This document shows positions 1 through 64,000 of a DNA stretch of 64,000 nucleotides, piece by piece (within the stretch, counting starts at the first letter, position 1; the number at the start of each line of letters is the position of its first letter). Origin of the DNA: Sphagnum compactum (Eukaryota); assembly GCA_965153455.1 (NCBI GenBank), contig OZ234493.1, positions 18,838,213 to 18,902,212 of the forward strand, written 5' to 3'. The notes below the pieces were generated by a model. The model was not told the DNA's origin. It did not search any database and saw only the letters and a program-made list of their open reading frames with translations. Both the position numbers and the translations under genes were made by a program.

Positions 1-412
1 CTCACACACATTCCAGGCAAAAGAAGATTTTTTTGGAAACTCAAATATTTCACCATTAATCTTCCAAAATATCCTCTAAAAAGAAACTAAAATCCTTCAA
101 GATATTATAACTCTGTAACTAATCTCAACTTTCAATACATGCCAAAATATCATCTTTCAAAAACCCTCATATTACATAGGGGCGAAATCCCTTAAACTCC
201 TGTATACTCTATAATGAAACTAAACACAACATCCTTGCCTGCCAAGTCAAGGCCAACAAATCGGATGAAGACAATGCAACACTGGTTGTTAACACATTGA
301 CGTTATCAGATTTGAGTGTCCAAGAAAACAAAACACTGTAGTTGTAACTAGTACACATGTACAGAAAAGACATGGGTTGATGATCACACACAGAGAGAGT
401 CTACTCATTCAC

Positions 413-1402
413 CTCAGTTGAGGATTTTTGAATCCTGAGGCCGCAGGCCGCATCCAAGAAGCCAAAGTTCCAAAATTCCAAGAAAAACACAATAATTTAG
501 CAACAAAGTATGCTTGTGAGAATTCAAAGCCATCATCAAACTCAAACCCTTAATTGAAGGGTTTCATCAATGGGTCCATTCACCATTTGGGTTCCAAAAA
601 AGAATGTCTAATTTTTATTTTTATTTTCTTTTGAAACTCAATTTAAAGACAACTTTGAATTTTCATAGTCTTAAATTTATCACTACTATGGCATTTTGTT
701 TTGTTTTTATAATTATTAGAATATTGAGTTATTTAGAAGAAAAAAAAAATCTATAATGAATTGGATGATATATAAAAAATCCTGTGGAGTCCTTAACCCC
801 TAAACATCAAGACAGACCAAATTGGTCAATTGTCCAGACTAACAACTTTTTCACATGTATCTATTTGCAATGTGAATCATAGAGCTTCAATCCTGAGTCT
901 AAAACCTTCCACTTCGAGAAAAATCTCAGTTCTCAACATAAGAATCAAAATCAAAATCAAATTTCAAATGCAACCAAAATTCACCAAAAAAATTCCCAAT
1001 TGTTAGAAAACTATGTACACACACAGTGGATCTGAGCCCCAGATTCTTCTGTACTTTTGATGATGATGATGATGATGATGATCTTCTTCTTCTTCTTCTT
1101 CTTAAGTATTCCTTGATCTACAGAAACCAAAAACCACAAAACACAGTGCAATTGAACATGAACAAAGTTCAAAACCACGTTAGATTACCGAAAATGTCAC
1201 TGGCAAACAGCACGGCCTCGGAAGCTGATGGCGAGCCTGTGATATAAGAAACCAAGCCTGCAAAATTCTCTTCCTTTCCAACACAAGACTTGTCCTTAAC
1301 TGGAGGGCAACGCCTACAACACTGCCGCGATTGAGGCGTGTCTCTGACTATGCTCTTGAAAGCTCCTCCTTCATCAGATGATGCAGCAGCAGGACCCACC
1401 AT
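413..1402 (-). CDS. Dienelactone hydrolase family protein (endo-1,3;1,4-beta-D-glucanase-like), copy A; exon 1 1189-1402 and exon 2 413-434; gene continues beyond the left edge
   Basis: Exon 1 encodes MVGPAAA...QCCRRCPP...GKEENFAGLVSYITGSPSASEAVLFASDIFG, followed by a GT donor at 1188. A 22-nt AG/GT-flanked micro-exon encodes (G)FKNPQLR, with the same size and phase as exon 2 of the paralog at 16764-16785. Confidence 0.85.
1059..1102. repeat. Compound (GAT)n(CTT)n microsatellite in DLH intron 1
   Basis: Directly visible tgatgatgat...cttcttctt. Confidence 0.95.
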
Positions 1403-3711
1403 ACTTGCAAAAAAAGGAAGAATTTCAGACACCAACTCAGTTCTTTTTCGCCCCTTTTCAAATTAGCCCAATCGCTTGGTTCCTTCCCACTCTCACTCTC
1501 ACTCTCACTCCCACTCTCATGTGCAGTAGAGTATAAGTGTAGAGAAAATTAGAGTGTTTGGAAGTATGAGTGTACTTATAGGGGGATGGAGGCCCCTTCA
1601 CTCGATGAAGCGACTTCTCATTGGGTGCATGTAAAGTCTAATATGGGCTGCCACTATTTTTGGCCTGGAAAAATAGCCCTTCCTAACAACACTCTAAACC
1701 TATTGGTAATCCCTTCACTACCTTATCCTAAGGTCAGATTCGTCATTAAATAATTATCAAAATAGTGAAATGGATTCTTGTGAAAATGGGAAGTCGACAT
1801 GTTGAAAATCATGATAATTATCATAGGCTACACTCCCAATAATTTCACTATTCATATGACAATATCATAATAGCTAGATGGTGGAAAATTCAATAATTCT
1901 AAATTTTATAAACGATTTATTTTTAATTTTAATAATATTCATTTTGTCAATGTGGAAACTGACCCTAGGCTACGGTATGTGTCCCCATAATTCTGCCCCT
2001 GTAGTTCGCCCACGACCAAAATGGTGACAAAAATGGTGACAAACAGTTTTGGGAAGAGAAATTGCATGCCACCACCAAGTGGGAAGCTCTGCATGCCACC
2101 AAGTGGGAAGCTTTGCATGCACAGTCTAAGGTGCCCCCATTCTTTTCCTTTCGGGTTGGGTTGGGTTGGGTTGGGGTGGGTGGGAGGGGAGAGGGGAGAT
2201 TTCTTTTCATTTTTTCTTGTTCTCAATGTGTTCTCATCAGGTTCCCAATGGCTTTCCATCACGTTCCCAATTTTTTACCCAGTAATTATTTGTGCCTGTT
2301 ATTTTCGTAGATAAGAAAGTCAAAAGGTGAGCATCTTACTTCATGTGGTTGTGATCGCCAAAAGAGAAATGAGGCCAAATTTGTCGACCAAGCATGACGA
2401 AGGGCTTTGCTCACCCTTAGTTGCTTGAAAGTGAATGAAAAGAAGAAAAAGAAGGGGAAAATTTTGACAAGTTGTCAATGTAGTTCATTTACTAATGTTG
2501 AATTCAAATACCAATAGAGATATAAGGTATATTGCAGGGGGAGCCAATTCCTCAACAAAAACATAGTCATATTGGGCCACAAGTGAACCAGCACCCACCA
2601 GTGCACCATGAAGGATGAATGGTAAGGGTCAGGAAACAGTTTTCTGTTGGGTTTCAGTTCCCTGAGCTAACCGTGGTGGTTAGCTCAATTGCTTTTCCTT
2701 TTAACCTACCCACAAGCAGGTTGTTAGTAGGTAGGTAGTAAAAGCAGCCCTTACATATGGATAAACCATCTACTTACCTAGTAGTTAGCTATTTTCCTAC
2801 CTACCTATGTATGAGATCTATTTCCTACAGAATTGGTTACCAAAGTGAAACCAAATATTAACTCAGTTGAGGTTCATCCACAACTGAGTAATAGCAGGCA
2901 TCCAGTGGATGGTGCAATGGTGGGTGTTGGTTGGCTGTGCTGTCAATCATATTGTTGATGCTTGATGCCATAAAGTTTTTATGTTCATTTCAAAGGAATT
3001 ATTTTCCTTGCATGATTTGCAAAAATGTCACTCTTTGACTCAACGCATTAGTGTTTTGTGACTCCTAAAACTAACAATATTTACTTCAAATAACTCATTT
3101 TCATTGCATGATTCTTCTAACTCTTTAACATTGAGTCCCCATGGAACACTAAATTTGGATCATTCACCACACAATCGTGCGTTGCAATAATCTTATGTAA
3201 TGAGGAAAATGGTATGGGATTTTGTGAGAAAGAAAATTTTGTTATTGGTGCACAAGTTGTGCATTATTTTTCATGTGTGTGTGCAATTGGGAAAGCAATC
3301 TTGGCCATTGCTCTCCTACGGAAATCAACATATACTTGTCATAACGGTTTTAATTATGTGCCCTTGCACACTAGTAGTGAAGTGCACACAATTCTTCAAA
3401 AACTATTTGGGTTTTGGCTGAGATAGTAAAGATACATGTAACCTTCCTTCTCCTTAGAGTGTTGATTGTTTCTAGTGTAGAATTTTAATATCTTTTTGAC
3501 TAATTTCCCAACCTGGATTACTTGGACATCACTTTGACATCATTGTGTCAAAAGATGCAAGCTATAAATAGGGCATGTTGTGAGACTAAGAACTTCAATT
3601 TGTTAGAACCATCATCCATGACATTGGAATGAGATAAGCACATCTAAACTTGTGTATTAACAAGCCACTCCTCAGAAATGCCCCTTGAAGTTTCCTTGAG
3701 TACATGGAAAC

Positions 3712-4547
3712 TAGTGTGGGTGGTTCCTAGTTCTAGGAGGAACCTTCGGTTTCAGTTCCCAAACTTTTCAAGGGACTCAGTTATGATTTTTCTCACCTGT
3801 CTTCAAGTTCAGTCAGTTTTGGTTTCTAAATTGATGCCAGAAGCTCCAGTTCCGGTTCTCATCCAGTTCCAAAGTCCAAAACACCAAAATTTTCAATATG
3901 AAAAATCCAAACTTTTATTCCAAAGGGAAAAAATTTATTACAACGGTTCGATAAATGTCAAAGGCATAGAAAATAGCCTACTTTTAATTTTTAAATCACT
4001 CTAAAAGGTTTCTAGTTCCTGGAGTATCCGAGTCAATTTTATCCATTGCCATGTGGTTTCATGCTTAGGGTTTTTGCAATTGTGTCTACCACCTTGGAAT
4101 ATAGTCTTTTGTGACCCTCAAATTCAACCCAAGATTGTTTCCCAACCAGCTCTCCACCTTCAAGTTTCCCCCTCAAACAGCCTCAAATTTGTATCTCAAA
4201 TAGACCCCCAATTCAACCCTATTTCATAGCCCAATTCAACCTTCAAACAGCCCCAAATCTGCCCCCAAAAACACCGCCTCCCAAAATCCCTTCAAACACA
4301 AACCCCCCTCCCCAAAACAAAGGTTAAAAAAACCCAAATTCAAGATGGCATTACAAACCTGAACCCCCTAAACCCTAATCCCTACACCTGCCCTATGCCC
4401 TAACCCTAAAACCAAACCAGATTTCATTTTTAAAATTAGTCCAGTTCCAGCGATTCTCAATTGAGGGCCGTCTCCGGGTAGGTTCCAGGTACCTGAATCC
4501 AGAACCGCCGGTTCCTACCCAACCAACTGGGAACCTGCCCAACACTG
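3712..4547. mobile_element. Non-autonomous hAT-like element
   Basis: Ends TAGTGTGGGTGGTTC / GAACCTGCCCAACACTG form an imperfect TIR. The 8-bp flanks ATGGAAAC / GTGGAAAC match 7/8 (TSD). GGTTC/GAACC subterminal motifs are present. Confidence 0.7.
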
Positions 4548-4750
4548 GTGGAAACCTCAAATGAAGTTGCACCTGAGACTAGGAACTTTGCAGGAAGCTT
4601 TCAAAAGACAGGATCTGTCCCCTAATTACATATATTAAAGGAAGAATGAAGCTTCCCCTTAATCCGGACGGACAGTACCTACGGACAGTAGCTAAATATA
4701 GTAAGGACGTGTGAAGCTTCTCCTTAAAAGTGTACCTTACACTTTTGTAG

Positions 4751-5125
4751 CAGCATCTCCAGCGGGGCTCACTATGTGATCCTGCACAGTGAAAATCGAT
4801 GAAGAAAATCCAACATATGCCGGTTTGACTCAGCAAAATGGTTTTGGCTCAGCATAATTTCACAGTTTGCCGTCGCTGGTAAAAGGCTCAGCAGTGCTCC
4901 GCACCTGCGAAAAAGAGTGTGATAAATATGATCTAATTGCTGCTCAGTGTTTCTGATTAGCCCATCATAATGATTGGTCCAGGTGGTTTGTTATTAGTAG
5001 TCCTACACGTATTTTGCTGTCCCAGTTTCAGTTTTCTTGGTGGGGTTGCAAAAGTCTACATAACTAAACTTGGATGTGAAAAATAGTTTTGCAGGGTCAC
5101 ATACTGAGCACCGCTGGAGATGCTC
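4751..5125. mobile_element. Tourist-like (PIF/Harbinger) MITE
   Basis: ~35-40 bp TIRs GCATCTCCAGCGGGGCTCACTATGTGATCCTGCA / TGCAGGGTCACATACTGAGCACCGCTGGAGATGC, with TAG/TAA flanks. Confidence 0.8.
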
Positions 5126-5514
5126 TAAGGCCCCTTTCAAATACAAAAACTGTTTGAAAAGTTCTTCACATGGAGAATAAGGCCCCCCAAGGTGGCAAGC
5201 AATCTGAAAATAAGGGGCCACGACCCGGACAAAAGGTAGCTGAGTCTGACCCTGCATTTCATGGAACTGCCCCCCACCCATGTGCCTAAGCACTGTTGGC
5301 TTCCTTACCAAATAGATTCTTGGGATTCCCACGTTTCAAATTGAAACAAAAAAGGTGTTTTGCCTTTGCTAGTGTCTTGACAAATTTGAGATGTTGTCAC
5401 AATCTTGATTGGACTATATTAAAGTTGAAGTTGCTTTAATTGAAGATAATTATGAATTGATTGAAGAATCTAACTATTTTGAAAAGTTGAAAATTCAAAA
5501 TGATTCGGTATGTC

Positions 5515-5820
5515 ACTTTTTGGGTGTGTCAATGGGTTTTCAAGACTTTTTATCACACATTTTTTGGATGAAACTTTATTTCAAGACATGGGACATATTG
5601 ATGATCTTTCTCTATTGAGAGACGTTTAGGTTGCTTTGGACATTCTATCTTCATGTGTAGTTCGTCGACCTTCTTATCTCACACGGACAGTACCTCCTTC
5701 TTGTTCCTTCCTATGTTTTTTGGCGAGTTTTGACTAGAAAGTTATGCAAATATGTGAGGACATTATGGATCCAGAATCATGTGAACCTTTTTAAAGCCCC
5801 TTAGCAAGGCATTAGGCAAT
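5515..5820 (+). mobile_element. Degenerate non-LTR retrotransposon fragment (CRE-like, region after RT)
   Basis: Interrupted translation LGVSMG...HIDDLSLLRDV*VALDILSSCVVRRPSYLTRTVPPS resembles the LGxPxG...YLxRTVP region of CRE-type LINEs. Confidence 0.5.
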
Positions 5821-5829
5821 TCATATTTA

Positions 5830-7370
5830 TTCATCAATCACTAACACAAAACATGTGATATATTGGGGCAACTATATTGATATTTAATAACAAGTTCCAA
5901 AATATTTTTTTCAAAAATTCCTTCATGTAAAAAATGAAAAGGATTAAAAAAGGATTCACAATTGTTTTATAAAGTAATCCCATTACCTCATTTGAATGTA
6001 TTTGCACCCAACTACTTATTGCAGTTTAAAAACAAGTTTCAAAAATTGAGATCAAATGATTTAAATGTATGCATCATTATGTGTAACCAGAATTAGTTCA
6101 ATAATGTCAACTTTGTCTATGGAAGATGCCAACACTATAATCATTTTTTTCAACTCCACCAATTATTCAAGCCATGTGTGAGAGATTAAATAAACAACTA
6201 AAGAAACATCTAAAATGACCCCCCAAAAAATTGAATTAACAAAAGAAAGTGAAGTCAAAGCAATTGAAATTAGTTACATTCATAATCAAAAGGTTTAGCC
6301 CTTAAACGGTGCAATTGCATGATTGCCTTGAAGGTGTGGTCCTTGCCTACTATCCCAATTTGGCTACATAATAAAATTGTTGGGAAAAGGTGTGCAATCA
6401 ACAAATCTTATATCTATGGCACTTGGAACTAATCAAATAACACTCAATTTCATTGTCATAATTCATAACGGCAAGATACTAGTCATTGAAAATCAGGAAA
6501 AAGACCATGAGAAATATACAACTAAAAATTAATTGGTCAAAATGATCAATGAAAGTCCTTTTCTAAAACAAATGTGCTAGAATTCCAAGGAAATTCAAGA
6601 GTAGGCCTAAGTCGCATTTCCAAACCAATTTCCAAATTCAACATATACCTCCACAACAAAATCCAAATAGGCTAGTAAATGATTTGTCTTTAACTTGTAG
6701 CTCCTCCACAACCTTCTTTGTATCTACTATTACTTCATCTTTTGTATCACACAAAAACCTCCATTACGAAAAAGAAAACCACATCCTGAATTTTAATGGT
6801 GAGCACATGACTAGCCTTAACATTTATCCACTTGAAGAGCAAAAGTCTAAGTGTGTGACTTGAAATGAGAATCCTAGATAGTTTATGTGTATAAGCCAAA
6901 ACTTCTCCACCCATGTTATGTGTCCAACCAATGAGTTTGGGCCCTCCATTAAAGCAAATGGATTTCCATGGAGAAAAGTTAAAGATAATAACAATGTAAC
7001 CTTTTGCTGCCACTTTGTTTACCAACCTCCTACAAGCACAACATTTCAATGCTTTAGTCACATCTGCAAGTCAATCTTTCTCTATATTGCATTTAATAAA
7101 CAAATTATCAAGAATGCATAAAGGAGGCCATTTGTCAAAAAAAACAAGAGAACAAAATCAACATCATATGATGCAATAAGGAAAAGATGACATGGTGGAG
7201 GAGAAACATAAAGACCTACTTGACAAGACAAACATCATATCTTGAGTCCATCTAAAAGAAACCGAAATTCCACACAAAAAATGGACATGCAACTTGTGAG
7301 ACTCTTGCCTTCAAGACTTAGATCATATAATATGTCAAATCTTCAATCTCGAATATTACCAACACAACAA
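5830..7370 (-). pseudogene. Decayed internal fragment (exons 2-6 with introns) of a DLH-family gene, copy B
   Basis: Colinear with ~15330-16930 in both exons and introns, e.g. the shared CCTTGAAGGTGTGGTCCTTGCCTAC and RRLVNKVAAKGYIVII vs RKLADKVAAAGYFVVV. Frameshifts and damaged splice sites; exons 1 and 7 not seen. Confidence 0.85.
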
Positions 7371-8679
7371 CCAAAAGAAAAAAAATTGTATGATTCTTGA
7401 TACCAACTCAATTCATCTTTTATCTTCCATAGACTATTGCACATGATATTAAAAACACCCCCCATTGATCGAACTTCATAGACTTGTCATTTATTGCTTT
7501 ACATGGTTCATGTTTAAATTTTGCAATTCATGTCTTGTGCAAAACAAAAAGTTTTAACATGTTTCACAAACTCATTGAGATTTGAACCCACCAATGTTAC
7601 ATAGAAGTAAAATCTAATTATTATCGCTAGCTTACTTCCTAATATAGCTACATTTTATTTTTAATTTAACTTTGATTTTACATATTTTTAATCACACCCT
7701 ACAACATTGAAATCGTAGACGTTTTTCTAACACCCCCACAAAGTTTGATGGGTGTTTAATTTTTCAACTCTAATGACTCTCACAAACATGGGTTATAATA
7801 TTAATGTATTTTTATAACTAGGATGTTGAATAAGCTTGTGTGTAGGTGTTCAAAAAACATTGTTACGGCCAAATGAAATTGCTACATTTAGTGGTTTCAA
7901 TTTGTTTTTTTTAATTATCTTGAATGAACTAGCAATTATATGTGTAACAAGGTTTCATAAGTTTAGCGAACCAATGGAAATGGCAGGAAAGGCCCATGAT
8001 GTTCAATGTTCAAGAAAATAAGGTCATGTACAACCTTGAAGAATTATTTTCATGTCAAATGGATTGTTGAATTTGGTGGCCTAAACTCTAAATTTACTTT
8101 TCTTAACGAACTTTAGTGAACTAAATTCAATGTGTACCTACTAGCTATCTATAGAAAAGATTCTTGGACATTACTTGTGCATTTTGTTTCAACTTAATGA
8201 AAGGGTGGTCCCACAAGAGGACTTAACCAAATTTCCTTACAAGTTAAAGCGGAAAGTACAAAAATTTTGGAGTCTTGTCATATTTTGGCAACATCGCTAC
8301 AAGGAATCATGTCCATACTAACCCATGTGTTTGCAACTTGTGTCCAAATCAACCATTTTTTGTGCTTATCAAATTGTCAATGTGACTATCTACTTAGCAC
8401 CACATAAAAACAACTTGTGTTGTGATTACAAAATTGTAAATTACATATGTAACTATGACTTGCAACAACTATTAGTTTGGACCAAAATGAAGATGAAAAA
8501 TGTAGCCATATCATCTAACAACTAATGGCATCCAATGATAGATGAAAATCTAATTGTTTTGTGATTAATGATGTGGTTCATAAGTGATTGGTCACCATGT
8601 GATGATTTATTCAACTTGAATTATGATTACAAATCATAGTTGCAAATGTACATGTGTCTAAATGTGAAGAAAATAATTA

Positions 8680-9620
8680 AAAAATAACCAAAAATAACCT
8701 AGGTTGGAATAACATAAAATAGCCTGAGATAGCTTAAGGTGGAATAGTTTGAAATATCTTAAATTGGATTAAAATAGAATAACCGAAATTAGTTTTAGAC
8801 AAAATAGCCTAAAATAATTTTAAATGAAATAACTTAAAATAACTGTGAATAATCTAAAATTTTATCGGGTGAAATAGCCTTGAATAACCTAAAATGATTG
8901 AAATCACTTAGATGCAATAACCTATAATAGCCTATGGTCGAATAGTTTAGAATAATCAAAAGTCTTTTAAACTAAATAGTTCAAAATAGTTGAAAAAAAG
9001 TTAAGGTGGGAAAGCATAAATTTAAAAAATAATTTAAAATAAAATAACCTAAGGTGGAGCAACCTAAGGTAGAATAACTTAAAATAGCTAAAAATAATGT
9101 AAATTAAACTATGGTGGAATAACCTAAAATAGTTGAAAATGGATTAAGATATAATAATTTAAAATATTTTAAAATGAAATAATTTAGATAACCTAAGGTG
9201 GAATAGCCTAAAATAGCCAAAATAGTTTAAGGTAAAATAGTGTCAAAGAGACTAGGGTGGAATAACAAAAAACAACCTATAACAGTTTAATGCAAAATAA
9301 CTTAAAATACGTTAGGGCAAAATAACCCAAAATAACCTAAGGTGGAATAGTGTAAAATGCCAAAAATAAACTAAGGTGGAATATCATAAAATAGCCTAAA
9401 ATGGAATAACATAAAATAATTGAAAATAACCTAAGGTAGAATAGCCAAAAATAACTTAAAATGGAATAACATGATAATAACCTAAGATCGAATAGCCTAA
9501 AATAACCTAAAATGGCATAATGTGAAACAGTTGAAAATAACTTAAAATAAAATAGCCTAAACCGGCCTATGGTGGAATAACCTAGATTAATTGAAAATAA
9601 CCTAAAATCATTTATAATAA
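8680..9620. repeat. Degenerate AT-rich tandem array (AAAATAACCTAAGGTGGAATAGCCT-like units), probably internal to a non-autonomous DNA transposon
   Basis: Recurrent motif; similar arrays at 26390-26780 and 49790-50200. Confidence 0.7.
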
Positions 9621-11799
9621 CTTGGGGTGAACAAATAATTAGCTAATTAGGTAGGCTAAGTAATTAATTTATTATAAAAGCTAGATAGTGAGTAATAAGT
9701 AGTAAATAAATAGGCTAAATATAAATATTTTATTGCGTGAATATGTGATAATAATTTTGTGCACAAAACAAAATATGATAATGTTACATAGGGTTGTAGT
9801 GTTTCCCTTTCATTAAAATTTATCCCATATCCTTTGTCTATAAATTGAATTTTGTAAAATAATGTTTAGATGAAAGAAAAGACTACTCGTGGTATGCACT
9901 ATAAACATTCAAAGTGCACGTGTGATTTGAAATAAGCCAATCAAAAGGCTTATGACCATGAAAAAAAATCTAAAATCTTACTTAAACTTACTTACCTAAA
10001 CTTATAACCTAAACCCATTTACCTATCCTAAGCCTACCAACCTACCTAGCTTATGCTAGGTTGCCTATTTTAACATAGTTTAAACTAACCTAGGGTTGTT
10101 GCACAGATTATTGCCATGTGGATACATCCTAACCAACTATGAAACACATCATGTGAGTACATTTTATAGTCATAAACCCAGTCACAAATGATCATACTAC
10201 ATCATCGTATGCAAATAGTGGGTTTTGTCTAAGTTTTAAATATAAAAAATATCATGTCAAAACTTAAATTAAGGTCTCTAGGTTCAAATTTATCATTTCT
10301 CGAACTGATTATACCTTCTAAAGACCTAATTCTATTAGGTCATTGTGATTATAAAATCCACTACAACATCATCTTTTCATTTCATTTGTTTGACGTAGAC
10401 GTGCACCTCACATCCCTATTGACCATGCATTCACCAAATGTAGATTTCTAAAAGCTTTAAATCAAACTATGAATCACCATATGTCATTATTAAAACTAAA
10501 ACATTGTGTTTTTTTAATTCTCTAAATAGTTCCCTACAAATGAAATGTTCCCAACATTCCCAACTTTCAGTACCTAGAAATGTTTTGCTTAATTGTAGCT
10601 CTCCAATGAAAAGTGCATGTTCATGCAACAAGAAACAAAGCCCTTTCATTAGGATGTGTTAGTGATCACAACATCATTTGTAATTGTGATCATATCAACC
10701 TAATGGAAACAAACCTTAAGAAACCTCCCTCAAGGAGGTGAAATTACTTTCTAAGTGTACCTTCCGGACAAGGTGATCCACCACCTATAATGGTACCTTC
10801 ATTTTCTTTAATGAGTGCATTGAGTAAGGCATCAAAATGACTCTATTTAACTCATAAATGTTCAAATTCCAAACTTGCAAACCTTGGTTTTCTTTTAAGG
10901 AATAGATGTTCTTTTAGTGCAATTTGATATGGATGAAATTTCATTAATGGTGAAATTTTATTAGGGTATGAAAATAAGTCCATGTAGAATTGATAAATAA
11001 ATGTTTTCTTTCCTATGCGATTTTGAGTACAAGGTTGAGTCACCTTGGTTAACAACAATGAAGATGAATTGTCAACATTTTGGTTTTACATCCATTTGTG
11101 TGATTTGGTGCTTTGTTGAACATTTTGCTTCATGTGTATTATGTTCATTTAATTTGGGGCTTTTTTTATGCATATGTGCAATTAAGGTTTACTACCAAGT
11201 TCAAAACTAGTCTCTCCACTCCATATGTCATATCTCATTTTAACATAATGTGGTTTTTCTCACATAATAGGCCATGGTTTTTGACATATATGAGGTGAAC
11301 TTTGTTGCTTCATCAATTACAATGTATGATTGCCATATATTACATCAAAATTGCAATTTGACATTGAGTTGTTACACATCATACAAAAACATCTAATTAA
11401 TGTCAAATTGCAATTTTAATGTAAGCACCATATATTGTATATTGTAATGGATGAAACCACAAAATTAACCTAACATGTTATGAACTATGGCCTATTGTGT
11501 GAAAAAAACCACATTTTATTGTAGTCCCTCCATACAACCTCCTTTTAATTTCAAATATTCTCTTTTTTTTTATGAAATTAGGATTGCAACTTTAAAATCA
11601 ACCTTGAATTTGATTGATAATCCTCTCGATGATTCCCTTCTACACACAATATGGTGATTGACCAAAGGAAATTTGTTACCCCATGGTTTAAGTTTTTTGA
11701 TAGACTAGTCTTCAAACAAACACACTGTGTTCCTTTAACAACACACCAAGCTTTGGTGAAAGGATTTTAAACGCAACACCTTGCAAGCCTTAAGTAGGA

Positions 11800-13990
11800 A
11801 AAAAAAAAAAAAAAGTTAGAATGGGAAAATTCAGAAGGTCTTCCAAGATTCTTAAACAACCAACTTGCCCCATGCAAAGCTTGCTACTAGAGAAAATGAC
11901 AAAATGTGCACATGGTAAAGTGCAAGGTTTGCTCATCTATAAAAATTAGAAACAAACCTTTAGTGCCTAAGTTGGATGGCATATAAAAACATACTAGTAG
12001 ATAGAAACCCACCATAACAATACATTATGTACCATTTGGTGGTTTCTACTAATGCCCAAGTAGTTAGAACATGAAAAATGAGATGATGTTTGGCACAATA
12101 AGGAAAATTATGTGTGTGACATGTGGTTGCAAGGTTCCTCTAATTTCTTGAAGGTTTTGAATAATTCTTGAAAACATTACATTGATTCTATTGGTTGGGT
12201 AACATGGTAGAAGGATTACATTCAAAAGTGCTAAAAATCATTAAAATTGTTGTACAATCAATCAAATTTATTGTTTATATCTTGTGATGAAGTAACTTGT
12301 ATTGTTAATTAGTCTTGGATAAGTGTACACAAGAATGTGGTGTAAAATTTGAAGGCAAGTACTCATATTGTTAAACTTGGAGAGGGTGATAAAAGGTTTT
12401 GGTTTTGACAATTTTTTTTAACATTTTGGCGTAGTTTCTTGAAATTTTCTTACACAATATAGGTGCATATCTAAGCATGACATTGTTTCCAAGCTTATGT
12501 GCTTTGGTGTAGATGGTTTCATCGTATTTCAAGGCACAAAAATAAGGGTCATTATTCAATTAAAGGAGAAGCATGCTCCTTATTTCATTGGTGTGCATTA
12601 CGTGGCACATCATACTTTGTTATCCAAACCCTTTCAACTCTATCCATTATTCAAAACTATGTCTTAATTTGACATACAATTATATGGCAACTTCACCTAA
12701 GTTACATCACCTAAAACATTGTTAGCTTCCAAAGTTCATCTAAATGAAAGGGATAAACATTCTTAAAAACATAAGAACAAGATGGATTAACATGTTTCCA
12801 TCAAAATGAATCCTCGATGAATACCTATATCAGTTTAAATCTACAAATGAAAAAAAAAAAATCAACCATTTATGTAACTAAAACTTCAATTGTTAAGGAC
12901 TTGAAATTAAAATTTCGTTTAATTTAATTTCAGGTTTTGGTTTATATAAAAGACTTTTAAACTTGAATAATAGTTGGATTAGATATAGACAATTTTACAA
13001 AGGATAAGTTAAAGATTCCTTTAATTAAAAAGTTAAGATGATAATGACCTCTACCCACATTCATAAAACATTCATAATTAAATGGTGTGAAAATTGAAAT
13101 TTTGATAAATTCAATAACCTTGTCAATGGGGTGTAATGTACATGACATATATTAAAAAAATTGTCGCTTATGATATAAGAAGTTAAACCCTAGAAGAATG
13201 TTTTGATATGATTTGAAATTCTACTCATTTTTCAGAACAAAACATAAATATACAATTTTTTTTTAAATTATATATCTTCAACAATGATCAAAAGAGAACA
13301 TGTAATGTATCAGCATAATTCTAGACATGTTTAATAACTAGTTGCAAAAGAAATCATCCAAAAATTCCTTCCTCTGAAAAAATTAAAAGCATTACAAAAA
13401 GACCCACCATCCTTTAAATTAGTAATTCCATTGATTCATTTGATTGTGATTTGACTCAAAAGCACTTTCTAAAAAGACTTCTAATAAATGCTTTTGCTAC
13501 TTAAAGGACTTTTTTTTAAAACTTGAAATTTTCTGAAAATGACTTTTTTTTTACAAGTTTTTAATATTAAATATAATATAATATTTTGTTTTATTGGGTT
13601 GTAAAAAAATTAATGATTTATTTCAACTTACAAGTCATGAATATCAAGAATATTTTTAAAAATATGCAATTTAAGCACTCAACTAAAGGGACACCTTTCG
13701 CTCACTATAATGTGATTGCACCCAACATTAGGCCTCTAGATTGGGGCTCAATTAATGTAGCCAAACTATCAACCATCGCCTATTAGAGTTTTTGGGCTTT
13801 GCAGAACTTTACATTGTCATTGCTTTGAAAGTGTTGAGGATGAGGGAACATTCTCTTCCTTCAATGTTGTAAAATCCAAGCTTTGCAATTAAATAATGAA
13901 ACCTCGAGACTGAGGGGTTCAAACTTATCTGCAACACTTTTGCATACTTGACCTAGCAGTTCAAATGTATGCGCAAGTACTTTTGCAAGC
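11800..13990 (+). mobile_element. Degenerate hAT (ZNF862-like) transposase remnant, interrupted
   Basis: Motif remnants SCDEVT...SWISVH (~12280), CFGVDGFIVFQGTK...IIQLKEKHAPYFIGVHYVAHHT (~12500-12615) and EGTFSSFNVVKSKLCN (~13842, dimerisation region); many stops. Confidence 0.75.
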
Positions 13991-14469
13991 TTGACACATT
14001 TACATTCTACGATGTATTTTAGGAGTAGAGCGAGGTGAACTCAATATGGATTGTATTCATCATGTAAATTCACGATCTTGCACCAATGCAGTTGTGTGTG
14101 TAAATCCAGTACTCTTTATTTGAGGAGAATCCAACATATGGATTAGAGTTCAATTCCCCTACTTGGTAGACAACTACAAAATTTTGTGACTTTCTGAGTT
14201 TGTCTTTGCAATTTATGAACATAGTTTTTTGCAATTCTTTGTAGGTTTGCTATTGGTTATAAATGCAAGACATTTTTCAATTTTAAGCCACAATTTCACC
14301 TTCCTGTTGAGTGACATGTATAGTCACATTTCCTGCTCACAAAACTTACATCATGTTTTCCATTTGATCTTACAGAATTCATTATACCATTATTCATATA
14401 AGTGAGACAAAACCATATATTAACCCAAATCTTACTGGGACTGAATGTCAAGTAGCATGCTTATTTAGT

Positions 14470-14818
14470 ATTCCTACATGGCATGGTGCCACCTCCCTCA
14501 ACCAAGCATAACTGGAAACAGCTTGTTATGCTAAACCAAAATTCCATGTGAAGAACTTTGCTGAGGACTTGATATTATGTCTAATGTTATGTCATATAAG
14601 AACAAAAACAATTTTTGAGATTTTACCATGGTACCAGTGTACCAGTGGGTAAATCCATTACCTTGATATGCCCATGGTCAAAAACACTATGAAACCAAGT
14701 CCGCACACCCTTACCCATCGTGGGCTTCCCAACAGTACCACGAGCGTGGCAAGAGGCAGCATGGTTTGGGAGATCTCAACATGACAAACAAAACAAACTA
14801 CCAACTTCATAGATAGAT
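14470..14818. repeat. Dispersed repeat family copy (related copies ~29450-29812 and, reversed, ~60700-60980)
   Basis: Shared blocks such as CACCCTTACYCAT...CATGGTTTGGGA...ACAAA...ATAGATA. Confidence 0.65.
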
Positions 14819-15133
14819 TTGGTGGTAGAGACCTATCCAGTATGGATCCACTGTTTACTGCACATACCATGTGGAAACAAAACACATACAATTTTGCAAG
14901 TGTAGTTGCACCATGAATAGATGGAGGAAGTGGTCCTCACTTTATGCACCTTACATGTGCATAAGGTGCTGGCACACAATGTGTGCCAAATACTCCTTAA
15001 AAGTCCGTGTCAGGCCGCCTCATGCTCTTGCATGGTAACACTTTGATAGCATGGTCTTATGTAAGACTACAGATGGCTCTAGTTTTCTGTGTAAAGCACT
15101 GACACTTAAATGCAACACTAATAATGGCAGGCT

Positions 15134-16958
15134 TTAAGCGGCCGTAACACTCACAGGAAGGTGTTTGGCATACCAATGCAGCATATCCTTGTGAGCTTCT
15201 TCAGCATCTGCTACCGCCACAGGATCATTTTCATCATAGCGACATGTCCAGCCATGCCTCACATTAGGAAACACCTTCACAAAGCTATCTATCTGCACTC
15301 AACCATACAGGAGTTGGCAAGAATTTCAGTTTGTTGCACACTGCAAAACAAACATATTAGGTCATGACAGCTTCTGAGCTTGTTGACATGAGGCCTACAA
15401 CAAATATATCCAAATGTGCAAGTATCATCATTGTCAAAGGCATGATGTTGCTGGTCATCATCCTGGACATGGAGACATGAAATTGTTGCATGGAAATAAC
15501 TGCTTGTGTGAGCCTAAGAGTGAGTCTCAAGAATTGAGGTCAAAAGATTCAGATGCATACATCATTACGTGCAGCCAGGATTGGTTCAGCAATCTCAGCA
15601 TTGTCTGTGGGAGATGCCAACACTGAAATCGCTGGTTTTATCTCTGCCAAAGATTGCCACCATGTATGACAGGTTAGATAAGCAGTCAAACTGATATCTG
15701 AAATGATGGCAAACAATAACTGGATCAGGAGGAGTGAGGCTGAAGCCATTCCAACTGGTTACCTTCGTAATCAGAAGGCTCAACCTTTGAAGGGTGCAAT
15801 TGCACAATGGCCTTGAAGGTGTGGTCCTTGCCTACAAGTGCTCCGACTTTGGCTGCAGATCAGAAATGTGAGGACAAGATGAGCAGTCGGCAGATTTGAT
15901 ACTCTTTGGAACTTGGAACTGATCAGATAGCCTGTGATTTCACATTCAGAATTCATAATTGCAGGAGAGCTCAATGAAAATCAAAGAAAACACTGAGGAT
16001 ATAGAACTGAAATCAATTGCTCAAATGGGTCAATGAAAGTGCTATTTGAAAACAGATGCAGCCTCCCAAGGAAATTCAAGATCAGGCATCAGCATTTTCA
16101 AACCAGTTTCCAAAATCAACTTACCTCCCCAACAAAATCCTGCAAAACCAAGGGATGATTTGCCTTTGGATTGGAGCTCCTCCGCAACCTTCTTTACATC
16201 TGGTACTGCTTCACTCTACATCTCGTGCAAAAACCTCCATTATGAAGAAGAAAATTGCATCCTAAGCTCGTGATGGCGGGATCGTAACTACCCTCCATCG
16301 ACTTCAAGATCATCATGAGAAATAGAGTATGACTTTGAAATCTAAGGTGCAGTCAGGATCGTAACTACCCTCCATCTATCGACTTCAAGATCATCATGCG
16401 AAATAGAGTATGACTTGAAATCTAAGGTGCAGTTTGTACGTACAGGCGGATGCTTTGCTAGCCACGCTTGGCCTCCAGCCGTTGGGTTTGGACCCGCCAG
16501 TAAAACGAATGGATCTCCGCGGAGAAAGTCAGGGACGACAACAAAGTAGCCTGCTGCAGCCACTTTGTCCGCCAACTTCCTGGCAAGTGACATTTATGCT
16601 TGCTTTAGTGACATTTGCAAGTCAATCTCTCTCATACATCTAGTAAGCGAACTCCGAAGAACGCACAGAGGAGGCCGCTCGTCAAGAGAAAAACAGGAGA
16701 AAAGAGCCAACCTAATAGTGTGCATTATCGAAGAGACGATGTGGAGAAGGCATGAAGACATACCTCAGTAGAGGAGCCTCGTATCCTGAGTGCATCCCAA
16801 AAAAGCCAAAATTGCACACACAGCAAACGACATGCTTCTGAGTGCATTTTGTCTTCCTCAGATCAGATCCGACCGAGCACGGAGAGGAGAAAATTTTCAA
16901 TCTCAAATCCTAGACTAGACCAAATCAACAACATTGCACACCAATAAAAAGCATAGAT

Positions 16959-16995
<37 letters not shown>

Positions 16996-17197
16996 TTCTC
17001 TCGATAGAGAAAACAAACACAAGCCATGATTCCGGATTCGACTTACCAAAAACATCAGTAACGAACAGCACAGCCGCGGAGGAAGACGGCGATCCCGTAA
17101 CATAAGAAGGCAGACCTGCAAACACTTCTTCCTTCCCGCTGGCGTTATCCACAGCCGGAGGCGCAGGCTTACAACAATCTGCTGATAGGCCAGACAT
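15134..17197 (-). CDS. Intact dienelactone hydrolase family protein, 243 aa, copy C; exons 17047-17197, 16764-16785, 16444-16579, 16125-16215, 15763-15852, 15561-15643, 15134-15292
   Basis: All introns are GT-AG and the exons sum to 732 nt in frame. Motifs: [29 protein letters not shown], nucleophile GFCWG, LHPS, and FPNVRHGWTCRY (catalytic His). Confidence 0.95.
16959..17002. repeat. (CT)n microsatellite in DLH intron 1
   Basis: Directly visible. Confidence 0.95.
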
Positions 17198-17713
17198 GGT
17201 TCTTCTCCGCTTCTAGTTTTCTACAAAAATCACAACAGACAAAAAAGAAGAGCTGAAAAGCCTGAAGATAAACTTTGTCTCCGGAAGCAAAGTTTGTGAT
17301 GACAGATGAAGCAAATAAGGAAGCGCTCTTGCTCAGGGGTCTACCACAGGATCTGTCGTTTCTCGCACGGATTTTATAGAACCCCAGGCTACAAAAACAA
17401 CAAGATCTAGGTACTCGGGAGCCACAACCACAAAGTCCTTGACGGGAAGCGAAAAAAAATTCCAATTTTTTTTTAAAATTTGTTAAAACCACAAAGTTTT
17501 CGTGGTGTTTTTATCATTTTCTGACAAACAAGTTTGCCAAGTGTTCCGCCACCAAAAGCAAAGATCAACAAACACCGGGACGGCAACTGTACAGCTTTCG
17601 CGCCTCTTCGCGAAAGCGCGAGGGAAGCTTGCGGAGAGGCTTCCACGAGTCTTTCGCTTTAGGCTTCCTGGAGGCTTCCTTTTAGGGTTATGGATGAATA
17701 GTATGCGGCCCAG

Positions 17714-18412
17714 TGGATTGTTTTCGTCAATTTTGTGATGTAGCCAAAAGTGGCGATGATCTGCAGGGAGATTTAGCCAACTTTGGCTACTACAAGCTAA
17801 ACATGAAAGTAAAATTTGTTAAGCATACTTCTTCTTCATTTTTTTGGCTACCCCTACTTGAACCATGTGCTGAAATTTGGCGATTTTTCGTCAAAATCTG
17901 GCTGTTGAAAAAATCTCTAAAAAGCGCTTGATTTCAGGACTTTTATCTTTTAATATAGCTTTCTGGCTACATATAGCCAGTTTTTCCTTAAATTTTGGCC
18001 AAAATCTGGCTGTTGAATAGTTCTCTAAAAAGCACTTGACTTTAGCACTTTTATCTTTTAATATAGCTTTCTGGCTACATATAGCCAGAAAAAAAAAAAG
18101 GGGAGCTGCACCACCATATGCCCACTCCTTTTTAGTCCATTATTCAAGAGGCTTACTCATCCAAGAAATTTCAGCCCTTTTTTCTGGCTGCATATTATGG
18201 CCAGAAAGCTGCTATATTCAAAATTAAATCAAGTGCATTTTTAGATTTTCAATAGCCAAGATTTGACTTAAATTGAATAAAATCACCAGATTTCTGTATA
18301 TGCTTCATGTACGTAGGGTAGCCAGAAAAAAGTTTACTTTCATATTTAGCTTTTAGCCAAATTTGGCTCAATCTTCCTATGGATCATTGCCAATTTGGCT
18401 ACATCAGTAAAT
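17714..18412. repeat. Two oppositely oriented copies of an abundant short dispersed repeat (GATGTAGCCAAA/TTTGGCTAC family); more copies ~19080-19490, 29820-29990, 42580-42830, 43690-43930
   Basis: Shared motifs GATTTAGCCAA-TTTGGCTA...ATGAAAGTAAA and their reverse complements; internal ~90-bp duplication at 17893-18090. Confidence 0.7.
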
Positions 18413-18669
18413 TGTCATGGTATTCAATAATTCATCAATTAGTTATGTCAATGTCATATTTAATTCCAATGACAAGAATTTCAAGGAACTAGTATATCGG
18501 TGGTTTTCTATTTCTTATTGATTTTTCATAATCCTTCATATCATCATCCTGGAACAATTCCAGTGACATTTTCAAGTATAATTATCTCATTTTCAAGCAT
18601 AACTAGCTTATTTTCAAGCCCAACTATCTCACTTTATTTTTAATAACTATATTTTATCCTTAGAACTAT

Positions 18670-19055
18670 TTCACTACTTTCCTAATAAATATCTCTTATT
18701 TTTATAACTATTTCATTCCTCTCCTTACCCACCAACATGGATATGAAAAGGCAAATTAACATGTGCATTTTCATGTTCATGATATTCATATTAAGTAAAA
18801 TGATATTTTATATTAACATAAATAATATGAATTATTGATAATCATATGGGAACATACTAAGAACTTGGAAAATAGTCACTGGTAGTGCATTGCAATGCAG
18901 AGCCCAAGTTTGGACATGAAATGTAAATAATAAATTTCATGAACATGAAAACACACATGTTACTTTGTTTTTTCATATCCATGTTGGTGGGTAAGGAAAA
19001 GGAGTGAGGTAGTTATAAAGATAAAGATAGTTATTAGGAAAGAAGGGAAATAAAT
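18670..19055. mobile_element. Fold-back/MITE-like element with ~130-bp inverted arms; related single arm near 61350-61560
   Basis: CCTTACCCACCAACATGGATATGAAAA...TTCATGTTCATGA pairs with TCATGAACATGAA...TTTTCATATCCATGTTGGTGGGTAAGG. Confidence 0.75.
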
Positions 19056-19544
19056 TTTTTTTTAATAAAAAAAGGTAATTATTCAAAAAAATAAAGAGAT
19101 ATTTCCAATTTTTGAAATTTTACAAAAAGGAGGCTACAGAAGATTATTAAAAAAAACCACCCATTGACCAGTCCCTCAAAAATTCTCATCTCCAGAATTT
19201 GAGTTGAAAGGGGGAACCAACTTAATTCTCCTTTGAGGGGGGGGGGGGGGGGGGTGGGTAAATTTAACCAATTGGCTTCTTTTTTTTCAAAATGCATAAA
19301 AATGTGATTTTTTCGTTTTCTAGTCACCAAATTCTGACAATTGTTTTTGAAAAACCACCAGATTTTCTCTATTGGGTTTTTGCATGGTAGCCAAAAATGT
19401 GAAGCATGCTTAAACTGTTTTGCTTTCAAATCATATTTATAGCCAAATTTGGTCAAACTGTCTTATCAATCGTCACTTCAACTACATCACTATTTTTCAT
19501 GCTTTTCTTTTCATTACCCAGAGTTTGAATTTGAGTTGGACTAG

Positions 19545-20045
19545 GTAACCTTCAGGAGGACACAGGTTACCACGAATAGTCAAGGTGCACTATCATTAAC
19601 CAGCACCCTCAAGCCAGTTACCAAACATAGTCCATTGTATGGGAACACCGAGCATATTGGTTACTGTGAATAGTCAAGGTGCATCACAAATAACCAGTGC
19701 CCTCAAGCCAGTTACATGACATACTCTATTGTATGAGAACACCAGCTGTATTAGTTATCGGACCCTTGATCTGGTTACCGGACATAGTCTATTGCATGGG
19801 AACACTGGGCATACTGGTTATTGGAAGCGCGGAGGATAGGTTATGATGATGTTGAGCCAACCAGCAAGGAGCATTCTAGAAGGCCACATAACACACTATG
19901 TATAACTCTAGAGCTAATCTCCAATGTGCTACCACATAAGCAAGACATTCCTAACAATAAAACTATGGACTAAGTAACCAGCAAGAGCACATATGTTATT
20001 GTGAATAGTCAAGGTGCATGAACCAAGAGTGCTTGAGCTAGTTAC
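19545..20045. repeat. Degenerate tandem repeats of ~95 bp
   Basis: Recurrent GAATAGTCAAGGTGCA...CCCTCAAGCCAGTTAC...ATTGTATGGGAACAC. Confidence 0.65.
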
Positions 20046-21639
20046 CGACCGACGCAAAGCACTGCCTTGATTTTTCTTTTTGTATTTTCAGCTCCCTTAC
20101 CTGCCTGAAGAAACCTGTTTTCAGCAAGCGGGACCAGTACCTGGCTGGTACTGGGATTTTCTGAACAGCGGAAGGTACCTGCCAGCCTGTCACTATTTCT
20201 AAAAAGTAAAAAAATCTCAGCTCTGCTGTACGTAGGAAAAGGACCTGAGTACAGGGATTTCTCCTGTACATAATCATCCCTCATGAGAATTGAGATGTCC
20301 TCTTCTCATCCACACAGCAATGAATCATGAATCTAACCCATAAATCAAATGTGTCAAGTGCATGAATGTGTGCATCTCACTTAATGAAGCACAAAACTTT
20401 GAAATCATACTTCAACCATATATAAATATATTTTGTATTTGTTACATAAGTGTAACTACATCCAAGAAAGTCATCCATGAACGCATGGTAATAGAATGAA
20501 ATTTGGCTTGGGGTACACACGAAAACATTATTTTGGCTCAGAGTCACGGACACAGGCTCACATACGATGTCAATGCCTTATGTGGGACCCTAATCACCAT
20601 GTCCCGACCCCTACGGAGCTTCGAGTCATTTTGTCACAACCCCATGCCACCATGTCTAGAACCTTAGGTTATGATGTCCCAAACACATCTATTCTAAGGT
20701 CTTCTAGCACAGGCCTTGTGCCACCATGTCTTGGCACAATGGGGGCATGCTGGAACCTAGATTATTTGGAATCGGAACCGGAATTTTGCAAATATCTCAG
20801 TTCGATTTAATGCCAACACCTAACACCTAACTGACAACCCACCGATGAAATATTTTTTTTATGGAACCTACAATATTCCGGTTCCAATTCCCCCACTCCC
20901 AAACCCAAGAACTGGTGTGAGGTTCATGGGTCAGTTCTGTTACCAACCATGTGTGGTCATCCTAGTTAATGGGTTAGATCAAAAGTTTGGTTAGGTTTCG
21001 GTTCCAGTTTCGATTATCCAAAACTTTCATGTAACCCACTAACCAGAACCACCAAACATGGTGGGTAAGGGGAACCGGAACCAAGTTTTTGCAAATATCT
21101 TGGTTCGATTCAATGCCAACACCGAATACCTAACTGACCACCCAAGTTCAGTTGAATTTTTTTTGAATGGAACCTATAAATATTCCAGTGCCAATTCTTG
21201 CACTCTTGAACCCAAGAACTTTCTAAGTTGATTGTGGGGAGTTTGGTAATTTCCTTGTTGTGTGGTGGTGTTTGTGCCGAAATGAATAGGATGTTGAATT
21301 GTTAAGAGAAGGAGTCGTCTAAGTTCTATCAAATTGTGCATTATGTGTTGAGTGATAATGTTGTTTCTGTGTTGGTCAATGGGTTTATGACAAAAAAGAT
21401 ACACTGGTCATGACCTGTTGAAGCTCAAGAAAGCGAGGTCGGAGAGCTTTAATTCTTAGAAACCCATAGAATTAGGGTTAGTAAGAATGAAGTTGTTCTT
21501 GGAATCAAAACCTTGATAATCATTTAATACCATATGTGTGTTTTGCTATAGAAACTTTGGTGTTTTACAATTCATCTTTATATTGTTGAAATGTGTGTCA
21601 AAGTAATACAGTCTTATTTTTTTGTTATAGGGGCTTATG

Positions 21640-21809
21640 TAATAAATCCTATGAGGTTGCATTATTCCATGCAATGGATTGGGCCTTTTAGGAAAAGAAG
21701 GTTATGTGTTGTGTGTAACATGAGGACAAATTGGTATTGTCCAACATGTGAGGATGTTATAGTATATTTAGGTGTTTGTTTTCTGAAATTACATAGCACA
21801 TTTACATAA
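21640..21809 (+). mobile_element. piggyBac-like transposase C-terminal Cys-rich domain remnant
   Basis: RKRRLCVVCNMRTNWYCPTCEDVIVYLGVCFLKLH fits the CxxC...CxxC...CFxxxH pattern; followed by subterminal-type repeats. Confidence 0.5.
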
Positions 21810-21939
21810 ATTGTATGTTGGTTTGATATTTACATAGATTGTATGTTGAAAGGGGAAAATGCCAGTATTGGTTGGTCTCTTAGGTTCAACTTGTGAGGTT
21901 GGTGGTATTTGGCTTTATAGTTTTTATTCTTATAGGTCA

Positions 21940-22720
21940 TATTCTATGAAAATTACTTCAATCCTCCAAAATATATATGATATGAATGTGTTCAACTAAG
22001 GATTTTAACACATTTTTGTAGTTTTTAACTATGATGAATTTTCAAAATTATATAATTTTTTTTTTCAATTATCTAAATTTCATGGGTCTAGGTAAGCACA
22101 TGTGGCTAAAATTTCATCAAACTATAATAAAAACTTAAAAAGTTATGGGCAATTGTCCAACTATGGGTTTCCCAACATTTTGTTTTGTGGTCAATTTTCA
22201 AAGTTGTATAATTTTTTCTTCTTCTTTTTCATTTCTCTAAATTAAATGGGTTTACATATGTAAGGAGACACATGAGGGTAAATTTTCCTCAAACTGTAAT
22301 AAAATCAAATAAAACTATGGGCAAGTGTTCATCTAGGGGTTTTATAACTTTTGTGGCATTTTGTGATCAATTTTTAGAGTTTTATAGCTTTTTTAATTTG
22401 TTATTTAGTTTTTAAAATTTCATGAATCAACATATGCAAGTAGATAGATGTGCCTAAATTTTCACCAAATTATAATAAAATCAAAAAGCATTATAATCAA
22501 TTGTCTAACTAAGGTTTCTTAACATTTCATGGCATTTTGTGATTAATTTTCTAAGTTGTATAACTTTTTCCCTTTTTTCAAAACTTTAAATTGCATGGAT
22601 CAACATATGTAGGTAGGCATGTGTGATTAAATTATAATGACAATGATTTCATTGGAGCTAGTTTAGGTGGGATGGGCTATAGTCAATTTTCAAAGTTGTA
22701 CAACTTTTGACAATTGGGAT
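21940..22720. repeat. About 4 degenerate ~175-bp tandem repeats (probable transposon subterminal array)
   Basis: Recurrent CAATTTTCAAAGTTGTATA...AAATTTCATGG...ATAATAAAATCAAA. Confidence 0.7.
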
Positions 22721-24649
22721 TTCTTTGTCAAAGGGCCCACTCAACTCAATGATATTGTGTGAATGCCCATTGGATGTGCATCTTTGACCATTTTTTCTTC
22801 CTCATCCAAAACCCTTTTTGTTTTGTTTTTTTCACCCACTTCATATGGATGCCTTGTATCTACCATAGGAAATTTGCAACCATTGAAAAATGGTAAGTAG
22901 ATCAAAATCTATAAAAAGTTGGAATTTTCAAGGTTGCCCAAAACCAAAAAGATTCCGCTTTCAACTTGTAGAAGGGATTTCCATATCTCAACCAAATCTT
23001 CTTTTTTCATACCAAAACATCTAACTTGAAATTGTCTACAACTCTACTGAATTGGATTTTCCAAAATCCAATGTTTTACATGGATTTTTTCTAGAGGTTT
23101 CTAAGGGCTAGTTCCTCTTTCAAAGTGAGATTGTTGTGGTTAAAGGACATTTAAGGGATAACAACATGGTTGTATGCCATATAATATCATCTGGAATGGA
23201 GCACCACCCTCCTTCTTGGTGGTCATAAAGCCTTATCCTTATTTTTTTAATGTTGTGGCAAGGGATGTTTAAAAGTGTAATAGTTCCTTTTTCATTTAAA
23301 CAAAGTTTTAACATGTTGATATTATTATTTTTTTGGAAAAAGGCAATGAAACTTTAGTCAGATGGGGCCCTAATTTGGAAAGGGATAATCGAAATTGAGG
23401 CCATGCAAGGCAACATGTCACACATGCTCTTTACTTTGGTAACACCCTCCCGTAGGGCCTTACCTATCACTTAAATGGCCTACAATCAAACCTTATACAT
23501 AATTTAAGTATTATTGCAATTATGTAATATATGTATAATTTTGGGGGGAACTACACAAAACCATTTACCCAAACCATAATTAATTAATGAATGGGACTAA
23601 GAAAATCATGATATTTTTCTATTTCAATGGCAAAGATGGTTACAAATGTTTAGCCACTTTAATACTAGCATTTGCCCATTTGGGTTCCTCAACTTCATAC
23701 GTGTCACAAAAACTATTCAAAACTTTTAAAGCTTAAACCCTACTAAACACCTTGAAATCCAAACTAAGTAGTACATTATTTTGGCCCTTAGGTCATGTGA
23801 ATGAGTTACCTTGAAAATTGTTCTCATATCTTATCAACATCAAAATGTAACTAATATTTTGTATGTCAATTTCAAGTCAATTCAATAGTAGCTTTGTGCA
23901 ACCAATTTTTTGCTCCCTTGTTTTCTTAATCATAGTAACCAAACCCACGAAATAAAACCACATTGTTTTCAAAAATATGTTTGTATTAATTTAGGGCCAA
24001 TAGGAAGTACCATTTGATTTATCCAATTCAATGATGGTGTGACCATGTACCCACCCACAATTATTCTTCTTCTTTTATTTCCAACAAATTCCCATCATTT
24101 CCACTTTTTGAGCTTTTTGTAAAAACAATTGGGACCTTGGTTTCTAGCAGAATTTCTGGAATAGTTGTCCAGCTAGGGTTCTTGCAATCTTGTTTGGCTT
24201 TTTTAGTGAGGAGATACTACGACAACATTGATTTAGTTTTGTACCCAACTAAGAAACACTGAGGCTTCAGCACTAAATGCGTCAAACTTAAGAATCTATA
24301 AACAAGCTTACAAAACATAAAACGATAATGCAAGATTAGTATCCATCCATAAGAACCTTAAACCCTAATCAATTGATCTTATATTATGTCAATGCTTGAA
24401 AAAAACCCTAGCCAAACATTACTTTGAGGATTTTAATCACTGATTCCAACCAATTGTGGCAAGCAAGGAAAACAAGATAAGAACAAGTATGTGGAAGCTA
24501 GAAACTATGACCCCCTTGGGTAACATTAATTTAAACAAGATATTTGAAATAATTCCATGTATGTTCATGAAGCAAAGATGTGGACAGGCATTTCAACCAT
24601 TCAAAGGGTGTTTTGCTTTAACAAATATTAAGCGCTACAAACTTAATAA

Positions 24650-27581
24650 CACTACTACAAAAGTGGGGTGCAATTTACTAGTTTAAATCACTATGGGACT
24701 TTAAAAGTGAAATAAGTTCATTCCATTTTACTAATTTCACCTTGGTGAAAGTTATTTCATTATAATATCACTATGTAAACATCATGTTTCATTACTAATT
24801 AACATAATTCACTATTATAATTTACTGTAATAAATAGGTTTATTTTCATGTTTTTTTAATATTCTATCTATGTTATTTTATGATATACCTTATATTATTT
24901 TAAACTACTTTAGTTATTCTAACTTATATTTTATGTTATTATAGGTTATTATAAATTATTGTACCGTAAACTATTATATGTTATTTTACTTTAAAGTATT
25001 TTAATTAGCTTATTATAAGCTTTCTAAGTTATTTAAAATTAAATTATTCAATTAACTTTAAGCTATACCGTAGGTTATTTTATTTAAAATTAATATATGT
25101 TATCTCAAGTTATACTTTAAGTTATTCAAAGTCATTCTACTTTATGTTATTATAAATTATTTTATCTTAAGTATAATAACTTAAAATAATCTAAAATAAA
25201 AAATAATGACCTAAGGTAAAATAACTTAGAATAGAAAATAATAACCAATGAAAAATAATTTAAGATACCTTACAATATAATAACTACCAATAGCCTATGA
25301 TATTATAACATAGAATATCCAACAATAATTTATAATACAATAATCACCAATAGTTATAATATAACATATAATAACCAATAATAACTTATAATACAATAAC
25401 CATTAATAGAATAACCACTAATAATCATTAATAGAATAACCACAGTAGTCATTAATAGAATAACCACAATAGTCATTTATAGAATAACCACCAATAGTCA
25501 TTAATAAAATAGCCACCAATAACCATTAATACAATAACCACAAATAATCACAAATAATCACAAATAACCACCAATAGCCACTAATATAATAGCCACCAAT
25601 AACCATTAATAAAATAACCACAATATCACAAATAACCACCAATATCCACTAATATAATAGCCACCAATAGCCATTAATAAAATAACCACAAATAATCACA
25701 AATAACCACCAATAGCCATTAATAAAATAACCGTCAATAGCCATTAATAAAATAACCACCAATAGCCATTAATAAAATAACCACCAATAGCCATTAATAA
25801 AATAACCACCAATAGCCATTAATAAAATAACCACCAATAGCCATTAATAAAATAACCACCAATAGCCGTTAATAAAATAACCACCAATAGCCATTAATAA
25901 AATAACCACCAATAACCATTAATAAAATAACCACAAATAATCACAAATAACCACGAATAACCACTAATATAATATCCACTAATAGCCACTAATATAATAG
26001 CCATTAATAAACACCAATATCCACCAATAGAATATCCATCAATAGCCATTAATAGAATAGGCACCAATAACCACTAATAAAATAGCCATTAATAGGCACC
26101 AATATAATAACCTCCAATAGCCACTAATATAATAGCACCAATAGCCATTAATATAATAACACCAATAGCCACTAATATAATAACACTAATAGCCATTAAT
26201 AGAATAACCACCAATAGCCACCAATAGAATAACTAACAATGGCCATTAATAGAAGAACAATCAATAATTATTAATAGAATAACCATTAATTGACATTAAT
26301 AGCCACCAATAGAATAGGTTCCAATAGCCCTAATAAAAAAATAACTAATAACCATATATTGGAATTACTTAAGATTGCCAAAAAATAATATAGGGTGAAA
26401 TAATTTATAATAAACAAAATTAACTTAAGGTGAAATAGCCTAAATAATTTAGAATTGCCAATAATAACATAAAGTGAAATAACTTTTAATAGCCAAAAGT
26501 AACTTATAATAGCTACAAGTAGCCTAAACTAAAATAATTTACAATAGCCAAAAATAACATAAATTAGCCAAAAAAACTTACAATAGCTGAAAATACCCTA
26601 AGGTGAAGTAAGCTAAAATAGCCAAAAGTAACTTAAAATAACCAAAAGTAGTCTAGGGTGAAATAGCCAAAAATGACCAAAAGTAATTGAAAATAACCAT
26701 AAATAGTTGTAAACAATGTAGGGTGAAATAATTAAATTAATGAAAAATGGTCATATAATACTTGAAAATAGCTTAGCATAGGTAGTATTATTATATTAAC
26801 AAAGTTTTATCCATTTATTAAAAAAAAAATTTCCAAAACAATGGTCATTGAAATGTTATTGAATAATGATATTCAACTTTTTTTTGTTCAAATGATTTTA
26901 AACTTTCAAAAGGAAATAAATGTAATTATGTACATTATTGATTTTTAAAAAAAAGTAAACTCAAATCATTTCATTACAACAAAATCTCAATAAGATATGA
27001 ATTTTCAAAATTTATGTTTTTGTAATGTTTAAAATGAAATATTCGATAAATAGAATGTAACATAACATATTATCACAACAAGTGGGGTGGTTTGATGGTA
27101 AGGGTGTTTGGCTCTAATCCAAAGGTCAAGGGATCAAACTTCATGAGTGGTTTTGTGTGTGGTCAATAATGGTATGTTGACTGAATATTTTCTCCTATTT
27201 AATTCCTAAAATAGGTGCCTAGGTTGATTACGTGGCCTACCTACCTAGGCTAGGTTTTTAACCTAGCTAGGTAGTGACACATGTCAATAAATCATACGTT
27301 GAAAAAATCATGAAATTATCAATAATATTATATATTATATAATAAAATTTTAATTGATTTCCATGTTGGTTAGTTAATTAACTAGTAAGTGAATGGTTTG
27401 GTAAATTTATATTTCACTTGAGAGTAACCTTGTTTCACCTGGTACTAATGATATAATTCATTGTCCATAGCAACTGGTCCCTGTTCAGTAAGGGGTTAAA
27501 CAATTTCCCCAGGTAAAAATGTCCAAATTCACTCAAAATCTAGTGTACCCAAAGTGAACTAGGACGCATTTTGTAGTAGTG
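24650..27581 (+). mobile_element. Non-autonomous CACTA element with an internal fold-back AT-rich array and minisatellite
   Basis: 13-bp perfect TIR CACTACTACAAAA / TTTTGTAGTAGTG. Both arms are homologous to the elements at 49337-50430 and 55884-59975. The 3-bp flanks (TAA/CAT) do not match. Confidence 0.8.
25380..26330. repeat. 25-bp minisatellite AATAAAATAACCACCAATAGCCATT (8 near-perfect copies at 25721-25920, degenerate flanks)
   Basis: Directly visible tandem units. Confidence 0.9.
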
Positions 27582-27619
27582 CATACTCAATTAAATTTTC
27601 CTTTGATCACATGAGCTTG

Positions 27620-28900
27620 AAAACTTGTGCTCTTACTGTGGAGAAAATTTTCACATGTCACCGCCTTGCAAAGCTTTGGCAAGAGGTTGTGAACCTCAAA
27701 AATGAAGTTGATAGAGAAGAAGCAGCTAGGCTGTTTGGTGAGGAGTTTCATACCCCAAGCCACATTTTTTTATGCATTGAAAATGCGGGTCATCTACAAG
27801 TGCAAAATGGACACACTAAACTGTCAATGGCTATTGCAAAATTGGCACACATTGTTCATATTCTAGTATGTCAAAATCTTTTTTATAAAACCTCAAGCAT
27901 TCCAAAGTTGTTAAACTAACATATTCCCCTTTTTGATATCACATCAATGTTGTTTGGTTGTTTCATGGGCTTGTTAATGGTGTTTATTGATTTCAATTTC
28001 TGAAAAGAAGATAACACTAATTGCTTATTATTAGAACCATCAATAGAGTATTATTTTGGGCAAGCATTGTAACCATGACTTGCAATAAAATAGTCCCATT
28101 GTGAATTGAGTACATTAGGTAGTGCATTCATCGAATAGTTAACATAGAGGCCTTCAAGGGCCAAAAACATCCACACTTGCCCACAATATTACTTGATTTT
28201 TTGACATTAAATTTGAATTATATGATTGTTGGTAGATGTTATATCAAATGGATCAAAAAGTTGGTCCATCAAGGATGAAGGTTGAAAATGGTGATGAAGA
28301 TATTTTTTTGGTGAAAATCAGAAAACTTCAACCAATGATTTTTTGGTGCAATAAAAGGTTGACAGATCTATTCCCACTTGTGATGATTTTCTTGCATCCA
28401 AAGGTCACATTCATAGAATGTTATTAACCTTTCTAATGGCCTCGAATCCCTTTGCTACAATGTAGAAGAAAGGTTTTTCCATGTCATACCTAGTCATTAT
28501 TAATGCAAAATTGAATTTGCTTATATGTTTTTAACTTGCAATGTTTGATTTGATTTTAAATTGATGATCATTATGTTGGATTTTAATTGATGATCTTATA
28601 TGTTGCATCTTAATTGATGATCATCCTGGTGATTTTCCATACACCAATGACATTTCATAATTGAATATATTTCTGGATTCTGGATAGCCTTGTTTTTCCT
28701 ATAAAAGACGTGATAAATATGTCACAATAAACTTTTTTACTTTAGATTCACAATACCTTTGCTTTCCAAGCAAAAGACTTGAGAAAATAGTAATAAAGGT
28801 TCCATCCTTTTTGGGTTGAAACGTGAAATTAACATGTGCATGATTGCATGACATAAAAGACTACATAAAATTTTAATAGGCTGCATGTCTAGGTTTCACT
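27620..28900 (-). mobile_element. Possible degenerate DDE transposase remnant (Sola-like?)
   Basis: Minus-strand peptide QWDYFIASHGYNAC (~28060-28100) resembles a WxFFxxxHGKxxCD motif; otherwise heavily decayed. Confidence 0.3.
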
Positions 28901-31900
28901 ATTACATCATGTGAAAGGGTTCAAAAATGATGAAAACTTGTCAAATATCAATAAAACAAAGAGCCCAACAAAGGGGGAGGAAAAGGTACAAGATGGAAGG
29001 ACACAAGTCCTAGCAAGCTAAAAATATTCCAAAGAGGGCAGATCGCAAGGGGAACGAAAAGAAATCAAGTACTTGAACCCTTCCCCCCCCCAATTGCGAA
29101 AAGCATATTAAATAAAGAGAGGCAAGGAACACTTGAAAAAATGCCTAGCTTAAACGAACCTTCACCTATAATAACAACACACCTCAAAATAAAGGTTGTC
29201 TATGCTCGCTACGATGCCACCGACACCTTCTACATGTAAAATGAAAGCAAAACTTTAATAACATAAAAATATGTTACTTTTAAGTCTCAAGGTTCCATTC
29301 CCCTTCCTAAGGTAGTCTCATTTTTCATACCTAGATTTTGTGAAAAGTTTTGCTAGTGCTTCTTCCACAATGATTGTTGATGAAAGACTATAACTCAAAT
29401 GTATTAATGTAGCCTATGTCATTGGCCTGAATGTGAATTGGTTACGCATTTCTTCCTTCCAAAACCATTTTTTTGTAATGTGGTTGAATTTTAAATAGAA
29501 AAAACTATTCAAAATTCAATATTTTTTGCAAATCCAAACACCTTCATTAAATCCTATGAATTGAAAGTTTTCTATCAATACCAAGAGTGGGCCCAAATTC
29601 CATTATAATTTGTTTCATTTAAATGAATATTCATGAAAATTTTGTTTTCAATGCCTTCTTCACTATAAGTTGAAACATTATGAAACCAACTTGATACACC
29701 CTTATTCATTGAAAACTTTCCAATGACACCAAGAGCATGGCAAGACACACCATGGTTTGGGATATTTCAATGTGAAAACAAATCAAATAAACTACCCTTT
29801 TTCATAGATAAATATCAGAGGTTTTTAAAGACTATAAGTGAAGAAAAAACTTAATAAAAAACACCATTCTAATATTTGATTTTATGTGTGTAATCAAAAA
29901 TATAAAAAGATGATTAAAGATTTGTAGTTCATATTTGGTTTCTAGCCAATTAAATTTGGCTAAATCTTCTTAGGGATGATAATTATTTTTATTACAAAAA
30001 AAAATTCTTTAAAAGGAACAATGACCATCACCTACATAATACATATTGGCACGTTCACTTTTTAGGGTGAAACCTTTTATTATAAAAACTCCACATACAC
30101 ATTATACACCAAATTTTAGATGAAATATAACCAATGCATGCATTATTGGGGCATTTGGGCCAATAAACTGGGTTTGATTTGGTAAATGATCACATGATTT
30201 AATAGTTGAAATGGGGGTGTTCATTGCTCCATGTGCAAGTGTTCAAAAAATATCACTAGTTTGTTGAAGCATACTCACATGCGACATTGGAGAGCTTGTC
30301 ATGATTTTTTGAGTTTATGCCAATTGGAATGAATGTGGTAAAAGTTCATGAAATATTACCCTACCATTCTTTTTTCTACCATGAATTGTTGTGCTTTGTT
30401 TTGGCAAGATGTTGGTCAAGTCTTGTAGAACCCTGGAGACAAATAGTGAAACATTTTTAATGTCAAAACTTCCTATTGTATTTCCAATGATGCTTCTTAC
30501 TTTCCCTACCAATACAATGATAACAAATGGAATGAATTTTCCTCAATATAGGACATAATATTGTTAGTCTAAAATCCACACTCTTTAAGTAGGATTGAGA
30601 AATGATTATAAAACTTAATTAAGCTCAATATGCAAGATTGGATTTCATAAAACAAAAATGGAGTTGTAACCCAAGAATCCAATTCCTAACACAAGATTGC
30701 ATGTCCTAATGAAGAATTGAGGATCCTAAATCATGGATCCAATTTTTTTTAAGAACTATTAGGTAGTAAATGTTCCTACAAATCAAGGACTCATATTCCC
30801 AATTCAAAAAGATTTTATTCATTTCCTTCCAAATTTTCCTATATTTTGGAAAATTATAAGGTCTTGTACTAAGACTTATTGAGGATTATTAATTCTTGCA
30901 ACCACACCTTGGTTCCTAAAAAAGCTAGTGGTTTGACACCTCTTGTGACAAAAATTATGAAGGTGCACTAATTGATCTTGACCACGTGTATGTAAGAAAT
31001 TCATTAAGGATGATATTTAACATGAAATTAAAACTCATTGAACTAGACTAATTCATGTGCATCAAGATTAAATACTAAGAAAGAACAATGGAAATTTGAT
31101 TCTTGAAAACCATAGATCTTGAAATAAAGCACACAAATGAATGCAAATAAATAATAGAAACATGTAAACAACAAAATGTATTCAAAAGTATGTTTCACAT
31201 GTTTGAAACGAAATGTTGGGTGTTTCCATTGGGAGTGATTGTACCATATCCACTTCCATTTTCATGCCCACCCTTCCTTGAACATCTTTGGAATCTAACT
31301 TTAAACCCCAAGTTGCACACCAATTTGTAATAAGGATGGCATCACAAAAAGGAACAACACAACTGGACAAAGTTGTGTGTATTCTCCTATACACCAAGGG
31401 TGATAGGTATGCTCGAAAGAGATTGTCAATAAATTATTACAACTAAATGACAATTCACAAAAATGACATGTGGGGTAGTTGCAAGATAGGGTGGCTCATT
31501 TTCTCATCACATTTTATTTTCTACATATTGTATTCTATTCAAACGTCATAAACATATGGTGAAACCATCAACTTGACAAAAACATTTAAAAATTAAAATT
31601 GCTAATTTGAATAAGAATATGCACAAAATGATGAAATTCAAAAAATATGCACCAAACATATAATGATGAGCTTTCATTATTGCAATTGTAGTAATTAATT
31701 TTGATTATTGTAAAAGTGTGAATATTTTGTAATGCTAATAATTGTTAACCATAAATAAATAATTTTAAGTTAGAAACACAATAAATTTACAATAATTACA
31801 TTCATTACTCTAATTACAGGATAATTATTGTAAAAAACTTAGATCCAATTTAATTATAATTTCTAACGTATAAGTAGTTTAAATATTATACAATTATTTA

Positions 31901-33889
31901 TTATAATATTATTAAGTAATTAAATAATATTTTAATATATTTTTACAATAATTAATTTGATTAAAATCAATTTACTATCATTTTATAATTTTGATCATTG
32001 TGTAAAAGTATTAAAATCTTAATGTAAAAATTATTATTGTAATAATAACTATTCAATTTCAATAAAATATTATAGGTTCTACATAGCAATAATTTATTAT
32101 AATTCAATTACTTTAATTACAATAAATATGCTAATTATCCACATTATAGTAAAATTACCATTAGATTTGAAAATGTTAATTAAAATTATCAATTATCAAT
32201 ATTATTACTAAGTGCAATTACATCTTATATTTTTCTTTGGTTAATTTTTACCATTTGTAAATTTCAATAATCAAATTTCCAAATTTTTATGTTGGCAGAC
32301 TAATTATTTATTGGAATAACTAATTAAAAATAATAGATATATTATTTGACAATAATGATGATAATGAAATTAATTAGTGTAAAAAGAATAAATATGAATT
32401 TTAATTTTAGACTTTAAGTTCTAAATAATTTGATTATTTATATTTTTTGGCAATTAATTTAATCACAATAATTCTATGATAATTATTGTACTTGTTTTTT
32501 ATACACCTATGGATGATTGATGTATTGTCATCTTTACATATACCCTAATATGAGGCTAATATATATTTTCAAACCATGCCTAATTAATCCATGAGAATAA
32601 TATATATATATGAATGTGGAGTACATAATGTATACATAAGGCTTATTATACATAATTGTTAATTACCATGACATAAAACACGACTTACCTTATACAAAAT
32701 TAGTAACATACATAACTTAATGTATAAATAAATATTAATTATCATGTTTTGATCACTTTTGTAACTAATGGGCCATACGAAGGCATTCTAAGAGGAAAAC
32801 AACATGAAAAATCATCTCATTGGAAGAATGAAAAACTTGTAAATAGTTGCAACATAATCATAAATGTGACCAAAAAATGTGTGATGTGATTTTCAGTAAC
32901 AAATGTAACCAATGTTAGTTGTAAACGACAATGAGTCGCATGTAATCACAAATCATTTGGTTACGTTTTAGTCTTTTTCTATTAGTGACAATGTTTCTAT
33001 TGATGAAAAGATCTTTCCTTTTCTTGGGCATCAAGCTATCCTTGTCCATATATATTTTCTCATGCATTGAAGTATAGAGAAAACTAATTTTATTATGTTA
33101 AATTTTTCTCAATGCCAAATATCTTTTAATAAAGAGCTGGGTGAAAGGTCACATCCTAATGTGAATAATGTTTTCTTGGAAGCTGGATCATTTTTGCCCA
33201 CCATCTATCGTAGAACCTAAGATTTGAATGTTTTTGACAAATCATCAAATAATTTGACAGTTTTCAAAATCTAGCTATTGGGGTTTTTCAAAAAGAAAGA
33301 ACATATTTTCATCATTATGACTTTGTTGGCCTTGACAACCTCAATAAATATTGGTTTTTTAAAACTAGAACCATGCATATATACCAATGTTTGTAGAACA
33401 TGGCATAATGGTTGTTGTCATGTTTACTAAATAGCATTTGCAATTGAGGTGTTGACATAAAATATGTAAGACTGCTCAAGATTCATTTTTTGCCTTTCAA
33501 CTTATAGTCATAGTTGAGAGATAGTCTTGCCGTGCATTCACAACGAACACATTAATCCCAATCTCAATGTCATCCATCCATGTGTGATCTATCAACCATC
33601 ACTATGTTTTGTAATTGACCAAAGTAGTTGAACATGGGACACATCACCCCGAGAGGCTTGACTATAGACTATGTAAATCTCTAAGTCAACATTTTAACTA
33701 GAATTCAATTGTAAACCATGGGGGTGTTAAGAATATTCCATGAGCTCCAAAATATTTGGGATTCACTTTCATTTGTCCACCAAAAGAATAGGCAGTTCAA
33801 TTTACTTGGAAATGGTCAATAATTTTTTAAAATATTCAAAAAATTACAATTGAAATGTAGTCAAAGATGACATCAAGTTGAAAGCGAGT

Positions 33890-35950
33890 TGGTTGAATAA
33901 AAAGGGTTTTCTACTAGTGATATAGTTGGCAATTGATGAAAGTAATTATCTCAAATTGAAACACCTTAACAAATTAAGTTCGTAGAATGCATTAAATTGG
34001 CGAATAAACATAAGTAATTCTTATAAGCCCATACAAATTAAGCTTTCACAACTAAAGCTTTTTGAGTGCATTTAGTTGGCCAACGTACATGTAAGTAATT
34101 CTTGCAAGTTGAAGCATTTACACAAATCAAGATTTTCAAGTGCACTCAATGATGAATAGATGAAACTAGTTATTTCAAATTGAAACACCTTGACAAATGA
34201 AACACTTTGAGTGCATTCAATTCACCCATAGATGAATGTATTTCTTTCACGATGCTTTCAAGTTGTAGAAGTCTTACAAATAAAAATTTAGAATGCATTC
34301 AATTGGCCAATAGATGAGGGTAGTTCTTCCAAGTTGCAACACTTTGACAAATAAAACTTTTGGAGCGCATTCAATTAGCCAATAAATGAAGATAGTTACA
34401 ACACCTTGACAAATTAAGCTCTTCAAGTGCAGTCAATTGGCCAATAGATGAAGGTAGTTCTTTCAACTTGGAACACCCTACCAAATAAAGCTTTTGGAGT
34501 GCATACAATTGGCCAATAGATGAAAGTAGTTCTTCCAAGTTGTAACACCCTACCAAATAAAATTGTTGGAGCGCATGCAATTGGCCAATAGATGAAGGTA
34601 GTTCTTTCAAATTGGAACACTATGACAAATAAAGCCCTTGGAGTGCATTCAATTGGCCAATAGATGAAGGTAGTTCTTTCAAGTTACAACACCATGACAA
34701 ATCAAATTTTCGGAGTGCATTCAATAGGCCAATAGATGAAGGTAGTTCTTTCAACTCAGAACACCTTTGCAAATCAAACTTTTGGAGTGCATTCAATTGG
34801 CCAACAGATGAAGGTAATTCTTTCAACTCGTAACACCCTTTCAAAACAAGCTCTTGGAGTGCATTCAATTGGCCAATAAATGAAGGTACTTCTTTCAACT
34901 CCGAATACCCCCACAAATCAAGCTTTTGGAGTGCATTCAATTGGCCAATAAATGAAGGTACTTCTTTCAACTCCGAACACCCCCACAAATCAAGCTTTTA
35001 GAGTGCACTCAATTGGCCAATAGATGAAGGTAGTTCTTTCAATTCACAACACCTATGCAAAACAAGCTCTTGGAGTGCATTCAATTGGCCAATAGATGAA
35101 GGTAGTTCTTTCAAGTTGCAACACCCCCACAAATCAAGCTTTTGGAATGCATTCAATTGGCCAATAAATGAAGGTAGTTTTTTCAATTCGAAACACCTAT
35201 GCAAAACAAGCTTTTGGAGTGCATTCAATTAGCCAATAGATGAAGGTAGTTCTTTCATGTTGTAACACCCCCACAAATCAAGCTTTTGGAGTGCATATAA
35301 TTGGCCAATAGATGAAGGTAGTTCTTTCAATTCACAACACCTACGCAAAACAAGCTCTTGGAGTGCATTCAATTGGCCAATAGATGAAGGTAGTTCTTTC
35401 AAGTTGCAACACCCTTGCAAATTAAACTCTTGGAGTGCATTCAATTGGCCAATAGATGAAGGTAGTTCCTCCAAGTTGCAACACCTACATAAATTAAGAT
35501 TGTGGAGTGCATTCAATTGGCCAATAGATGAAGGTAGTTCCTCCAAGTTGCAACACCCGCATAAATCAAGATTTTGGAGTGTATTCAATTGGCCAATAGA
35601 TGAAGGTAGTTCTTTCAAGTTGGAACACTCTCGCAAATTAAACTCTTGGAGTGCATTCAATTGGCCAATAGATGAAGGTAGTTCTTTCAAGTTGGAACAC
35701 TCTCGCAAATTAAACTCTTGGAGTGCATTCAATTGGCTAATAGATGAAGGTAGTTCTTTCAACTTGGAACACCCCGACAAATCAAGCTTTTGGAGTGCAT
35801 TCAATTGGCCAATAGATGAAGGTAGTTATTTCAAGTTGGAACACTCTCGCAAATTAAACTCTGGGAGTGCATTCAATTGGCCAATAGATGAAGGTAGTTC
35901 TTTCAACTTGGAACATCCTCGCAAATTAAACTTTCCGAATGCATTTAATT
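33890..35950 (-). pseudogene. Distal, out-of-frame continuation of the NLR LRR array (~28 further 72-bp units)
   Basis: Same 24-aa unit. Deletion/frameshift near 35955-35965; in-frame stops at about 35826, 35229, 34998 and 34620; progressive decay below ~34400. Confidence 0.9.
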
Positions 35951-37125
35951 GGCTTATATCTGAGCAAACTAAAGTCTGGGAGTGCATTTAATTGGTCAAT
36001 AGATGAAGGTAGTTCTTTCAAGTTGCACCCGCCCAAACTAAACTTTTGGAGTGCATTCAATTGGCCAATAGATGAAGGTAGTTCTTTCAACTTGAAACAC
36101 CCCGACAAATCAAGCTCTTGGAGTGCATTCAATTGGCCAATAGATGAAGGTAGTTCTTTCAACTTGGAACACCCCGACAAATCAAGCTCTTGGAGTGCAT
36201 TCAATTGGCCAATAGATGAAGGTAGTTCTTTCAAGTTGCAACACCCTTGCAAATTAAACTCTTGGAGTGCATTCAATTGGCCAATAGATGAAGGTAGTTC
36301 CTCCAAGTTGTAACACCTACATAAATTAAGATTGTGGAGTGCATTCAATTGGCCAATAGATGAAGGTAGTTCTTTCAAGTTGAAACACCCTCGCAAATCA
36401 AACTCTTGGAGTGCATTCAATTGGCCAATAGATGAAGGTAGTTCTTTCATGTTGTAACACCCCCACAAATCAAGGTTTTGGAGTGCATTCAATTGGCCAA
36501 TAGATGAAGGTAGTTCTTTCAAGTTACAACACCATGTCAAATAAAGCCCTTGGAGTGCATACAATTGGCCAATAGATGAAGGTAGTTCTTTCAAGTTGGA
36601 ACACTCTTGCAAATTAAACTCTTGGAGTGCATTCAATTGGCCAATAGATGAAGGTAGTTCTTTCAACTTGGAACACTGTCGCAAATTAAACTCTTGGAGT
36701 GCATTCAATTGGCCAATAGATGAAGGTAATTCTTTCAACTCGGAACACCCCGACAAATCAAGCTCTTGGAGTGCATTCAATTGGCCAATAGATGAAGGTA
36801 GTTCTTTCAAGTTGCAACACCCTTGCAAATTAAACTCTTGGAGTGCATTCAATTGGCCAATAGATGAAGGTAGTTCTTCCAAGTTGCAACACTTGCATAA
36901 ATCAAGATTTTGGAGTGCATTCAATTGGCCAATAGATGAAGGTAGTTCTTTCAAGTTGGAACACCCTCGCAAATTAAACTCTTGGAGTGCATTTAATTGG
37001 TCAATAGATGAAGGTAGTTTTTTTAAGTTGGAACACCCTTGCAAATCAAGCTCTTGGAGTGCATTCAATTGGCCAATAGATAAAGATATTTCTTCTAAAC
37101 TTTGGCATTGTGCCAAATCAAGTAC
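33890..37125. repeat. 72-bp tandem array encoding LRR units (LQxxxLxxCxxLKELPSSIGQLNA), about 44 units
   Basis: The core GGAGTGCATTCAATTGGCCAATAGATGAAGGTAGTTCTTTCAA recurs every 72 nt; count estimated from array length. Confidence 0.95.
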
Positions 37126-40100
37126 TTGTAATTGTAAATAAGAAAATAAATTATTTGGCAACTTTTGAATCATGCATTTTTTTAGGCACAACCACTTAAC
37201 ATTATTCAAATTTCGCCCTTGGATGCAATTTTCCACAATAGTTGGTGAAGCTTCTGTTAGGTCAACCAACCTAAGGTTGCGAAATCCCTTTGAGTCGATT
37301 TGGGACAATAGAGGCAAATTGAGACATTTTTTCAATGAAATGCCCTCTAAATTTTTCACCACCTATCACATGAAATGAAAGCAAAAAGGATTATCAATGT
37401 AAAAGAACATTTCTCGTAATGCCAAATTTTATTAGAAAAATATGTATTTATAAAATCAAAATTCAAAACTAAAACATTTGGTTTTGGACAAAAAAAATCA
37501 TAGGAAATTGAAATAAAATTATAGGATTGAAGTTGTATAATGACAACCTTATCCTTTTGTAAAAAATAATTTGATTGATGTGATTTCCATATAAATCGAT
37601 TCATAATTGGTGGTTCCATTGCAATATTCTGACCCATGTCTCGTAATTGTTCATGTATGTACAAGATTCCACCTTCTTTCCATTGGATTAAAGATCTGTC
37701 TTGTAAATTTTGTAAGTCAAACTTTGGGTATTCATAATTTCCCCTCCACGCTCGACAAATTGTACTTATTTTCAAACCACCAAAAAAACAAGCAATATCC
37801 AAAAACATGTCTTGAAGTTGCTTATCCAAATGGTCATAAGAAATCCTTAATACACTCCAAAGTTTTTCATTATCATTGCCCCCAGTGAGACTTTGCCCAC
37901 TTTTCAATTTGTTTAATGCACCTTCCCACATTTTTAATTTTTTAGTATTGCACAAAAAAGAACCCAATACTTTAAGACTTAAAGGGAGCCCCCCACAAGC
38001 TTTTATAATCTTCATACATATATCGTTGAAATCTTCTATTGGAACACGATTTCCATTACCCGATGCATGTAACATAAATAGTTCCCTTGCTTGTTTTTCC
38101 TCCAAAGGTTTCATGTCCACTTTTCCATCCTCACTTACATGAGATTCCAAACTTTGCCAATTTCGACAATTCACAAGTACTCTGCTTTTAGAAGTTGGAT
38201 TTTTTGTAGCCTTATCAATGAAAATTGGCAAAGATGTAAGGTTTTCCTCCTTACCAACATTATCCACCACCACCAACACTTTCTTTAATATCATACATTG
38301 CCTAATTTTGTCAAGGTCTTCTTTTTTCACATTTTCATCTTTGCATAACCTTTTGCCACACAAATCATGTAGGAGTTGTTTTATGACATCATTGATATTG
38401 TCCTTTGAATTCACATCCTCTAAAAAACTAGACTTATCATATTGGTTGTGGAACATATGATAGAATTTGTTGCTCAAAGTGGTCTTCCCAATCCCACCCA
38501 TTCCAACCAAACCAACAATAGATTCCTTTTGTAACAAGATGTTTATGTCTTTTGCTTTGTCAATCAATGCCACCTCATGACATGGCAAAGGTGGAAACAA
38601 TATATTTTTCTGTCAAAATTCACAAAATATAAGTCATTTATATGTTATACTTCTTATTTGATAACCAATATATATGACATTGCATATGTGATACACATCA
38701 AGTGTGCTATGACCTAATGTGTATCAAATTACATGAACATATATGAAATCAAAAGATTTAGATTTCGTGTTTTTACCTCCATACATATTTTCAAACATTT
38801 TAACAATAAATCGTAACTTGGATGATCTTTGTTTGGTGGCTTGCAAATTGTCAAGTGATTAGCATCTTCAATTTTGTAATGGTTTTTGTTTGACAATCGA
38901 ATAGCTGAGGCATATTTCACTAAAATTCCCTGCATGTGCAAAAAATTAAGTTAATGGAATTCATTGATTATTTTGTTCACTTATGTTTTAACTTATAAGT
39001 AACATAGTAATTCCAAGCAGTGGTGGGAACCAAGTTTAATAACTATTAATGTTTGAATCATAATCAATTTGTGTGTAAAATTAATTTCCTTCAACCCTTT
39101 GGCAAGCAAATTATATAAATACATCACAAAGTTATTGGTTTTTAATCTCATTAATCTTACATGTTTTAATGATGTTATGATTTTCCTTATAAATATTTAT
39201 ATGGAATTGATTTGATGAAGGGACCATTTAAAACCTATTTCTTGATGTTTGAAATCAATTGAATTTCCTTTCCATCAATAGTAATTCATGAAACAAATTT
39301 CATAAAACACATGACCCATTCACCACATTAATATATTCAGAAGTATTGAGTCCTTGATCCCAAACAAATTTTGACAATACAAAAAATGTTCAACTAATGA
39401 ACCAAGTTGGATAACTTTCAATATGGTGAAATGAGAATCTTACCCAATTCTCGTCAAGTGGTAATCCTTCACCAAATGCATAAATGTTGACGTCTTCGTG
39501 AATGGCATTTTTAAAATCCTCTGAAAGGTCTTCCATTTGTGGGTTGAAAGGTTCTAAATTTTTTGAAAAACCAAGTTGGGTTGCATACTTGTTCAACAAG
39601 TTGATTTGTTGATATTGCCAAATGAAATATTTTGATAAATATTGGGTACCACCAGAATGTGGCACACCATAAAATACTACACCTTTGACATTGTTCAAAA
39701 ATGTTTTACAACATTTATGTATTTCATCATCCAAACCATTTTTTGGCCGTTGATATACATGTTTATAAGCTTCAACCACCAAGCTTTTGAGTACAAGACC
39801 TCCAAAACTATAAGCAATTAATGCCACGGGTCCATCCCACAAGGATTGATAACTACAAAATATTCAACAATGCACCAAAATTTTGTTATCAACATTGTAT
39901 TAGCATATACAAATTTATCCTATTATACTTGGAACAATTTTCCAATTCACACATGACCTAAGCCATAAGTTCATAATCAATTTGCTCATCATTTGTCATT
40001 TTTCATTTATTGATTCCATTAATGTACTTAAAAAATGTGACAACCATGTTTTGGTAAAACTATTATTATGTACAAGTATGTAGGTGTTTACATTTTTGTG

Positions 40101-40861
40101 TTAATGTACAACTCATCTTCTATGTGTTACTTTGGAAATATCGTTGAAATAAATAATAATAATTAAAAAAAATATATACCCTTTTTTTGAAATTATTTTT
40201 TTGCAATGAAATGGATGCAAATTTCTACACGTATTAATTTAATTCAATTGCATTACCAAAAATAAAGCTTCAAAAGATGCGAACTAAAAATTGTCATCAA
40301 AACCAAACTAATTGTACTATGAACTTATAGGCTTTGCTTTTATCTTCAAACAAGAACATTTTTGTTTTAGCTCCATTTTATGTTCTCCTACATGAATTTA
40401 ACAATTCAAGTAAATTGAAACTTGTTGGTGTGTATCACAATACTAGCACACATGAACAATTAACTTATGCAAAACATTTAAATTTAAAGCTGTAAACAAT
40501 CATCTTTAATGTACACAAGGAGTAGTAATTAATGTGTCCATAAATAGAGGAGATTGTCACACCTTGAATTTGCAATCAAACTTTGAATGAGGTTTTTACC
40601 AATTTCAGTCACATCATTGTGAACACTTCCCACAATGTTAGAATCATAGGACAATGATAAAATTCGAACATTGTTGTTCAAGTCTTCGGGTAACCACTTT
40701 TCTGGCCAACATATGCACTCTTCTATATCGTTGGTGGGGCGTGTTGTCCATGTTTCCTTCCATTCATCATTCGTGCCAAAAGCAATCCCATGAAAAAAAA
40801 CGATGCTCAAATTTGGATTATTGGAATTGCAAGTGGGATTTAAATCATGCACTAGATAATT
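35926..40861 (-). CDS. Alpha/beta-hydrolase-NB-ARC-LRR (HNL-type) NLR; exons 40563-40861, 39444-39852, 38777-38929, 37548-38609, 35926-37362; first exon(s) unresolved; LRR truncated by frameshift
   Basis: Five GT-AG-bounded exons join in frame. Hydrolase motifs IVFFHG, WPEKWLP, RILSLSYD, AYSFGGL, FYGVPHSG, FGE, DANHLTICKP. NB-ARC motifs GMGGIGKTT, VLVVVDNV, CGGLPLSL, FLDIACFF, IHEQLRDMG. 16 complete homogeneous LRR units. Confidence 0.9.
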
Positions 40862-42146
40862 CTGCAAAGAAAATGAAAATGAGTCAACACAATGCTTCAT
40901 ATGTTTCTTGGAAATTATTTGACTATACATGAAATTAAAAAATGCAATATACAAATTATTGTAGTTAGATAAAGGCAATAATTAGTTGAAGAGATTAAGT
41001 TTAACAAGATGACAATAATAGATGAATCGGAGAATACCAAATCTATCTTGTATGCCTAACAAATGAAGATCATTCACGTGTCATAGACTTCAAAGTTTCA
41101 AAACATAGTTCAATGAGTAAATGTTGTTACATAGTAGGTGGAACGCATGCCAAACAATAAAGGTTAATGATAAGAATTGGATTCTTTCGAGTTTGGGTTG
41201 AATAATTGAGCCATCTAGTTCGGTTCACTTGTATTTCATGACATGTCCCCAACAATTGGGCATCTGATGGCTAAGGAATTGGGACACAAACCCAATTAGA
41301 ATGTCAAAGAGCATTTTCATAATTTGTTTTAGGTTGTTGGATTAAGAGTACAAATTGAACTTAACTCATAATCTATAATGAAAGTTCCAATCCTTACAAG
41401 TTCAATATATTCCTAGTTAATGCCAAATTTTGACAAATTTCCCTTTCACCAATTCTACTTGTGATAGCAAATGAGTTGCCGACCTAATGTAAGAGGTTAT
41501 AATGATCCCTCCATTTGGTATTGTTTTAAACATCATTTCATATTGTTTTTATCTAAACAACAAGACTGGAAAGTAAGCAAAGTAAAAATGTATGACAAGG
41601 AAAGCGTGTAAATGATTGAGGACATTCAGGTGCCCTAGTGGCTAATGGGTTGGTTGCAAAGCTATTGGTTGGGAGTTCAAATCTGAACTAGACCTCCTTC
41701 TCCTGGTGCTTTGTGAGGACAATAAGCTATCATGGTTGTAAGGGTCAAGGAAAATTGTCAACACCTGAACAAAATCGAAAAAAACAAAGAAAAATCAAAC
41801 TTCAACATGTAACTTGGGAAAGCCCAAGAAAAAACTGTGCAAAGAAAGCTCATCATAAGGTCAAGAAGAAGCACCACATTGCTGTGCCATCCAGAGCTCA
41901 ATGGAGCATTTTCAGTGGGGACCAAAGGTGTCTCAATCGTAGCAGGTATGTGCACAACATCTCTCTTTCTATTTGGTGTCCCTTGTGAAAGATCAACTCC
42001 TTTTCTCTTGAGGCCATATGAATTTTCCATATTTCACACGACTGAAATTCCTATTGCTCACTGCTCTCATAAATATTTTTCTCTTGACCTTTTGGTCTCA
42101 TAAAATCTGCTACAAATCCTTTGCCATCCCAATAGCATACACAGGG

Positions 42147-44341
42147 TATGATGGCTGTCCCTCACATCACAGATTCCCGCAAGCTAAGCTGATCTTTCCA
42201 CTAGATCTCCCCAAAAAAATCAACCCCTTCCGTCTTCACGATCTCCCTGGAGTTCTCACACTTCTTCTCTCACTCCTTTTCGACCTTTCTTGCAGATGTT
42301 TCTTCTTCTTCATTTTCTCCTCGCCCAGAAACTTCTAGAAGGGTTTTGCCGTGACTCTTCAGACTGTAGCATACGCGCTTTACCGATTTCTTCTTGGCCA
42401 CTGAACAATTCATTACTTTCTTTTCTGGAACACCTGTCTCTATTTTCTACTCATAATTGAGGATGGAACATGCAATGTCAGCTTTAGACTCGTCAAACGC
42501 GCTTTACTTTTTCCCTCTGGCCTCTTCCATTATTATCATCATGACTTTTGTTCACATCCACACACTGACCTTTCTTTTACCGAAAAACTAAAGCGGAAAA
42601 AAAGCTAAGTCATAAATCTAAAAAGTGCTAAAATCGAATGCTTTTTGAGATTCTGAATAGCCAAAATTCATCCAAATTGAAAGAAAAACCGTCAGATTTC
42701 CTTACATGGTTTTCAAGTAGGTAGCCAAAAGTAAGAGAAATATGTTTCAAATTTTCTAATGCCATATTTAGCTCATAGCTCAATCCGACTAATCTTCCTA
42801 CCGATGATAGGCACTTGGGCTATATCTCAAAACTGACCCAAAAAATTATTCATCCACACGTTTCCTACTGTTGGCTGATTTCACCCAGTGCATTATTGAA
42901 GCGCTCTGCCAGAGCTCATGTTGCAGGCAATGCATGATTAATTGAGCCTTGGGCGGACCGGCCAAGATGAATTGACCCCCAAATTGGGATCACTGTAAAA
43001 ACCCCCCGAAACCCATTTAATTGTCCGTATTAGGCCCCAAAATTTATAGATTTGGACTTTGGGACCCTGACTTAGTCTAGGGAAATGATATCTAGAAACA
43101 TTTAGACTATTTACGAGCAATTTAAATGAGGTTTGTGGCTTTTACCATGATCCCAATGTGGGGGTCAATTTGCCTTGGTTGGATGAACCTGGCCTACACT
43201 AGAACAACTGTGACAATCCCAAAGTTTTTGGGGGCAGCTTCAAAACATTATGATGGGTGTCCGTCACATCACAGATTCCCGCAAGCTGATCTTTACACTA
43301 GATCTCTCCAAAAAACATCAACCCCTTTCCTCTTCACGATCTCCCTGAAATTCTCACACTCTTCTCACTCCTTTTCGTTCAGATGTTTCTTCTTCCTCAT
43401 TTTCTTCTCGCCCAGAAACTTCTAGAAGGGTTTTTGCAGAAACTTCTAGAAGGGTTTTTGCGTGACTCTTCAGACTGTAGCATACGCGTTTTACCGATTT
43501 CTTGGTCACTGAACAATTCATTACTTTCTTTTGTGGAACACATGTCTCTATTCTCCACTCATAATTGAGGATGGAATATGCAACGTCACCTTGAGACTTG
43601 TTCAACACGCTTTACTTTTTCCCTCTGGCCTTCTCCATTATTATCATAATGACTTTTGTTCACATCCACACACCGAACTTTCTTATACCAAAAAACTATA
43701 GCCAAAAAAAGCTAAATTATAAATTTTAAAAGTGCTAAAATCAAATGCTTTTAGAGATTCTCAATATACAAAATTCAACCAAATTCAAAGAAAAATCGTC
43801 AGATTTCCAGACATGGTTTTCAAGTAGGTAGCCAAAAAAAGAGAAAGATGTTTAATTTTTTCTAATGGCATATTTAGCTCATATCCAAATCTGACTAAGT
43901 CTTCCTACCTATGATAGCGGGCTATATCTCAAAACTGACCCAAAAAGTTATGCATCCACACGTTTCCTGCTGTTGGCTGATTTCACCCAGTGCATTATTG
44001 AGGCGCTCTGCCAGAGCTCATGTTGCAGGCAATGCATGATTAGTTGGGCCTTGGGCGGACCGGCCAGGATGAATTGACCTCCACATTGGGATCACTTAAA
44101 AAACCCCCAAAACCCATTTAAATGGCCGTGTTAGGCCCCAAAATTTATAGATTTGAACTTTGGGACCCTGATTTAGTCCACGGAAATGATATCTAGAAAT
44201 ATTTAGACTATTTACGAGCAATTTAAGTGAGCTTTGTGGCTTTTACCATGATCCCAATGTGGCCTTGGTTGCATGAACCTGGCCTACACTAGAACCACCG
44301 CAATAATCCCAAAGTTTTTGGGGGCAGCTTCAAAACATTAT
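42147..44341. repeat. Tandem duplication of a ~1.1 kb segment (42147-43250 and 43249-44341) upstream of the NLR
   Basis: Both units start TATGATGGxTGTCCxTCACATCACAGATTCCCGCAAGCT, end GGGGGCAGCTTCAAAACATTAT and are colinear throughout. Confidence 0.95.
42945..43200. mobile_element. MITE-like element inside the duplicated unit (second copy ~44045-44290)
   Basis: Inverted arms CCAAGATGAATTGACCCCCAAATTGGGATCACTGTAAAA / TTTTACCATGATCCCAATGTGGGGGTCAATTTGCCTTGG. Confidence 0.7.
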
Positions 44342-44361
44342 AGATACATGTAGCGTCCTTA

Positions 44362-44650
44362 GAGCATCTCCACCCCACACCTGCAAACACCCATATTCAT
44401 TAAATCTTGGAGGGGGGTAGTGTAACTCATGGTCCTCTCCACTATTTATGCCGATTTGCAGTGGTCATTTTAACCCCTTTAAAAGCTAGCATGGAACGGT
44501 GACTATTATTGGTGCAGATGTAAAGACATAAATGGTCTTTGAATGTTTAAAGGGACTTTTATGACGTTTGTGGGTGGGGATAGTGATCATTAAACACTAT
44601 TCTATTTTAACATAAAGCAGTTTTTTGCAGTTTTTGGGGTGGAGATGATC
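44362..44650. mobile_element. Tourist-like MITE
   Basis: TIR GAGCATCTCCACCCCA / TGGGGTGGAGATGATC with TTA TSD (44359-61, 44651-53). Confidence 0.85.
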
Positions 44651-45767
44651 TTAGACAAAATCAGGGTCTCTAAATCGACAAAGACAGCCTCTACGAGGCC
44701 TCACTCAAGAAGCTGAGTGTACCAGTGTAGGTGCTGCTTCGCCCTGGCCAGTGGCTATGATTGGAGCAGCCTGGCTGGAGAAGGAAAAATTACACGGACG
44801 GTCATAGCACATAAATCCAGAGTGGAAAAACAAAAGAAATTCTGTACAGAGGAGTGATTTTTCTTGGTGAATTTTGGCACTGTGGCTACAAAGAAAATTT
44901 GAAGAAATTGGGTAAATTCGTTTTAATAGTGTGAATTTGAGAAGAAAATGCAAATAAAATGGAAAAAATCGACAAAGTTTACAAACCACAAAATTGAAAA
45001 AAGAAGGAAAGGAAAAAAAACACTGGTACAGAGGTATATATGTGTGCAGCCTAAATAAAATATGGAAAAACATGTTGTGAAACTAAGGCGACTTTAGACG
45101 AAGGTCCAAGGTCCAGGGACCAATGAATTCAAGCAATCTTATTGGTCGAAAGCTTTAAATTGGTCCTAATGCCTTTAGAGGAGGGTCCAAGACCAAAAAG
45201 TGGCAAATTGACGCTAATATGGCACCTGTTTTAGAGGGAAAATCAATTGGTTCAGACCAAAAGACAGTGCTAAAAGGAGAGCTCCTGATTTGGAGAACCA
45301 AGAATCATGCCAGGGACCCAGGTACACTCCAACTCAAGGATTCAATTTGCTTCACATGAGTCCAAATTGGTTCCTAGGAAATTGGACCCCTGGACCCTCG
45401 TCTAAAGTGGGCCTAATGGTGTTTTACTGCAAGACACTTTTGACTCCTAATGTGCAGAACCACAGTCAGCACGATTGACATCTGGTGCGAAGTGCAAAGA
45501 TGTTGGATCCCAGATCTAAGGCCTTAGCCTAGTGAAAGCCAGTAAGTTTTTGCTCATTTTTGGTTTTCTGACTTGCTTCGTGTTATGGTGCGCACAACCA
45601 AGTCTGTTGTTTGTGAAGGAATTGGGGAAACCTGTAATTAATGGCCAGGCCGAACCTGCAGCTACATTAATACATTCACCTTCTTGAATGAGCCCTTTCC
45701 CCCTAATAACTCCAAGACGCATCAAAGAAATGTTAAATTTGAACTCAGAGACCCTGATTTAGTCTAA
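44651..45767. mobile_element. TIR-bounded non-coding element containing nested insertions
   Basis: TTAGACAAAATCAGGGTCTCT / AGAGACCCTGATTTAGTCTAA inverted repeat (20/21). Confidence 0.55.
45087..45413. mobile_element. PIF/Harbinger-type MITE
   Basis: TIR GGCGACTTTAGACGAAGGTCCA / TGGACCCTCGTCTAAAGTGGGCC with TAA TSD on both sides. Confidence 0.85.
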
Positions 45768-45892
45768 GACCCGCTTTACTCTAGGAGTCCGGGCTGAAAA
45801 AACTTGGGGCCAACTTTGAGCATTTTTGGCGTTTTGTCTGGCCCCAAGTTACTAATAAATGCTACAACATTGGCCAAAGGGTTGCAAATTGA

Positions 45893-47416
45893 CATCGTGA
45901 CAATAATCAAAGGGGCAAACATCCTGGTTGATAACAAGGGATATATCAAGCTTGCAGACTTTGGTGCATCCAAAAAGGTGGTTCAACTTGCAACCATTTC
46001 TGAAGCCAAGTACATGAAAGGCACCCCTTACTGGATGGCTCCGGAGGTCATTCGTCAGACGGTTCATAACTGGCAAGCTGATATGTGGAGTGTTGGCTGC
46101 ACTGTGATTGAAATGGCGACTGGTAAACCTCCCTGGAGCCAGCAGTTCCAAGAGGTAGCTGCATTGTTCCACATTGCAACTACAAATCACACCCTCTCAT
46201 CCCTAAGCATCTTTCTCATCAAGGCAAGGATTTTCTCCTCAAGTGTCTCCAGAGGGAGCCCACACTAAGCCTTAGTGCAACTGAGCTTCTGAAGCATCCC
46301 TTTGTTTTCACCTATGAGAATCAAGGAGGATTAGATGATTCTGAGGACATACAACAACAAGCCGCAGCTGATGGTCATTTGCAGCAGCAGCAGGCAAATA
46401 GGGGAAACAAAGAATTGCGATCTGTGAAAGGTATATGGAGACAGGTTGGCCAGGACAGCTGGAAGCCAACTGGGGTGCTTGGGATGGGTTCATCCTTTTC
46501 TTTCAGAGGCTCCCCATACTCGGTGAAGAATTCTGATAACATCAACTGGGCTTCCAGAAGGGTTGGGAATTCAGACATGGACGACCTTAATTGTTTTGTG
46601 AGGTTGGACTCTGTAAGGTTTGATTCTATCCAACATGATACTTGGAATGAAAGCTAGAACCCGGTGTCAGAGCCCTCATTTGTGGATGGCAACCACTGGA
46701 GGCTTCATCTGACAGCGAATGGGGGGTTCTCTGTAGGACGACCTGTTGCTAATGGAGATCTTGCAAGCATGGGGACCCCAGAATGTGAGCATAGTCTCGG
46801 GGAGAGGGGATGGTCTCTGCAGCAGCAGGAGGAAGATGAAGTGACAGCATCCAAGATTCGTGCCTTCTTGGATGAGAAGGCTTTGGAGCTCAAAAGGCTC
46901 CGGACACCACTCTATGAGGAACTTTATGAGACCTCAATGAGGAGCTCAGAAATTCCTGCTTCAACTGGGCCTCCCGAGAGCTTTATTGCACCTTCGAACC
47001 CTGCTATTGCGAAACAACAAACGCACAGCCCCAGCAAATCACCGGGCGGTCTCAGTGGAAGGTCAATCGGAATGAGAAGCAGCCAAGAGAGTGAGACGAG
47101 CGCGAGTTCTGGGAGCTCCAGTGGAACTGGAGCACCTTCTCCCAGTGTCAATTGTTCCCCTCTTTTGGAAATTCCGTCAGCAAGGTTGAATGAATGGAAC
47201 GGTCTTATTAATGACGCACAGCAACCGCTACCAAGCCCTCGTCTGAGTTCTAGTGAGCGTCAAAGGCTCTGGAGAGAGGAGCTTGAGCAGGAGCTTAGAA
47301 TGAAGCGAGAGGAGAAACGGAAACAATTGGCTAAACAGGGCTCTCCAATGTCTCCACCCAACTCAAAGGGGCTTCAACGACCTGCCAGTCGTCTGGCTAC
47401 TGCTTCCCAAATTTAG
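45893..47416 (+). pseudogene. NPK1: NPK1/ANP-type MAPKKK pseudogene, intronless and 5'-truncated
   Basis: HRD[+4 nt][44 protein letters not shown]. 1-nt deletion at ~46185 before SHPLIP...LLKHPFV; TAG at 46655-46657. C-terminal KIRAFLDEKALELKRLRTPLYEE and SERQRLWREELEQEL are typical of NPK1/ANP. The kinase N-lobe is absent. Confidence 0.9.
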
Positions 47417-49336
47417 CAGCTTCATCTCATCTGAGGATTAGACCGGATACTATATTGTGTAGTCTTCCCCCCATTCTAGTCCATGGTGATGGGCTGCCCC
47501 TGGTTATGTACTTCCCTTCTGCAGGGTGCAAGGTCCTTCTCTCCCTCTCTGTCTGTTCTGTTTCTTTCTCTGTGGCTTTTTATATTTGTGATCTCCTGTA
47601 TAGCCTGCTTAGACTCTCATTTGGTAAGCAAGATCAGTTACCAACTCCAACCTGACAGTGGGTCACCTTTGCACCCATCTTTGGCTCTTTTATCCTGTAT
47701 CTTTTAGTTAATAAAATTAGGGTGTTTGTGCACTTGTGAACGAGACAGATTATAGTTGTGGAAGGTTTTCATTATTGGTGGTTTGATTTTTGGCATATTA
47801 CTATAGTCTGCTGAAAGTTTTCTGAAGGTTGGCATTCCTGCACAGATTGTGAAGTTATTATTGTCTTTCCTTTCTGCTGTCTATCTCCTATTACACAGGT
47901 ATTGATAATTGGAGCGTTCCTCATGCTCTGTGTTCATGTCATCCCTTGAAAAAACATAGGTTAAGCACAGATAACAGGGGCTGTTGACAATAATTCGTTT
48001 GCCCAAAATGAAGTAGTTTCAGTACAGGTGGCAGGAGGTCCTGAAACAATCATGCATTTGTGGGTGTTTTAGCTCCACCAGGTGTTATACATCTCCGGGA
48101 ACTCTAGCAATAGGAAACTCATCTGCAAGTTGAGAAAATTGTGTCTCTTTCAGGGGTTTGGGGCCAGGCATGGATCCAGGTACTCTGAGTGAAGGAATGA
48201 ATTTTTTGCTGGACATCAATTTAGAGCCTCAGGGGACTTTAATCGTTGATCAGCTGTCATCACACATGATTGGCCGGTGGAATGGTGATTGAGATCATCT
48301 TTCTGATGGATGGGGTTTCTGCTCTCTTCACTCCTGCCATTGTTGCGCTAATGTTCTTGCCGTGTTGGTGTATGACACAAGCAAGTAAACCTATGGCTAG
48401 CATGCATGCATGTGCTTCAGGATACAGGTTCTTCACCTTCATTTTTAGTTTATCCATTGTGGTTACTCTTCCTTTTAAGATTGGAAGTCGGGATACGTTG
48501 GCCACTTGGGTGTAATCACAAGAATTGGAGGATGGATTTTCAGAGTTACTGGGGTTGCCAACACTAGCCTTTGGGGAATGTGGAGTTATTTTTTTATTAT
48601 TTTCATTATAACTTTTGACAAAGGGCAAGGCTCCTTATTCTGGGTATTGTGATTGCAAACTCCCTATATTCAAGCTATGTATCCTAGTGTACAAGGAACT
48701 TACAACCAATGTTAACATGTTTTAAAAGCTAGGTAGGATCATGTGCAAGTGGAAAGTGCCAAATGAGTTGAATTTTATGGAGGAGATTTCGTAATTTTAA
48801 ACCTTAGATGCAAGAGATATTGAATTTTGAATAATCTTTGTCACTAAAAAGTCAGCTAAGTTATAGAAAATAAATTCAACCAAATTACAAAAAACTATAG
48901 GATTCAACCAAATTATAAAAGGTTATAATGTAATTTTTAAAAAAGTTCGAATTGAAAATTTGAAACAAATCAGAATGTATTTTGATCATGATTGTAATTT
49001 GGAATATGGTTGGGTAATTTGAATGCAAAGTAAATAGGTTTATGATAATTGGGCCAATAAGCTTTTAAGCATTTTACAATTGGTTCATTACATTGAACAT
49101 AAGTTCAAATGTGATCAGGAAGGGAGTTGTTATTTGTGGTATCAATGTGATTTTGTAATTTAAAAGTAAAATGTGTGAGGTCTTGTGATTACGAATCAAG
49201 TGTTAGTACCATAAACTTTAATTTATCCACATTAAAATTTATTGTAATAAATATTAGACAAGAACTTGGTGGTTTGGATAATACATTATTTAAAAGTTTC
49301 ATGAACTTTTTAAAATGAGTAAAATGAAATTGATAT

Positions 49337-50430
49337 CACTACACTAATATGTGTCCAAGTTCACTATGTGTTTCACTAGATTTTGAATAAAATTGAATAA
49401 ATTTATCATGGTAAAAGTGACCAACCCATCAGTAAATGAAGATCAATTGCTATGTGTAAGTGAATTCATTAATCATTAATCAAATTCATTTATAGTTAAT
49501 CGAATTCACCAATAATGAATCAAATTTACTAATAGTTGAATCATTAATAATAAATTCACTAATAGTCAATTAGGAACCTAAATTATACACCTAAGAACTT
49601 TTATTAAACTACCTAAACTAAACTAAGAACCTAGCTCATAAACACTTAACCCACCAACCTAAGGTACAAGTGTGAAGGTTTGAGCCTTCCATCTTTAAAA
49701 CTTAAACCCATTAAACATTAACCCATTAAACCACTATTTAAATGAATGATATTCTTTTGTCATCACATATTATTATGTACATTTTTTTTAACCCTAGGTT
49801 ATTTTAGGTTTTTGTACCATAAGTTGTTTTTGTTGATTATAAATTATTCTCTTGTAGGTTATTATTGACTATTCTAAGCTATTTATCATAGGCTATTGTT
49901 GGTTATTCTATCATAGGTTATTTTAACAATTATACCATAGGTTATTATTGATTATTATATCATAGGCTCCTTTTGGTTATTCTATTATAAGCTAGTTTTT
50001 GTTATTTTAAGTTATTGTATTGTAAGTTATTGTAGGTTATTTTATCGTAGGCTATTATTAGTTATTATGAATGACCTTGAATAACTTAAGGTATAATAAT
50101 TTATAATAACCTATACTAGCTTATAATAAATTAAGGTATAACTTAGAATAACCTAGGTTAGCTTAAAATAACACAACGTATAACCTAAAGTAACTTACGA
50201 TATTGAAAACAACAACATAAAAATAAATATATTTAATTATTATTTTGAATTATTTCAATTAGTAGTGAATTATGTCAAATAATCATGAAACATGAGGTTA
50301 ACAAAATGACCTTATAATGAAATAACTTTAAGCAAGGTGAAATCGTTAAGGTGGGGTGAATTTATTTCACTTTTGAAGTCCCATAATGATTTAGGCTAAT
50401 GAATTGCACCCCACTTTTATACATTTAGGA
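49337..50430 (-). mobile_element. Shorter, more decayed copy of the CACTA family, reverse orientation
   Basis: 49337-49400 is the reverse complement of the family right arm; 50330-50420 is the reverse complement of the left arm (AAAAGTGGGGTGCAATT...TATGGGACTT); same internal AT fold-back. Confidence 0.7.
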
Positions 50431-50759
50431 CATGGATTTATTTTGTGTATTTTGATTGAAAGTAACATCAATAATTTCAAATCCATTGCATGTTGTAACT
50501 TCATATGAATTTAATGGTATATGATGTTCAATATCTCCATGCCTAAACATTTCCATGCCCATCAAAAGCCACAAGGTAATCATATTTAATTTTATTAATG
50601 TAATGGTGGAATTTGTGAACATAATATAGGGGATGCTTGAAGATTATGGTTAACTTTTATATTAATATTATTTTTTTACAGAGAGTTTATGTTGAGGCTT
50701 TGGATAATCAAATGTCAAATGCGTAGTGACTTTGAACAACTTTGGAATTAAAAGTTCCC

Positions 50760-53700
50760 ATTTACCATTTGACCTCAACTTAGACATTTCTTCAACAACA
50801 CAAACATCTACATGCAAATTTGTGTGATGTAAAAGGCCAAGTACATATAATCTTTTTTTGGTTTAAACATATGAAAGAATAATGTCAATAAGGCCATGTT
50901 GTGTAACATGAGTAAATTCAAATGCCATTTCATTTAATGCCAAACCTTGATGTTTATGGATTGTTTTTGCAACAAGTTCAATGGGAAATTATGTCCTTAT
51001 GACCAAACGGTTTTGAGTTTTTCCAACTTGTATTTGTTTGACAATTGGCTTTATTGGAGTTCAATTTTTTTCAATATCTATATCATCATATAAGAACATG
51101 TTTTTATGATGAGTCGATTGTCCTATAATTATATTTGAGGACTTTGTCTAAATATACTTTTACCATTAAATGATGATGTGGTTTAAAATAATCCATCGGC
51201 TCCATTAACAAACCCATCATATGTCATATAATCACCCACACATAGTTTTACTAACATGTTTGTTTTAGCACAATTTCGTATGCAACCTTACAATCTTGTT
51301 TGCATCAATTATGTAGTAATGAACGATAATGTATATCAATAGCTTGAAGTGTATGTGGGACCTACCATTTTTAAAAATATTACATAATTGTGATGATTTG
51401 TAGTTTTGTTTATATATAATAAGGTATGGTTGCATAATCAAAAGGGGGCATAAAGATAAAATGTTTATTGTGTCAATATCATGGTTATGTTGAAACGCTA
51501 TTCAAAATCTATTAAGGATTTATATAAATTGACCATCATTTTGTCATGAGACAATGTTTAGTTCATAGCACTTGACATGTTCTTGCCAAAGGTTAGTTGT
51601 TATATTGCATTGAGATTATGTTTTGATTTTTTAAAAACCCAAGTGTCTTGTACTAAAATAACTTGGTAACAAATCTCCAATCAAGATGATGCCAAGGTTT
51701 GCAAAAGGTTTATTGTGAATTTGTTTGATTATTTAAAATGTTTGATCTATAGAATTTAATATTCATGCTCCAACTAGTGAAATTTCATCAATGACCACAA
51801 GGTATTTGTTCATAATGACTTACATTAAATTGTTTAATAATTCAAAAAAATATTTTCCAAGATTTGAAAGAGATTGATTAATTGGTATATGGGTCTTAGC
51901 ATGGTTGGGTGGACCAAAACTCGATAAAAAAAACTTGGCCAAAGTCCAATTTGTAAGCTTTACAATGTGCATAATGTTGACACAAGATGATAATAAGATG
52001 ATGTCTATCCATTTCTAGCAAAAAAATTTCCATATGTGATTTGTGCATTATAGACATTAATGATTTATATAAGTCTACAAAATTTCAATTCAAAACATTT
52101 TTGTTTTTATATGTTATAGACTTTTAAAAATAATGTGTGTTTTTTCAACATTCAAAAGTCCATTGTGTAATACCTTCAATTCATATGATGTAAAACTCTT
52201 TTGCATTATTTTTATTAATACATTTCCACCTTGAAACCAATTTCTTAAACAAGTTTTAAATCCATCATTGAACCAAATTAAAATCCATTAGCTTAATTGC
52301 AGTTGGAGTTACACCCCAATTTTTCAATTTCAAAAGTCCATAGCTCTTGGGATTTTTTGTTTTTTGTATTACAAAAAATTGCACCAATATTTAAATATTA
52401 AAGTCTATTATTTGAAAATGAATCCTTATTAACCAAACCCAACACATGTAATAAGACATAACATTTGTAACCACACCCACTATGGAAAAAATACCCTTGT
52501 GATACGAAAATTGGTCCACCCTACCATGCCAACACCCATATTCAAAGTACAATGTATGGGTAATCCACCTATATTGAAAATAACTTTACTTGTGAAAGTC
52601 ATAACTATTTAGTCTTTAATTTTAAGTGAATCAAAATTTTGTTCTTGATTGTAAATTCTAAATAGACCTTGGACTATCACCTTCAAAGTGAATGTTTTTC
52701 ATGTTCTTGCTATTCCCATAAGAAAAAATTGTAAAAGTTCATGTGGAAAATTTTGCTTGCAATATATGATGTCATCATAAATGGCTCTTTGTTCATCATT
52801 TTGTTGTTGCATTAAGGATTCAAATGATTGTTCATCCATAAATTGATCATGTGAATGAAATGTACAATGTGGGTTATCTTTATAACTGGCCAAAAATGTA
52901 AGAGTGATGTTGGGCCTCACATAGATATTAGTTATTAAATCATATTTTTCGTTATGAGAACAATTTGTCACAATAAGAGATAGAACATTGTTATCAAAAA
53001 TTGATGTATTAACCCATGTATTTTTATCAGTATTTTTTAATTTTGAAATTTGTCCAAAAATCATCTTGATTCAATGAATAATTTAAAATCATTTGAAAAT
53101 TTAAAATGTTACACATTTTTAAATTTCTTTTTGAGTTTTTATGTAGGCTACATACTAAATTTTCATGATTTCCCAATTGCGAATGCTTAGAATGTTAAAA
53201 TGGCAAATAATGCAATAATTGTTTTCTAGACCAATTTTTTGGTTTTTTGAATTTGTTATAATGGACATACTTTATTTTAGTTTTATAGCATAAGTTGAGT
53301 CTTTGGTTTTTTACATTGAATTTTGCTACAAATTCAATAAGACATAAAATTTATAATTCCATGGGTCTTTCTCGATACTTCCACATGTTCAATTAGAAAT
53401 TCGCACATGACATTTATGAATTCTAGATCTAATTCCATTAGTTCAAACTATGGTTTCAATATAAAAGCCCTACCTTGGTAAGGATAAGTGTTTATGAATT
53501 TGAATGTTCATGATCAATGATACAATAGCAAAGATATAATAAACTATTAATTGAGCCAACATTTATTACATGTTAAAGAATGTATTTCCTTATTTCTGAA
53601 TCATGATATGAACAACTATCTTTTTTGTTATGCTTGATTTAAATAATTATAAAATTAAATTCTAAAGTTATGTTTTTTTCTATTTAGTCATGTATGAAAT

Positions 53701-55330
53701 GCAATATGTAGTAGTTGCATATGGATCAAGTATAAACTAAATGCCAATGTTTGGACGTGCCATATATGGCTAGCCATTTTGTTGAAAGAATTAGTAAGAA
53801 TATTAATATGTACTTGTTGTAAAAAATAAAATGGTTTTGTTAATTAGCTATGTAGAACCCGAATGTAAGTTTGTTCATCAATGTGAACTAAATTAAAATA
53901 TTCATCAAATGAAATGTCTTGCCTAGTTCCCATTTCACGTGATGGAAAAAAAAATTGTTTACTTTTGTTGCTATGATTTTTTTGTTGGAAAGAAAAGAAT
54001 TTGGGGTTTTGTAGCGGCTCAGGGATTTTAGTTTTTTGCAAGGTGGCAAAGGATAGTGAAATTTGCACACCAAATGCCCTCTCTTATTACATATAGGTGA
54101 ATGTCACTAACATTGGGCTTGTTGTATTTAGATAAAAATGTTTTAGTACATGTAATGTATTTGTCAACAAATGAAGCAATATTTTCATTTGTGTTTATTT
54201 TTATATTGAAGCATTTTTAATCTATGATAGTCCATGATCATGTTCATTTTCACAATGTTGGAATCAATAACAAAAAAGAAATCAATAATATTTTTTTTAA
54301 ATACTAAAATTTTTCTTTATCAAATCTATAAAAGCAAATGTTCAATGGTCATAGCTAGTACCTAGCACAGGTAACATGGCCACTTCAAATTAATATGGTT
54401 GTGTCTACACTTTCCAAAACTTCAACTTTGTTTAATAGATCAAGATGCTTCACATTCAATTTTAAATTATTTCAATTAATGAATCCCATAATCATTTTGC
54501 ATTAATAAATGTCACAAAGAATGTTGATGGACCAAGTTGATGAATGATGGTAAACAAATTATTTTGTAACCCTTCCATATAATCTGGATATGTTCATAAA
54601 TTAACTAGGTCTTGGAATTCAATTTATGATTTAAGAATCTTATTAAAATTTTGTTTGTTGGTGACTTGATTTGCTTTTAAATTTCTACTAAAAAAATTTC
54701 CTTTTCTAATTCTTATTCAATTTGAATCTCTAAATTTTTTAATACATATTTTTATGCCTTTAAAAACAATGTTTGGAACATTGGTTGCAAAGTCATGATT
54801 ATTGTGTAAACGGTTTGCATTAAACAATTTTTGAGTAGAAAAAATGCTTATAAATTTTAGAGTCATAGAACAAAGGGGAAAAATTCAACTCCTCACTATA
54901 TTTGTCCTTGAAAAGGCTAAAAAGACAATTATTTTCATTTGGAGATATAGAGGTGATGACATTTTCATGATCATGTATAGTTTGTAATTGTAGAAAATTA
55001 TGAATGAGTGCATCTAATATTATGTTGTTTTGAGCATGGTCTTCATCAATGTTGTTTTCAAAGGTTGAAGTATGACTTGAAATTTGTTCATCTTCTTAAA
55101 GACAATGTTCTATTCTATGGTGGAGAGCAAATAGACTTAACTATTGGGGATGGACAATGACATTTAATTCTTTGTAAAGTGGTGTTTTGAAGAGATTATT
55201 TAAAACAACCATCACATGATTTCATAATTACCAAGTAAGTACTTATACTCCAACTTGTAAATCCTATAATTGCTTCATTGTGAGGTAGTCTAAACAAAAT
55301 AGATTGTGTATTGTCAATGTTTTTGCATGA
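50760..55330 (-). mobile_element. Degenerate Helitron Rep/PIF1-helicase coding remnant
   Basis: Minus-strand remnants CKFHYPLPP, FILDPYATTTYC, EQRAIYDDII...FLMGIART*KTFTLKVI (Walker A), IGGLPIH, YLVVIDEISLVG (Walker B), MRQND, GFVNGADG and FPIELVAKTIHKHQG; many stops and frameshifts. Confidence 0.85.
51891..52537. mobile_element. TIR element with 4-bp ATAT TSD inserted in the Helitron helicase
   Basis: TIR GGGTCTTAGCATGGTTGGGTGGACCAA / TTGGTCCACCCTACCATGCCAACACCC. Removing it plus one ATAT restores the minus-strand frame IHCTLNIPINQ. Confidence 0.85.
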
Positions 55331-56149
55331 ACATTGATCATAATCCCATTTAACTTGTATTTTCCAAATGATAAATTCAAAATAATAAATCTAGGAGAGA
55401 TTACTCATTCTTCTAGATATGTTACGTTTGAATAGATTTGACGACTTGATTTTTTCTTATTTTTTTATGGTATTTTAAAATGCACTTTTTACTTTTTAAA
55501 TATAAAAAGGGGTATTGCATCCTTGGATGGACCCACTAAGAACTACCTCAAGGAATGGTAAAACTATCAAAATAATTTTATTTTTATTTTTTTCATAGCC
55601 ATTTTTTTTTCTCATGTCTATCCATTGCATACCAAAATACAAAATCTAAAGTGTTCATTGGAATTTTTAAAATGTGAGAAATATGGCAAATTCAATTTCC
55701 TAATTACAATTGTCTTTTTTAGAATCATTCTCCTAAAATTTGGAAATTCATAATTAAATTATACCTACTCAACTAACTACATAATACAAAATTCAAATAA
55801 AATGCCTTCTAAAGTACCTATGAAAATTATTTTTAAATAAAGTATCAAAACATGTTTGAAACTTGCGTTTTTAAAAAAACATTCACTACTATAAAAGTGT
55901 GGTGTAGTTCATTAGGCTATTTCATTGTGCAAACATAAAAGTGAATTAAGTTCACTATAATTTCATTGCTCTTACTTTCATTGGTGAAAATGGTTCACTA
56001 TATTGTGTACATGTTTATTAAGGATGAAGTTTGTTTACTAGATTTTTTTTTAACATTATTAAAATAATTATTAAAAAAATCTTTAGTTAATTGAGTTTAA
56101 GACATTACTAAATTAATTAGTTAAATGTGACATATTTTATCTATATATT

Positions 56150-59100
56150 CCCATTTCAAGCATTGATAATGCGTTTGAGAATCTGAAGCTTCAAGCAGAG
56201 CTGCGAAAACAAGGAAGAAAGCATGGTGCTGGTGATGGCCCTCCATTCTACTACTGCAACAGCAGCAGCAATGATGGAGAAACAGAAGAAAGAAGAAGAA
56301 GAAGCTGGATGGGATTCTTCCTTCATGATGGGTTGTTGCAGCCGATTGTGGGTGTGCACTACTACCTTGTGTTCTGCGAAAGGAGAGATCACCACTTAGG
56401 CTTTCATGTCTGGCTTGATCGACCACAAGCTCTAGATCATCATCGTTGTCGAAGAAGCAGCATCTCCTCCTCCTCCTCCCCTCAATTCTTGTCTTACAAG
56501 AGACTAGCATTGAGTAATTCTTCGTACATGGAGTTTTTGCAGGAGGAGGAGGAGGAGGAGAAGAAGCACAAGCTGCTACTGCTGGAGGAGGAGGAGGAGG
56601 AGCAGCAAGGTGGGGGGAGACTAGGGTTCAATCTGGAGAGATTGCGATGGCTGTGGTCCAAGGAACCTGCATCGGCATTTGCAGGAGCGAGCAGCAGTAG
56701 CAGGTTGAGAACAACGACACTGGGCTTGCAACACACGATGAGGAAGAAGCAGCAGCGATGCAACTTCCAAGTACTGCAAAAGAGAGAGAATCTGAAGCTG
56801 GTCTTGAGAACAACAGTAGCTAGCTGGTGGTGGTGGTGGTCGTCAGCGGGAGGAATGTCACCGATTGCTCGACAGCAAAGCTTCTTGTTCAAAAGATGGA
56901 AGAAGAATTGGACGTTCGGCGGCGGCAGCCGCAGGAGCAGCAGTACAAGAAGAACAACTTCTTCCAACAGCAGCAGCAACATATTGGCGCTTCTGAGGGA
57001 ACAAAGGGATGATGACGATGACGTGCAGCTTCCGCAATTCAACAGGATACAGATCACCTACTCCTCGCACAAAGGGGAGAGGTTCTATGGATTCGGCGAG
57101 TAGTTCTCGCATTTCGACATGAAGGGGAAACGCGTCCCCATCCTGGTGCAGGAACAAGGTCTTGGTCGTGGTGACCAACCCATCACAGCTGCTGCAAACC
57201 TCGTCGCCCACAGGTGCTGCTGCTTCACCATCTCATCATTGCTCTCCTCCCATCATCCCTCCTGCATCTTCTTCTTCTTCTTCTGTTCCTCCTTGTGGAG
57301 GATTTGGGTTTTTGCAGGCTAAGTGTCTGCTGGGCTACATCGATTCTGCAAAAACCTACATCAATCATAGCACAATGCATCATCCCAGATCATCTATTCC
57401 CTTGTGGATTTGGGTTCTTGCAAGCTAAGTGTTTGCTGGGCTCCATTGAATCTGTGAAAACCTACATTGATCATAGCACAACCCATCATCCCAGATCATC
57501 TGTTCCTTGTGAATTTGGGTTCTTGCAGGCTAAGTGTCAATCAAGCAGAATTTTTCCTTCCTTGCAAGGTAAGGATCTGCTACTCGATCGAGGAGCAGAA
57601 TGTCTTGTCAGTGAAGGAGGTTTGCACACTTCAAGGGGAAGGACGTAACTGAGGCTTGTTTGCTGTTGTTGTTGGTATTTTTCCAATGTGATTTGCTGAT
57701 TGCAGAGCAGGAGGAGCTTGGCATACAACGTATGCTCCTTCTCCACATTACATGACTTCCGATCTGCACTCTGTGTTTCTGGAGAATTTCGAGTACTCAG
57801 TGTTTGACTTGACTCATCATGATCGTGTCCACTTGCAAGTGTGTGTCCCTCTTTCAATCCCTTGAACACTTGTGAAAAAATCTGATGAAGAGTTGAGAGA
57901 AAGAGCTCAAGGAAATTCCAAATCCTGTAGAATGTTTTTGTAGCAGTCAGTCCTTTATAATATCCAACAATTGCAACAAGCAAAGTGCAAGAGGGAAGAT
58001 GAAAGAAGAAGAAGAAGCAAAACATGAGAAGCTCAAAGTGAAAGAGGAAGAAGAGAATTCTGCAATTGTCCAAAAGCTCTTCTTGGGGTATTGTTGTTTG
58101 CACTTGGGATCTTGTGGGGGTTGTGGTCAGAGTGTTGCATGGATAAGAGTTTAAGGGAGTGGTACAGGTTCATGCAGGTAGTGTGCAGGGGCGTATATTG
58201 CAAGGACATACACCAGCAGAACTGATCAAACATTACACTGCAGCAACGGGACGCATGTGAGAACTTCCGAGCTGGATTACAAAGGGTGCAATTGTGGGGA
58301 TGCAAGGTGGATTACAAGTTGTGCATCAAGTCTGGGAGAAGCTTCAGGACTTGGATGTGCCACTCTCTGCTTTCTGGCTCTAAGTGAGTGTAGAAGAAGC
58401 TCCCAGTTGACTTATGGTTTTGTTCCTCCTTGAACTGTGTACACACCATTTCTAAACTGCAGAAAGATTCAGCAATGCAAAAAAGCCTAATAATATACTG
58501 GGGATCTGTTTTCCAGGACTGGGTAGGCCAGAGAAAGACCAACATTGGGTGGCAACTCTGGTGGAATTGGGAAGTGGACTCACAAGCACATCCTGACTGG
58601 GAAAAGCTGGTGCAAGATCTGCGAGCACATGGCATTCGCACTATGACTTATTGCAATCCTTTTCTCGCCTCTGTGAGTGATACATAGACTTTATCCTGCT
58701 TGCTTATGATGCTAGTTATATCCCATCCTGTAGAAGAATTTGCTTGATTGATGACAGTCCTCATGAATTTCTTTTCCCTGCTATATCCTCTTGCAATGCC
58801 TTCCCAGACAGATGAGAGCCCAACAGAAGACGGAATATGTTTGATGATGCCAAGAATGAGGGGATGGTTGTGGGAGATAACCTGGTGCACCTTACATGAT
58901 TCCAAATACAAGCTCGATGCTGCCATGGTGGACCTCACGAACCCAGCTGCACGCAAGTGGTTCAAAAGTATCTTACACGACATGGTTAAGACTGGCGTCC
59001 ACGGATGGATGGCTGATTTTGGGGAGTCCTTGCCTTTTGATTCCTGCCTCTACTCTGGTACATACCCTAAGCCCTTCTTCACAAAATGTTGACCCAAGCC

Positions 59101-59416
59101 AGAGTACATCTTCATTGCTAACTACATATAAGAATGGATCAGTTGCAGTCTCTAGTTTTTATATCTGCCAAGACTTCCCCTTGCATGTCATGTCCCTAAC
59201 TGATGCTCATATACAAAATTTCACGGCTGTGGGTTCTTCTTTCTTGAGTTGCATTAAATTGTATGTTCTTGCAAAGGGCTAACAACAAACGGGGTAACAC
59301 TGCATGCAGGTGAAGACCCTGCCACAGCTCATAACAAGTACCCAGAGCTGTGGGCAGAGTTAAATAGGGAGTTCTTGGAGGAGTGGGAGAAAGAGCACAA
59401 AGTGCAGAGGCGCTAA
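56150..59416 (+). pseudogene. GH31 alpha-glucosidase, sulfoquinovosidase (YihQ)-like gene fragment; exons ~56150-57213, 57706-57838, 58168-58383, 58517-58672, 58808-59057, 59310-~59416
   Basis: Peptides ERFYGFGE*FS, VQEQGLGRGDQP, TTYAPSPHYMTS, GAIVGMQGG, AFWL*DWVGQR...WWNW, YCNPFL, VDLTNP, GWMADFGE (nucleophile) and AHNKYPELWA. GT-AG introns. Stops at 57101, 58258 and 58381; three apparent 1-nt deletions in exon 5; truncated at both ends. Confidence 0.9.
57291..57537. repeat. ~107-bp tandem repeat (2.3 copies) in intron 1 of the GH31 fragment
   Basis: CCTTGTG..ATTTGGGTTxTTGCAxGCTAAGTGT recurs three times. Confidence 0.9.
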
Positions 59417-62400
59417 TAAAGTTAGTGGGTAGTAGTCATGGCAACCCATCACTGCTATTTCTAACGAAGGTGATGGTCTGACATTTTGTGATGAGCAACT
59501 CTTTTAAGTTTTTGTCTGCACTCCTTGTCCTGTTCCTGTCAAAGTGTTGTTAAGGAGATTTCTCTGCACTTTCATAGAGTTGTGTTAATAATCTGTCTGA
59601 TTTTGCTAAATTCCTGCATACATATTTGCTTCTATGGCAAAGAGGATGCTCTCTCAGAAAATGAGCTGGTACATGGCAGGATCCAGCTACAGGAACTGCC
59701 CATTGCACATTGGGCCCTTATTGGGCATCAAAACTTGGAAAGAAAGAATTGAAAGCGTTTCAAGTAAGGAAATTGATCAATAGTTGTATTCCACTTGAAT
59801 TTGGGCATCATTTATTACCATCTTGTTTCACTAGCTTAATTGACCTGTTCGTAGCAACTGGTCCCCATTCACTAAGGGGTTAACATGTTTTACCATGATT
59901 TCCTATAGTGAATTTGTCCTAGTTCACTCAAATCCTAGTGAAATACAAGGTGAACTTGGCCACCTCCTAGTAGTGATTCAAAGAAAAAACACCATGTGAC
60001 AGTCTTGAAACTTTTTTTTAATGAAGTGATTACAAACATCAAAATACATAATATTTTTTTATCGCATTAAAGATTAAAATTCTATACAACCTAATTAGTG
60101 CAATCAAAAAAATTCAAATGAAAAGTTTCATTTAAATGTTTCTTATTATTTTAAAGTTCAATAGGTCTAATAAAAGGAAAAAGATGACATTCATAGTGGG
60201 TCCACCCAAGGATGCTTATACATGAAGACAATTACTACAAATATGGAAATTTTCATGCTATGATTATAATTCCGTCATTGTGGAAATATGCATTTGATTC
60301 AATAATTCATTTGATATTTTGGTCATTTGTTTCATGAAAAACAACCTCTCATAACAAAAACAAACATAAATGGGAATGTCCAAAACATGCATCTTAAAAA
60401 CATCAAAATAATAATAATTCATTATACAATGTAAATGAACTTCTTGAACTAATGGGATTTCATAGTTGGAGTTTGTCTTGTTAAAAATAGTTTATACTTA
60501 TATTTGATGTTTTTTGAGCAAGATATTTCATGTTATACAAGTTTGGTTTTTGTTTTGTCAAAATTTGTATTATTTTTTAAACATATGTGAGTTTTTTCAT
60601 TGAAAGAAAAATGTATATGGGATTGTAATAAAATTTCAATGGGTGTATGGGCTTGGCCCTATGAGTTGGGTGCATTTGGATTTGTGATGCAAAAGTTCTT
60701 GAATATTGAATGATTTTTTCACTGAAAATTAAATTGAATTGTAGCTGAAATTTTTGAAGGAATTGGAATGTGCCTTTGGTGTTGTTGGAAAGATTTTGAT
60801 GAGCAGGATTTAATGGAATTTATTTGGTAAGATTTGGATTTAGAATGTGGGAAATATTGATTTTTTAAATGATTTCTGCCGCTGAAAATTCAAATAAATT
60901 CCAAAAAACCAGGTTTTGGAAGGAAAAATCAGTTGAGGATGTGGTAACACTTGGGCCAACGGCACATGCCACACCAGTAGAATGTTACAATTGAATTGTA
61001 TCAATTTTTAATTTTTTTTAAATGGGTTAATTTAATGTGTTTCACTTTTTATGACATTAACAAATTCAAATAATCATGACTTGATATGAACATGTTGGCA
61101 AGTTTTTTCATGGATGAGTTTGGTGAGTCGAAAACACATTGAAGTATTTCATGATCAAGTTTCTTGTTCCAATGGAATCTTGAATGTTTTTGTGGAATTT
61201 CTTCCATCACAATGATTGAAAGTCTTAAAGGCTATGAAAGTTATTTGTAATTAATTCCAGTGACATTGGAACTAGTCTATATGGGGTTCTTTGCAAAAAG
61301 TTTCATAGGTCACTTCTACAGGACCATTCCAAAGACAATTAAAAAATAACTACCTCATTTTCAAGCCTCACTACTTCATAACTATTTCATGACTTCTTTC
61401 TTTATGACTACTTCCTTTTCCTATTAACTTTCATAATAACTATCTCCCACCTTTCTCCTATCCACCAACATATATATATAAACATATGTATTTTCATGTC
61501 GATGAAATGTATATTAATTTAAATTAAATTTGACATTGACATAAATATATGAAAACATAAAAAAAATTAAAATAGTTGATCGTCACTAGTAACACATAGC
61601 ATTGCAAAGCTCAAATATATTGAACATGAAAGAATTATTTGAAAAAAATATTGAATATGAAGATGTGACTTTAAGTTGTCACCAACAACTTTTTCAAATG
61701 GAACACACTTGATTAATCTTTATGCAGTGTAGGAAAAATGGTTTTATATGAAATTTTCAAAAAACAAATGTCAAAGATGTATGTTCATAACAAGATCAAC
61801 TAAGACTTGAAAATTGGTAAATGAGGTGAAACTTGAATATTAGATAACCAAAAAAGTTTGAAAGTTGAAAATTCTATCATCTCCAATTAGTGAGATTATA
61901 ACTTGATAATGAGAGTTGAAAACTATATAACTAGATGTTACAAATAAGAAGGTGATATAATCTAATAGGTATATCTAATAACAAATTCTTTAAAGAGGAG
62001 AATAAGAAAGTTGGGTCTACAATCAAACACTAGAAGATTGCCATTTTTAATGAGGTTCAAATCCATGCATCATTATCCATTGCAAAGATTTTTAACATCC
62101 TTTCATATTTGGGACAAGTGGAGTCATCAAATTTGCAAGTTGTGAATGCCTTTGTAACACAAAATGTTACAATTAATCCACCAAAAAGTGCAAAAATACT
62201 CACTTTGCTTCTCATGGTCATCTACTTGCATCTAATGGCACACATTAGTCTACTTCTATCCATCTTCAACACAGATCATGAGAAGCAAAGTGATCTTAAT
62301 CTCCTCTTACCATGTAGAACGTCATTGCTTGACCACAACATTCCATTCATTAGTGGGCTCCAATCAACCTATGAAAATTAGGTCCTCAATAATGTGCATG

Positions 62401-64000
62401 GGGGTTGAACTTAGGGTAAATGCAAAAGAATGCAAGACATTATAAGAGCTTGTTCACTTATGCTCCCCATATTTGCCACAACAATAATGACATAATTTAG
62501 TTTTTCTTTATGGAAGAACTCTTCAATTGTTGCTTATGTTGTGAAACTAAGCTCCTTGTGTGTTCTCACTTTTCACCAATAATAAGTAATAGCATCATGA
62601 GATCTTATCCCATATTCTTTAATGCACCATTTTTTACAACACATTCTTATACCATATTCTTTAGTGCACCATTCTTTACAAAACACATTATTGACATTGA
62701 AGCCATGTTCCTAATGTTCCCGTATTAAGGGTCATTGTTGACACAAAAAATGAAATTATAATTTCTATCACATAAGGGATGAAGTCAACAAATCCATTTT
62801 GGAATGTTGTATTCTAATGTTCAAGAAATATGTTTTTGATCATGTATTTTTTATCTAGTTTTGGGGAAGATCAATAATCTTCTTTTAAAAATTTCAATAT
62901 AATTTTGACAATTTGTACAACAAATATTGAGCCATTTTTAACAACTTTAAGGTAACATTTTTTAGTTGGTTAGTTTTTGAAGGGTTTATAAAGAAATATG
63001 ACATCAACACTAATAAAAATATGTTTATATGAAATCCATTTTATTCAATGGAAAGAGCTAATGTTGTCTAGGTATCTATTTGAGCATGTGAAAATCAATG
63101 GTTTTGGATCTCAGGTACATTAACTATCGATTGACAACTTTCAAACAAAATCAAAATATTGATTTTGGAACTAGTGTTAGAACCAGACCCAAAATTAAGA
63201 ATTTGCTTTCAACTATAACTCAAAACCAAAATTGGCCCTCAAATGAATTTTATTCAAGGTTCAATTATTCATTTTCTTTAAAATATTTGATTTGATTTTC
63301 TCAATTGGCATTAGAAATGTTGTTAATGTGAAAAATAATTCAAGTGTACATTTTTAATATTAGATTTGGCAATGGGGTGGGGTGGGGGTCTCCAATGGGA
63401 ATGTAGTTGTTACTTTTAAAACATGGTTCAATTTATGCAAAAAAAATTCCCCCCTTTTTGGTTTAAATATGTAGTTGATATATGTTATTATTAGACTTGC
63501 TTATGCATTTAAAAAAAAGAACTAGGGACTTAGAGTCTTGACATGTGAAGAATTAGGTTTGCAACTAAACAAAAGGTTCTAGCAAACAAAAACAATGCCT
63601 TGAACCAAAATTGAAGGTTCTTTTTATAGAAAAAAGTTGAATCTAAGATTAGATGTTCCTTTTAAAAACAAGAACTAGACAACATTGGAAAAAACCACAA
63701 CACTAATCTTTTCAAGGTTTTCAATGTGAAAGATTTCTAAAACAAGTAAAAATAAAACTACAAAAGGAATTTTTGAAATTTCTTAGTTGCAATTTGAAGT
63801 TTTATTAAACATTTGTTTATTATAGGTGTCAACATATGATATTAAGCTTTTAATTGGCATTACAATGACCTTGGTGGTATTGTGCTTTGAAGGAGGATTG
63901 TGTTATGACATTCAATTAATTGAGCTATGTGTAATCCATTCTTTTGCATCTCATTGTATTTCATTTAGAGCAAGAGGTTTAACTGCATTTTATTCTTATG

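Follow-up and report, generated by a model that had tools for sequence, protein, structure and literature searches.

An alpha/beta-hydrolase-headed NLR gene of Sphagnum compactum and the conservation of the putative catalytic residues in its family

Background

EDS1, PAD4 and SAG101 are lipase-like proteins of TNL-type immunity which have an alpha/beta-hydrolase fold and a Ser-acid-His triad and act in a non-catalytic manner. They are separate proteins with a Lipase_3 and an EP domain, whereas in bryophytes a hydrolase domain is found fused to an NLR. This hydrolase-NLR class (Hyd-NLR or HNL) has already been published, also for Sphagnum (PMC11218826, PMC10952240), and the available parts of the descriptions give its members in Marchantia, Sphagnum and Ceratodon the shared order hydrolase, linker helix, NB-ARC and LRR. 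Two Marchantia Hyd domains cause HR-like death and ion leakage in N. benthamiana, as described in the accessible part of Chia et al. 2024 (PMC11218826). According to a review, in which EDS1-type lipase-like proteins are raised in connection with these heads, little is known about their function (PMC10952240). We found in the literature no biochemical evidence for any Hyd-NLR head, in the available portion of the main text of PMC11218826 no catalytic-mutant test of a Hyd domain, and in the literature from 2023 on nothing relevant on the catalytic triad of the Marchantia hydrolase NLRs.

Several other systems share parts of this design. The resistosome-forming Roq1 and RPP1 (7jlv, 7crb) have the same architecture of enzyme head, NB-ARC and LRR as the gene analyzed here, but their head is a TIR NADase and not a serine-hydrolase fold. 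Fungal NACHT NLRs likewise combine a STAND NTPase with a hydrolase head, but have NACHT and non-LRR repeats instead of NB-ARC and LRR (PMC4986451, in the part available). DUF676/PGAP1-like hydrolases have the FxHG, GxSxGG and TPHxG motifs in common with the head family; SERAC1 has transmembrane and ARM parts absent from the gene analyzed here, in which the domain is fused to NB-ARC-LRR instead. The N-terminal domain of the phospholipase PlaB of Legionella pneumophila (6zth/6zti) resembles the head in its lidded triad and a long helix behind the hydrolase core, and its activity is set by the oligomeric state, as far as the available part of its description goes. PlaB differs from the head by a C-terminal beta-sandwich domain of its own and by regulation through NAD(H), and its triad is Ser85/Asp203/His251 with a THSTG elbow, as compared with Ser/Glu/His and AYSFG.

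In this work we have analyzed a hydrolase-headed NLR gene in a 64,000-nt stretch of Sphagnum compactum DNA (contig OZ234493.1), referred to as the window, in the coordinates of which all positions are given. The gene is almost certainly a Sphagnum member of the bryophyte Hyd-NLR class, and what is new at this locus is one further paralogue.

Results

Gene structure and splicing

The gene consists of six exons on the minus strand between 42030 and 35926 (Table 1) with 1171 codons and GT-AG ends of all introns. Joined at these canonical sites, the exons give one open frame with zero internal stops, encoding a protein of 1171 aa with the domain order alpha/beta-hydrolase, NB-ARC and sixteen 24-residue LRRs. 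The preliminary description had placed the gene at 35926..40861; the stop stood, but the start did not, since 40861 is a splice acceptor and a 5′ exon of 52 codons at 42030-41875 had been overlooked. The N-termini of 12 relatives match 42030-41815/41863 at 68-82% identity (tblastn), and with a model starting at the ATG at 40900 relatives align only from residue 15, carrying approximately 52 or 103 more N-terminal residues than this model. Annotated Sphagnum proteins align colinearly with the window protein over approximately 900-1150 residues, with 76-84% identity.

Table 1 Features of the hydrolase-NLR gene in window coordinates
Feature	Position	Strand	Details
Exon 0, N-terminal extension 5′ of the hydrolase fold	41875..42030	-	52 codons, MENSYGLKRKG...WHSNV
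Exon 1, start of alpha/beta-hydrolase with FFHG (His76-Gly77)	40563..40861	-	His codon 40792-40790
Exon 2, hydrolase core with AYSFGG, FYGVPHSG (His217), cap helices and FGE	39444..39852	-	
Exon 3, last hydrolase strand, DANH, invariant Cys317-Lys-Pro, start of linker helix	38777..38929	-	
Exon 4, NB-ARC and winged-helix domain	37548..38609	-	NB-ARC and WHD_ROQ1 matches
Exon 5, LRR domain, stop 35926-35928	35926..37362	-	LRR_14, TRF
Decayed continuation of LRR array, another frame	34287..35953	-	23.3 further 72-bp units

All five hydrolase motifs reported before were located in the frames described, which lie on the minus strand: FFHG in the stop-to-stop frame 40529-40981, AYSFGG, FYGVPHSG and FGE in 39390-39863, and DANHLTICKP in 38729-38950. 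Downstream of them follow the NB-ARC (37356-38612) and LRR (35926-37362) frames. The hydrolase fold does span three exons as had been proposed, within a coding region of six, and the in-frame GT-AG model together with the NB-ARC (E 9.6e-31) and LRR_14 (E 4.1e-63) matches bears out the earlier view that a hydrolase head replaces TIR or CC in frame with NB-ARC-LRR. The motifs and domains observed far exceed chance expectation.

Contigs of RNA libraries join 41875 to 40861 at the junction of exons 0 and 1 in all four runs, skipping the intron 40862-41874 (1013 nt, GT..AG ends, minus strand), and in two of the four they exactly skip the 167-nt intron 38610-38776 between exons 3 and 4. One contig from a metagenome collection (L015) comprises exons 0-1-2-3-4 free of introns; it shows 87% identity to the window over 290 residues, gapless across the three junctions spanned, and carries a premature stop. 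Of 80 related genomic loci, 63 show the same succession of the three hydrolase exons and introns of similar size, and the median gap between exons 3 and 4 (65 loci) is 167 nt, the window value. At 40629, 39767 and 38597, where the window deviates (G130, Y181, F344), the RNA-library contigs have the family-consensus letter. The contigs thus stem from close relatives and do not prove that the window copy is transcribed. Thus the expected transcript joining hydrolase and NB-ARC exons is represented by exact junctions in contigs of close relatives, none of them traceable to the window copy.

NB-ARC and LRR domains

Exon 4 matches NB-ARC (PF00931) with 107.3 bits against a cut-off of 23.5, and WHD_ROQ1 with E 1.7e-11. 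The motif set comprises the P-loop GMGGIGKT (Lys381), Walker B VVVDN (Asp455-Asn456), GGLPLSL and IHE at the MHD site (His658), IHE/MHE being the family norm (29 of 40 matched). The closest solved structure to the NB-ARC exon is the tetrameric TNL Roq1 (E 7.2e-33, versus 2e-18 for the best CNL), which matches the family profile at E 2.1e-100. By its NB-ARC, this motif set and the in-frame C-terminal LRRs the window protein is a plant NLR. No post-LRR (C-JID) domain was seen; relatives terminate within the LRRs.

The in-frame LRRs, approximately 16 units of 24 residues, correspond to a 72-bp tandem array at 35975-37094 (TRF period 72, 15.6 copies), which is broken at about 35954-35974 with a frameshift leading to the terminal stop. 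The decayed units beyond are interrupted by stops in frame at 35826, 35229, 34998 and 34620 and shift frame once more near 34400; the LRRs of one relative (P0033) still align to them at 54-74% identity (tblastn). Frame-shifted LRR ends were also seen in several relatives (P0045, P0017, P0047 and P0054) among 25 annotated C-termini inspected, so ragged LRR ends are normal for the family. Both the decayed tail and the size of the Sphagnum paralogue family had been overlooked in the preliminary description.

A large family in Sphagnum

With exon 2 as a query 123 proteins were retrieved at E≤1e-3 (best 7.7e-75). Matches with a species name were all from Sphagnum, remoter relatives coming from Marchantia and Calypogeia, and the window gene is therefore one paralogue of a very large bryophyte hydrolase-NLR family. 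Since Sphagnum has over 100 paralogue clusters of this kind, the locus has no special standing within the class. The protein searches found no protein above approximately 88% identity to the window in exon 2 or 84% in long alignments. The assignment to a known bryophyte class, made before from the letters, agrees with the published descriptions, in which Sphagnum is included (PMC11218826, PMC10952240). Like the class, the window gene has a bryophyte host and an NB-ARC near the TIR-NLR type; it differs from the described Hyd-NLRs in being a separate paralogue with a truncated LRR array. Sphagnum-type heads have the elbow A/G-Y-S-F-G-G and the His motif D-A-N-H, as compared with G-H-S-x-G-G and x-D-H of the liverwort type. 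In 33 long, full-coverage representatives hand-picked among 150 matches listed, the partner domains were NB-ARC (23), a caspase domain (2), B_lectin (2), DnaJ (1) and a kinase alone (1).

Assignment of the hydrolase

The hydrolase appears to be a divergent DUF676/PGAP1-like domain. At E≤0.01 DUF676 (PF05057) matched 20 of 22 heads (best E 4.6e-10), Abhydrolase_6 11, PGAP1-like (PF07819) seven and LCAT four, and Lipase_3 (PF01764) was absent from the 13 Pfam families matched. By this search the 22 heads do not belong to the EDS1-type Lipase_3 family. Exon 2 of the window, a fragment and not the spliced protein, scored 15.6 bits against DUF676 (E 0.012), below the gathering cut-off of 20.3 bits, around which its closest relatives lie with 17-26 bits (P0001 17.0, sub-threshold; P0033 21.2; P0070 22.9; P0092 25.7). 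Against the PDB the profile of the heads matched the lipases BlEst2 (E 8.5e-4) and 5ah0 (E 9.6e-4), aligned at the elbow and the TPHxG motif.

Atlas neighbours of the head are DUF676 clusters (Streptophyta, Ascomycota), SERAC1 (score 0.95) and DUF676/NACHT_sigma (Ascomycota, "DUF676/Sigma domain on NACHT-NTPases", 0.94). A Marchantia hydrolase-caspase relative is labelled "protein SERAC1" at NCBI, and a Sordariales fungal protein belongs to the 90% cluster of P0233, itself a match of the query (E 5.3e-17). The Pfam matches, the Atlas neighbours and the Sordariales cluster member support a likeness to DUF676/PGAP1/SERAC1-type hydrolases and to those heading fungal NLRs, in line with the SERAC1/PGAP1-like and fungal SesB-like resemblance noted before. 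The bacterial defence-candidate model PDLC02918 (PADLOC) was matched by all 22 heads (best E 3.5e-14) and LmuA by four.

Conservation and fold of the putative catalytic set

The window protein has the nucleophile elbow A-Y-S167-F-G and the oxyanion motif FFH76G. The codons of the putative triad are 39809-39807 (Ser167), 39470-39468 (Glu280) and 38857-38855 (His313) in the final 1171-aa numbering. Of 96 complete domain hits of the Sphagnum type, 92 have S-E-H, three C-E-H and one T-E-H. The HG oxyanion motif accompanies Ser, Glu and His in 92 of the 96, and over 95% of the complete copies in Sphagnum have the full set. The oxyanion His stands at its column in 102 of 104 covering Sphagnum hits, the Glu and His columns of the triad are each at least 90% conserved, and the His and Cys of exon 3 are invariant in alignment A2. 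H-S-E-H was found in 54 of 63 genomic loci. The median exon-2 dN/dS of the window versus 75 loci was 0.44; a stop lay inside exon 2 in 15 of 75 gapless copies. Among 66 complete hits of the wider representatives 42 have S-E-H, 14 a Cys nucleophile (the commonest of the 24 non-Ser cases) and ten replace the nucleophile by Gly, Asp or Lys; some heads therefore cannot be serine/cysteine hydrolases.

An AlphaFold2 model was built on the relative P0001, 86% identical to the window in exon 2 (pLDDT 85.2, pTM 0.86). It places strand 132-137 before Ser138 and helix 139-156 after it, Glu251 at the close of strand 245-251 and His284 behind strand 276-279, and beta6 is separated from beta7 by an inserted cap. 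Read onto the window, the model of this relative has the alpha/beta-hydrolase fold, in which Ser167 lies in the elbow between strand and helix, Glu280 closes beta7 and His313 is on the loop that comes after beta8. The intact Ser/Glu/His set seen in the preliminary description thus occupies the canonical nucleophile-elbow, post-beta7 and post-beta8 positions in a confident model of a relative and is strongly conserved.

In a structure search with the P0001 model 430 of 48,161 chains were found at Z≥8, and the best 50 of the 430 were all alpha/beta-hydrolases (Z 15-20). The top solved fold was PlaB (Z 19.6-19.9, rmsd 3.0-3.1 Å over 224-227 aligned residues, sequence identity only 16-17%), followed by the lipase BlEst2 (Z 18.0-18.2) and a pack of generic alpha/beta-hydrolases (Z≤17.2). 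Sequence and profile searches gave no match between the head family and PlaB. The Asp of PlaB at the place of the family's Glu, at this level of identity, was counted against catalysis.

Discussion

We consider a catalytic head on a TNL-like NLR, as a whole, the best explanation of the data (probability roughly 0.55). The protein would be a TNL-like NB-ARC/LRR sensor bearing a DUF676/PGAP1-like alpha/beta-hydrolase in the place of TIR. Ligand recognition by the LRRs may lead to NB-ARC oligomerisation, tetramer-like by analogy with Roq1/RPP1; the clustered heads, putative working serine esterases whose likeliest substrate would be the ester of a lipid or phospholipid, would then switch on hydrolysis, and membrane damage or release of a lipid signal would result in cell death. 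As for its parts, the head of the family is probably catalytically competent, and a lipid as its substrate, to which the fold and HMM likeness to lipases and phospholipases point, is a tentative assignment at somewhat less than even odds.

Triad conservation does not prove catalysis; EDS1 and PAD4 retain theirs without requiring it. The head could be a lipase-like scaffold of the EDS1/PAD4 kind, whose role after oligomerisation is to engage a protein partner, a small molecule or a membrane and whose triad is kept for structure or ligand binding. The ten wider hits with Gly, Asp or Lys in place of a possible nucleophile belong to genes that nevertheless persist, and fusions to lectin, DnaJ, kinase and caspase suit an adaptor module as well as an enzyme. 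We regard this reading as distinctly unlikely, however, given the joint retention of all four elements in Sphagnum, the most frequent replacement of Ser by Cys, another nucleophile, the lack of any Lipase_3 match among the 22 heads, and the active lipases and phospholipases as nearest folds and HMMs. Unusual domains are known to be integrated into NLRs, and an expansion of NLR-IDs in non-flowering plants is described in the accessible part of PMC11218826, so the hydrolase might be an integrated decoy, copied from a host lipase targeted by pathogen effectors and serving as bait, not as the signalling output. Such a role is highly improbable: the hydrolase occupies the N-terminal signalling-domain position in practically all members of a large family, the protein contains no other signalling head, the same module appears to head fungal and bacterial STAND/defence proteins, and isolated Marchantia Hyd domains suffice for cell death (PMC11218826, available part).

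Whatever the head could do, the window copy itself may be a dying or dead paralogue of a birth-and-death NLR family, since the distal two-thirds of its LRR array is lost and with it, possibly, the receptor function. The array break with its frameshift and stop, followed by 23.3 units with four in-frame stops and a second frameshift, fits this view, as do 15 substitutions in the first 760 residues that hit positions with 90% or more conservation across 35 paralogues (including P292K, F521S and H526R in a 1170-residue numbering, one below the final one), Walker B D-N in place of D-D, the consensus letters of the RNA-library contigs at the three deviating sites, and the frequency of pseudogenes in the family, exemplified by the stops in exon-2 copies and in L015. 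Yet the six exons with 1171 codons are still open, the splice sites are canonical, all hydrolase and NB-ARC motifs and sixteen LRRs are there, ragged LRR ends are normal among relatives, D-N is found in 10 of 59 paralogues, and exon-2 dN/dS is not close to 1; on balance we think it rather doubtful that the copy is dead.

For the catalytic-head reading, retention of the catalytic set, the Cys swaps, the oligomer-dependent phospholipase fold and the fungal and bacterial defence contexts speak, at the level of sequences and models, for catalysis as the output, with a lipid ester as the probable substrate. A broader and more speculative proposal, which we rate as unlikely to hold in full, is that the DUF676-type head is a cross-kingdom immune "executioner lipase" module, in which oligomerisation would produce a PlaB-like phospholipase that kills the cell. 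It draws on the bryophyte NLR heads, on the metacaspase, lectin, kinase and DnaJ fusions of liverworts and mosses, on the fungal NACHT receptor heads and on the bacterial PADLOC PDLC02918 and LmuA matches.

Signalling by hydrolase-headed NLRs is an explicitly acknowledged gap in plant immunity (PMC10952240). The window locus does not by itself open this question because better-placed Marchantia model genes exist; the family-wide numbers sharpen the catalysis hypothesis and single out residues for mutation. If the executioner-lipase proposal were true, hydrolase heads would join TIR NADases and CC channels as a third enzymatic type of NLR output.

A six-exon gene with an overlooked 5′ exon

All five hydrolase motifs reported in the preliminary description (FFHG, AYSFGG, FYGVPHSG, FGE and DANHLTICKP) were recovered in stop-to-stop frames that follow one another on the minus strand, and joining of the hydrolase, NB-ARC and LRR frames at canonical sites gave, as had been proposed, an uninterrupted reading frame. 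The final model encodes 1171 residues and has GT-AG ends at all introns. Pfam profiles applied to single exons identified NB-ARC (E 9.6e-31), WHD_ROQ1 (E 1.7e-11) and LRR_14 (E 4.1e-63), and on hydrolase exon 2 alone DUF676 matched weakly (E 0.012; 15.6 bits versus a cut-off of 20.3).

Features of the hydrolase-headed NLR gene and its surroundings, in window coordinates
Feature	Position	Strand	Remark
Exon 0	42030-41875	minus	final model
Exon 1	40861-40563	minus	final model
Exon 2	39852-39444	minus	final model
Exon 3	38929-38777	minus	final model
Exon 4	38609-37548	minus	final model
Exon 5	37362-35926	minus	final model
FFHG frame	40529-40981	minus	stop-to-stop frame
AYSFGG, FYGVPHSG and FGE frame	39390-39863	minus	stop-to-stop frame
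DANHLTICKP frame	38729-38950	minus	stop-to-stop frame
NB-ARC frame	37356-38612	minus	stop-to-stop frame
LRR frame	35926-37362	minus	stop-to-stop frame
Decayed LRR units	34287-35953	minus	23.3 units in another frame; stops at 35826, 35229, 34998 and 34620; second frameshift
Protein-kinase exon	45798-46268	plus	Pkinase E 1.8e-25; open frames on to 47416

Exon 2 served as the query of a word-index search, which returned 123 proteins at E≤1e-3, the best of them 86-88% identical; those bearing a species name were from Sphagnum throughout (S. fallax, S. jensenii, S. compactum, S. troendelagicum, S. tenellum, S. balticum and S. magellanicum). The full-length relatives are colinear with a model starting at ATG 40900 (76-84% identity), the alignment beginning only at model residue 15, and their N-termini are longer by about 52 or about 103 residues. 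By tblastn of these N-termini against the window the missing 5′ exon was located at 42030-41863. The end of this exon, placed at 41878 in an earlier version of the model, was replaced by 41875, since RNA contigs from all four runs aligned to the window skip the first intron, joining 41875 to 40861 on the minus strand across 1013 nt with GT..AG ends. Position 40861, given in the preliminary description as the start of the gene, is for this reason a splice acceptor, and ATG 40900 was rejected as the start codon because the relatives align from residue 15 and have the upstream exon, and the RNA-library contigs use the 40861 acceptor. The gene is thus longer at its 5′ end than first described.

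Exon 0 (41875-42030, minus strand) contains the basic runs KRKG and NRKRD, corresponding to PPKRKRD in most relatives, which resemble a nuclear-localisation signal. The relatives having this exon start with MG (25), ME (19) or other residues (16), so that a myristoylation site is not fixed, and readings of exon 0 as an N-myristoylation or nuclear-localisation signal were dropped.

Transcripts of relatives join the predicted exons

No more than 0.25 of the sampled words occurred in any of the 23 public RNA runs listed, four of which, from four studies, were aligned to the window. The contigs are unitigs of about 70-190 nt from metatranscriptomes with many paralogues, and intron bins show depth too. 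Intron 38610-38776, which separates the last hydrolase exon from the NB-ARC exon, was skipped exactly in two of the four runs, by three contigs at least 95% alike with a shorter side of 24 nt. Among the joints listed for the four runs none fell on the other three introns, which is uninformative because the contigs are short, paralogues are many and introns themselves show depth. Two extra joints, 39676-39770 and 40123-40234, were seen in one contig each, match no predicted intron and were taken for paralogue indels. The contigs derive from close paralogues or orthologues of the window gene, because they have the family-consensus letter at 40629, 39767 and 38597, where the window encodes Gly130, Tyr181 and Phe344.

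As independent support for splicing, 80 related loci (L001-L080) were taken from a metagenome collection. In 63 of the 80, hydrolase exons 1-3 follow one another in the same order and their introns resemble those of the window in length; in 65, exons 3 and 4 are both present, separated by a median of 167 nt, the length of the window intron. One contig, L015 (1204 nt), holds exons 0-4 of a paralogue without introns, joined exactly at the predicted junctions; its alignment (87% identity over 290 residues) spans junctions 1/2, 2/3 and 3/4 without a gap. An Arg codon in exon 1 of L015 has become a premature stop (...NNNV*ILSLSYD), so the contig is either a pseudogene that is expressed or a processed retrocopy, and in both cases it records the spliced form. 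The preliminary description hinged on a spliced transcript joining the hydrolase and NB-ARC exons; such joining was found for the family, in L015 and in RNA contigs that come from relatives of this copy.

The receptor part and the state of this copy

The NB-ARC exon is closest to that of the TNL Roq1 (E 7.2e-33; best CNL 2.3e-18), in agreement with published work that puts most hydrolase-NLRs of bryophytes close to TIR-NLRs (PMC11218826). The exon encodes a P-loop, GLPL and, as its form of MHD, IHE; Walker B reads VVVD-N and not D-D (38262-38264 plus the next codon, minus strand), a variant shared by 10 of 59 paralogues.

The LRRs form a 72-bp tandem array with 15.6 units in frame (35975-37094), which breaks at about 35954-35974 and is followed by the stop at 35926. 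The region downstream, 34287-35953, is the decayed distal portion of a formerly much longer array of about 39 units. Much of the distal LRR region has clearly been lost from this copy, a truncation which, like exon 0, was missed in the preliminary description, whose observation was otherwise correct. Ragged LRR ends are a family trait, because several of 25 inspected relatives likewise finish in LRR sequence translated out of frame. Up to residue 760 the window protein has 15 substitutions at positions where 35 paralogues show at least 90% conservation. That the copy is non-functional is conceivable, though we consider it unlikely.

Relatives and predicted fold of the hydrolase head

The head was further analyzed through P0001, a hydrolase-only gene model of 325 aa that is 86% identical to the window in exon 2. 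A HMMER full-library search with P0001 returned 1325 proteins at E≤1e-3 and 306 at E≤1e-10. Domain partners were counted in 33 long representatives spanning the whole domain, picked among the 150 matches listed: NB-ARC, mostly with LRRs, was found in 23, a caspase domain in two (both Marchantia), B_lectin in two, DnaJ in one, a kinase alone in one and no further domain in four. One Marchantia hydrolase-caspase cluster has a member named "protein SERAC1" at NCBI, further relatives are Hyd-NLRs (NLRs with a hydrolase head) of the liverwort Calypogeia, and one representative co-clusters with a Sordariales fungal protein. In liverworts and mosses the head is found fused, besides NB-ARC, to metacaspase (Peptidase_C14), B_lectin, DnaJ or protein kinase (P0149 and P0164 of Marchantia; P0184, P0202 and P0210 of Calypogeia; P0167, P0055 and P0062 of Sphagnum), and these fusions suggest that it is a portable effector or death module.

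Some 4 kb upstream of the NLR gene the window itself has a divergently oriented protein-kinase exon. Its assignment to a hydrolase-kinase fusion was ruled out, as it is 32% identical to the Sphagnum fusion kinases and the window holds no second hydrolase; judged by its sequence, it is probably an unrelated neighbour.

When 22 heads (alignment A2) were scanned singly, DUF676 matched 20, Abhydrolase_6 11, PGAP1 seven and LCAT four. Neighbours of P0001 in the ESM Atlas were DUF676 clusters (Streptophyta and Ascomycota), SERAC1 and a fungal "DUF676/NACHT_sigma" cluster. The proposed resemblance to SERAC1/PGAP1-like and fungal lipases holds, on the Pfam matches, the ESM Atlas and the fungal co-cluster, at superfamily level. 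The PADLOC model PDLC02918 "DUF626_VIII", a bacterial defence candidate, matched all 22 heads (best E 3.5e-14, about 220 profile positions), and that of the Lamassu effector LmuA four of them; the heads of bryophyte NLRs may be linked to bacterial anti-phage effectors.

With the head alone as the query, the PDB gave no significant sequence match (best E 0.3). A profile search with the family alignment (A1) was dominated by NB-ARC/LRR matches and was repeated with the heads-only A2, whose only matches below E 1e-3 were BlEst2 and lipase 5ah0, aligned at the elbow and the TPHxG motif. A structure was predicted for P0001, in place of the spliced window protein, from a 47-sequence alignment (pLDDT 85.2, pTM 0.86), and the modelled secondary structure is that of a textbook alpha/beta-hydrolase. 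In the model Ser138 (window Ser167) is flanked by strand 132-137 and helix 139-156, Glu251 (window Glu280) is the last residue of strand 245-251 and His284 (window His313) belongs to the loop that follows strand 276-279. A cap made up of helices 193-239 is inserted between beta6 and beta7, and a long helix, 296-323, runs towards the NB-ARC, corresponding to the linker helix mentioned for Marchantia heads by Chia et al. (PMC11218826). Foldseek against the PDB returned only generic alpha/beta-hydrolases (E about 1e-6, TM 0.4-0.5), the Legionella phospholipase PlaB not being among the matches listed. VIA-align, run against 48,161 representative chains and then over the Foldseek top 1000, ranked PlaB first (Z 19.6-19.9, rmsd 3.0-3.1 Å, 224-227 residues) and BlEst2 second (Z 18.0-18.2), the general pack reaching at most 17.2.

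Conservation of the putative catalytic residues

Triad columns were counted, in complete hits only, in the hmmsearch alignment of the proteins collected up to that stage. Among 96 Sphagnum-type hits the triad reads S-E-H in 92, C-E-H in three and T-E-H in one; the 66 hits from wider representatives comprise 42 S-E-H, 14 with a Cys nucleophile and ten with Gly, Asp or Lys at this position. W61, W75, G140, G141, P187, H284 and C288 are invariant in A2, and H47, H188 and E251 at least 90% conserved. Of 63 genomic loci, 54 have H-S-E-H. The catalytic set is the best-kept part of the head.

The exon-2 homologues of L001-L080 show a heavy pseudogene load in the Sphagnum hydrolase-NLR family: 15 of 75 gapless copies have a stop codon, and in three copies Asn replaces the nucleophile Ser. 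Exon-2 dN/dS has a median of 0.44 for the window versus the 75 loci and of 0.57 over 2767 pairs, and the family combines fast turnover with moderate purifying selection.

Discussion

The best reading of the window gene is a TNL-type sensor whose output domain would be a serine esterase. Its main rival, a non-catalytic scaffold of the EDS1 type, is disfavoured, since the His-Gly motif, Ser, Glu and His are conserved jointly and Ser, where replaced, usually gives way to Cys.

Beyond the hydrolase fold and residues, we infer each step by which a serine esterase would act. Oligomerisation may gather the heads and open or complete their active sites, by analogy with the Roq1 and RPP1 tetramers and with PlaB, whose Ser85/Asp203/His251 triad lies, according to a preprint, beneath a lid and whose activity depends on oligomeric state. 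The heads would then hydrolyse a membrane or signalling lipid and so cause cell death. Hyd-NLRs have been reported as functional in cell-death assays, and two isolated Marchantia Hyd domains cause HR-like death and ion leakage (PMC11218826), which fits lipid hydrolysis. The main text of that paper yielded no catalytic mutant of a hydrolase head, and no relevant catalytic-triad work on Marchantia NLR hydrolases from 2023 on was found in the literature library searched.

The window gene belongs to the already described Hyd-NLR class, which has been characterized as bryophyte-specific (PMC12512272); a review (PMC10952240) names Marchantia, Sphagnum and Ceratodon as genera where it is prominent and speaks of "little known about precise biochemical function". 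The enzyme-effector interpretation of the preliminary description is reasonable and matches current thinking, and the question of what the head hydrolyses is one for the whole class and not specific to this locus.

Follow-up and report, generated by a model that had tools for sequence, protein, structure and literature searches.

The window analyzed here, a stretch of 64,000 nucleotides of Sphagnum compactum, carries a long array of leucine-rich repeat (LRR) units on its minus strand. By sequence, this region is probably the last exon of a Sphagnum-type, immune-receptor-type hydrolase-NB-ARC-LRR gene, which extends along the minus strand between ~42030 and 35926. As shown in Table 1, five upstream exons precede it; all are open and 71–86% identical to Sphagnum proteins that carry DUF676 above the cut-off. 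The last exon itself contains a 91-aa pre-array LRR/linker segment, 15 in-frame units, of which the 15th is one codon short, a broken 16th unit, and the stop codon. The gaps between tblastn segments place introns, with approximate boundaries, at three sites: within the N-terminal domain, between this domain and the NBS, and between the NBS and the LRRs. For the HNL class, it has been reported that phase 0 introns lie within the N-terminal domain, between that domain and the NBS, and between the NBS and the LRRs (Xue et al. 2012, PMC3352924).

Table 1. Coordinates of the gene and of its repeat array in the window.
Feature	Position	Strand	Basis
Exon 1, with start codon	41875..42030	−	tblastn, P0002 residues 1-52, 71% identity; alignment begins at M
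Exon 2, first half of hydrolase-like domain, 3' boundary approximate	40540..40858	−	tblastn, P0002 residues 54-166, 81% identity
Exon 3, second half of alpha/beta-hydrolase-like (DUF676-type) N-terminal domain	39444..39854	−	tblastn, P0002 residues 152-287, 86% identity
Exon 4, linker between hydrolase-like domain and NB-ARC	38777..38929	−	tblastn, P0002 residues 288-338, 84% identity
NB-ARC and Roq1-type winged-helix exon, 3' boundary approximate	37540..38612	−	Pfam; tblastn, P0002 residues 338-694, 85% identity
Last coding exon, 478 codons	35926..37362	−	ORF; Pfam LRR_14, E = 4.1e-63; AlphaFold2 solenoid, mean pLDDT 83.6
Whole 72-bp LRR unit array	33925..37089	−	40 anchor-defined units (37089 to 34170) and about 4 degenerate terminal units
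Broken 115-nt "unit and a half"	35898..36012	−	Anchor spacing of 115, sequence, ORF end
Trailing untranslatable units	33925..35897	−	About 24 recognizable and about 4 degenerate units

The domain content is that of a plant NLR. The NB-ARC domain (PF00931) is matched with E = 1.5e-30 and 106.7 bits against a cut-off of 23.5, WHD_ROQ1 with E = 2.4e-11 and 44.1 bits against a Pfam cut-off of 24, and the C-terminal repeats, predicted to form a solenoid, match PF23598 LRR_14 (E = 4.1e-63) and LRR_13 (E = 1.1e-33). At the N-terminal end, exons 2 and 3 are 81–86% identical in tblastn to residues 54-287 of the Sphagnum protein P0002, residues 119-250 of which match PF05057 (DUF676) with 22.8 bits against a cut-off of 20.3 (25.1 bits in P0004); the A-x-S-x-G motif is present in exon 3, and the translated exons of the window, each scanned singly, gave no Pfam match to this region at E ≤ 0.01. 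The best 53 of the 120 protein matches listed are all named Sphagnum, except for one without a name, and none of the 120 is identical to the product of the window gene. Annotated relatives have about 8 to 27 units, a range that includes the 15 in-frame units found here. Among NB-ARC paralogues, divergence at codon positions 1 + 2 (~0.095) is only mildly below that at position 3 (~0.135), which may point to weak constraint or to many dead copies in the family. Of the words sampled from the NB-ARC exon, the share present in any one public sequencing run was at most 0.48; for 33800-38700, four such runs (two of DNA, two of RNA) gave only contig pieces of 60-146 nt that also fit paralogues, hundreds of which fit two places and the apparent joints of which are cross-matches between units. 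Neither expression of the locus nor the correctness of the array can be read from these runs, which are also silent on the stops.

Between 33925 and 37089, the minus strand holds 40 clear and about 4 degenerate LRR units, each of 72 bp or 24 codons. Tandem Repeats Finder reports a 72-bp array at 34287-35953 (23.3 copies, 84% matches) and a second one at 35975-37094 (15.6 copies, 86% matches). A 36-nt anchor derived from the unit has 40 matches on the minus strand from 37089 to 34170, and the 39 spacings between them are exactly 72 in 35 cases and 69, 115, 62, and 82 in the remaining four; when the sequence is read past the last anchor match, about 4 further degenerate units can be followed down to ~33925. 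These figures confirm the coordinates and the count of about 44 units given in the initial annotation. In addition, when up to 3 mismatches are allowed, a 33-nt core is found 38 times, compared with 0 times in 100 shuffles. Units 24-30 form an alternating two-unit stretch. The plus-strand ORFs 35266-35991 and 36545-37141 were rejected as antisense coding sequences; the sole reason for their being open is that the unit has a stop-free reverse frame, and ORF 35266-35991, the only one of the two that was scanned, showed nothing convincing in Pfam (ForC_N reached 18 bits, the cut-off being 27).

Only units 1-15 share the reading frame of the NB-ARC domain. At the 115-nt junction, one unit breaks off near codon 20 and the sequence resumes near codon 7 of the following unit, and the resulting frame shift of +1 leads to the stop at 35926-35928. 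The trailing units contain stops in the unit frame at 35826-35828, 35229-35231, 34998-35000, and 34620-34622 as well as a 10-nt deletion near 34400, and their divergence climbs toward the 3' end; about 25–29 of the ~44 units are untranslatable in the present sequence. The interruption at 35898-36012, the stops in the unit frame, and the existence of like arrays elsewhere had been overlooked in the initial annotation. Deamination was rejected as the driver of decay in the trailing units, as C>T or G>A changes are not in excess: they account for 12 of the 31 changes in the scaffold of units past the break, compared with 7 of 14 in the units preceding it.

Variation within the unit is strongly confined, as had been claimed when a constant core and a variable beta-strand were first noticed. 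In the 34 in-register units, 180 non-consensus bases fall in the 27-nt cassette (xxLxLxxCxx) versus 45 in the 45-nt scaffold, a 6.7-fold difference in density per nucleotide (binomial p = 1e-38); taken separately, in-frame units give a ratio of 7.6 and those past the break one of 6.2. In the same 34 units, amino-acid entropy is 1.3–2.9 bits at unit codons 13, 15, 17, 18, 20, and 21, compared with 0.96 at codon 14 (L/F) and at most 0.89 at all other codons. The near-invariance of the core at synonymous sites also holds, with a piS of only 0.046 in the scaffold versus 0.23 in the cassette. Units 2-14 have a mean pairwise identity of 78% in amino acids and 88.7% in nucleotides, the latter being 97.0% for the scaffold alone and 74.8% for the cassette. 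In the AlphaFold2 model, the predicted strand spans unit positions 13-17 and the helix positions 3-7, so that the variable positions map to this beta-strand and to the loop that follows; LRR geometry would make them surface-exposed. The unit can thus be pictured as an 18-residue scaffold, almost constant also in DNA, with six variable positions, of which 13, 15, and 17 would lie on the beta-strand and 18 just past it, with 20 and 21 following the Cys.

The gene belongs to a family in which such arrays are general. The comparison set consists of 79 related loci on assembled metagenome contigs, and the unit counts and orders come from these assemblies. All 79 carry like arrays of 7–83 units, and the same six codons vary in their ~2,290 units. 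The 49 loci with a complete array have a median of 32 units, 16 of them in frame, and 44 of these 49 arrays have at least 3 units behind the first stop; in six related loci, the pre-array exon already contains a stop. Where one locus was assembled independently, the stops were common to both assemblies or polymorphic, and of 12 annotated proteins examined on chromosome-scale contigs, 5 have a C-terminal end in which the unit is read out of frame. Trailing units show a scaffold damage of 0.57 per unit versus 0.27 for in-frame units (Mann–Whitney p = 1e-36; 724 and 1,039 units) and 0.30 versus 0 stops per unit, a comparison that is confounded with array position, since 3' units look older. No orthologue or allele of the window locus was found among the 79 loci, the best NB-ARC identity being 94% (L033 and L029). 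Other bryophyte hydrolase-NLRs, from Ceratodon, S. magellanicum, and Calypogeia, look similar.

The units cluster by array. The nearest neighbor lies within the same array for 46.6% of 1,918 units from 63 arrays, compared with 2.0% expected, and for 68% of 35 units in the window; some arrays have private scaffold variants, such as a C at position 7 in 82% of the units of L077 versus 2% elsewhere, and whole-unit indels separate copies of one locus from different samples. Internal unit indels of sizes 1, 2, 3, 4, and 16 were found in 5 of 12 same-locus pairs of assembled metagenome contigs, which may represent alleles or different species; the 2-unit indel in L017/L020 is one frameshifted unit, so true unit indels occur in four pairs. 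The cassettes of the first 30 units of the window have 0–2 differences from their own array versus 2–5 from 2,536 units elsewhere, while those of the last 10 units are nearer to other loci than to their own array, and these units therefore look older. The clustering by array fits in-array duplication or concerted evolution, the latter having been proposed from the window alone. The small alphabet of modules proposed along with it is not supported: 36 of the 40 cassettes are distinct, and only 1 of the 40 has an exact match among the 2,536 units of other loci. A family-wide module alphabet was likewise dropped, the closest 144-nt unit pairs of the window and other loci being 7 nt apart. All four gametes are present in 79 of 171 pairs of variable sites, that is, the sites combine almost freely. 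As for recurring blocks, the one originally named is real (between units 36369/36297 and 35537/35465, the mismatches per 72 nt number 1 and 0), but general recurrence is not established, with only 2 co-linear unit pairs and a permutation P of 0.058, which is suggestive and not significant. Identical or 1-nt-apart units straddle the break, units 4 and 12 matching unit 23; further near pairs across it are units 11 and 22, 13 and 18, and 7 and 20.

Most probably, then, the region is the LRR end of a moss hydrolase-NB-ARC-LRR gene with units duplicated inside the array, the protein of which ends at 35926 with decaying untranslated units behind it. The array would have grown inside the gene through tandem duplication of single units and short blocks, by a putative mechanism of unequal exchange or slippage, and such in-array duplication would keep the scaffold homogeneous. 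The cassettes differ, with the variable sites occurring in almost every combination, and the 25–29 units behind the broken unit would be untranslated remains that gain stops, indels, and scaffold damage. Truncation would be the normal state of this large, young family, most arrays of which end early through a nonsense or frameshift mutation within the array; since the LRRs are the last domain and each wrong frame runs into a stop inside one unit, truncation would simply give a shorter LRR protein. A 15-unit protein is presumably produced, with a variable face that may bind ligands and a putative immune function.

An assembly artefact, in which the array or its length and breaks come from a collapsed or expanded tandem repeat, is extremely improbable. 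It is known that short reads can mis-assemble highly similar repeats, and a 2025 study states that short-read assemblies may lose or invent them (PMC12222747), but 79 independently assembled loci share the architecture, which is also seen in proteins annotated on 14–37-Mb contigs of several Sphagnum species; the cassettes, 36 of 40 distinct, are nearly unit-specific and would anchor an assembly, and the breaks consist of substitutions and one specific junction instead of slips in homopolymers. It is less far-fetched, though still unlikely, that the whole locus is a dead pseudogene of a recent burst of NLR duplication, with a pattern inherited from functional ancestors and nothing now expressed or selected. 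The frameshift and four stops of the window array, the truncation of 44 of 49 family arrays, the stop in the pre-array exon of six loci, the high ratio of non-synonymous-type to synonymous-type divergence in NB-ARC, and the lack of a product-identical protein among the 120 listed matches would all agree with this. Against it, the LRR exon is open over its first 478 codons, as are all five exons upstream of it, the number of in-frame units falls inside the range of annotated relatives, and in-frame units have, family-wide, half the scaffold damage of trailing units, which speaks for selection on the translated parts, at present or until recently.

A stronger competitor, plausible while falling short of probable, does without any diversifying selection: the six positions could be an unconstrained surface, with the scaffold held by purifying selection and young duplications, so that no adaptive "specificity generator" is needed. 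At the variable codons, piN/piS comes to 1.3 for the full set of 34 units and to 1.7 for the 14 that are in frame, with about 3 synonymous sites; near-identical units give N:S counts of 159:53 in variable codons and 134:85 in scaffold codons, both under the neutral expectation by rough site counts; differences between positional orthologues are even along the unit (the six variable codons hold 38 of 130, with 25% expected); and the contrast is about as strong in the untranslated trailing units. On the other side, cassette divergence of about 25% of nucleotides far exceeds the scaffold piS within one array, a contrast that a uniform mutation rate and a single age cannot produce, and, compared with allelic differences, changes between closest units show a 2-fold enrichment in variable codons (Fisher p = 5e-5), with synonymous changes raised too. 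Positive selection on the variable codons is thus not demonstrated, and the same applies to the adaptive generation of receptor specificities suggested at the outset.

It is conceivable, though rather improbable, that the trailing units are a standing reservoir and not just debris. Unequal exchange or gene conversion between the translated and the untranslated part of the array could then move the stop and swap cassettes in one step, since the LRRs are the last domain and a frameshift of any kind halts translation inside a single unit. Such a reservoir would allow fast, reversible change of LRR length and surface in a haploid, clonally growing moss, and, acting in the germline or even somatically, would give plants an equivalent to the HIC repeats of fungi or to cassette-donor systems of the lamprey VLR type. 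In any case, the family, with up to 83 units and such arrays at all 79 loci examined, is a natural data set for the tuning of LRR number and surface residues, since cassettes, stops, and unit indels can be read directly. It also matters for annotation: most members terminate inside the array, and gene models that read on through frameshifted units yield spurious C-terminal peptides. In the main texts of the open-access literature, no prior description of such Sphagnum-type arrays was found.

The best structural matches of the predicted model are Leptospira interrogans LIC11098 (PDB 4u08; chain A, E = 2.4e-20, TM 0.80 by target, rmsd 2.6, 40% identity) and SHOC2, which are regular LRR solenoids like the model but are unrelated to the window gene in function and domain context, so that the match informs on the fold subtype only. 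Among plant immune receptors, tomato Cf-2 has alternating near-identical LRRs, and the LRR copy number of Cf-2/Cf-5 reportedly varies, in work attributed to Dixon et al. in 1998. The likeness lies in an LRR number that varies through exchange between very similar 24-aa units and, for Cf-2, in the alternating stretch of the window; the Cf proteins differ in being extracellular receptor-like proteins with another LRR subtype and far fewer identical units, and we know of no trailing broken units in Cf genes. The repeats of rice Xa1 are 93 aa in size. Xa1-type NLRs with central tandem repeats are also plant NLRs, and the main difference between their alleles is the composition of highly similar tandem repeats, but these are described as long blocks in few copies and in grasses only, unlike the 24-aa single-LRR units of the window (PMC7748011). 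Bryophyte hydrolase-NB-ARC-LRR receptors are known as HNL (Xue et al. 2012, PMC3352924) and Hyd-NLR (Chia et al. 2024, PMC11218826), the latter study explicitly listing Sphagnum hydrolase-NLRs; in the available parts of both papers, neither a homogenized tandem LRR array nor units behind premature stops are described.

Inside this known moss NLR class, the window presents an LRR array that is like the fungal HIC repeats, namely the WD40, ANK, and TPR repeats of HNWD/het-e/het-d-type NLRs (Dyrka et al. 2014, PMC4986451; Ament-Velasquez et al. 2025, PMC12222747). In both cases, an NLR sensor domain contains tandem repeats, 24–42 aa long over the two systems, in which the scaffold hardly varies and hypervariability is limited to a few positions of the predicted binding face. 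Clustering of units by gene is common to both as well; the fungal repeats also differ in number and have numerous inactive alleles, which may likewise apply to the Sphagnum-type arrays. The likeness to fungal NLRs drawn in the initial annotation holds for clustering by gene and for the confinement of variation to few positions of the predicted interaction surface, here six codons, but not for the identity of more than 85% between repeats over at least 100 aa that defines HIC repeats (Dyrka et al. 2014, PMC4986451); units 2-14 remain below this value at 78% because 6 of just 24 residues vary. The Sphagnum-type arrays are also far longer (up to 83 versus ~10–12 units), with long stretches behind stops, and their repeat is an LRR, reported to be absent from fungal NLRs (PMC4986451, PMC12222747). 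Sea urchin is the sole LRR example of such homogeneous repeats in the consulted text of the 2025 study (PMC12222747). Homogeneous sensor repeats with few hypervariable positions have been treated as a hallmark of fungal NLRs, and the same design is found here in a plant lineage; this suggests that a constant scaffold, a variable face, and an unstable copy number may have arisen convergently in immune-type receptors of fungi and early-diverging land plants.

The array lies at 33925–37089 of the window on the minus strand, where Tandem Repeats Finder detects 72-bp repeats in two adjoining stretches, 34287–35953 (23.3 copies) and 35975–37094 (15.6 copies). Its minus-strand unit has 24 codons and reads L-P-S-S-I-G-Q-L-N-A-L-Q-x-L-x-L-x-x-C-x-x-L-K-E. 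A 36-nt anchor matches 40 units from 37089 to 34170, with spacings of exactly 72 in 35 of 39 cases; a 33-nt core, allowing up to 3 mismatches, occurs 38 times against 0 in 100 shuffles. After the 40 units come about 4 degenerate ones reaching ~33925, so the count of about 44 in the initial annotation, and their location, are borne out.

Variation statistics were computed on 34 in-register units, and they agree with the constant scaffold and the variable strand and adjacent codons described in that annotation. Amino acid entropy is 1.3–2.9 bits at unit codons 13, 15, 17, 18, 20 and 21. At codon 14, where the residue is L or F, it is 0.96 bits, and no other codon exceeds 0.89. The 27-nt segment of codons 13–21, termed the cassette, holds 180 non-consensus bases and the 45-nt scaffold 45, a 6.7-fold difference in density per nucleotide (p = 1e-38). 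By the Nei–Gojobori method, piS and piN are 0.046 and 0.059 for the scaffold, against 0.23 and 0.28 for the cassette; among units 2–14, nucleotide identity is 97.0% in the scaffold and 74.8% in the cassette, and overall amino acid identity is 78%. In an AlphaFold2 prediction for the 478-residue ORF (single-sequence input; mean pLDDT 83.6, above 90 throughout the units), a beta-strand occupies unit positions 13–17 and a short helix positions 3–7, so that the variable residues alternate with buried leucines and extend into the loop after the cysteine; from LRR geometry, they would lie on the concave side. The top structural matches of the model are regular LRR solenoids, namely Leptospira LIC11098 (TM 0.80 by target, 40% identity), SHOC2 and the RPP1 LRR.

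Upstream of the array, the ORF at 37356–38612 matches NB-ARC in Pfam (E = 1.5e-30) together with a Roq1-type winged helix, and the array ORF matches LRR_14 (E = 4.1e-63). Six exons were laid out by tblastn with two Sphagnum relatives as queries.

Exon layout of the gene carrying the array
Feature	Position in window	Strand	Basis	Remark
Exon 1	42030–41875	minus	tblastn	begins with Met; open
Exon 2	40858–~40540	minus	tblastn	open
Exon 3	39854–39444	minus	tblastn	open
Exon 4	38929–38777	minus	tblastn	open
Exon 5	38612–~37540	minus	tblastn	open
Exon 6	from 37362 onward	minus	tblastn	open

These relatives score above the Pfam cut-off for DUF676, a putative serine esterase; the window's hydrolase exons gave no Pfam match when their translations were scanned one by one. 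The best 53 of 120 listed database matches are all named Sphagnum except one without a name, and NB-ARC identity to the closest group among the listed matches is 75–85%. From the NB-ARC and LRR matches and the exon alignment to DUF676-bearing relatives, the gene is assigned, at sequence level, to the hydrolase-NB-ARC-LRR receptor class. This class was described from liverworts (PMC3352924), and Sphagnum and other mosses are listed as having such receptors (PMC11218826). A Sphagnum genome is the most probable source of the window.

The array is broken, which the initial annotation does not mention: unit 15 is one codon short, and unit 16 is cut and then rejoined mid-way into another unit, giving a spacing of 115, so that the frame is shifted and the ORF stops at 35926–35928. 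Later units contain own-frame stops at 35826–35828, 35229–35231, 34998–35000 and 34620–34622, a 10-nt deletion lies near 34400 in the trailing part, and scaffold mismatches increase toward the 3' end. In the sequence as it stands, only 15 units are translatable. Since both wrong frames of the consensus unit reach TGA inside one unit, any frameshift terminates the protein at once. Gene models of this receptor family often enter frameshifted units: out-of-frame unit readings close 5 of 12 annotated proteins examined, from 14–37-Mb contigs. Several annotated Sphagnum proteins (P0001, P0003, P0010, P0036, P0048) finish in characteristic out-of-frame peptides. P0001 (1364 aa) has the segment from NB-ARC to the pre-array part twice with an unrelated stretch between, and looks like two tandem paralogues fused in one gene model.

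Plus-strand ORFs over the array, at 35266–35991 (241 codons) and 36545–37141 (198 codons), were rejected as antisense coding, since they owe their existence solely to a stop-free reverse-complement frame of the unit; the former, the only antisense ORF scanned, gave no credible Pfam family match. Elsewhere in the window, neighbouring plus-strand gene fragments at 45798–47416 code for a partial protein kinase domain (Pkinase, 45798–46268, E = 1.8e-25), followed by serine-rich ORFs for which no Pfam match was found. The stretch 56000–58200 is of low complexity and G+C-richer (0.44–0.46). Both of its strands carry long ORFs with runs of E, S, L and P; a single one of these was scanned, and it matched nothing in Pfam.

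A family sample of 79 loci was obtained by a back-translated scan of metagenome contigs, and the window's own locus was not found among them. All 79 carry a 72-bp array with the same core (7–83 units), and the same six codons vary in ~2,290 clean units. The NB-ARC exon of the main group is 84–94% identical to the window, with third-position divergence of ~0.13 in this exon versus ~0.05 in the unit core. Where both the pre-array exon and a complete array are present (49 loci), the median is 32 units per array, 16 of them in frame; at least 3 units lie past the first stop in 44 of 49 loci, and at most 1 in 4 of 49. Independent assemblies of one locus repeat the same stops, some of which are polymorphic, as between L029 and L033 and between L017 and L020. 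With array position as a confounder in both comparisons, units behind the first stop have 0.57 damaged scaffold residues and 0.30 stops each versus 0.27 and 0 for in-frame units (p = 1e-36). The family is large and young, with arrays routinely truncated within the repeat. Some arrays, by provisional counts on assembled metagenome contigs, reach 65–83 units: L001 (83 units), L070 (71, up to 66 in frame), L026 and L056 (65 each).

The initial annotation proposed concerted evolution through unequal crossover or conversion, which fits the clustering of units: of 1,918 units, 46.6% have their nearest neighbour in their own array versus 2.0% expected, and in some arrays the majority of units carry private scaffold variants. 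Window cassettes 1–30 are nearer each other than anything in other loci. The last 10 units are nearer other loci than their own array, which suggests an ancestral 3' end and 5'-central growth. True whole-unit indels were found in 4 of 12 same-locus pairs (1, 3, 4 and 16 units); in a fifth, L017/L020, the score of 2 comes from a single frameshifted unit. These patterns are consistent with tandem duplication and exchange inside arrays, a molecular mechanism that we infer. The small alphabet of shuffled modules did not emerge, as 36 of 40 cassettes are distinct, 1 of 40 recurs exactly in other loci, and all four gametes are present at 79 of 171 informative site pairs. Of the recurring ordered blocks, the one cited is real, but there are just two co-linear pairs (P = 0.058). 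At variable codons piN/piS is 1.3–1.7, on very few synonymous sites. Positional orthologues have 38 of 130 differences in variable codons, i.e., uniform across the unit, and the closest units in an array have 49% (212 of 431; Fisher p = 5e-5), with synonymous changes likewise enriched there. This points to new adaptive mutations no more strongly than to exchange of pre-existing unit differences. The initial observation is confirmed and its interpretation supported in part.

Near-identical 24- or 48-residue LRR units also occur in other bryophyte hydrolase-NLRs, and a two-unit period of ~48 residues is seen in the annotated relatives P0073 and P0085 (Ceratodon), P0059 (S. magellanicum) and P0101 (Calypogeia); for P0073 and P0085, a ZZ-type zinc-finger Pfam family is also listed. 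With such arrays in Ceratodon, S. magellanicum and Calypogeia, homogenised LRR arrays seem widespread in this receptor class; no description of them in bryophyte NLRs was found in the open-access literature searched. Well-studied plant NLRs have LRR domains far shorter than arrays of 65–83 units. Cf-5 is reportedly a plant precedent for exchange between similar LRRs. Xa1 is another (PMC7748011). In a 2025 paper (PMC12222747), the sole LRR example mentioned is from sea urchin; the paper also cautions that assemblies from short reads can misrepresent repeats of this kind, and the 79 loci may be affected in their unit numbers and orders. According to the fungal work (PMC4986451), NLR repeats of high internal conservation are WD40, ANK or TPR, fungal NLRs are reported to lack LRRs, and 85% identity is the criterion. 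The likeness to fungal NLRs drawn in the initial annotation stands for the shared design, but not for repeat type or identity, the Sphagnum array being built of LRRs and, at 78% amino acid identity, falling below that figure. Overall, a known moss NLR class here carries an LRR array that resembles the high-internal-conservation repeats of fungi.

Follow-up and report, generated by a model that had tools for sequence, protein, structure and literature searches.

The NLR gene on the minus strand of the window (the 64,000-nt stretch of Sphagnum compactum DNA that was analysed, to which all positions refer) carries a homogenised LRR array, and we consider it probable that this array has a floating stop and a passively decaying tail rather than a maintained store of cassettes. 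Silent tails are the norm of the paralog family and are not peculiar to the focal gene; the single locus is ordinary for its family, and the interest lies in the family pattern.

Gene structure and the interrupted LRR array

The gene extends from an ATG at 42030 to a stop at 35926–35928 and consists of six exons, separated by GT..AG introns, that splice to 1171 codons with zero internal stops, in agreement with the first-pass annotation, which had found neither stop nor frameshift in the upstream exons. The encoded order is a hydrolase domain, an NB-ARC domain with a winged helix, and LRRs (Table 1). A Pfam scan of exons 2 and 3 taken singly gave zero hits; the hydrolase domain is recognised through exon 3, as the segment of the homolog P0005 that it matches overlaps the DUF676 hit of that protein. 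The DANHL motif in exon 4 presumably supplies the putative catalytic His, and the P-loop GMGGIGKTT in exon 5 is unbroken. Nearly all of the best 75 homologs are Sphagnum proteins.

Table 1 Features of the focal NLR gene and its silent tail, in window positions.
Feature	Position	Strand	Remarks
Exon 1	41875..42030	-	ATG at 42030; short N-terminal extension; homolog N-termini P0003–P0024 compared
Exon 2	40563..40861	-	alpha/beta-hydrolase domain begins; homologs have DUF676 at ~aa 118–250
Exon 3	39444..39852	-	hydrolase core, AYSFGG motif; 81% identity to P0005 aa 152–285
Exon 4	38777..38929	-	hydrolase domain end, DANHL motif
Exon 5	37548..38609	-	NB-ARC and winged helix; PF00931 E=1e-30, PF23282 E=1.8e-11
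Exon 6, coding part	35926..37362	-	linker, lead-in repeat, 15 open LRR units, frameshifted end, stop 35926–35928
Open LRR units 1–15	35998..37074	-	72 bp each; unit 15 is 69 bp (in-frame 3-bp loss)
Unit 16, 43 bp	35955..35997	-	frameshift by net 29-bp deletion with clustered substitutions; single copy in genome
Proximal silent tail, units 17–26	35235..35954	-	units 18–24 mostly near-copies of own coding units; stop 35826–35828
Older silent tail, units 27–37	34443..35234	-	largely colinear with L031 silent tail; stops 35229–35231, 34998–35000, 34620–34622
Decayed terminal units	33928..34442	-	lengths 62, 72, 82, 71, 74, 79, 72 bp; inherited lesions

By its architecture and intron phases, the gene fits the HNL/Hyd-NLR class. 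Its central NB-ARC domain and C-terminal LRRs follow the hydrolase domain in the order described for bryophyte HNL genes, and introns 3, 4 and 5, which are phase 0 as calculated from the exon lengths, lie within the hydrolase domain and on either side of the NBS, as is described for those genes (Xue et al. 2012, PMC3352924; Chia et al. 2024, PMC11218826). In the portions of these reports that were available, the HNL class is given as present in liverworts only (Xue et al. 2012, PMC3352924), and Hyd-NLR genes are said to include Sphagnum members, with some Sphagnum hydrolase-NLRs in a separate clade (Chia et al. 2024, PMC11218826). The focal gene differs from HNL as described there in having two extra 5′ introns, and those portions describe neither a homogenised 72-bp array nor untranslated tails, both of which the focal gene has (PMC3352924, PMC11218826).

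The ORF of the last exon (37362–35926) contains an array that parses into 14 full 72-bp units, one 69-bp unit and one 43-bp unit, and its stop sits 29 bp into the unit that follows the 43-bp one. With TRF scores of 2046 and 1569, the array is not a chance pattern. A deletion ending the ORF at 35926 had been proposed from a first look at the letters, and the parsing bears this out as a net 29-bp loss in the 43-bp unit at 35997–35955; the lesion unit was called unit 17 behind ~16 LRRs in that proposal and is unit 16 by our anchor, a difference that comes from whether the divergent lead-in repeat is included in the count. The ~28 further units, with at least four stops and decay toward the distal end, were likewise recovered: 28 silent units lie 3′ of the lesion, to ~33930, of which 21 are full-length and seven decayed, and besides the four stops listed in Table 1 further stops occur in the decayed end. 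Between 35940 and 36030, about a dozen substitutions and a 3-bp loss surround the 29-bp deletion, far over the 1% branch background.

An assembly error within the tandem repeat could in principle have created the frameshift, and we regard this as very improbable. The clustering of those substitutions is of the kind such an error might leave, and the junction is unique, its 30-mer occurring in the genome (G000) at up to three mismatches only at its own locus. It is also uncovered in assembled contigs of all four public runs (three DNA, one RNA), which over 35815–36045 gave zero cover at 35935–35958; at most 0.41 of the words were present in any one run, so the zero cover says nothing about the frameshift. 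Many RNA contigs match generic LRR units and are not locus-specific. Against an error, several of the odd bases are common to units 15, 17, 18 and 2, as expected from duplication, unit 18 carries a stop regardless, frameshift ends are frequent in the paralogs, and 7 of the 34 array-bearing Sphagnum database proteins terminate in off-frame repeat sequence. Import of the junction from a paralog was ruled out by its single genome match (itself) and by the 56 paralogs, which contain no 43-bp unit. Rescue by splicing out the frameshift was ruled out by inspection, because a stop comes in unit 18.

Silent tails and open units across the paralog family

The genome contains at least 113 NB-ARC matches, and the best 56 of the 112 other than the focal one were taken to give 57 loci including the focal gene. 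The screen covered exons 2–6 with automated lesion calls, and two arrays run past the stretch taken. Exons 2–6 were intact up to the array in 24 of the 57 loci, the focal gene among them, while 33 had upstream lesions. Behind the first array lesion, which was a frameshift in nine of the upstream-intact loci, a stop in ten and absent in five, a silent tail followed in 19/24, with at least 15 tail units in 10/24. The five loci lacking a tail do so within the stretch taken, and one of these arrays runs off its end.

The position of the first lesion differs between the two groups, with a median at unit 23 in the 24 upstream-intact loci and at unit 8 in the 33 broken ones (p=3e-4), and at least 15 open units were retained in 21/24 versus 12/33 (p=1.2e-4). 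In upstream-intact loci, units 1–15 had 5 lesions per 351 units, compared with 37 per 488 further 3′. The broken loci also have a gradient (31/416 versus 59/433), so it is partly not due to selection, and the 15-unit cut-off was picked post hoc, after inspection of the data. These results show that the first ~15 units are under selective protection family-wide, which gives a natural estimate of ~15 repeats for the minimum sensor length. L055 has at least 75 open LRR units in an array that continues past the stretch taken, and L067 has one frameshift followed by at least 53 intact units. Even between L053 and L057, which are 0.4% apart, the arrays have diverged toward their 3′ ends in how many units they contain and in what order.

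Within the unit, 17 of 24 codons are more than 88% constant in 668 coding units, with entropy peaks at codons 8, 10, 12, 13 and 16, and the variation is concentrated at codons 8, 10, 12, 13, 15 and 16, which are predicted to form the binding face. The silent units depart from this constraint: in the tails of intact genes the framework N/S rises to 2.55, from 1.25 in coding units, for a neutral expectation of 2.2. In the 12 intact tailed genes, where one or two lesions precede a silent unit, 21 of 119 such units lie within one base of a coding unit of the same gene; where at least three precede it, 1 of 60 does. Of the 57 loci, 23 share a decayed unit of 82/83 bp at the far end, so the decay gradient noted in the focal gene is largely inherited.

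From these patterns we infer a mechanism in which an array of 72-bp units would be remodelled by unequal crossing-over and gene conversion, by analogy with the processes described, in the portions available, for fungal repeats (PMC2873952, PMC1805685). The array has no fixed C-terminal cap, so that the ORF terminates at the first stop or frameshift within it, and selection keeps roughly the first 15 units open. Units stranded behind the first lesion lose constraint, diverge and leave the exchange, with the oldest lying most 3′, as the family comparison shows. A frameshift in the LRR region of these genes need not mean a pseudogene, which affects counts of peat-moss NLRs.

The sister copy L031 and the state of the focal gene

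L031 is a segmental duplicate of the focal locus that spans ~22 kb with an intron divergence of 2.5%. The L031 coding array has 42 units, almost nothing of which is colinear with the focal coding array, whereas the tails match nearly unit for unit (units 27–44 of the focal gene). Other paralog pairs 2–5% apart mostly have little colinearity as well, and the units they do share in order lie chiefly toward the 3′ end or among the first few; L040/L058 departs from this, with many colinear units in the middle of the array. Among 2042 units, just two have both a stop at codon 2 and KLVLH, namely focal unit 27 (stop 35229–35231) and the unit that ends the L031 ORF. This shared rarity suggests that unit 27 and everything 3′ of it had probably fallen silent before the duplication, in the ancestor of both copies.

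The proximal tail has a different relation to the coding units. Focal units 4, 12 and 24 are identical, and the pairs 11/23, 13/19 and 7/21 each differ at one base; most simply, units 18–24 would have been coding until the 29-bp deletion. On this view the deletion would be fairly recent: it shortened the ORF to 15 units, and ~10 units that used to be coding were left untranslated, ahead of a tail whose silence dates back to the common ancestor with L031. The module types QELVLHR/LRR, QKLYLVG and QKFDLQR, listed in the first-pass annotation as absent from the coding part, are indeed missing there in the focal gene, but the paralogs encode most such types: ELVLHR is coding twice in L031, and KLYLVG lies in the open frame of three intact paralogs (L053, L055 and L057). 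Exact KFDLQR was found in no open frame among the family units, and KFDLQ is present twice in L031. Focal silent units 29 and 35 each differ at a single base from a coding unit of L031 (26 and 37, respectively). We read the tail-only modules as ancestral types.

Since the duplication, the introns have acquired ten indels and the exons one, which is in frame. Along the focal branch, 20 changes are N and 17 are S (p=0.008), which gives a dN/dS of 0.42, a value that arises because S is in excess (17 versus 6.3 expected) and N is not depleted (20 against an intron-rate expectation of 19.2); the L031 branch, with 18 N and 9 S, has no significant signal (p=0.26). The reading frame was thus protected after the duplication, but none of these signals dates from the time since the frameshift. 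The position of all four stops in the tail would have P=0.011 if all arose after the frameshift; once the old tail is set aside, a single stop remains, at P=0.18. With one informative stop, and with most of the tail probably untranslated already when the duplication took place, the lesion asymmetry, which appears largely inherited, is weak evidence for the focal copy. The earlier suggestion that the truncated gene stayed under selection accordingly has support at the level of the family (5/351 versus 37/488) and little from the asymmetry of this gene.

The focal copy may instead be a young pseudogene, killed by the recent frameshift, with too little time since then for lesions to gather in the upstream exons, a reading to which we give somewhat less than an even chance. 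Over the whole branch since the duplication 1.1–1.8 upstream stops would be expected, the tail offers its one informative stop, N is not depleted relative to introns, and more than half of the paralog loci (33/57) have upstream lesions. The gene also retains exactly 15 open units, the low edge for intact genes. Set against this, the intact paralogs protect units 1–15 and commonly end by frameshift without a cap, and in the focal gene all splice sites and the P-loop are intact. As the gene sits on a threshold chosen post hoc, its predicted status as a still functional copy is about even.

Exon 1 is 12.8% divergent from L031, compared with 1–3% in other parts of the gene, which suggests conversion with another paralog; the N-terminal extension is internally duplicated in L032, L033 and P0024. 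Directly upstream of the focal ATG, 42147–43251 and 43249–44341 form a tandem duplication of ~1.1 kb with 87% identity, and this element has two copies at the L031 locus and apparently one at L032, L033 and L038. An intronless, frameshifted protein-kinase fragment at 45798–47416 on the plus strand faces away from the NLR and looks like a retrocopy of an NPK1/ANP-type MAPKKK; it was co-duplicated, is also broken upstream of L031, L033 and L038, and has nine genome matches at E<1e-40, two of them in long open frames. A GC-richer segment at 56117–59282 contains several ORFs of 100–330 aa and a 106-bp tandem repeat, with no convincing Pfam hit. AT-rich minisatellites with a 25-bp period occupy 25270–26360, 8700–9600 and 49460–50300, and the one at 25.3–26.3 kb borders the duplicated block.

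Exchange between silent and coding units

The first-pass annotation had proposed the tail as a donor of modules to the coding part. A selected, maintained reservoir with this role, comparable to pseudogene or cassette donors, is improbable; what survives of the proposal is occasional exchange, which is likely in L031. There, coding units 34–35 match silent units 52–53 of the same gene. A particular mark, missing from the focal counterparts, is confined to four L031 units (three silent, one coding) out of 2042, and a longer mark is found only in units 35 and 53. These matches make exchange across the stop likely after the L031 tail was silenced, and transfer from tail to coding part would be the slightly more parsimonious direction. 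In the focal gene, YNM occurs in unit 9 and silent unit 26 only, and unit 25 is one base from unit 29, across the older stop. In eight orthologous tail units compared between the focal gene and L031, a crude count gave 11 N and 11 S, with N below the neutral prediction, which fits conversion from coding-type units or some constraint.

Family-wide, in contrast, the tails evolve at close to the neutral N/S and grow more isolated the older they are; they contain stops and, with a ratio of 2.55 near 2.2, are not cassettes kept intact by selection but a family-wide by-product. Five of the 24 intact loci have no tail in the stretch taken, the supposedly tail-only types are coding elsewhere (ELVLHR in L031; KLYLVG in L053, L055 and L057), and an informal look noticed no dedicated recombination signals. 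Exact tracts shared between the coding part and the old tail of the focal gene reach 64 bp at most, compared with up to 70 bp between the two genes; being no longer than between-gene tracts, they show no donation in the focal gene. Unit 8 as a mosaic of tail units 34, 35 and 37 was dropped, its parts being also found in coding units elsewhere.

Under the passively decaying tail that we prefer, young silent units could recombine with coding ones as a by-product, as the one sister-gene case suggests, and the likely exchange in L031 leaves room for passive donation. A stronger version, which we hold to be possible but doubtful, is a polarised array with a floating stop in which new LRR units spread in the 5′ coding part, displaced units accumulate untranslated in cis and recombination brings silent modules back into frame so frequently that new specificities would genuinely arise from them. 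A plant NLR family would then have a germline, in-cis counterpart of a cassette library. Should silent units feed back in this way, the fungal repeat-shuffling model would extend to a plant NLR family with in-cis donors. Recent paralog pairs allow a direct test of exchange between silent and coding repeats.

In lamprey VLR genes and in antigenic variation from silent cassettes, untranslated modules adjoin an expressed gene, and VLR genes are assembled somatically. The focal gene is similar in that untranslated LRR-coding modules adjoin it; those systems rely on an incomplete germline gene, somatic assembly or maintained cassettes, whereas the tail here has stops and decays. Among mainly open-access literature, titles and abstract openings held no description of floating stops or silent LRR tails in Sphagnum.

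The het-d/het-e/NWD NLRs of Podospora have, in the portions of the reports available, near-identical repeats with few hypervariable codons and variable repeat number, and these genes, called HIC-repeat for the high internal conservation of their repeats, are described as undergoing unequal crossing-over and conversion, with many pseudogenes and exchange with non-coding copies (PMC1805685, PMC2873952, PMC12222747, PMC13449251). The focal family likewise has near-identical repeats with few hypervariable codons, and its arrays change in repeat number and order more rapidly than the remainder of the gene. As far as those portions go, the fungal sensors are WD40 (also ANK or TPR) repeats on NACHT or NB-ARC proteins, whereas the focal gene encodes a plant NB-ARC-LRR protein. 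The divergent C-terminal 'cryptic' repeats of the fungal genes are translated there, while the divergent 3′ repeats of the focal family are untranslated, the end of its ORF floats and its old tails decay. Rice Xa1, Xa1-2 and Xa14 are BED-type NLRs in which a few longer repeats occupy the centre of the LRR region and alleles differ by 279 bp, according to the available part of their description (PMC7748011). Near-perfect tandem repeats in the LRR region of a plant NLR are common to this type and the focal gene, with allelic differences in repeat number in rice; the silent tail of the focal gene has no counterpart in that part of the Xa1 description (PMC7748011). The focal gene resembles both the HIC-repeat NLRs and the rice Xa1-type NLRs and belongs to neither.

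What the first reader, a model, noticed from the sequence alone, without database searches (positions are those of the whole stretch)
55884..59975. Pack-CACTA that captured a multi-exon host gene fragment
Seen: CACTACTA termini, an exact ATT TSD and arms shared with two cargo-free family members in the same window. Between the arms lie ~3.3 kb of a GH31 gene with five introns retained and both ends cut within coding sequence. Known: Pack-CACTA and Pack-MULE capture is DNA-mediated and described mainly in angiosperms. Inference: a clear example in a probable bryophyte, where an annotation pipeline would wrongly call a glucosidase gene.
Basis: partly seen in the sequence, partly recalled or inferred. 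Interest (0 to 1): 0.75.

Follow-up and report, generated by a model that had tools for sequence, protein, structure and literature searches.

The report
Peat-moss transposon carrying two gene fragments
A 4.1-kb jumping element in a peat-moss genome has copied pieces of two unrelated host genes and carried them to three places, a clean moss example of the gene-shuffling already known from flowering plants.

Summary
Confirmed, and the cargo is richer than reported. Window 55884-59975 is a non-autonomous CACTA element in a Sphagnum genome. Two sisters (97%) lie at other sites with their own 3-bp target duplications. The intact single-copy GH31 (YihQ-like) parent is on C4 without CACTA ends. A differently labelled organism shows the empty site. 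The window copy has 3 stops and 3 frameshifts and lacks both protein ends. It belongs to a family of about 24 copies; 13 of 14 paired elements have a duplication, and members carry at least six other host fragments. The in-window 'sisters' are only distant relatives. One sibling holds a circularly permuted DET1 piece nested inside an older cargo, which favours break-patching over the paired-insertion model, but it is one copy and unchecked by reads. I found no bryophyte Pack-CACTA in print, but this scan had already noted Pack-type elements on other DNA of this genome. Verdict: new member of a known kind.

The parts
55881..55883 (+). left copy of 3-bp target-site duplication (ATT)
55884..56178 (+). 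left arm, 295 bp: CACTACTA terminus plus short subterminal motifs; 87-92% identical to about 23 other left arms
56179..56182 (+). 4-nt junction filler between arm and GH31 cargo, present in all three copies (last base differs in one)
56183..57213 (+). GH31 cargo exon 1, cut at about residue 215 of the 970-aa homologue; premature stop at 57101
57214..57705 (+). intron 1 (GT..AG), with a 111-bp tandem duplication also present in the parent
57706..57838 (+). GH31 cargo exon 2
58168..58383 (+). GH31 cargo exon 3; stops at 58258 and 58381
58384..58516 (+). intron 3, short form; the parent in this assembly has about 486 extra bases here that organism C's single-copy gene lacks
58517..58672 (+). GH31 cargo exon 4 (best structural matches are YihQ-type sulfoquinovosidases)
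58808..59057 (+). GH31 cargo exon 5 with the WMADFGE motif; three 1-bp deletions (58816, 58881, 58913)
59310..59406 (+). GH31 cargo exon 6, cut at about residue 684, upstream of the WAGDQ and HSDIGGY motifs
59408..59783 (+). second cargo from a PhzF-like gene (C4:2,107,968-2,108,343): intron 3' part with a high-copy ~180-bp repeat, one whole exon, start of next intron
59680..59763 (+). complete 84-bp PhzF-like exon; RNA reads run on into its native neighbouring exons on both sides
59779..59975 (+). right arm, 197 bp, ending TAGTAGTG; first 5 bp are a microhomology shared with the PhzF donor
59976..59978 (+). right copy of target-site duplication (ATT)

Best explanation
A young non-autonomous CACTA (Pack-CACTA) element. 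SHOWN: one founder joined a 295-bp left arm, 3.2 kb of genomic intron-containing GH31 DNA, 0.38 kb of a PhzF-like gene and a 197-bp right arm. It then moved as a unit to three sites, each with its own 3-bp duplication. Both donors are still in place. The cargo cannot give a complete enzyme and is decaying. INFERRED: movement used transposase supplied in trans by other CACTA elements of the genome. Cargo entered stepwise, by repair of breaks inside the element with ectopic chromosomal DNA (gap filling or template switching, joined by 0-5 bp microhomology or short filler). I put about 55% on that route for the GH31 piece, 35% on paired neighbouring insertions, 10% on others. The confidence figure below is for the identity as a mobilised Pack-CACTA.
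For: Three copies, 97% identical end to end, at unrelated sites with duplications ATT, TTT, ATG. 13 of 14 arm-paired family members have a 3-bp duplication, chance about 0.02 each. The parent has no stop over the 638 captured codons, continues on both sides, has no arm match in 10 kb, and its 3' half is single-copy. Organism C contig joins 55885 to 60054 with 74 letters between (73 expected for an empty site) at single-copy depth, and its GH31 contig runs on past the cut. The three copies form a star: 0, 1, 1 shared against 30, 9, 22 private changes in 3229 sites. Private C-to-T change per site is CG 2.4%, CHG 1.2%, CHH 0.4%, against T-to-C 0.2%, as expected of methylated DNA (small counts). 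At least 150 Transposase_21 matches exist, many in open frames. For break-patching: a DET1 piece sits inside the mitochondrial-carrier cargo with only about 15 bp of that cargo lost.
Against: No transposase-bearing element with this family's exact termini was found; the related DUF4218 elements on C16 showed one terminus, with different subterminal sequence. The window copy's inverted repeat is a perfect match for only 8 bp, against a median of 11 in the family. The window element lost most of both family arms, so its own junctions cannot tell gap filling from paired insertion; short microhomology fits both. The empty site comes from one short-read contig whose flank is an old dispersed repeat. 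One PhzF-carrying copy lies 0.47 Mb from its donor and three captures hit the same PhzF gene, which suits local hopping.
Confidence: 0.93

Rival explanations
1. Same element, but the GH31 piece was captured by the paired-insertion route (Catoni et al. 2019): two copies inserted in the GH31 gene at the two cut points, lost complementary halves, and moved as one hybrid. The captured donor allele was later lost from this lineage.
For: The layout fits: 5' part of one element, chromosomal DNA, 3' part of another that already carried PhzF. About 40 sites are fixed in all copies but differ from today's parent, and the parent has an intron insertion the copies lack, so a different allele may have been captured. 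One PhzF gene was hit by three captures with different ends (donor positions 1591-3754, 2786-4695, 4969-5344). A related terminus lies about 106 kb from the GH31 donor.
Against: No arm remnant in 10 kb around the GH31, PhzF, DET1 or carrier donors. It does not explain the DET1 piece nested in an older cargo with a 15-bp loss, nor its permuted order.
Confidence: 0.35
2. The GH31 gene is native here and the two arms are independent insertions.
For: The terminal inverted repeat is short (8 bp perfect) and a 3-bp match arises by chance about 2% of the time.
Against: The same arm-cargo-arm unit occurs at three unrelated sites with different duplications; the intact parent is on another contig; organism C has the empty site.
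Confidence: 0.01
3. The copies are segmental duplications, Helitron products or assembly duplicates.
For: Copies are 97% identical, and single assemblies can duplicate sequence.
Against: Similarity stops at the CACTA ends, within 3 bp on each side. The copies differ by 1.0-1.6% with a methylation-type spectrum. In run X10 the contigs break at the intron-3 insertion point and one spans the short form.
Confidence: 0.02
4. The element is, or is becoming, a functional chimeric gene (truncated GH31 plus PhzF exon).
For: Sister C15a has no stop or frameshift in 638 codons and all five splice pairs intact. Some RNA reads with no further difference cover sites where the Pack copies differ from the assembled parent, so sisters cannot be excluded as their source.
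Against: Window copy: 3 stops, 3 frameshifts; C15b: 2 stops. All copies lack the first ~214 and last ~285 residues and hit a stop four codons past the cut. C15a has only 9 private changes, so an open frame is unremarkable; 15 non-synonymous against 7 synonymous differences show no clear constraint. RNA reads carried no window-private allele at any of 12 listed substitution sites (5-21 reads each), and PhzF-exon reads splice to native PhzF exons.
Confidence: 0.05

Closest known systems
Pack-CACTA elements of Arabidopsis (Catoni et al. 2019, PMC6379663; parts 2-3 of 5 read)
   Same: Non-autonomous, CACTA termini, 3-bp duplication, conserved arms of a few hundred bp around chromosomal DNA from several loci, low copy number, several cargo groups in one family.
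   Different: Terminus is CACTACTA(G), not CACTACAA; host is a moss; cargos are longer (to several kb, multi-exon); mobility is inferred from copies, not seen live; one sibling cargo is nested and permuted, which the paired-insertion model does not predict.
Pack-TYPE elements of rice and maize (Gisby and Catoni 2022, PMC8903248; term search and parts 2-3 of 7 read)
   Same: Multi-locus cargo, newest DNA in the interior, Pack-CACTAs richest in distinct loci.
   Different: The main text has no mention of moss, bryophyte, Sphagnum, Physcomitrium, Marchantia or Selaginella; supplements not seen.
Pack-MULEs and GingerRoot of the lycophyte Selaginella lepidophylla (PMC6839031; passages read)
   Same: Gene-fragment capture by TIR elements outside seed plants; large elements; recent captures at 93-99% identity.
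   Different: Other superfamilies, and a vascular plant.
Animal Pack-TIRs: gap-filling and FoSTeST models (Tan et al. 2021, PMC8277862; passages read)
   Same: Short microhomology at breakpoints, small loss of element sequence at an internal insertion, multicopy elements far from their donors.
   Different: Proposed for animals; the authors leave plants open; the word 'circular' does not occur in the main text.
Duplication through circular DNA intermediates (Chicote et al. 2020, PMC7450558; abstract only)
   Same: Reversed block order with only microhomology or short indels at the breakpoints, as in the DET1 cargo of sibling C13b.
   Different: Large human segmental duplications, no transposon carrier; the window's own cargos are colinear.

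Membership tests
CACTA (En/Spm) superfamily | termini begin CACTA and end TAGTG as short inverted repeats | tested here: met
   8 bp perfect in the window copy, 10-11 in its sisters
CACTA (En/Spm) superfamily | 3-bp target-site duplication | tested here: met
   ATT; sisters TTT and ATG; 13 of 14 paired members
CACTA (En/Spm) superfamily | subterminal repeats in both arms | tested here: inconclusive
   3 and 4 copies of a short GTGAA-type motif in both orientations; motif chosen by eye, no control
CACTA (En/Spm) superfamily | link to a CACTA transposase (autonomous partner) | tested here: inconclusive
   two members keep DUF4218 remnants; at least 150 Transposase_21 matches genome-wide; no partner with identical ends found
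Pack-CACTA / Pack-TYPE | non-autonomous, no transposase inside | tested here: met
   all but about 5 of 4092 bp are assigned to arms and two host donors
Pack-CACTA / Pack-TYPE | internal host gene fragments with an identifiable parent elsewhere | tested here: met
   GH31 parent 97-98%, PhzF parent 96%, both without arms
Pack-CACTA / Pack-TYPE | DNA-level capture (introns kept) | tested here: met
   five introns plus PhzF intron parts
Pack-CACTA / Pack-TYPE | moved as a unit after capture | tested here: met
   three sites, three duplications, empty site in organism C
Pack-CACTA / Pack-TYPE | present-day mobility | not testable with these tools
   0 of 23 reads of DNA run X21 at seven listed window-private sites carry the window allele, which hints at presence/absence polymorphism; 7 other private sites were not shown
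GH31 YihQ / sulfoquinovosidase subfamily (parent gene) | closest solved structures are YihQ-type enzymes | tested here: met
   E about 1e-26 against 1e-10 or worse for other GH31
GH31 YihQ / sulfoquinovosidase subfamily (parent gene) | Q288-R301-W304-Y508 sulfonate-binding motif (PMC12780224, passage) | tested here: not met
   Q, W and Y present, but Q stands at the R301 position, as in 110 of 110 motif-bearing homologues among 120 listed
Capture through a circular DNA intermediate | permuted block order with an exact break | tested here: inconclusive
   not met for the window's own cargos (colinear); met in sibling C13b, one copy, with an unexplained identity difference between the two blocks

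The most novel reading that the evidence does not exclude
This moss Pack-CACTA family takes up cargo by patching breaks inside the element with foreign chromosomal DNA, at least once with a host gene segment that had been excised as a circle. In sibling C13b the 2,233-bp DET1 segment is present as [5576-5754][3522-5575], opened at a single point with no gap or overlap and inserted into an older cargo. That would be a route of gene capture that I did not find described for plant Pack elements. It would also make this young, polymorphic family a natural archive for settling how Pack elements acquire unlinked genes.
Probability: 0.3. Interest if true: 0.7.

Novelty: new member of a known kind. 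Interest (0 to 1): 0.42.

Why it matters
It extends Pack-CACTA gene shuffling to mosses with unusually complete evidence: parents, sisters, target duplications and an empty site. It warns annotators that three of the four GH31 'genes' of this type in this genome are transposon cargo, and that one still has a clean reading frame. The copies preserve an older allele of the donor. The family's nested, stepwise cargos bear on the open question of how TIR elements capture unlinked genes; a 2026 review still allows for an undiscovered mechanism (PMC13317346, section 7 read).

Tried and rejected
In-window pairs 681-3379 and 24650-27581 as true family members: rejected, with no or weak similarity and no duplication. 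Reading 59640-59670 as a continuation of GH31: rejected, it is PhzF intron. The missing 486 bp in intron 3 as a deletion in the element: rejected in favour of a later gain in the parent, since organism C's single-copy gene lacks it and 389 bp of it match a site 0.3 Mb away at 98%. Ordering the PhzF and GH31 captures by divergence: 10 of 373 against 24 of 1341 fixed differences is too few, and the planned test did not run. Internal TAGTAGTG motifs in the right part of some members as relics of fused neighbouring copies: no similarity to either arm in the one member tested. Homologue search with parent exon 1 among proteins of 985 aa or more found nothing; the true homologues are shorter than that cut-off. 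RNA silence of the window copy cannot be concluded, because the RNA individual differs from the assembly (58592) and may lack the insertion. The joint 55763-60399 in run X10 has only 21 letters on one side and is not used. Wider flanks of the donors were not examined beyond 10 kb. Paper searches gave nothing that bears on the element.

Full report
OBSERVATION. The element runs from CACTACTA at 55884 to TAGTAGTG at 59975, with ATT on both sides. The 8-mer is over-represented in the window: 8 against 1.24 expected, 0 of 100 shuffles. The window is C1:18,838,213-18,902,212 of a 382-Mb assembly. A parent exon is 97% identical to a Sphagnum troendelagicum protein, and the next hits (other mosses, liverworts) are 70-74%, so the host is a peat moss. 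They belong to a related subfamily.

SISTERS, PARENT, EMPTY SITE. A search with the cargo gave four places: the window, two on C15 and one on C4. The C15 copies match the window end to end at 97%, stop at the CACTA ends, and carry TTT and ATG duplications. The C4 locus has no arms within 10 kb, continues in open frames on both sides, has no stop over the 638 captured codons, and its 3' half is single-copy. In run X11 (organism C) one 999-bp contig joins 55885 to 60054 with 74 letters between, where 73 are expected for an empty site. In the same run a 5.2-kb contig covers the GH31 cargo at single-copy depth and runs on past the cut. The left flank is an old repeat, but this contig is about 89-93% identical, far above the 69-78% of other repeat copies, so it is probably the orthologous site.

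ANATOMY. Left arm 55884-56178; 4-nt filler; GH31 56183-59406; PhzF-like piece 59408-59783; right arm 59779-59975. The GH31 piece has six exon segments and five GT..AG introns; RNA depth is low over the introns. It covers residues about 215-684 of the 970-aa homologue and keeps WMADFGE (636) but not WAGDQ (734) or HSDIGGY (767). That the two catalytic aspartates lie in WMADFGE and WAGDQ is recalled from YihQ, not from a call. It holds an intron end, a whole 84-bp exon and the next donor site, in the same sense as GH31. RNA loose ends confirm the exon's borders (23 and 24 reads).

AGE AND FATE. Over 3229 sites the three copies have 30, 9 and 22 private changes and almost none shared pairwise, plus 40 differences common to all against today's parent: one founder, one burst. 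Private C-to-T changes follow CG > CHG > CHH (9 of 126, 11 of 317, 14 of 1070 sites over three copies), as expected if the copies are methylated (inference). The window copy has 3 stops and 3 frameshifts, C15b 2 stops, C15a none. The parent has since gained about 486 bp in intron 3, absent from the copies and from organism C. In RNA run X22 (about 12% read) no read carried a window-private allele at the 12 such substitution sites listed, with 5-21 reads each. This does not prove silencing. The RNA individual differs from the assembly (58592), and DNA run X21 of the same study showed 0 of 23 reads with the window allele at seven spaced sites, so that material may lack the insertion. Only 40 of 327 rows were shown. 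Against a simple reading, some RNA reads with no further difference cover sites where all Pack copies differ from the assembled parent (for example 59001-59002). They come from a parent allele closer to the captured one, or from a sister copy; I could not tell which.

FAMILY. Arm searches, each limited to 40 scored candidates, gave 24 left arms at 87% or more and 18 full right arms; a terminal pattern gave 44 matches against 2 for the control. Fourteen pairs could be joined within 14 kb (1.3-13.6 kb) and 13 have a 3-bp duplication, all at different sites. Ten left arms and five right arms stayed unpaired. Pfam on 149 frames (145 of the 171 extracted, plus 4 donor and window exons) found mitochondrial carrier, PhzF, DET1, ATG8, kinase, proteasome ATPase, a weak WAPL hit, DUF4218 transposase remnants and a reverse-transcriptase insert inside paired members. 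Candidate donors lie on C4, C8, C10, C11, C17 and C3; I checked only the GH31, PhzF and DET1 loci for reading frames. The three GH31 carriers form one supported clade in an arm tree of 13 rows, C15d left out (98/96). At least 150 Transposase_21 matches exist, but no autonomous element with identical ends was identified.

MECHANISM. Movement as a unit is shown; the capture route is inferred. Of 15 junction comparisons run, 14 aligned, covering 8 junctions in other members plus the three of this element. They show blunt joins, 1-5 bp microhomology or short filler, with one 47-nt telomere-like filler and no long homology. Both models allow that. Two features discriminate. First, one PhzF gene was captured with three different sets of ends, and two of the captures share 15 differences from the donor in about 940 sites; this suits either local hopping at that gene or shuffling among family members. 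Second, a DET1 segment sits inside the carrier cargo with about 15 bp lost, which two randomly truncated copies would rarely produce but gap filling predicts (PMC8277862, passages). In C13b that segment is in the order [5576-5754][3522-5575], with an exact break and a blunt end-to-start join, the pattern ascribed to circular intermediates in human duplications (PMC7450558, abstract). Against it: only one copy shows the permutation, although the downstream junction is shared by 7 copies; that copy has lost its left arm; no reads were laid on it; and the 179-bp block has 0 differences from the donor while full 179-bp windows of the other block have 1-10, which a single event does not predict well. 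The window's own cargos are colinear.

COMPARISON. The element meets every testable defining feature of Pack-CACTA (PMC6379663, parts 2-3 of 5; PMC8903248, term search and parts 2-3 of 7). Pack-MULEs are known from a lycophyte (PMC6839031, passages). Searches for bryophyte cases (listings only) and term searches in two reviews (PMC13317346; PMC12187468) found none. Searches for circle-mediated capture by Pack elements (PMC10462705 passages; scan notes) found none either. The library lacks most subscription papers, Sphagnum genome papers may be among them, and I read no supplements, so absence from print is not established. This scan had already noted Pack-CACTA, Pack-MULE and Pack-hAT elements elsewhere in this genome; one lies at or beside a locus sharing cargo with member C15d.

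VERDICT. A real, well-documented, chimeric Pack-CACTA in a peat moss: a new member of a known kind, with a modest range extension and one mechanistic lead worth checking with long reads. Interest 0.42.

Noticed in passing
L133:4515-8049 (C13:14.022-14.026 Mb, minus strand): Family member with a circularly permuted DET1 segment inserted into the mitochondrial-carrier cargo; single copy; the 179-bp block is identical to the donor while the rest is 96%.
   Followed up: partly
L089:1591-5344 (C4:2.105-2.108 Mb): One PhzF-like gene is the donor for three captures with different ends, in seven copies; one carrier lies 0.47 Mb away.
   Followed up: partly
L008:4710-5190 (parent intron 3): About 486 bp gained by the parent after capture, replacing 6 bp; 389 bp match C4:13,528,705-13,529,097 at 98% and include a high-copy repeat; looks like templated filler.
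   Followed up: partly
L006:3202-7309 (C15:7,786,201-7,790,308): Sister copy with an unbroken GH31 frame and intact splice sites; likely to be annotated as a gene.
   Followed up: partly
L008:4440-4610 (parent exon 4): The parent and 110 of 110 motif-bearing homologues, nearly all from plants and many labelled sulfoquinovosidase, have Q where YihQ has the sulfonate-binding R301; the label may be wrong.
   Followed up: partly
window 56525-56935: Low-complexity in-frame stretch of about 135 codons that the S. troendelagicum protein lacks, yet RNA depth here equals exon depth.
   Followed up: no
L075:5173-5219 (C8a element): 47-nt filler of telomere-like repeats in both orientations at a cargo junction.
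   Followed up: no
L148/L081 (C5:14.085-14.095 Mb): Family member whose left arm and first 1.8 kb of interior are inverted and lie beyond its right end.
   Followed up: no
L084:2800-6600 (C15c element): About 3.8-kb insert with a reverse-transcriptase match inside a Pack element.
   Followed up: no
window 59408-59580: High-copy ~180-bp repeat carried along inside the PhzF intron.
   Followed up: no
window 33916-37128: 72-bp tandem array of about 40 units; an earlier scan note calls it part of an NLR gene.
   Followed up: no
window 681-3379, 24650-27581, 49330-50421: Other CACTA-like ends without matching target duplications; the second has an internal AT-rich tandem array.
   Followed up: partly
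L091:1110-3699 (C10:0.555-0.558 Mb): HMG-CoA reductase gene 5-8 kb inside an unpaired right arm; no left arm within 19 kb, so cargo status is unknown.
   Followed up: no
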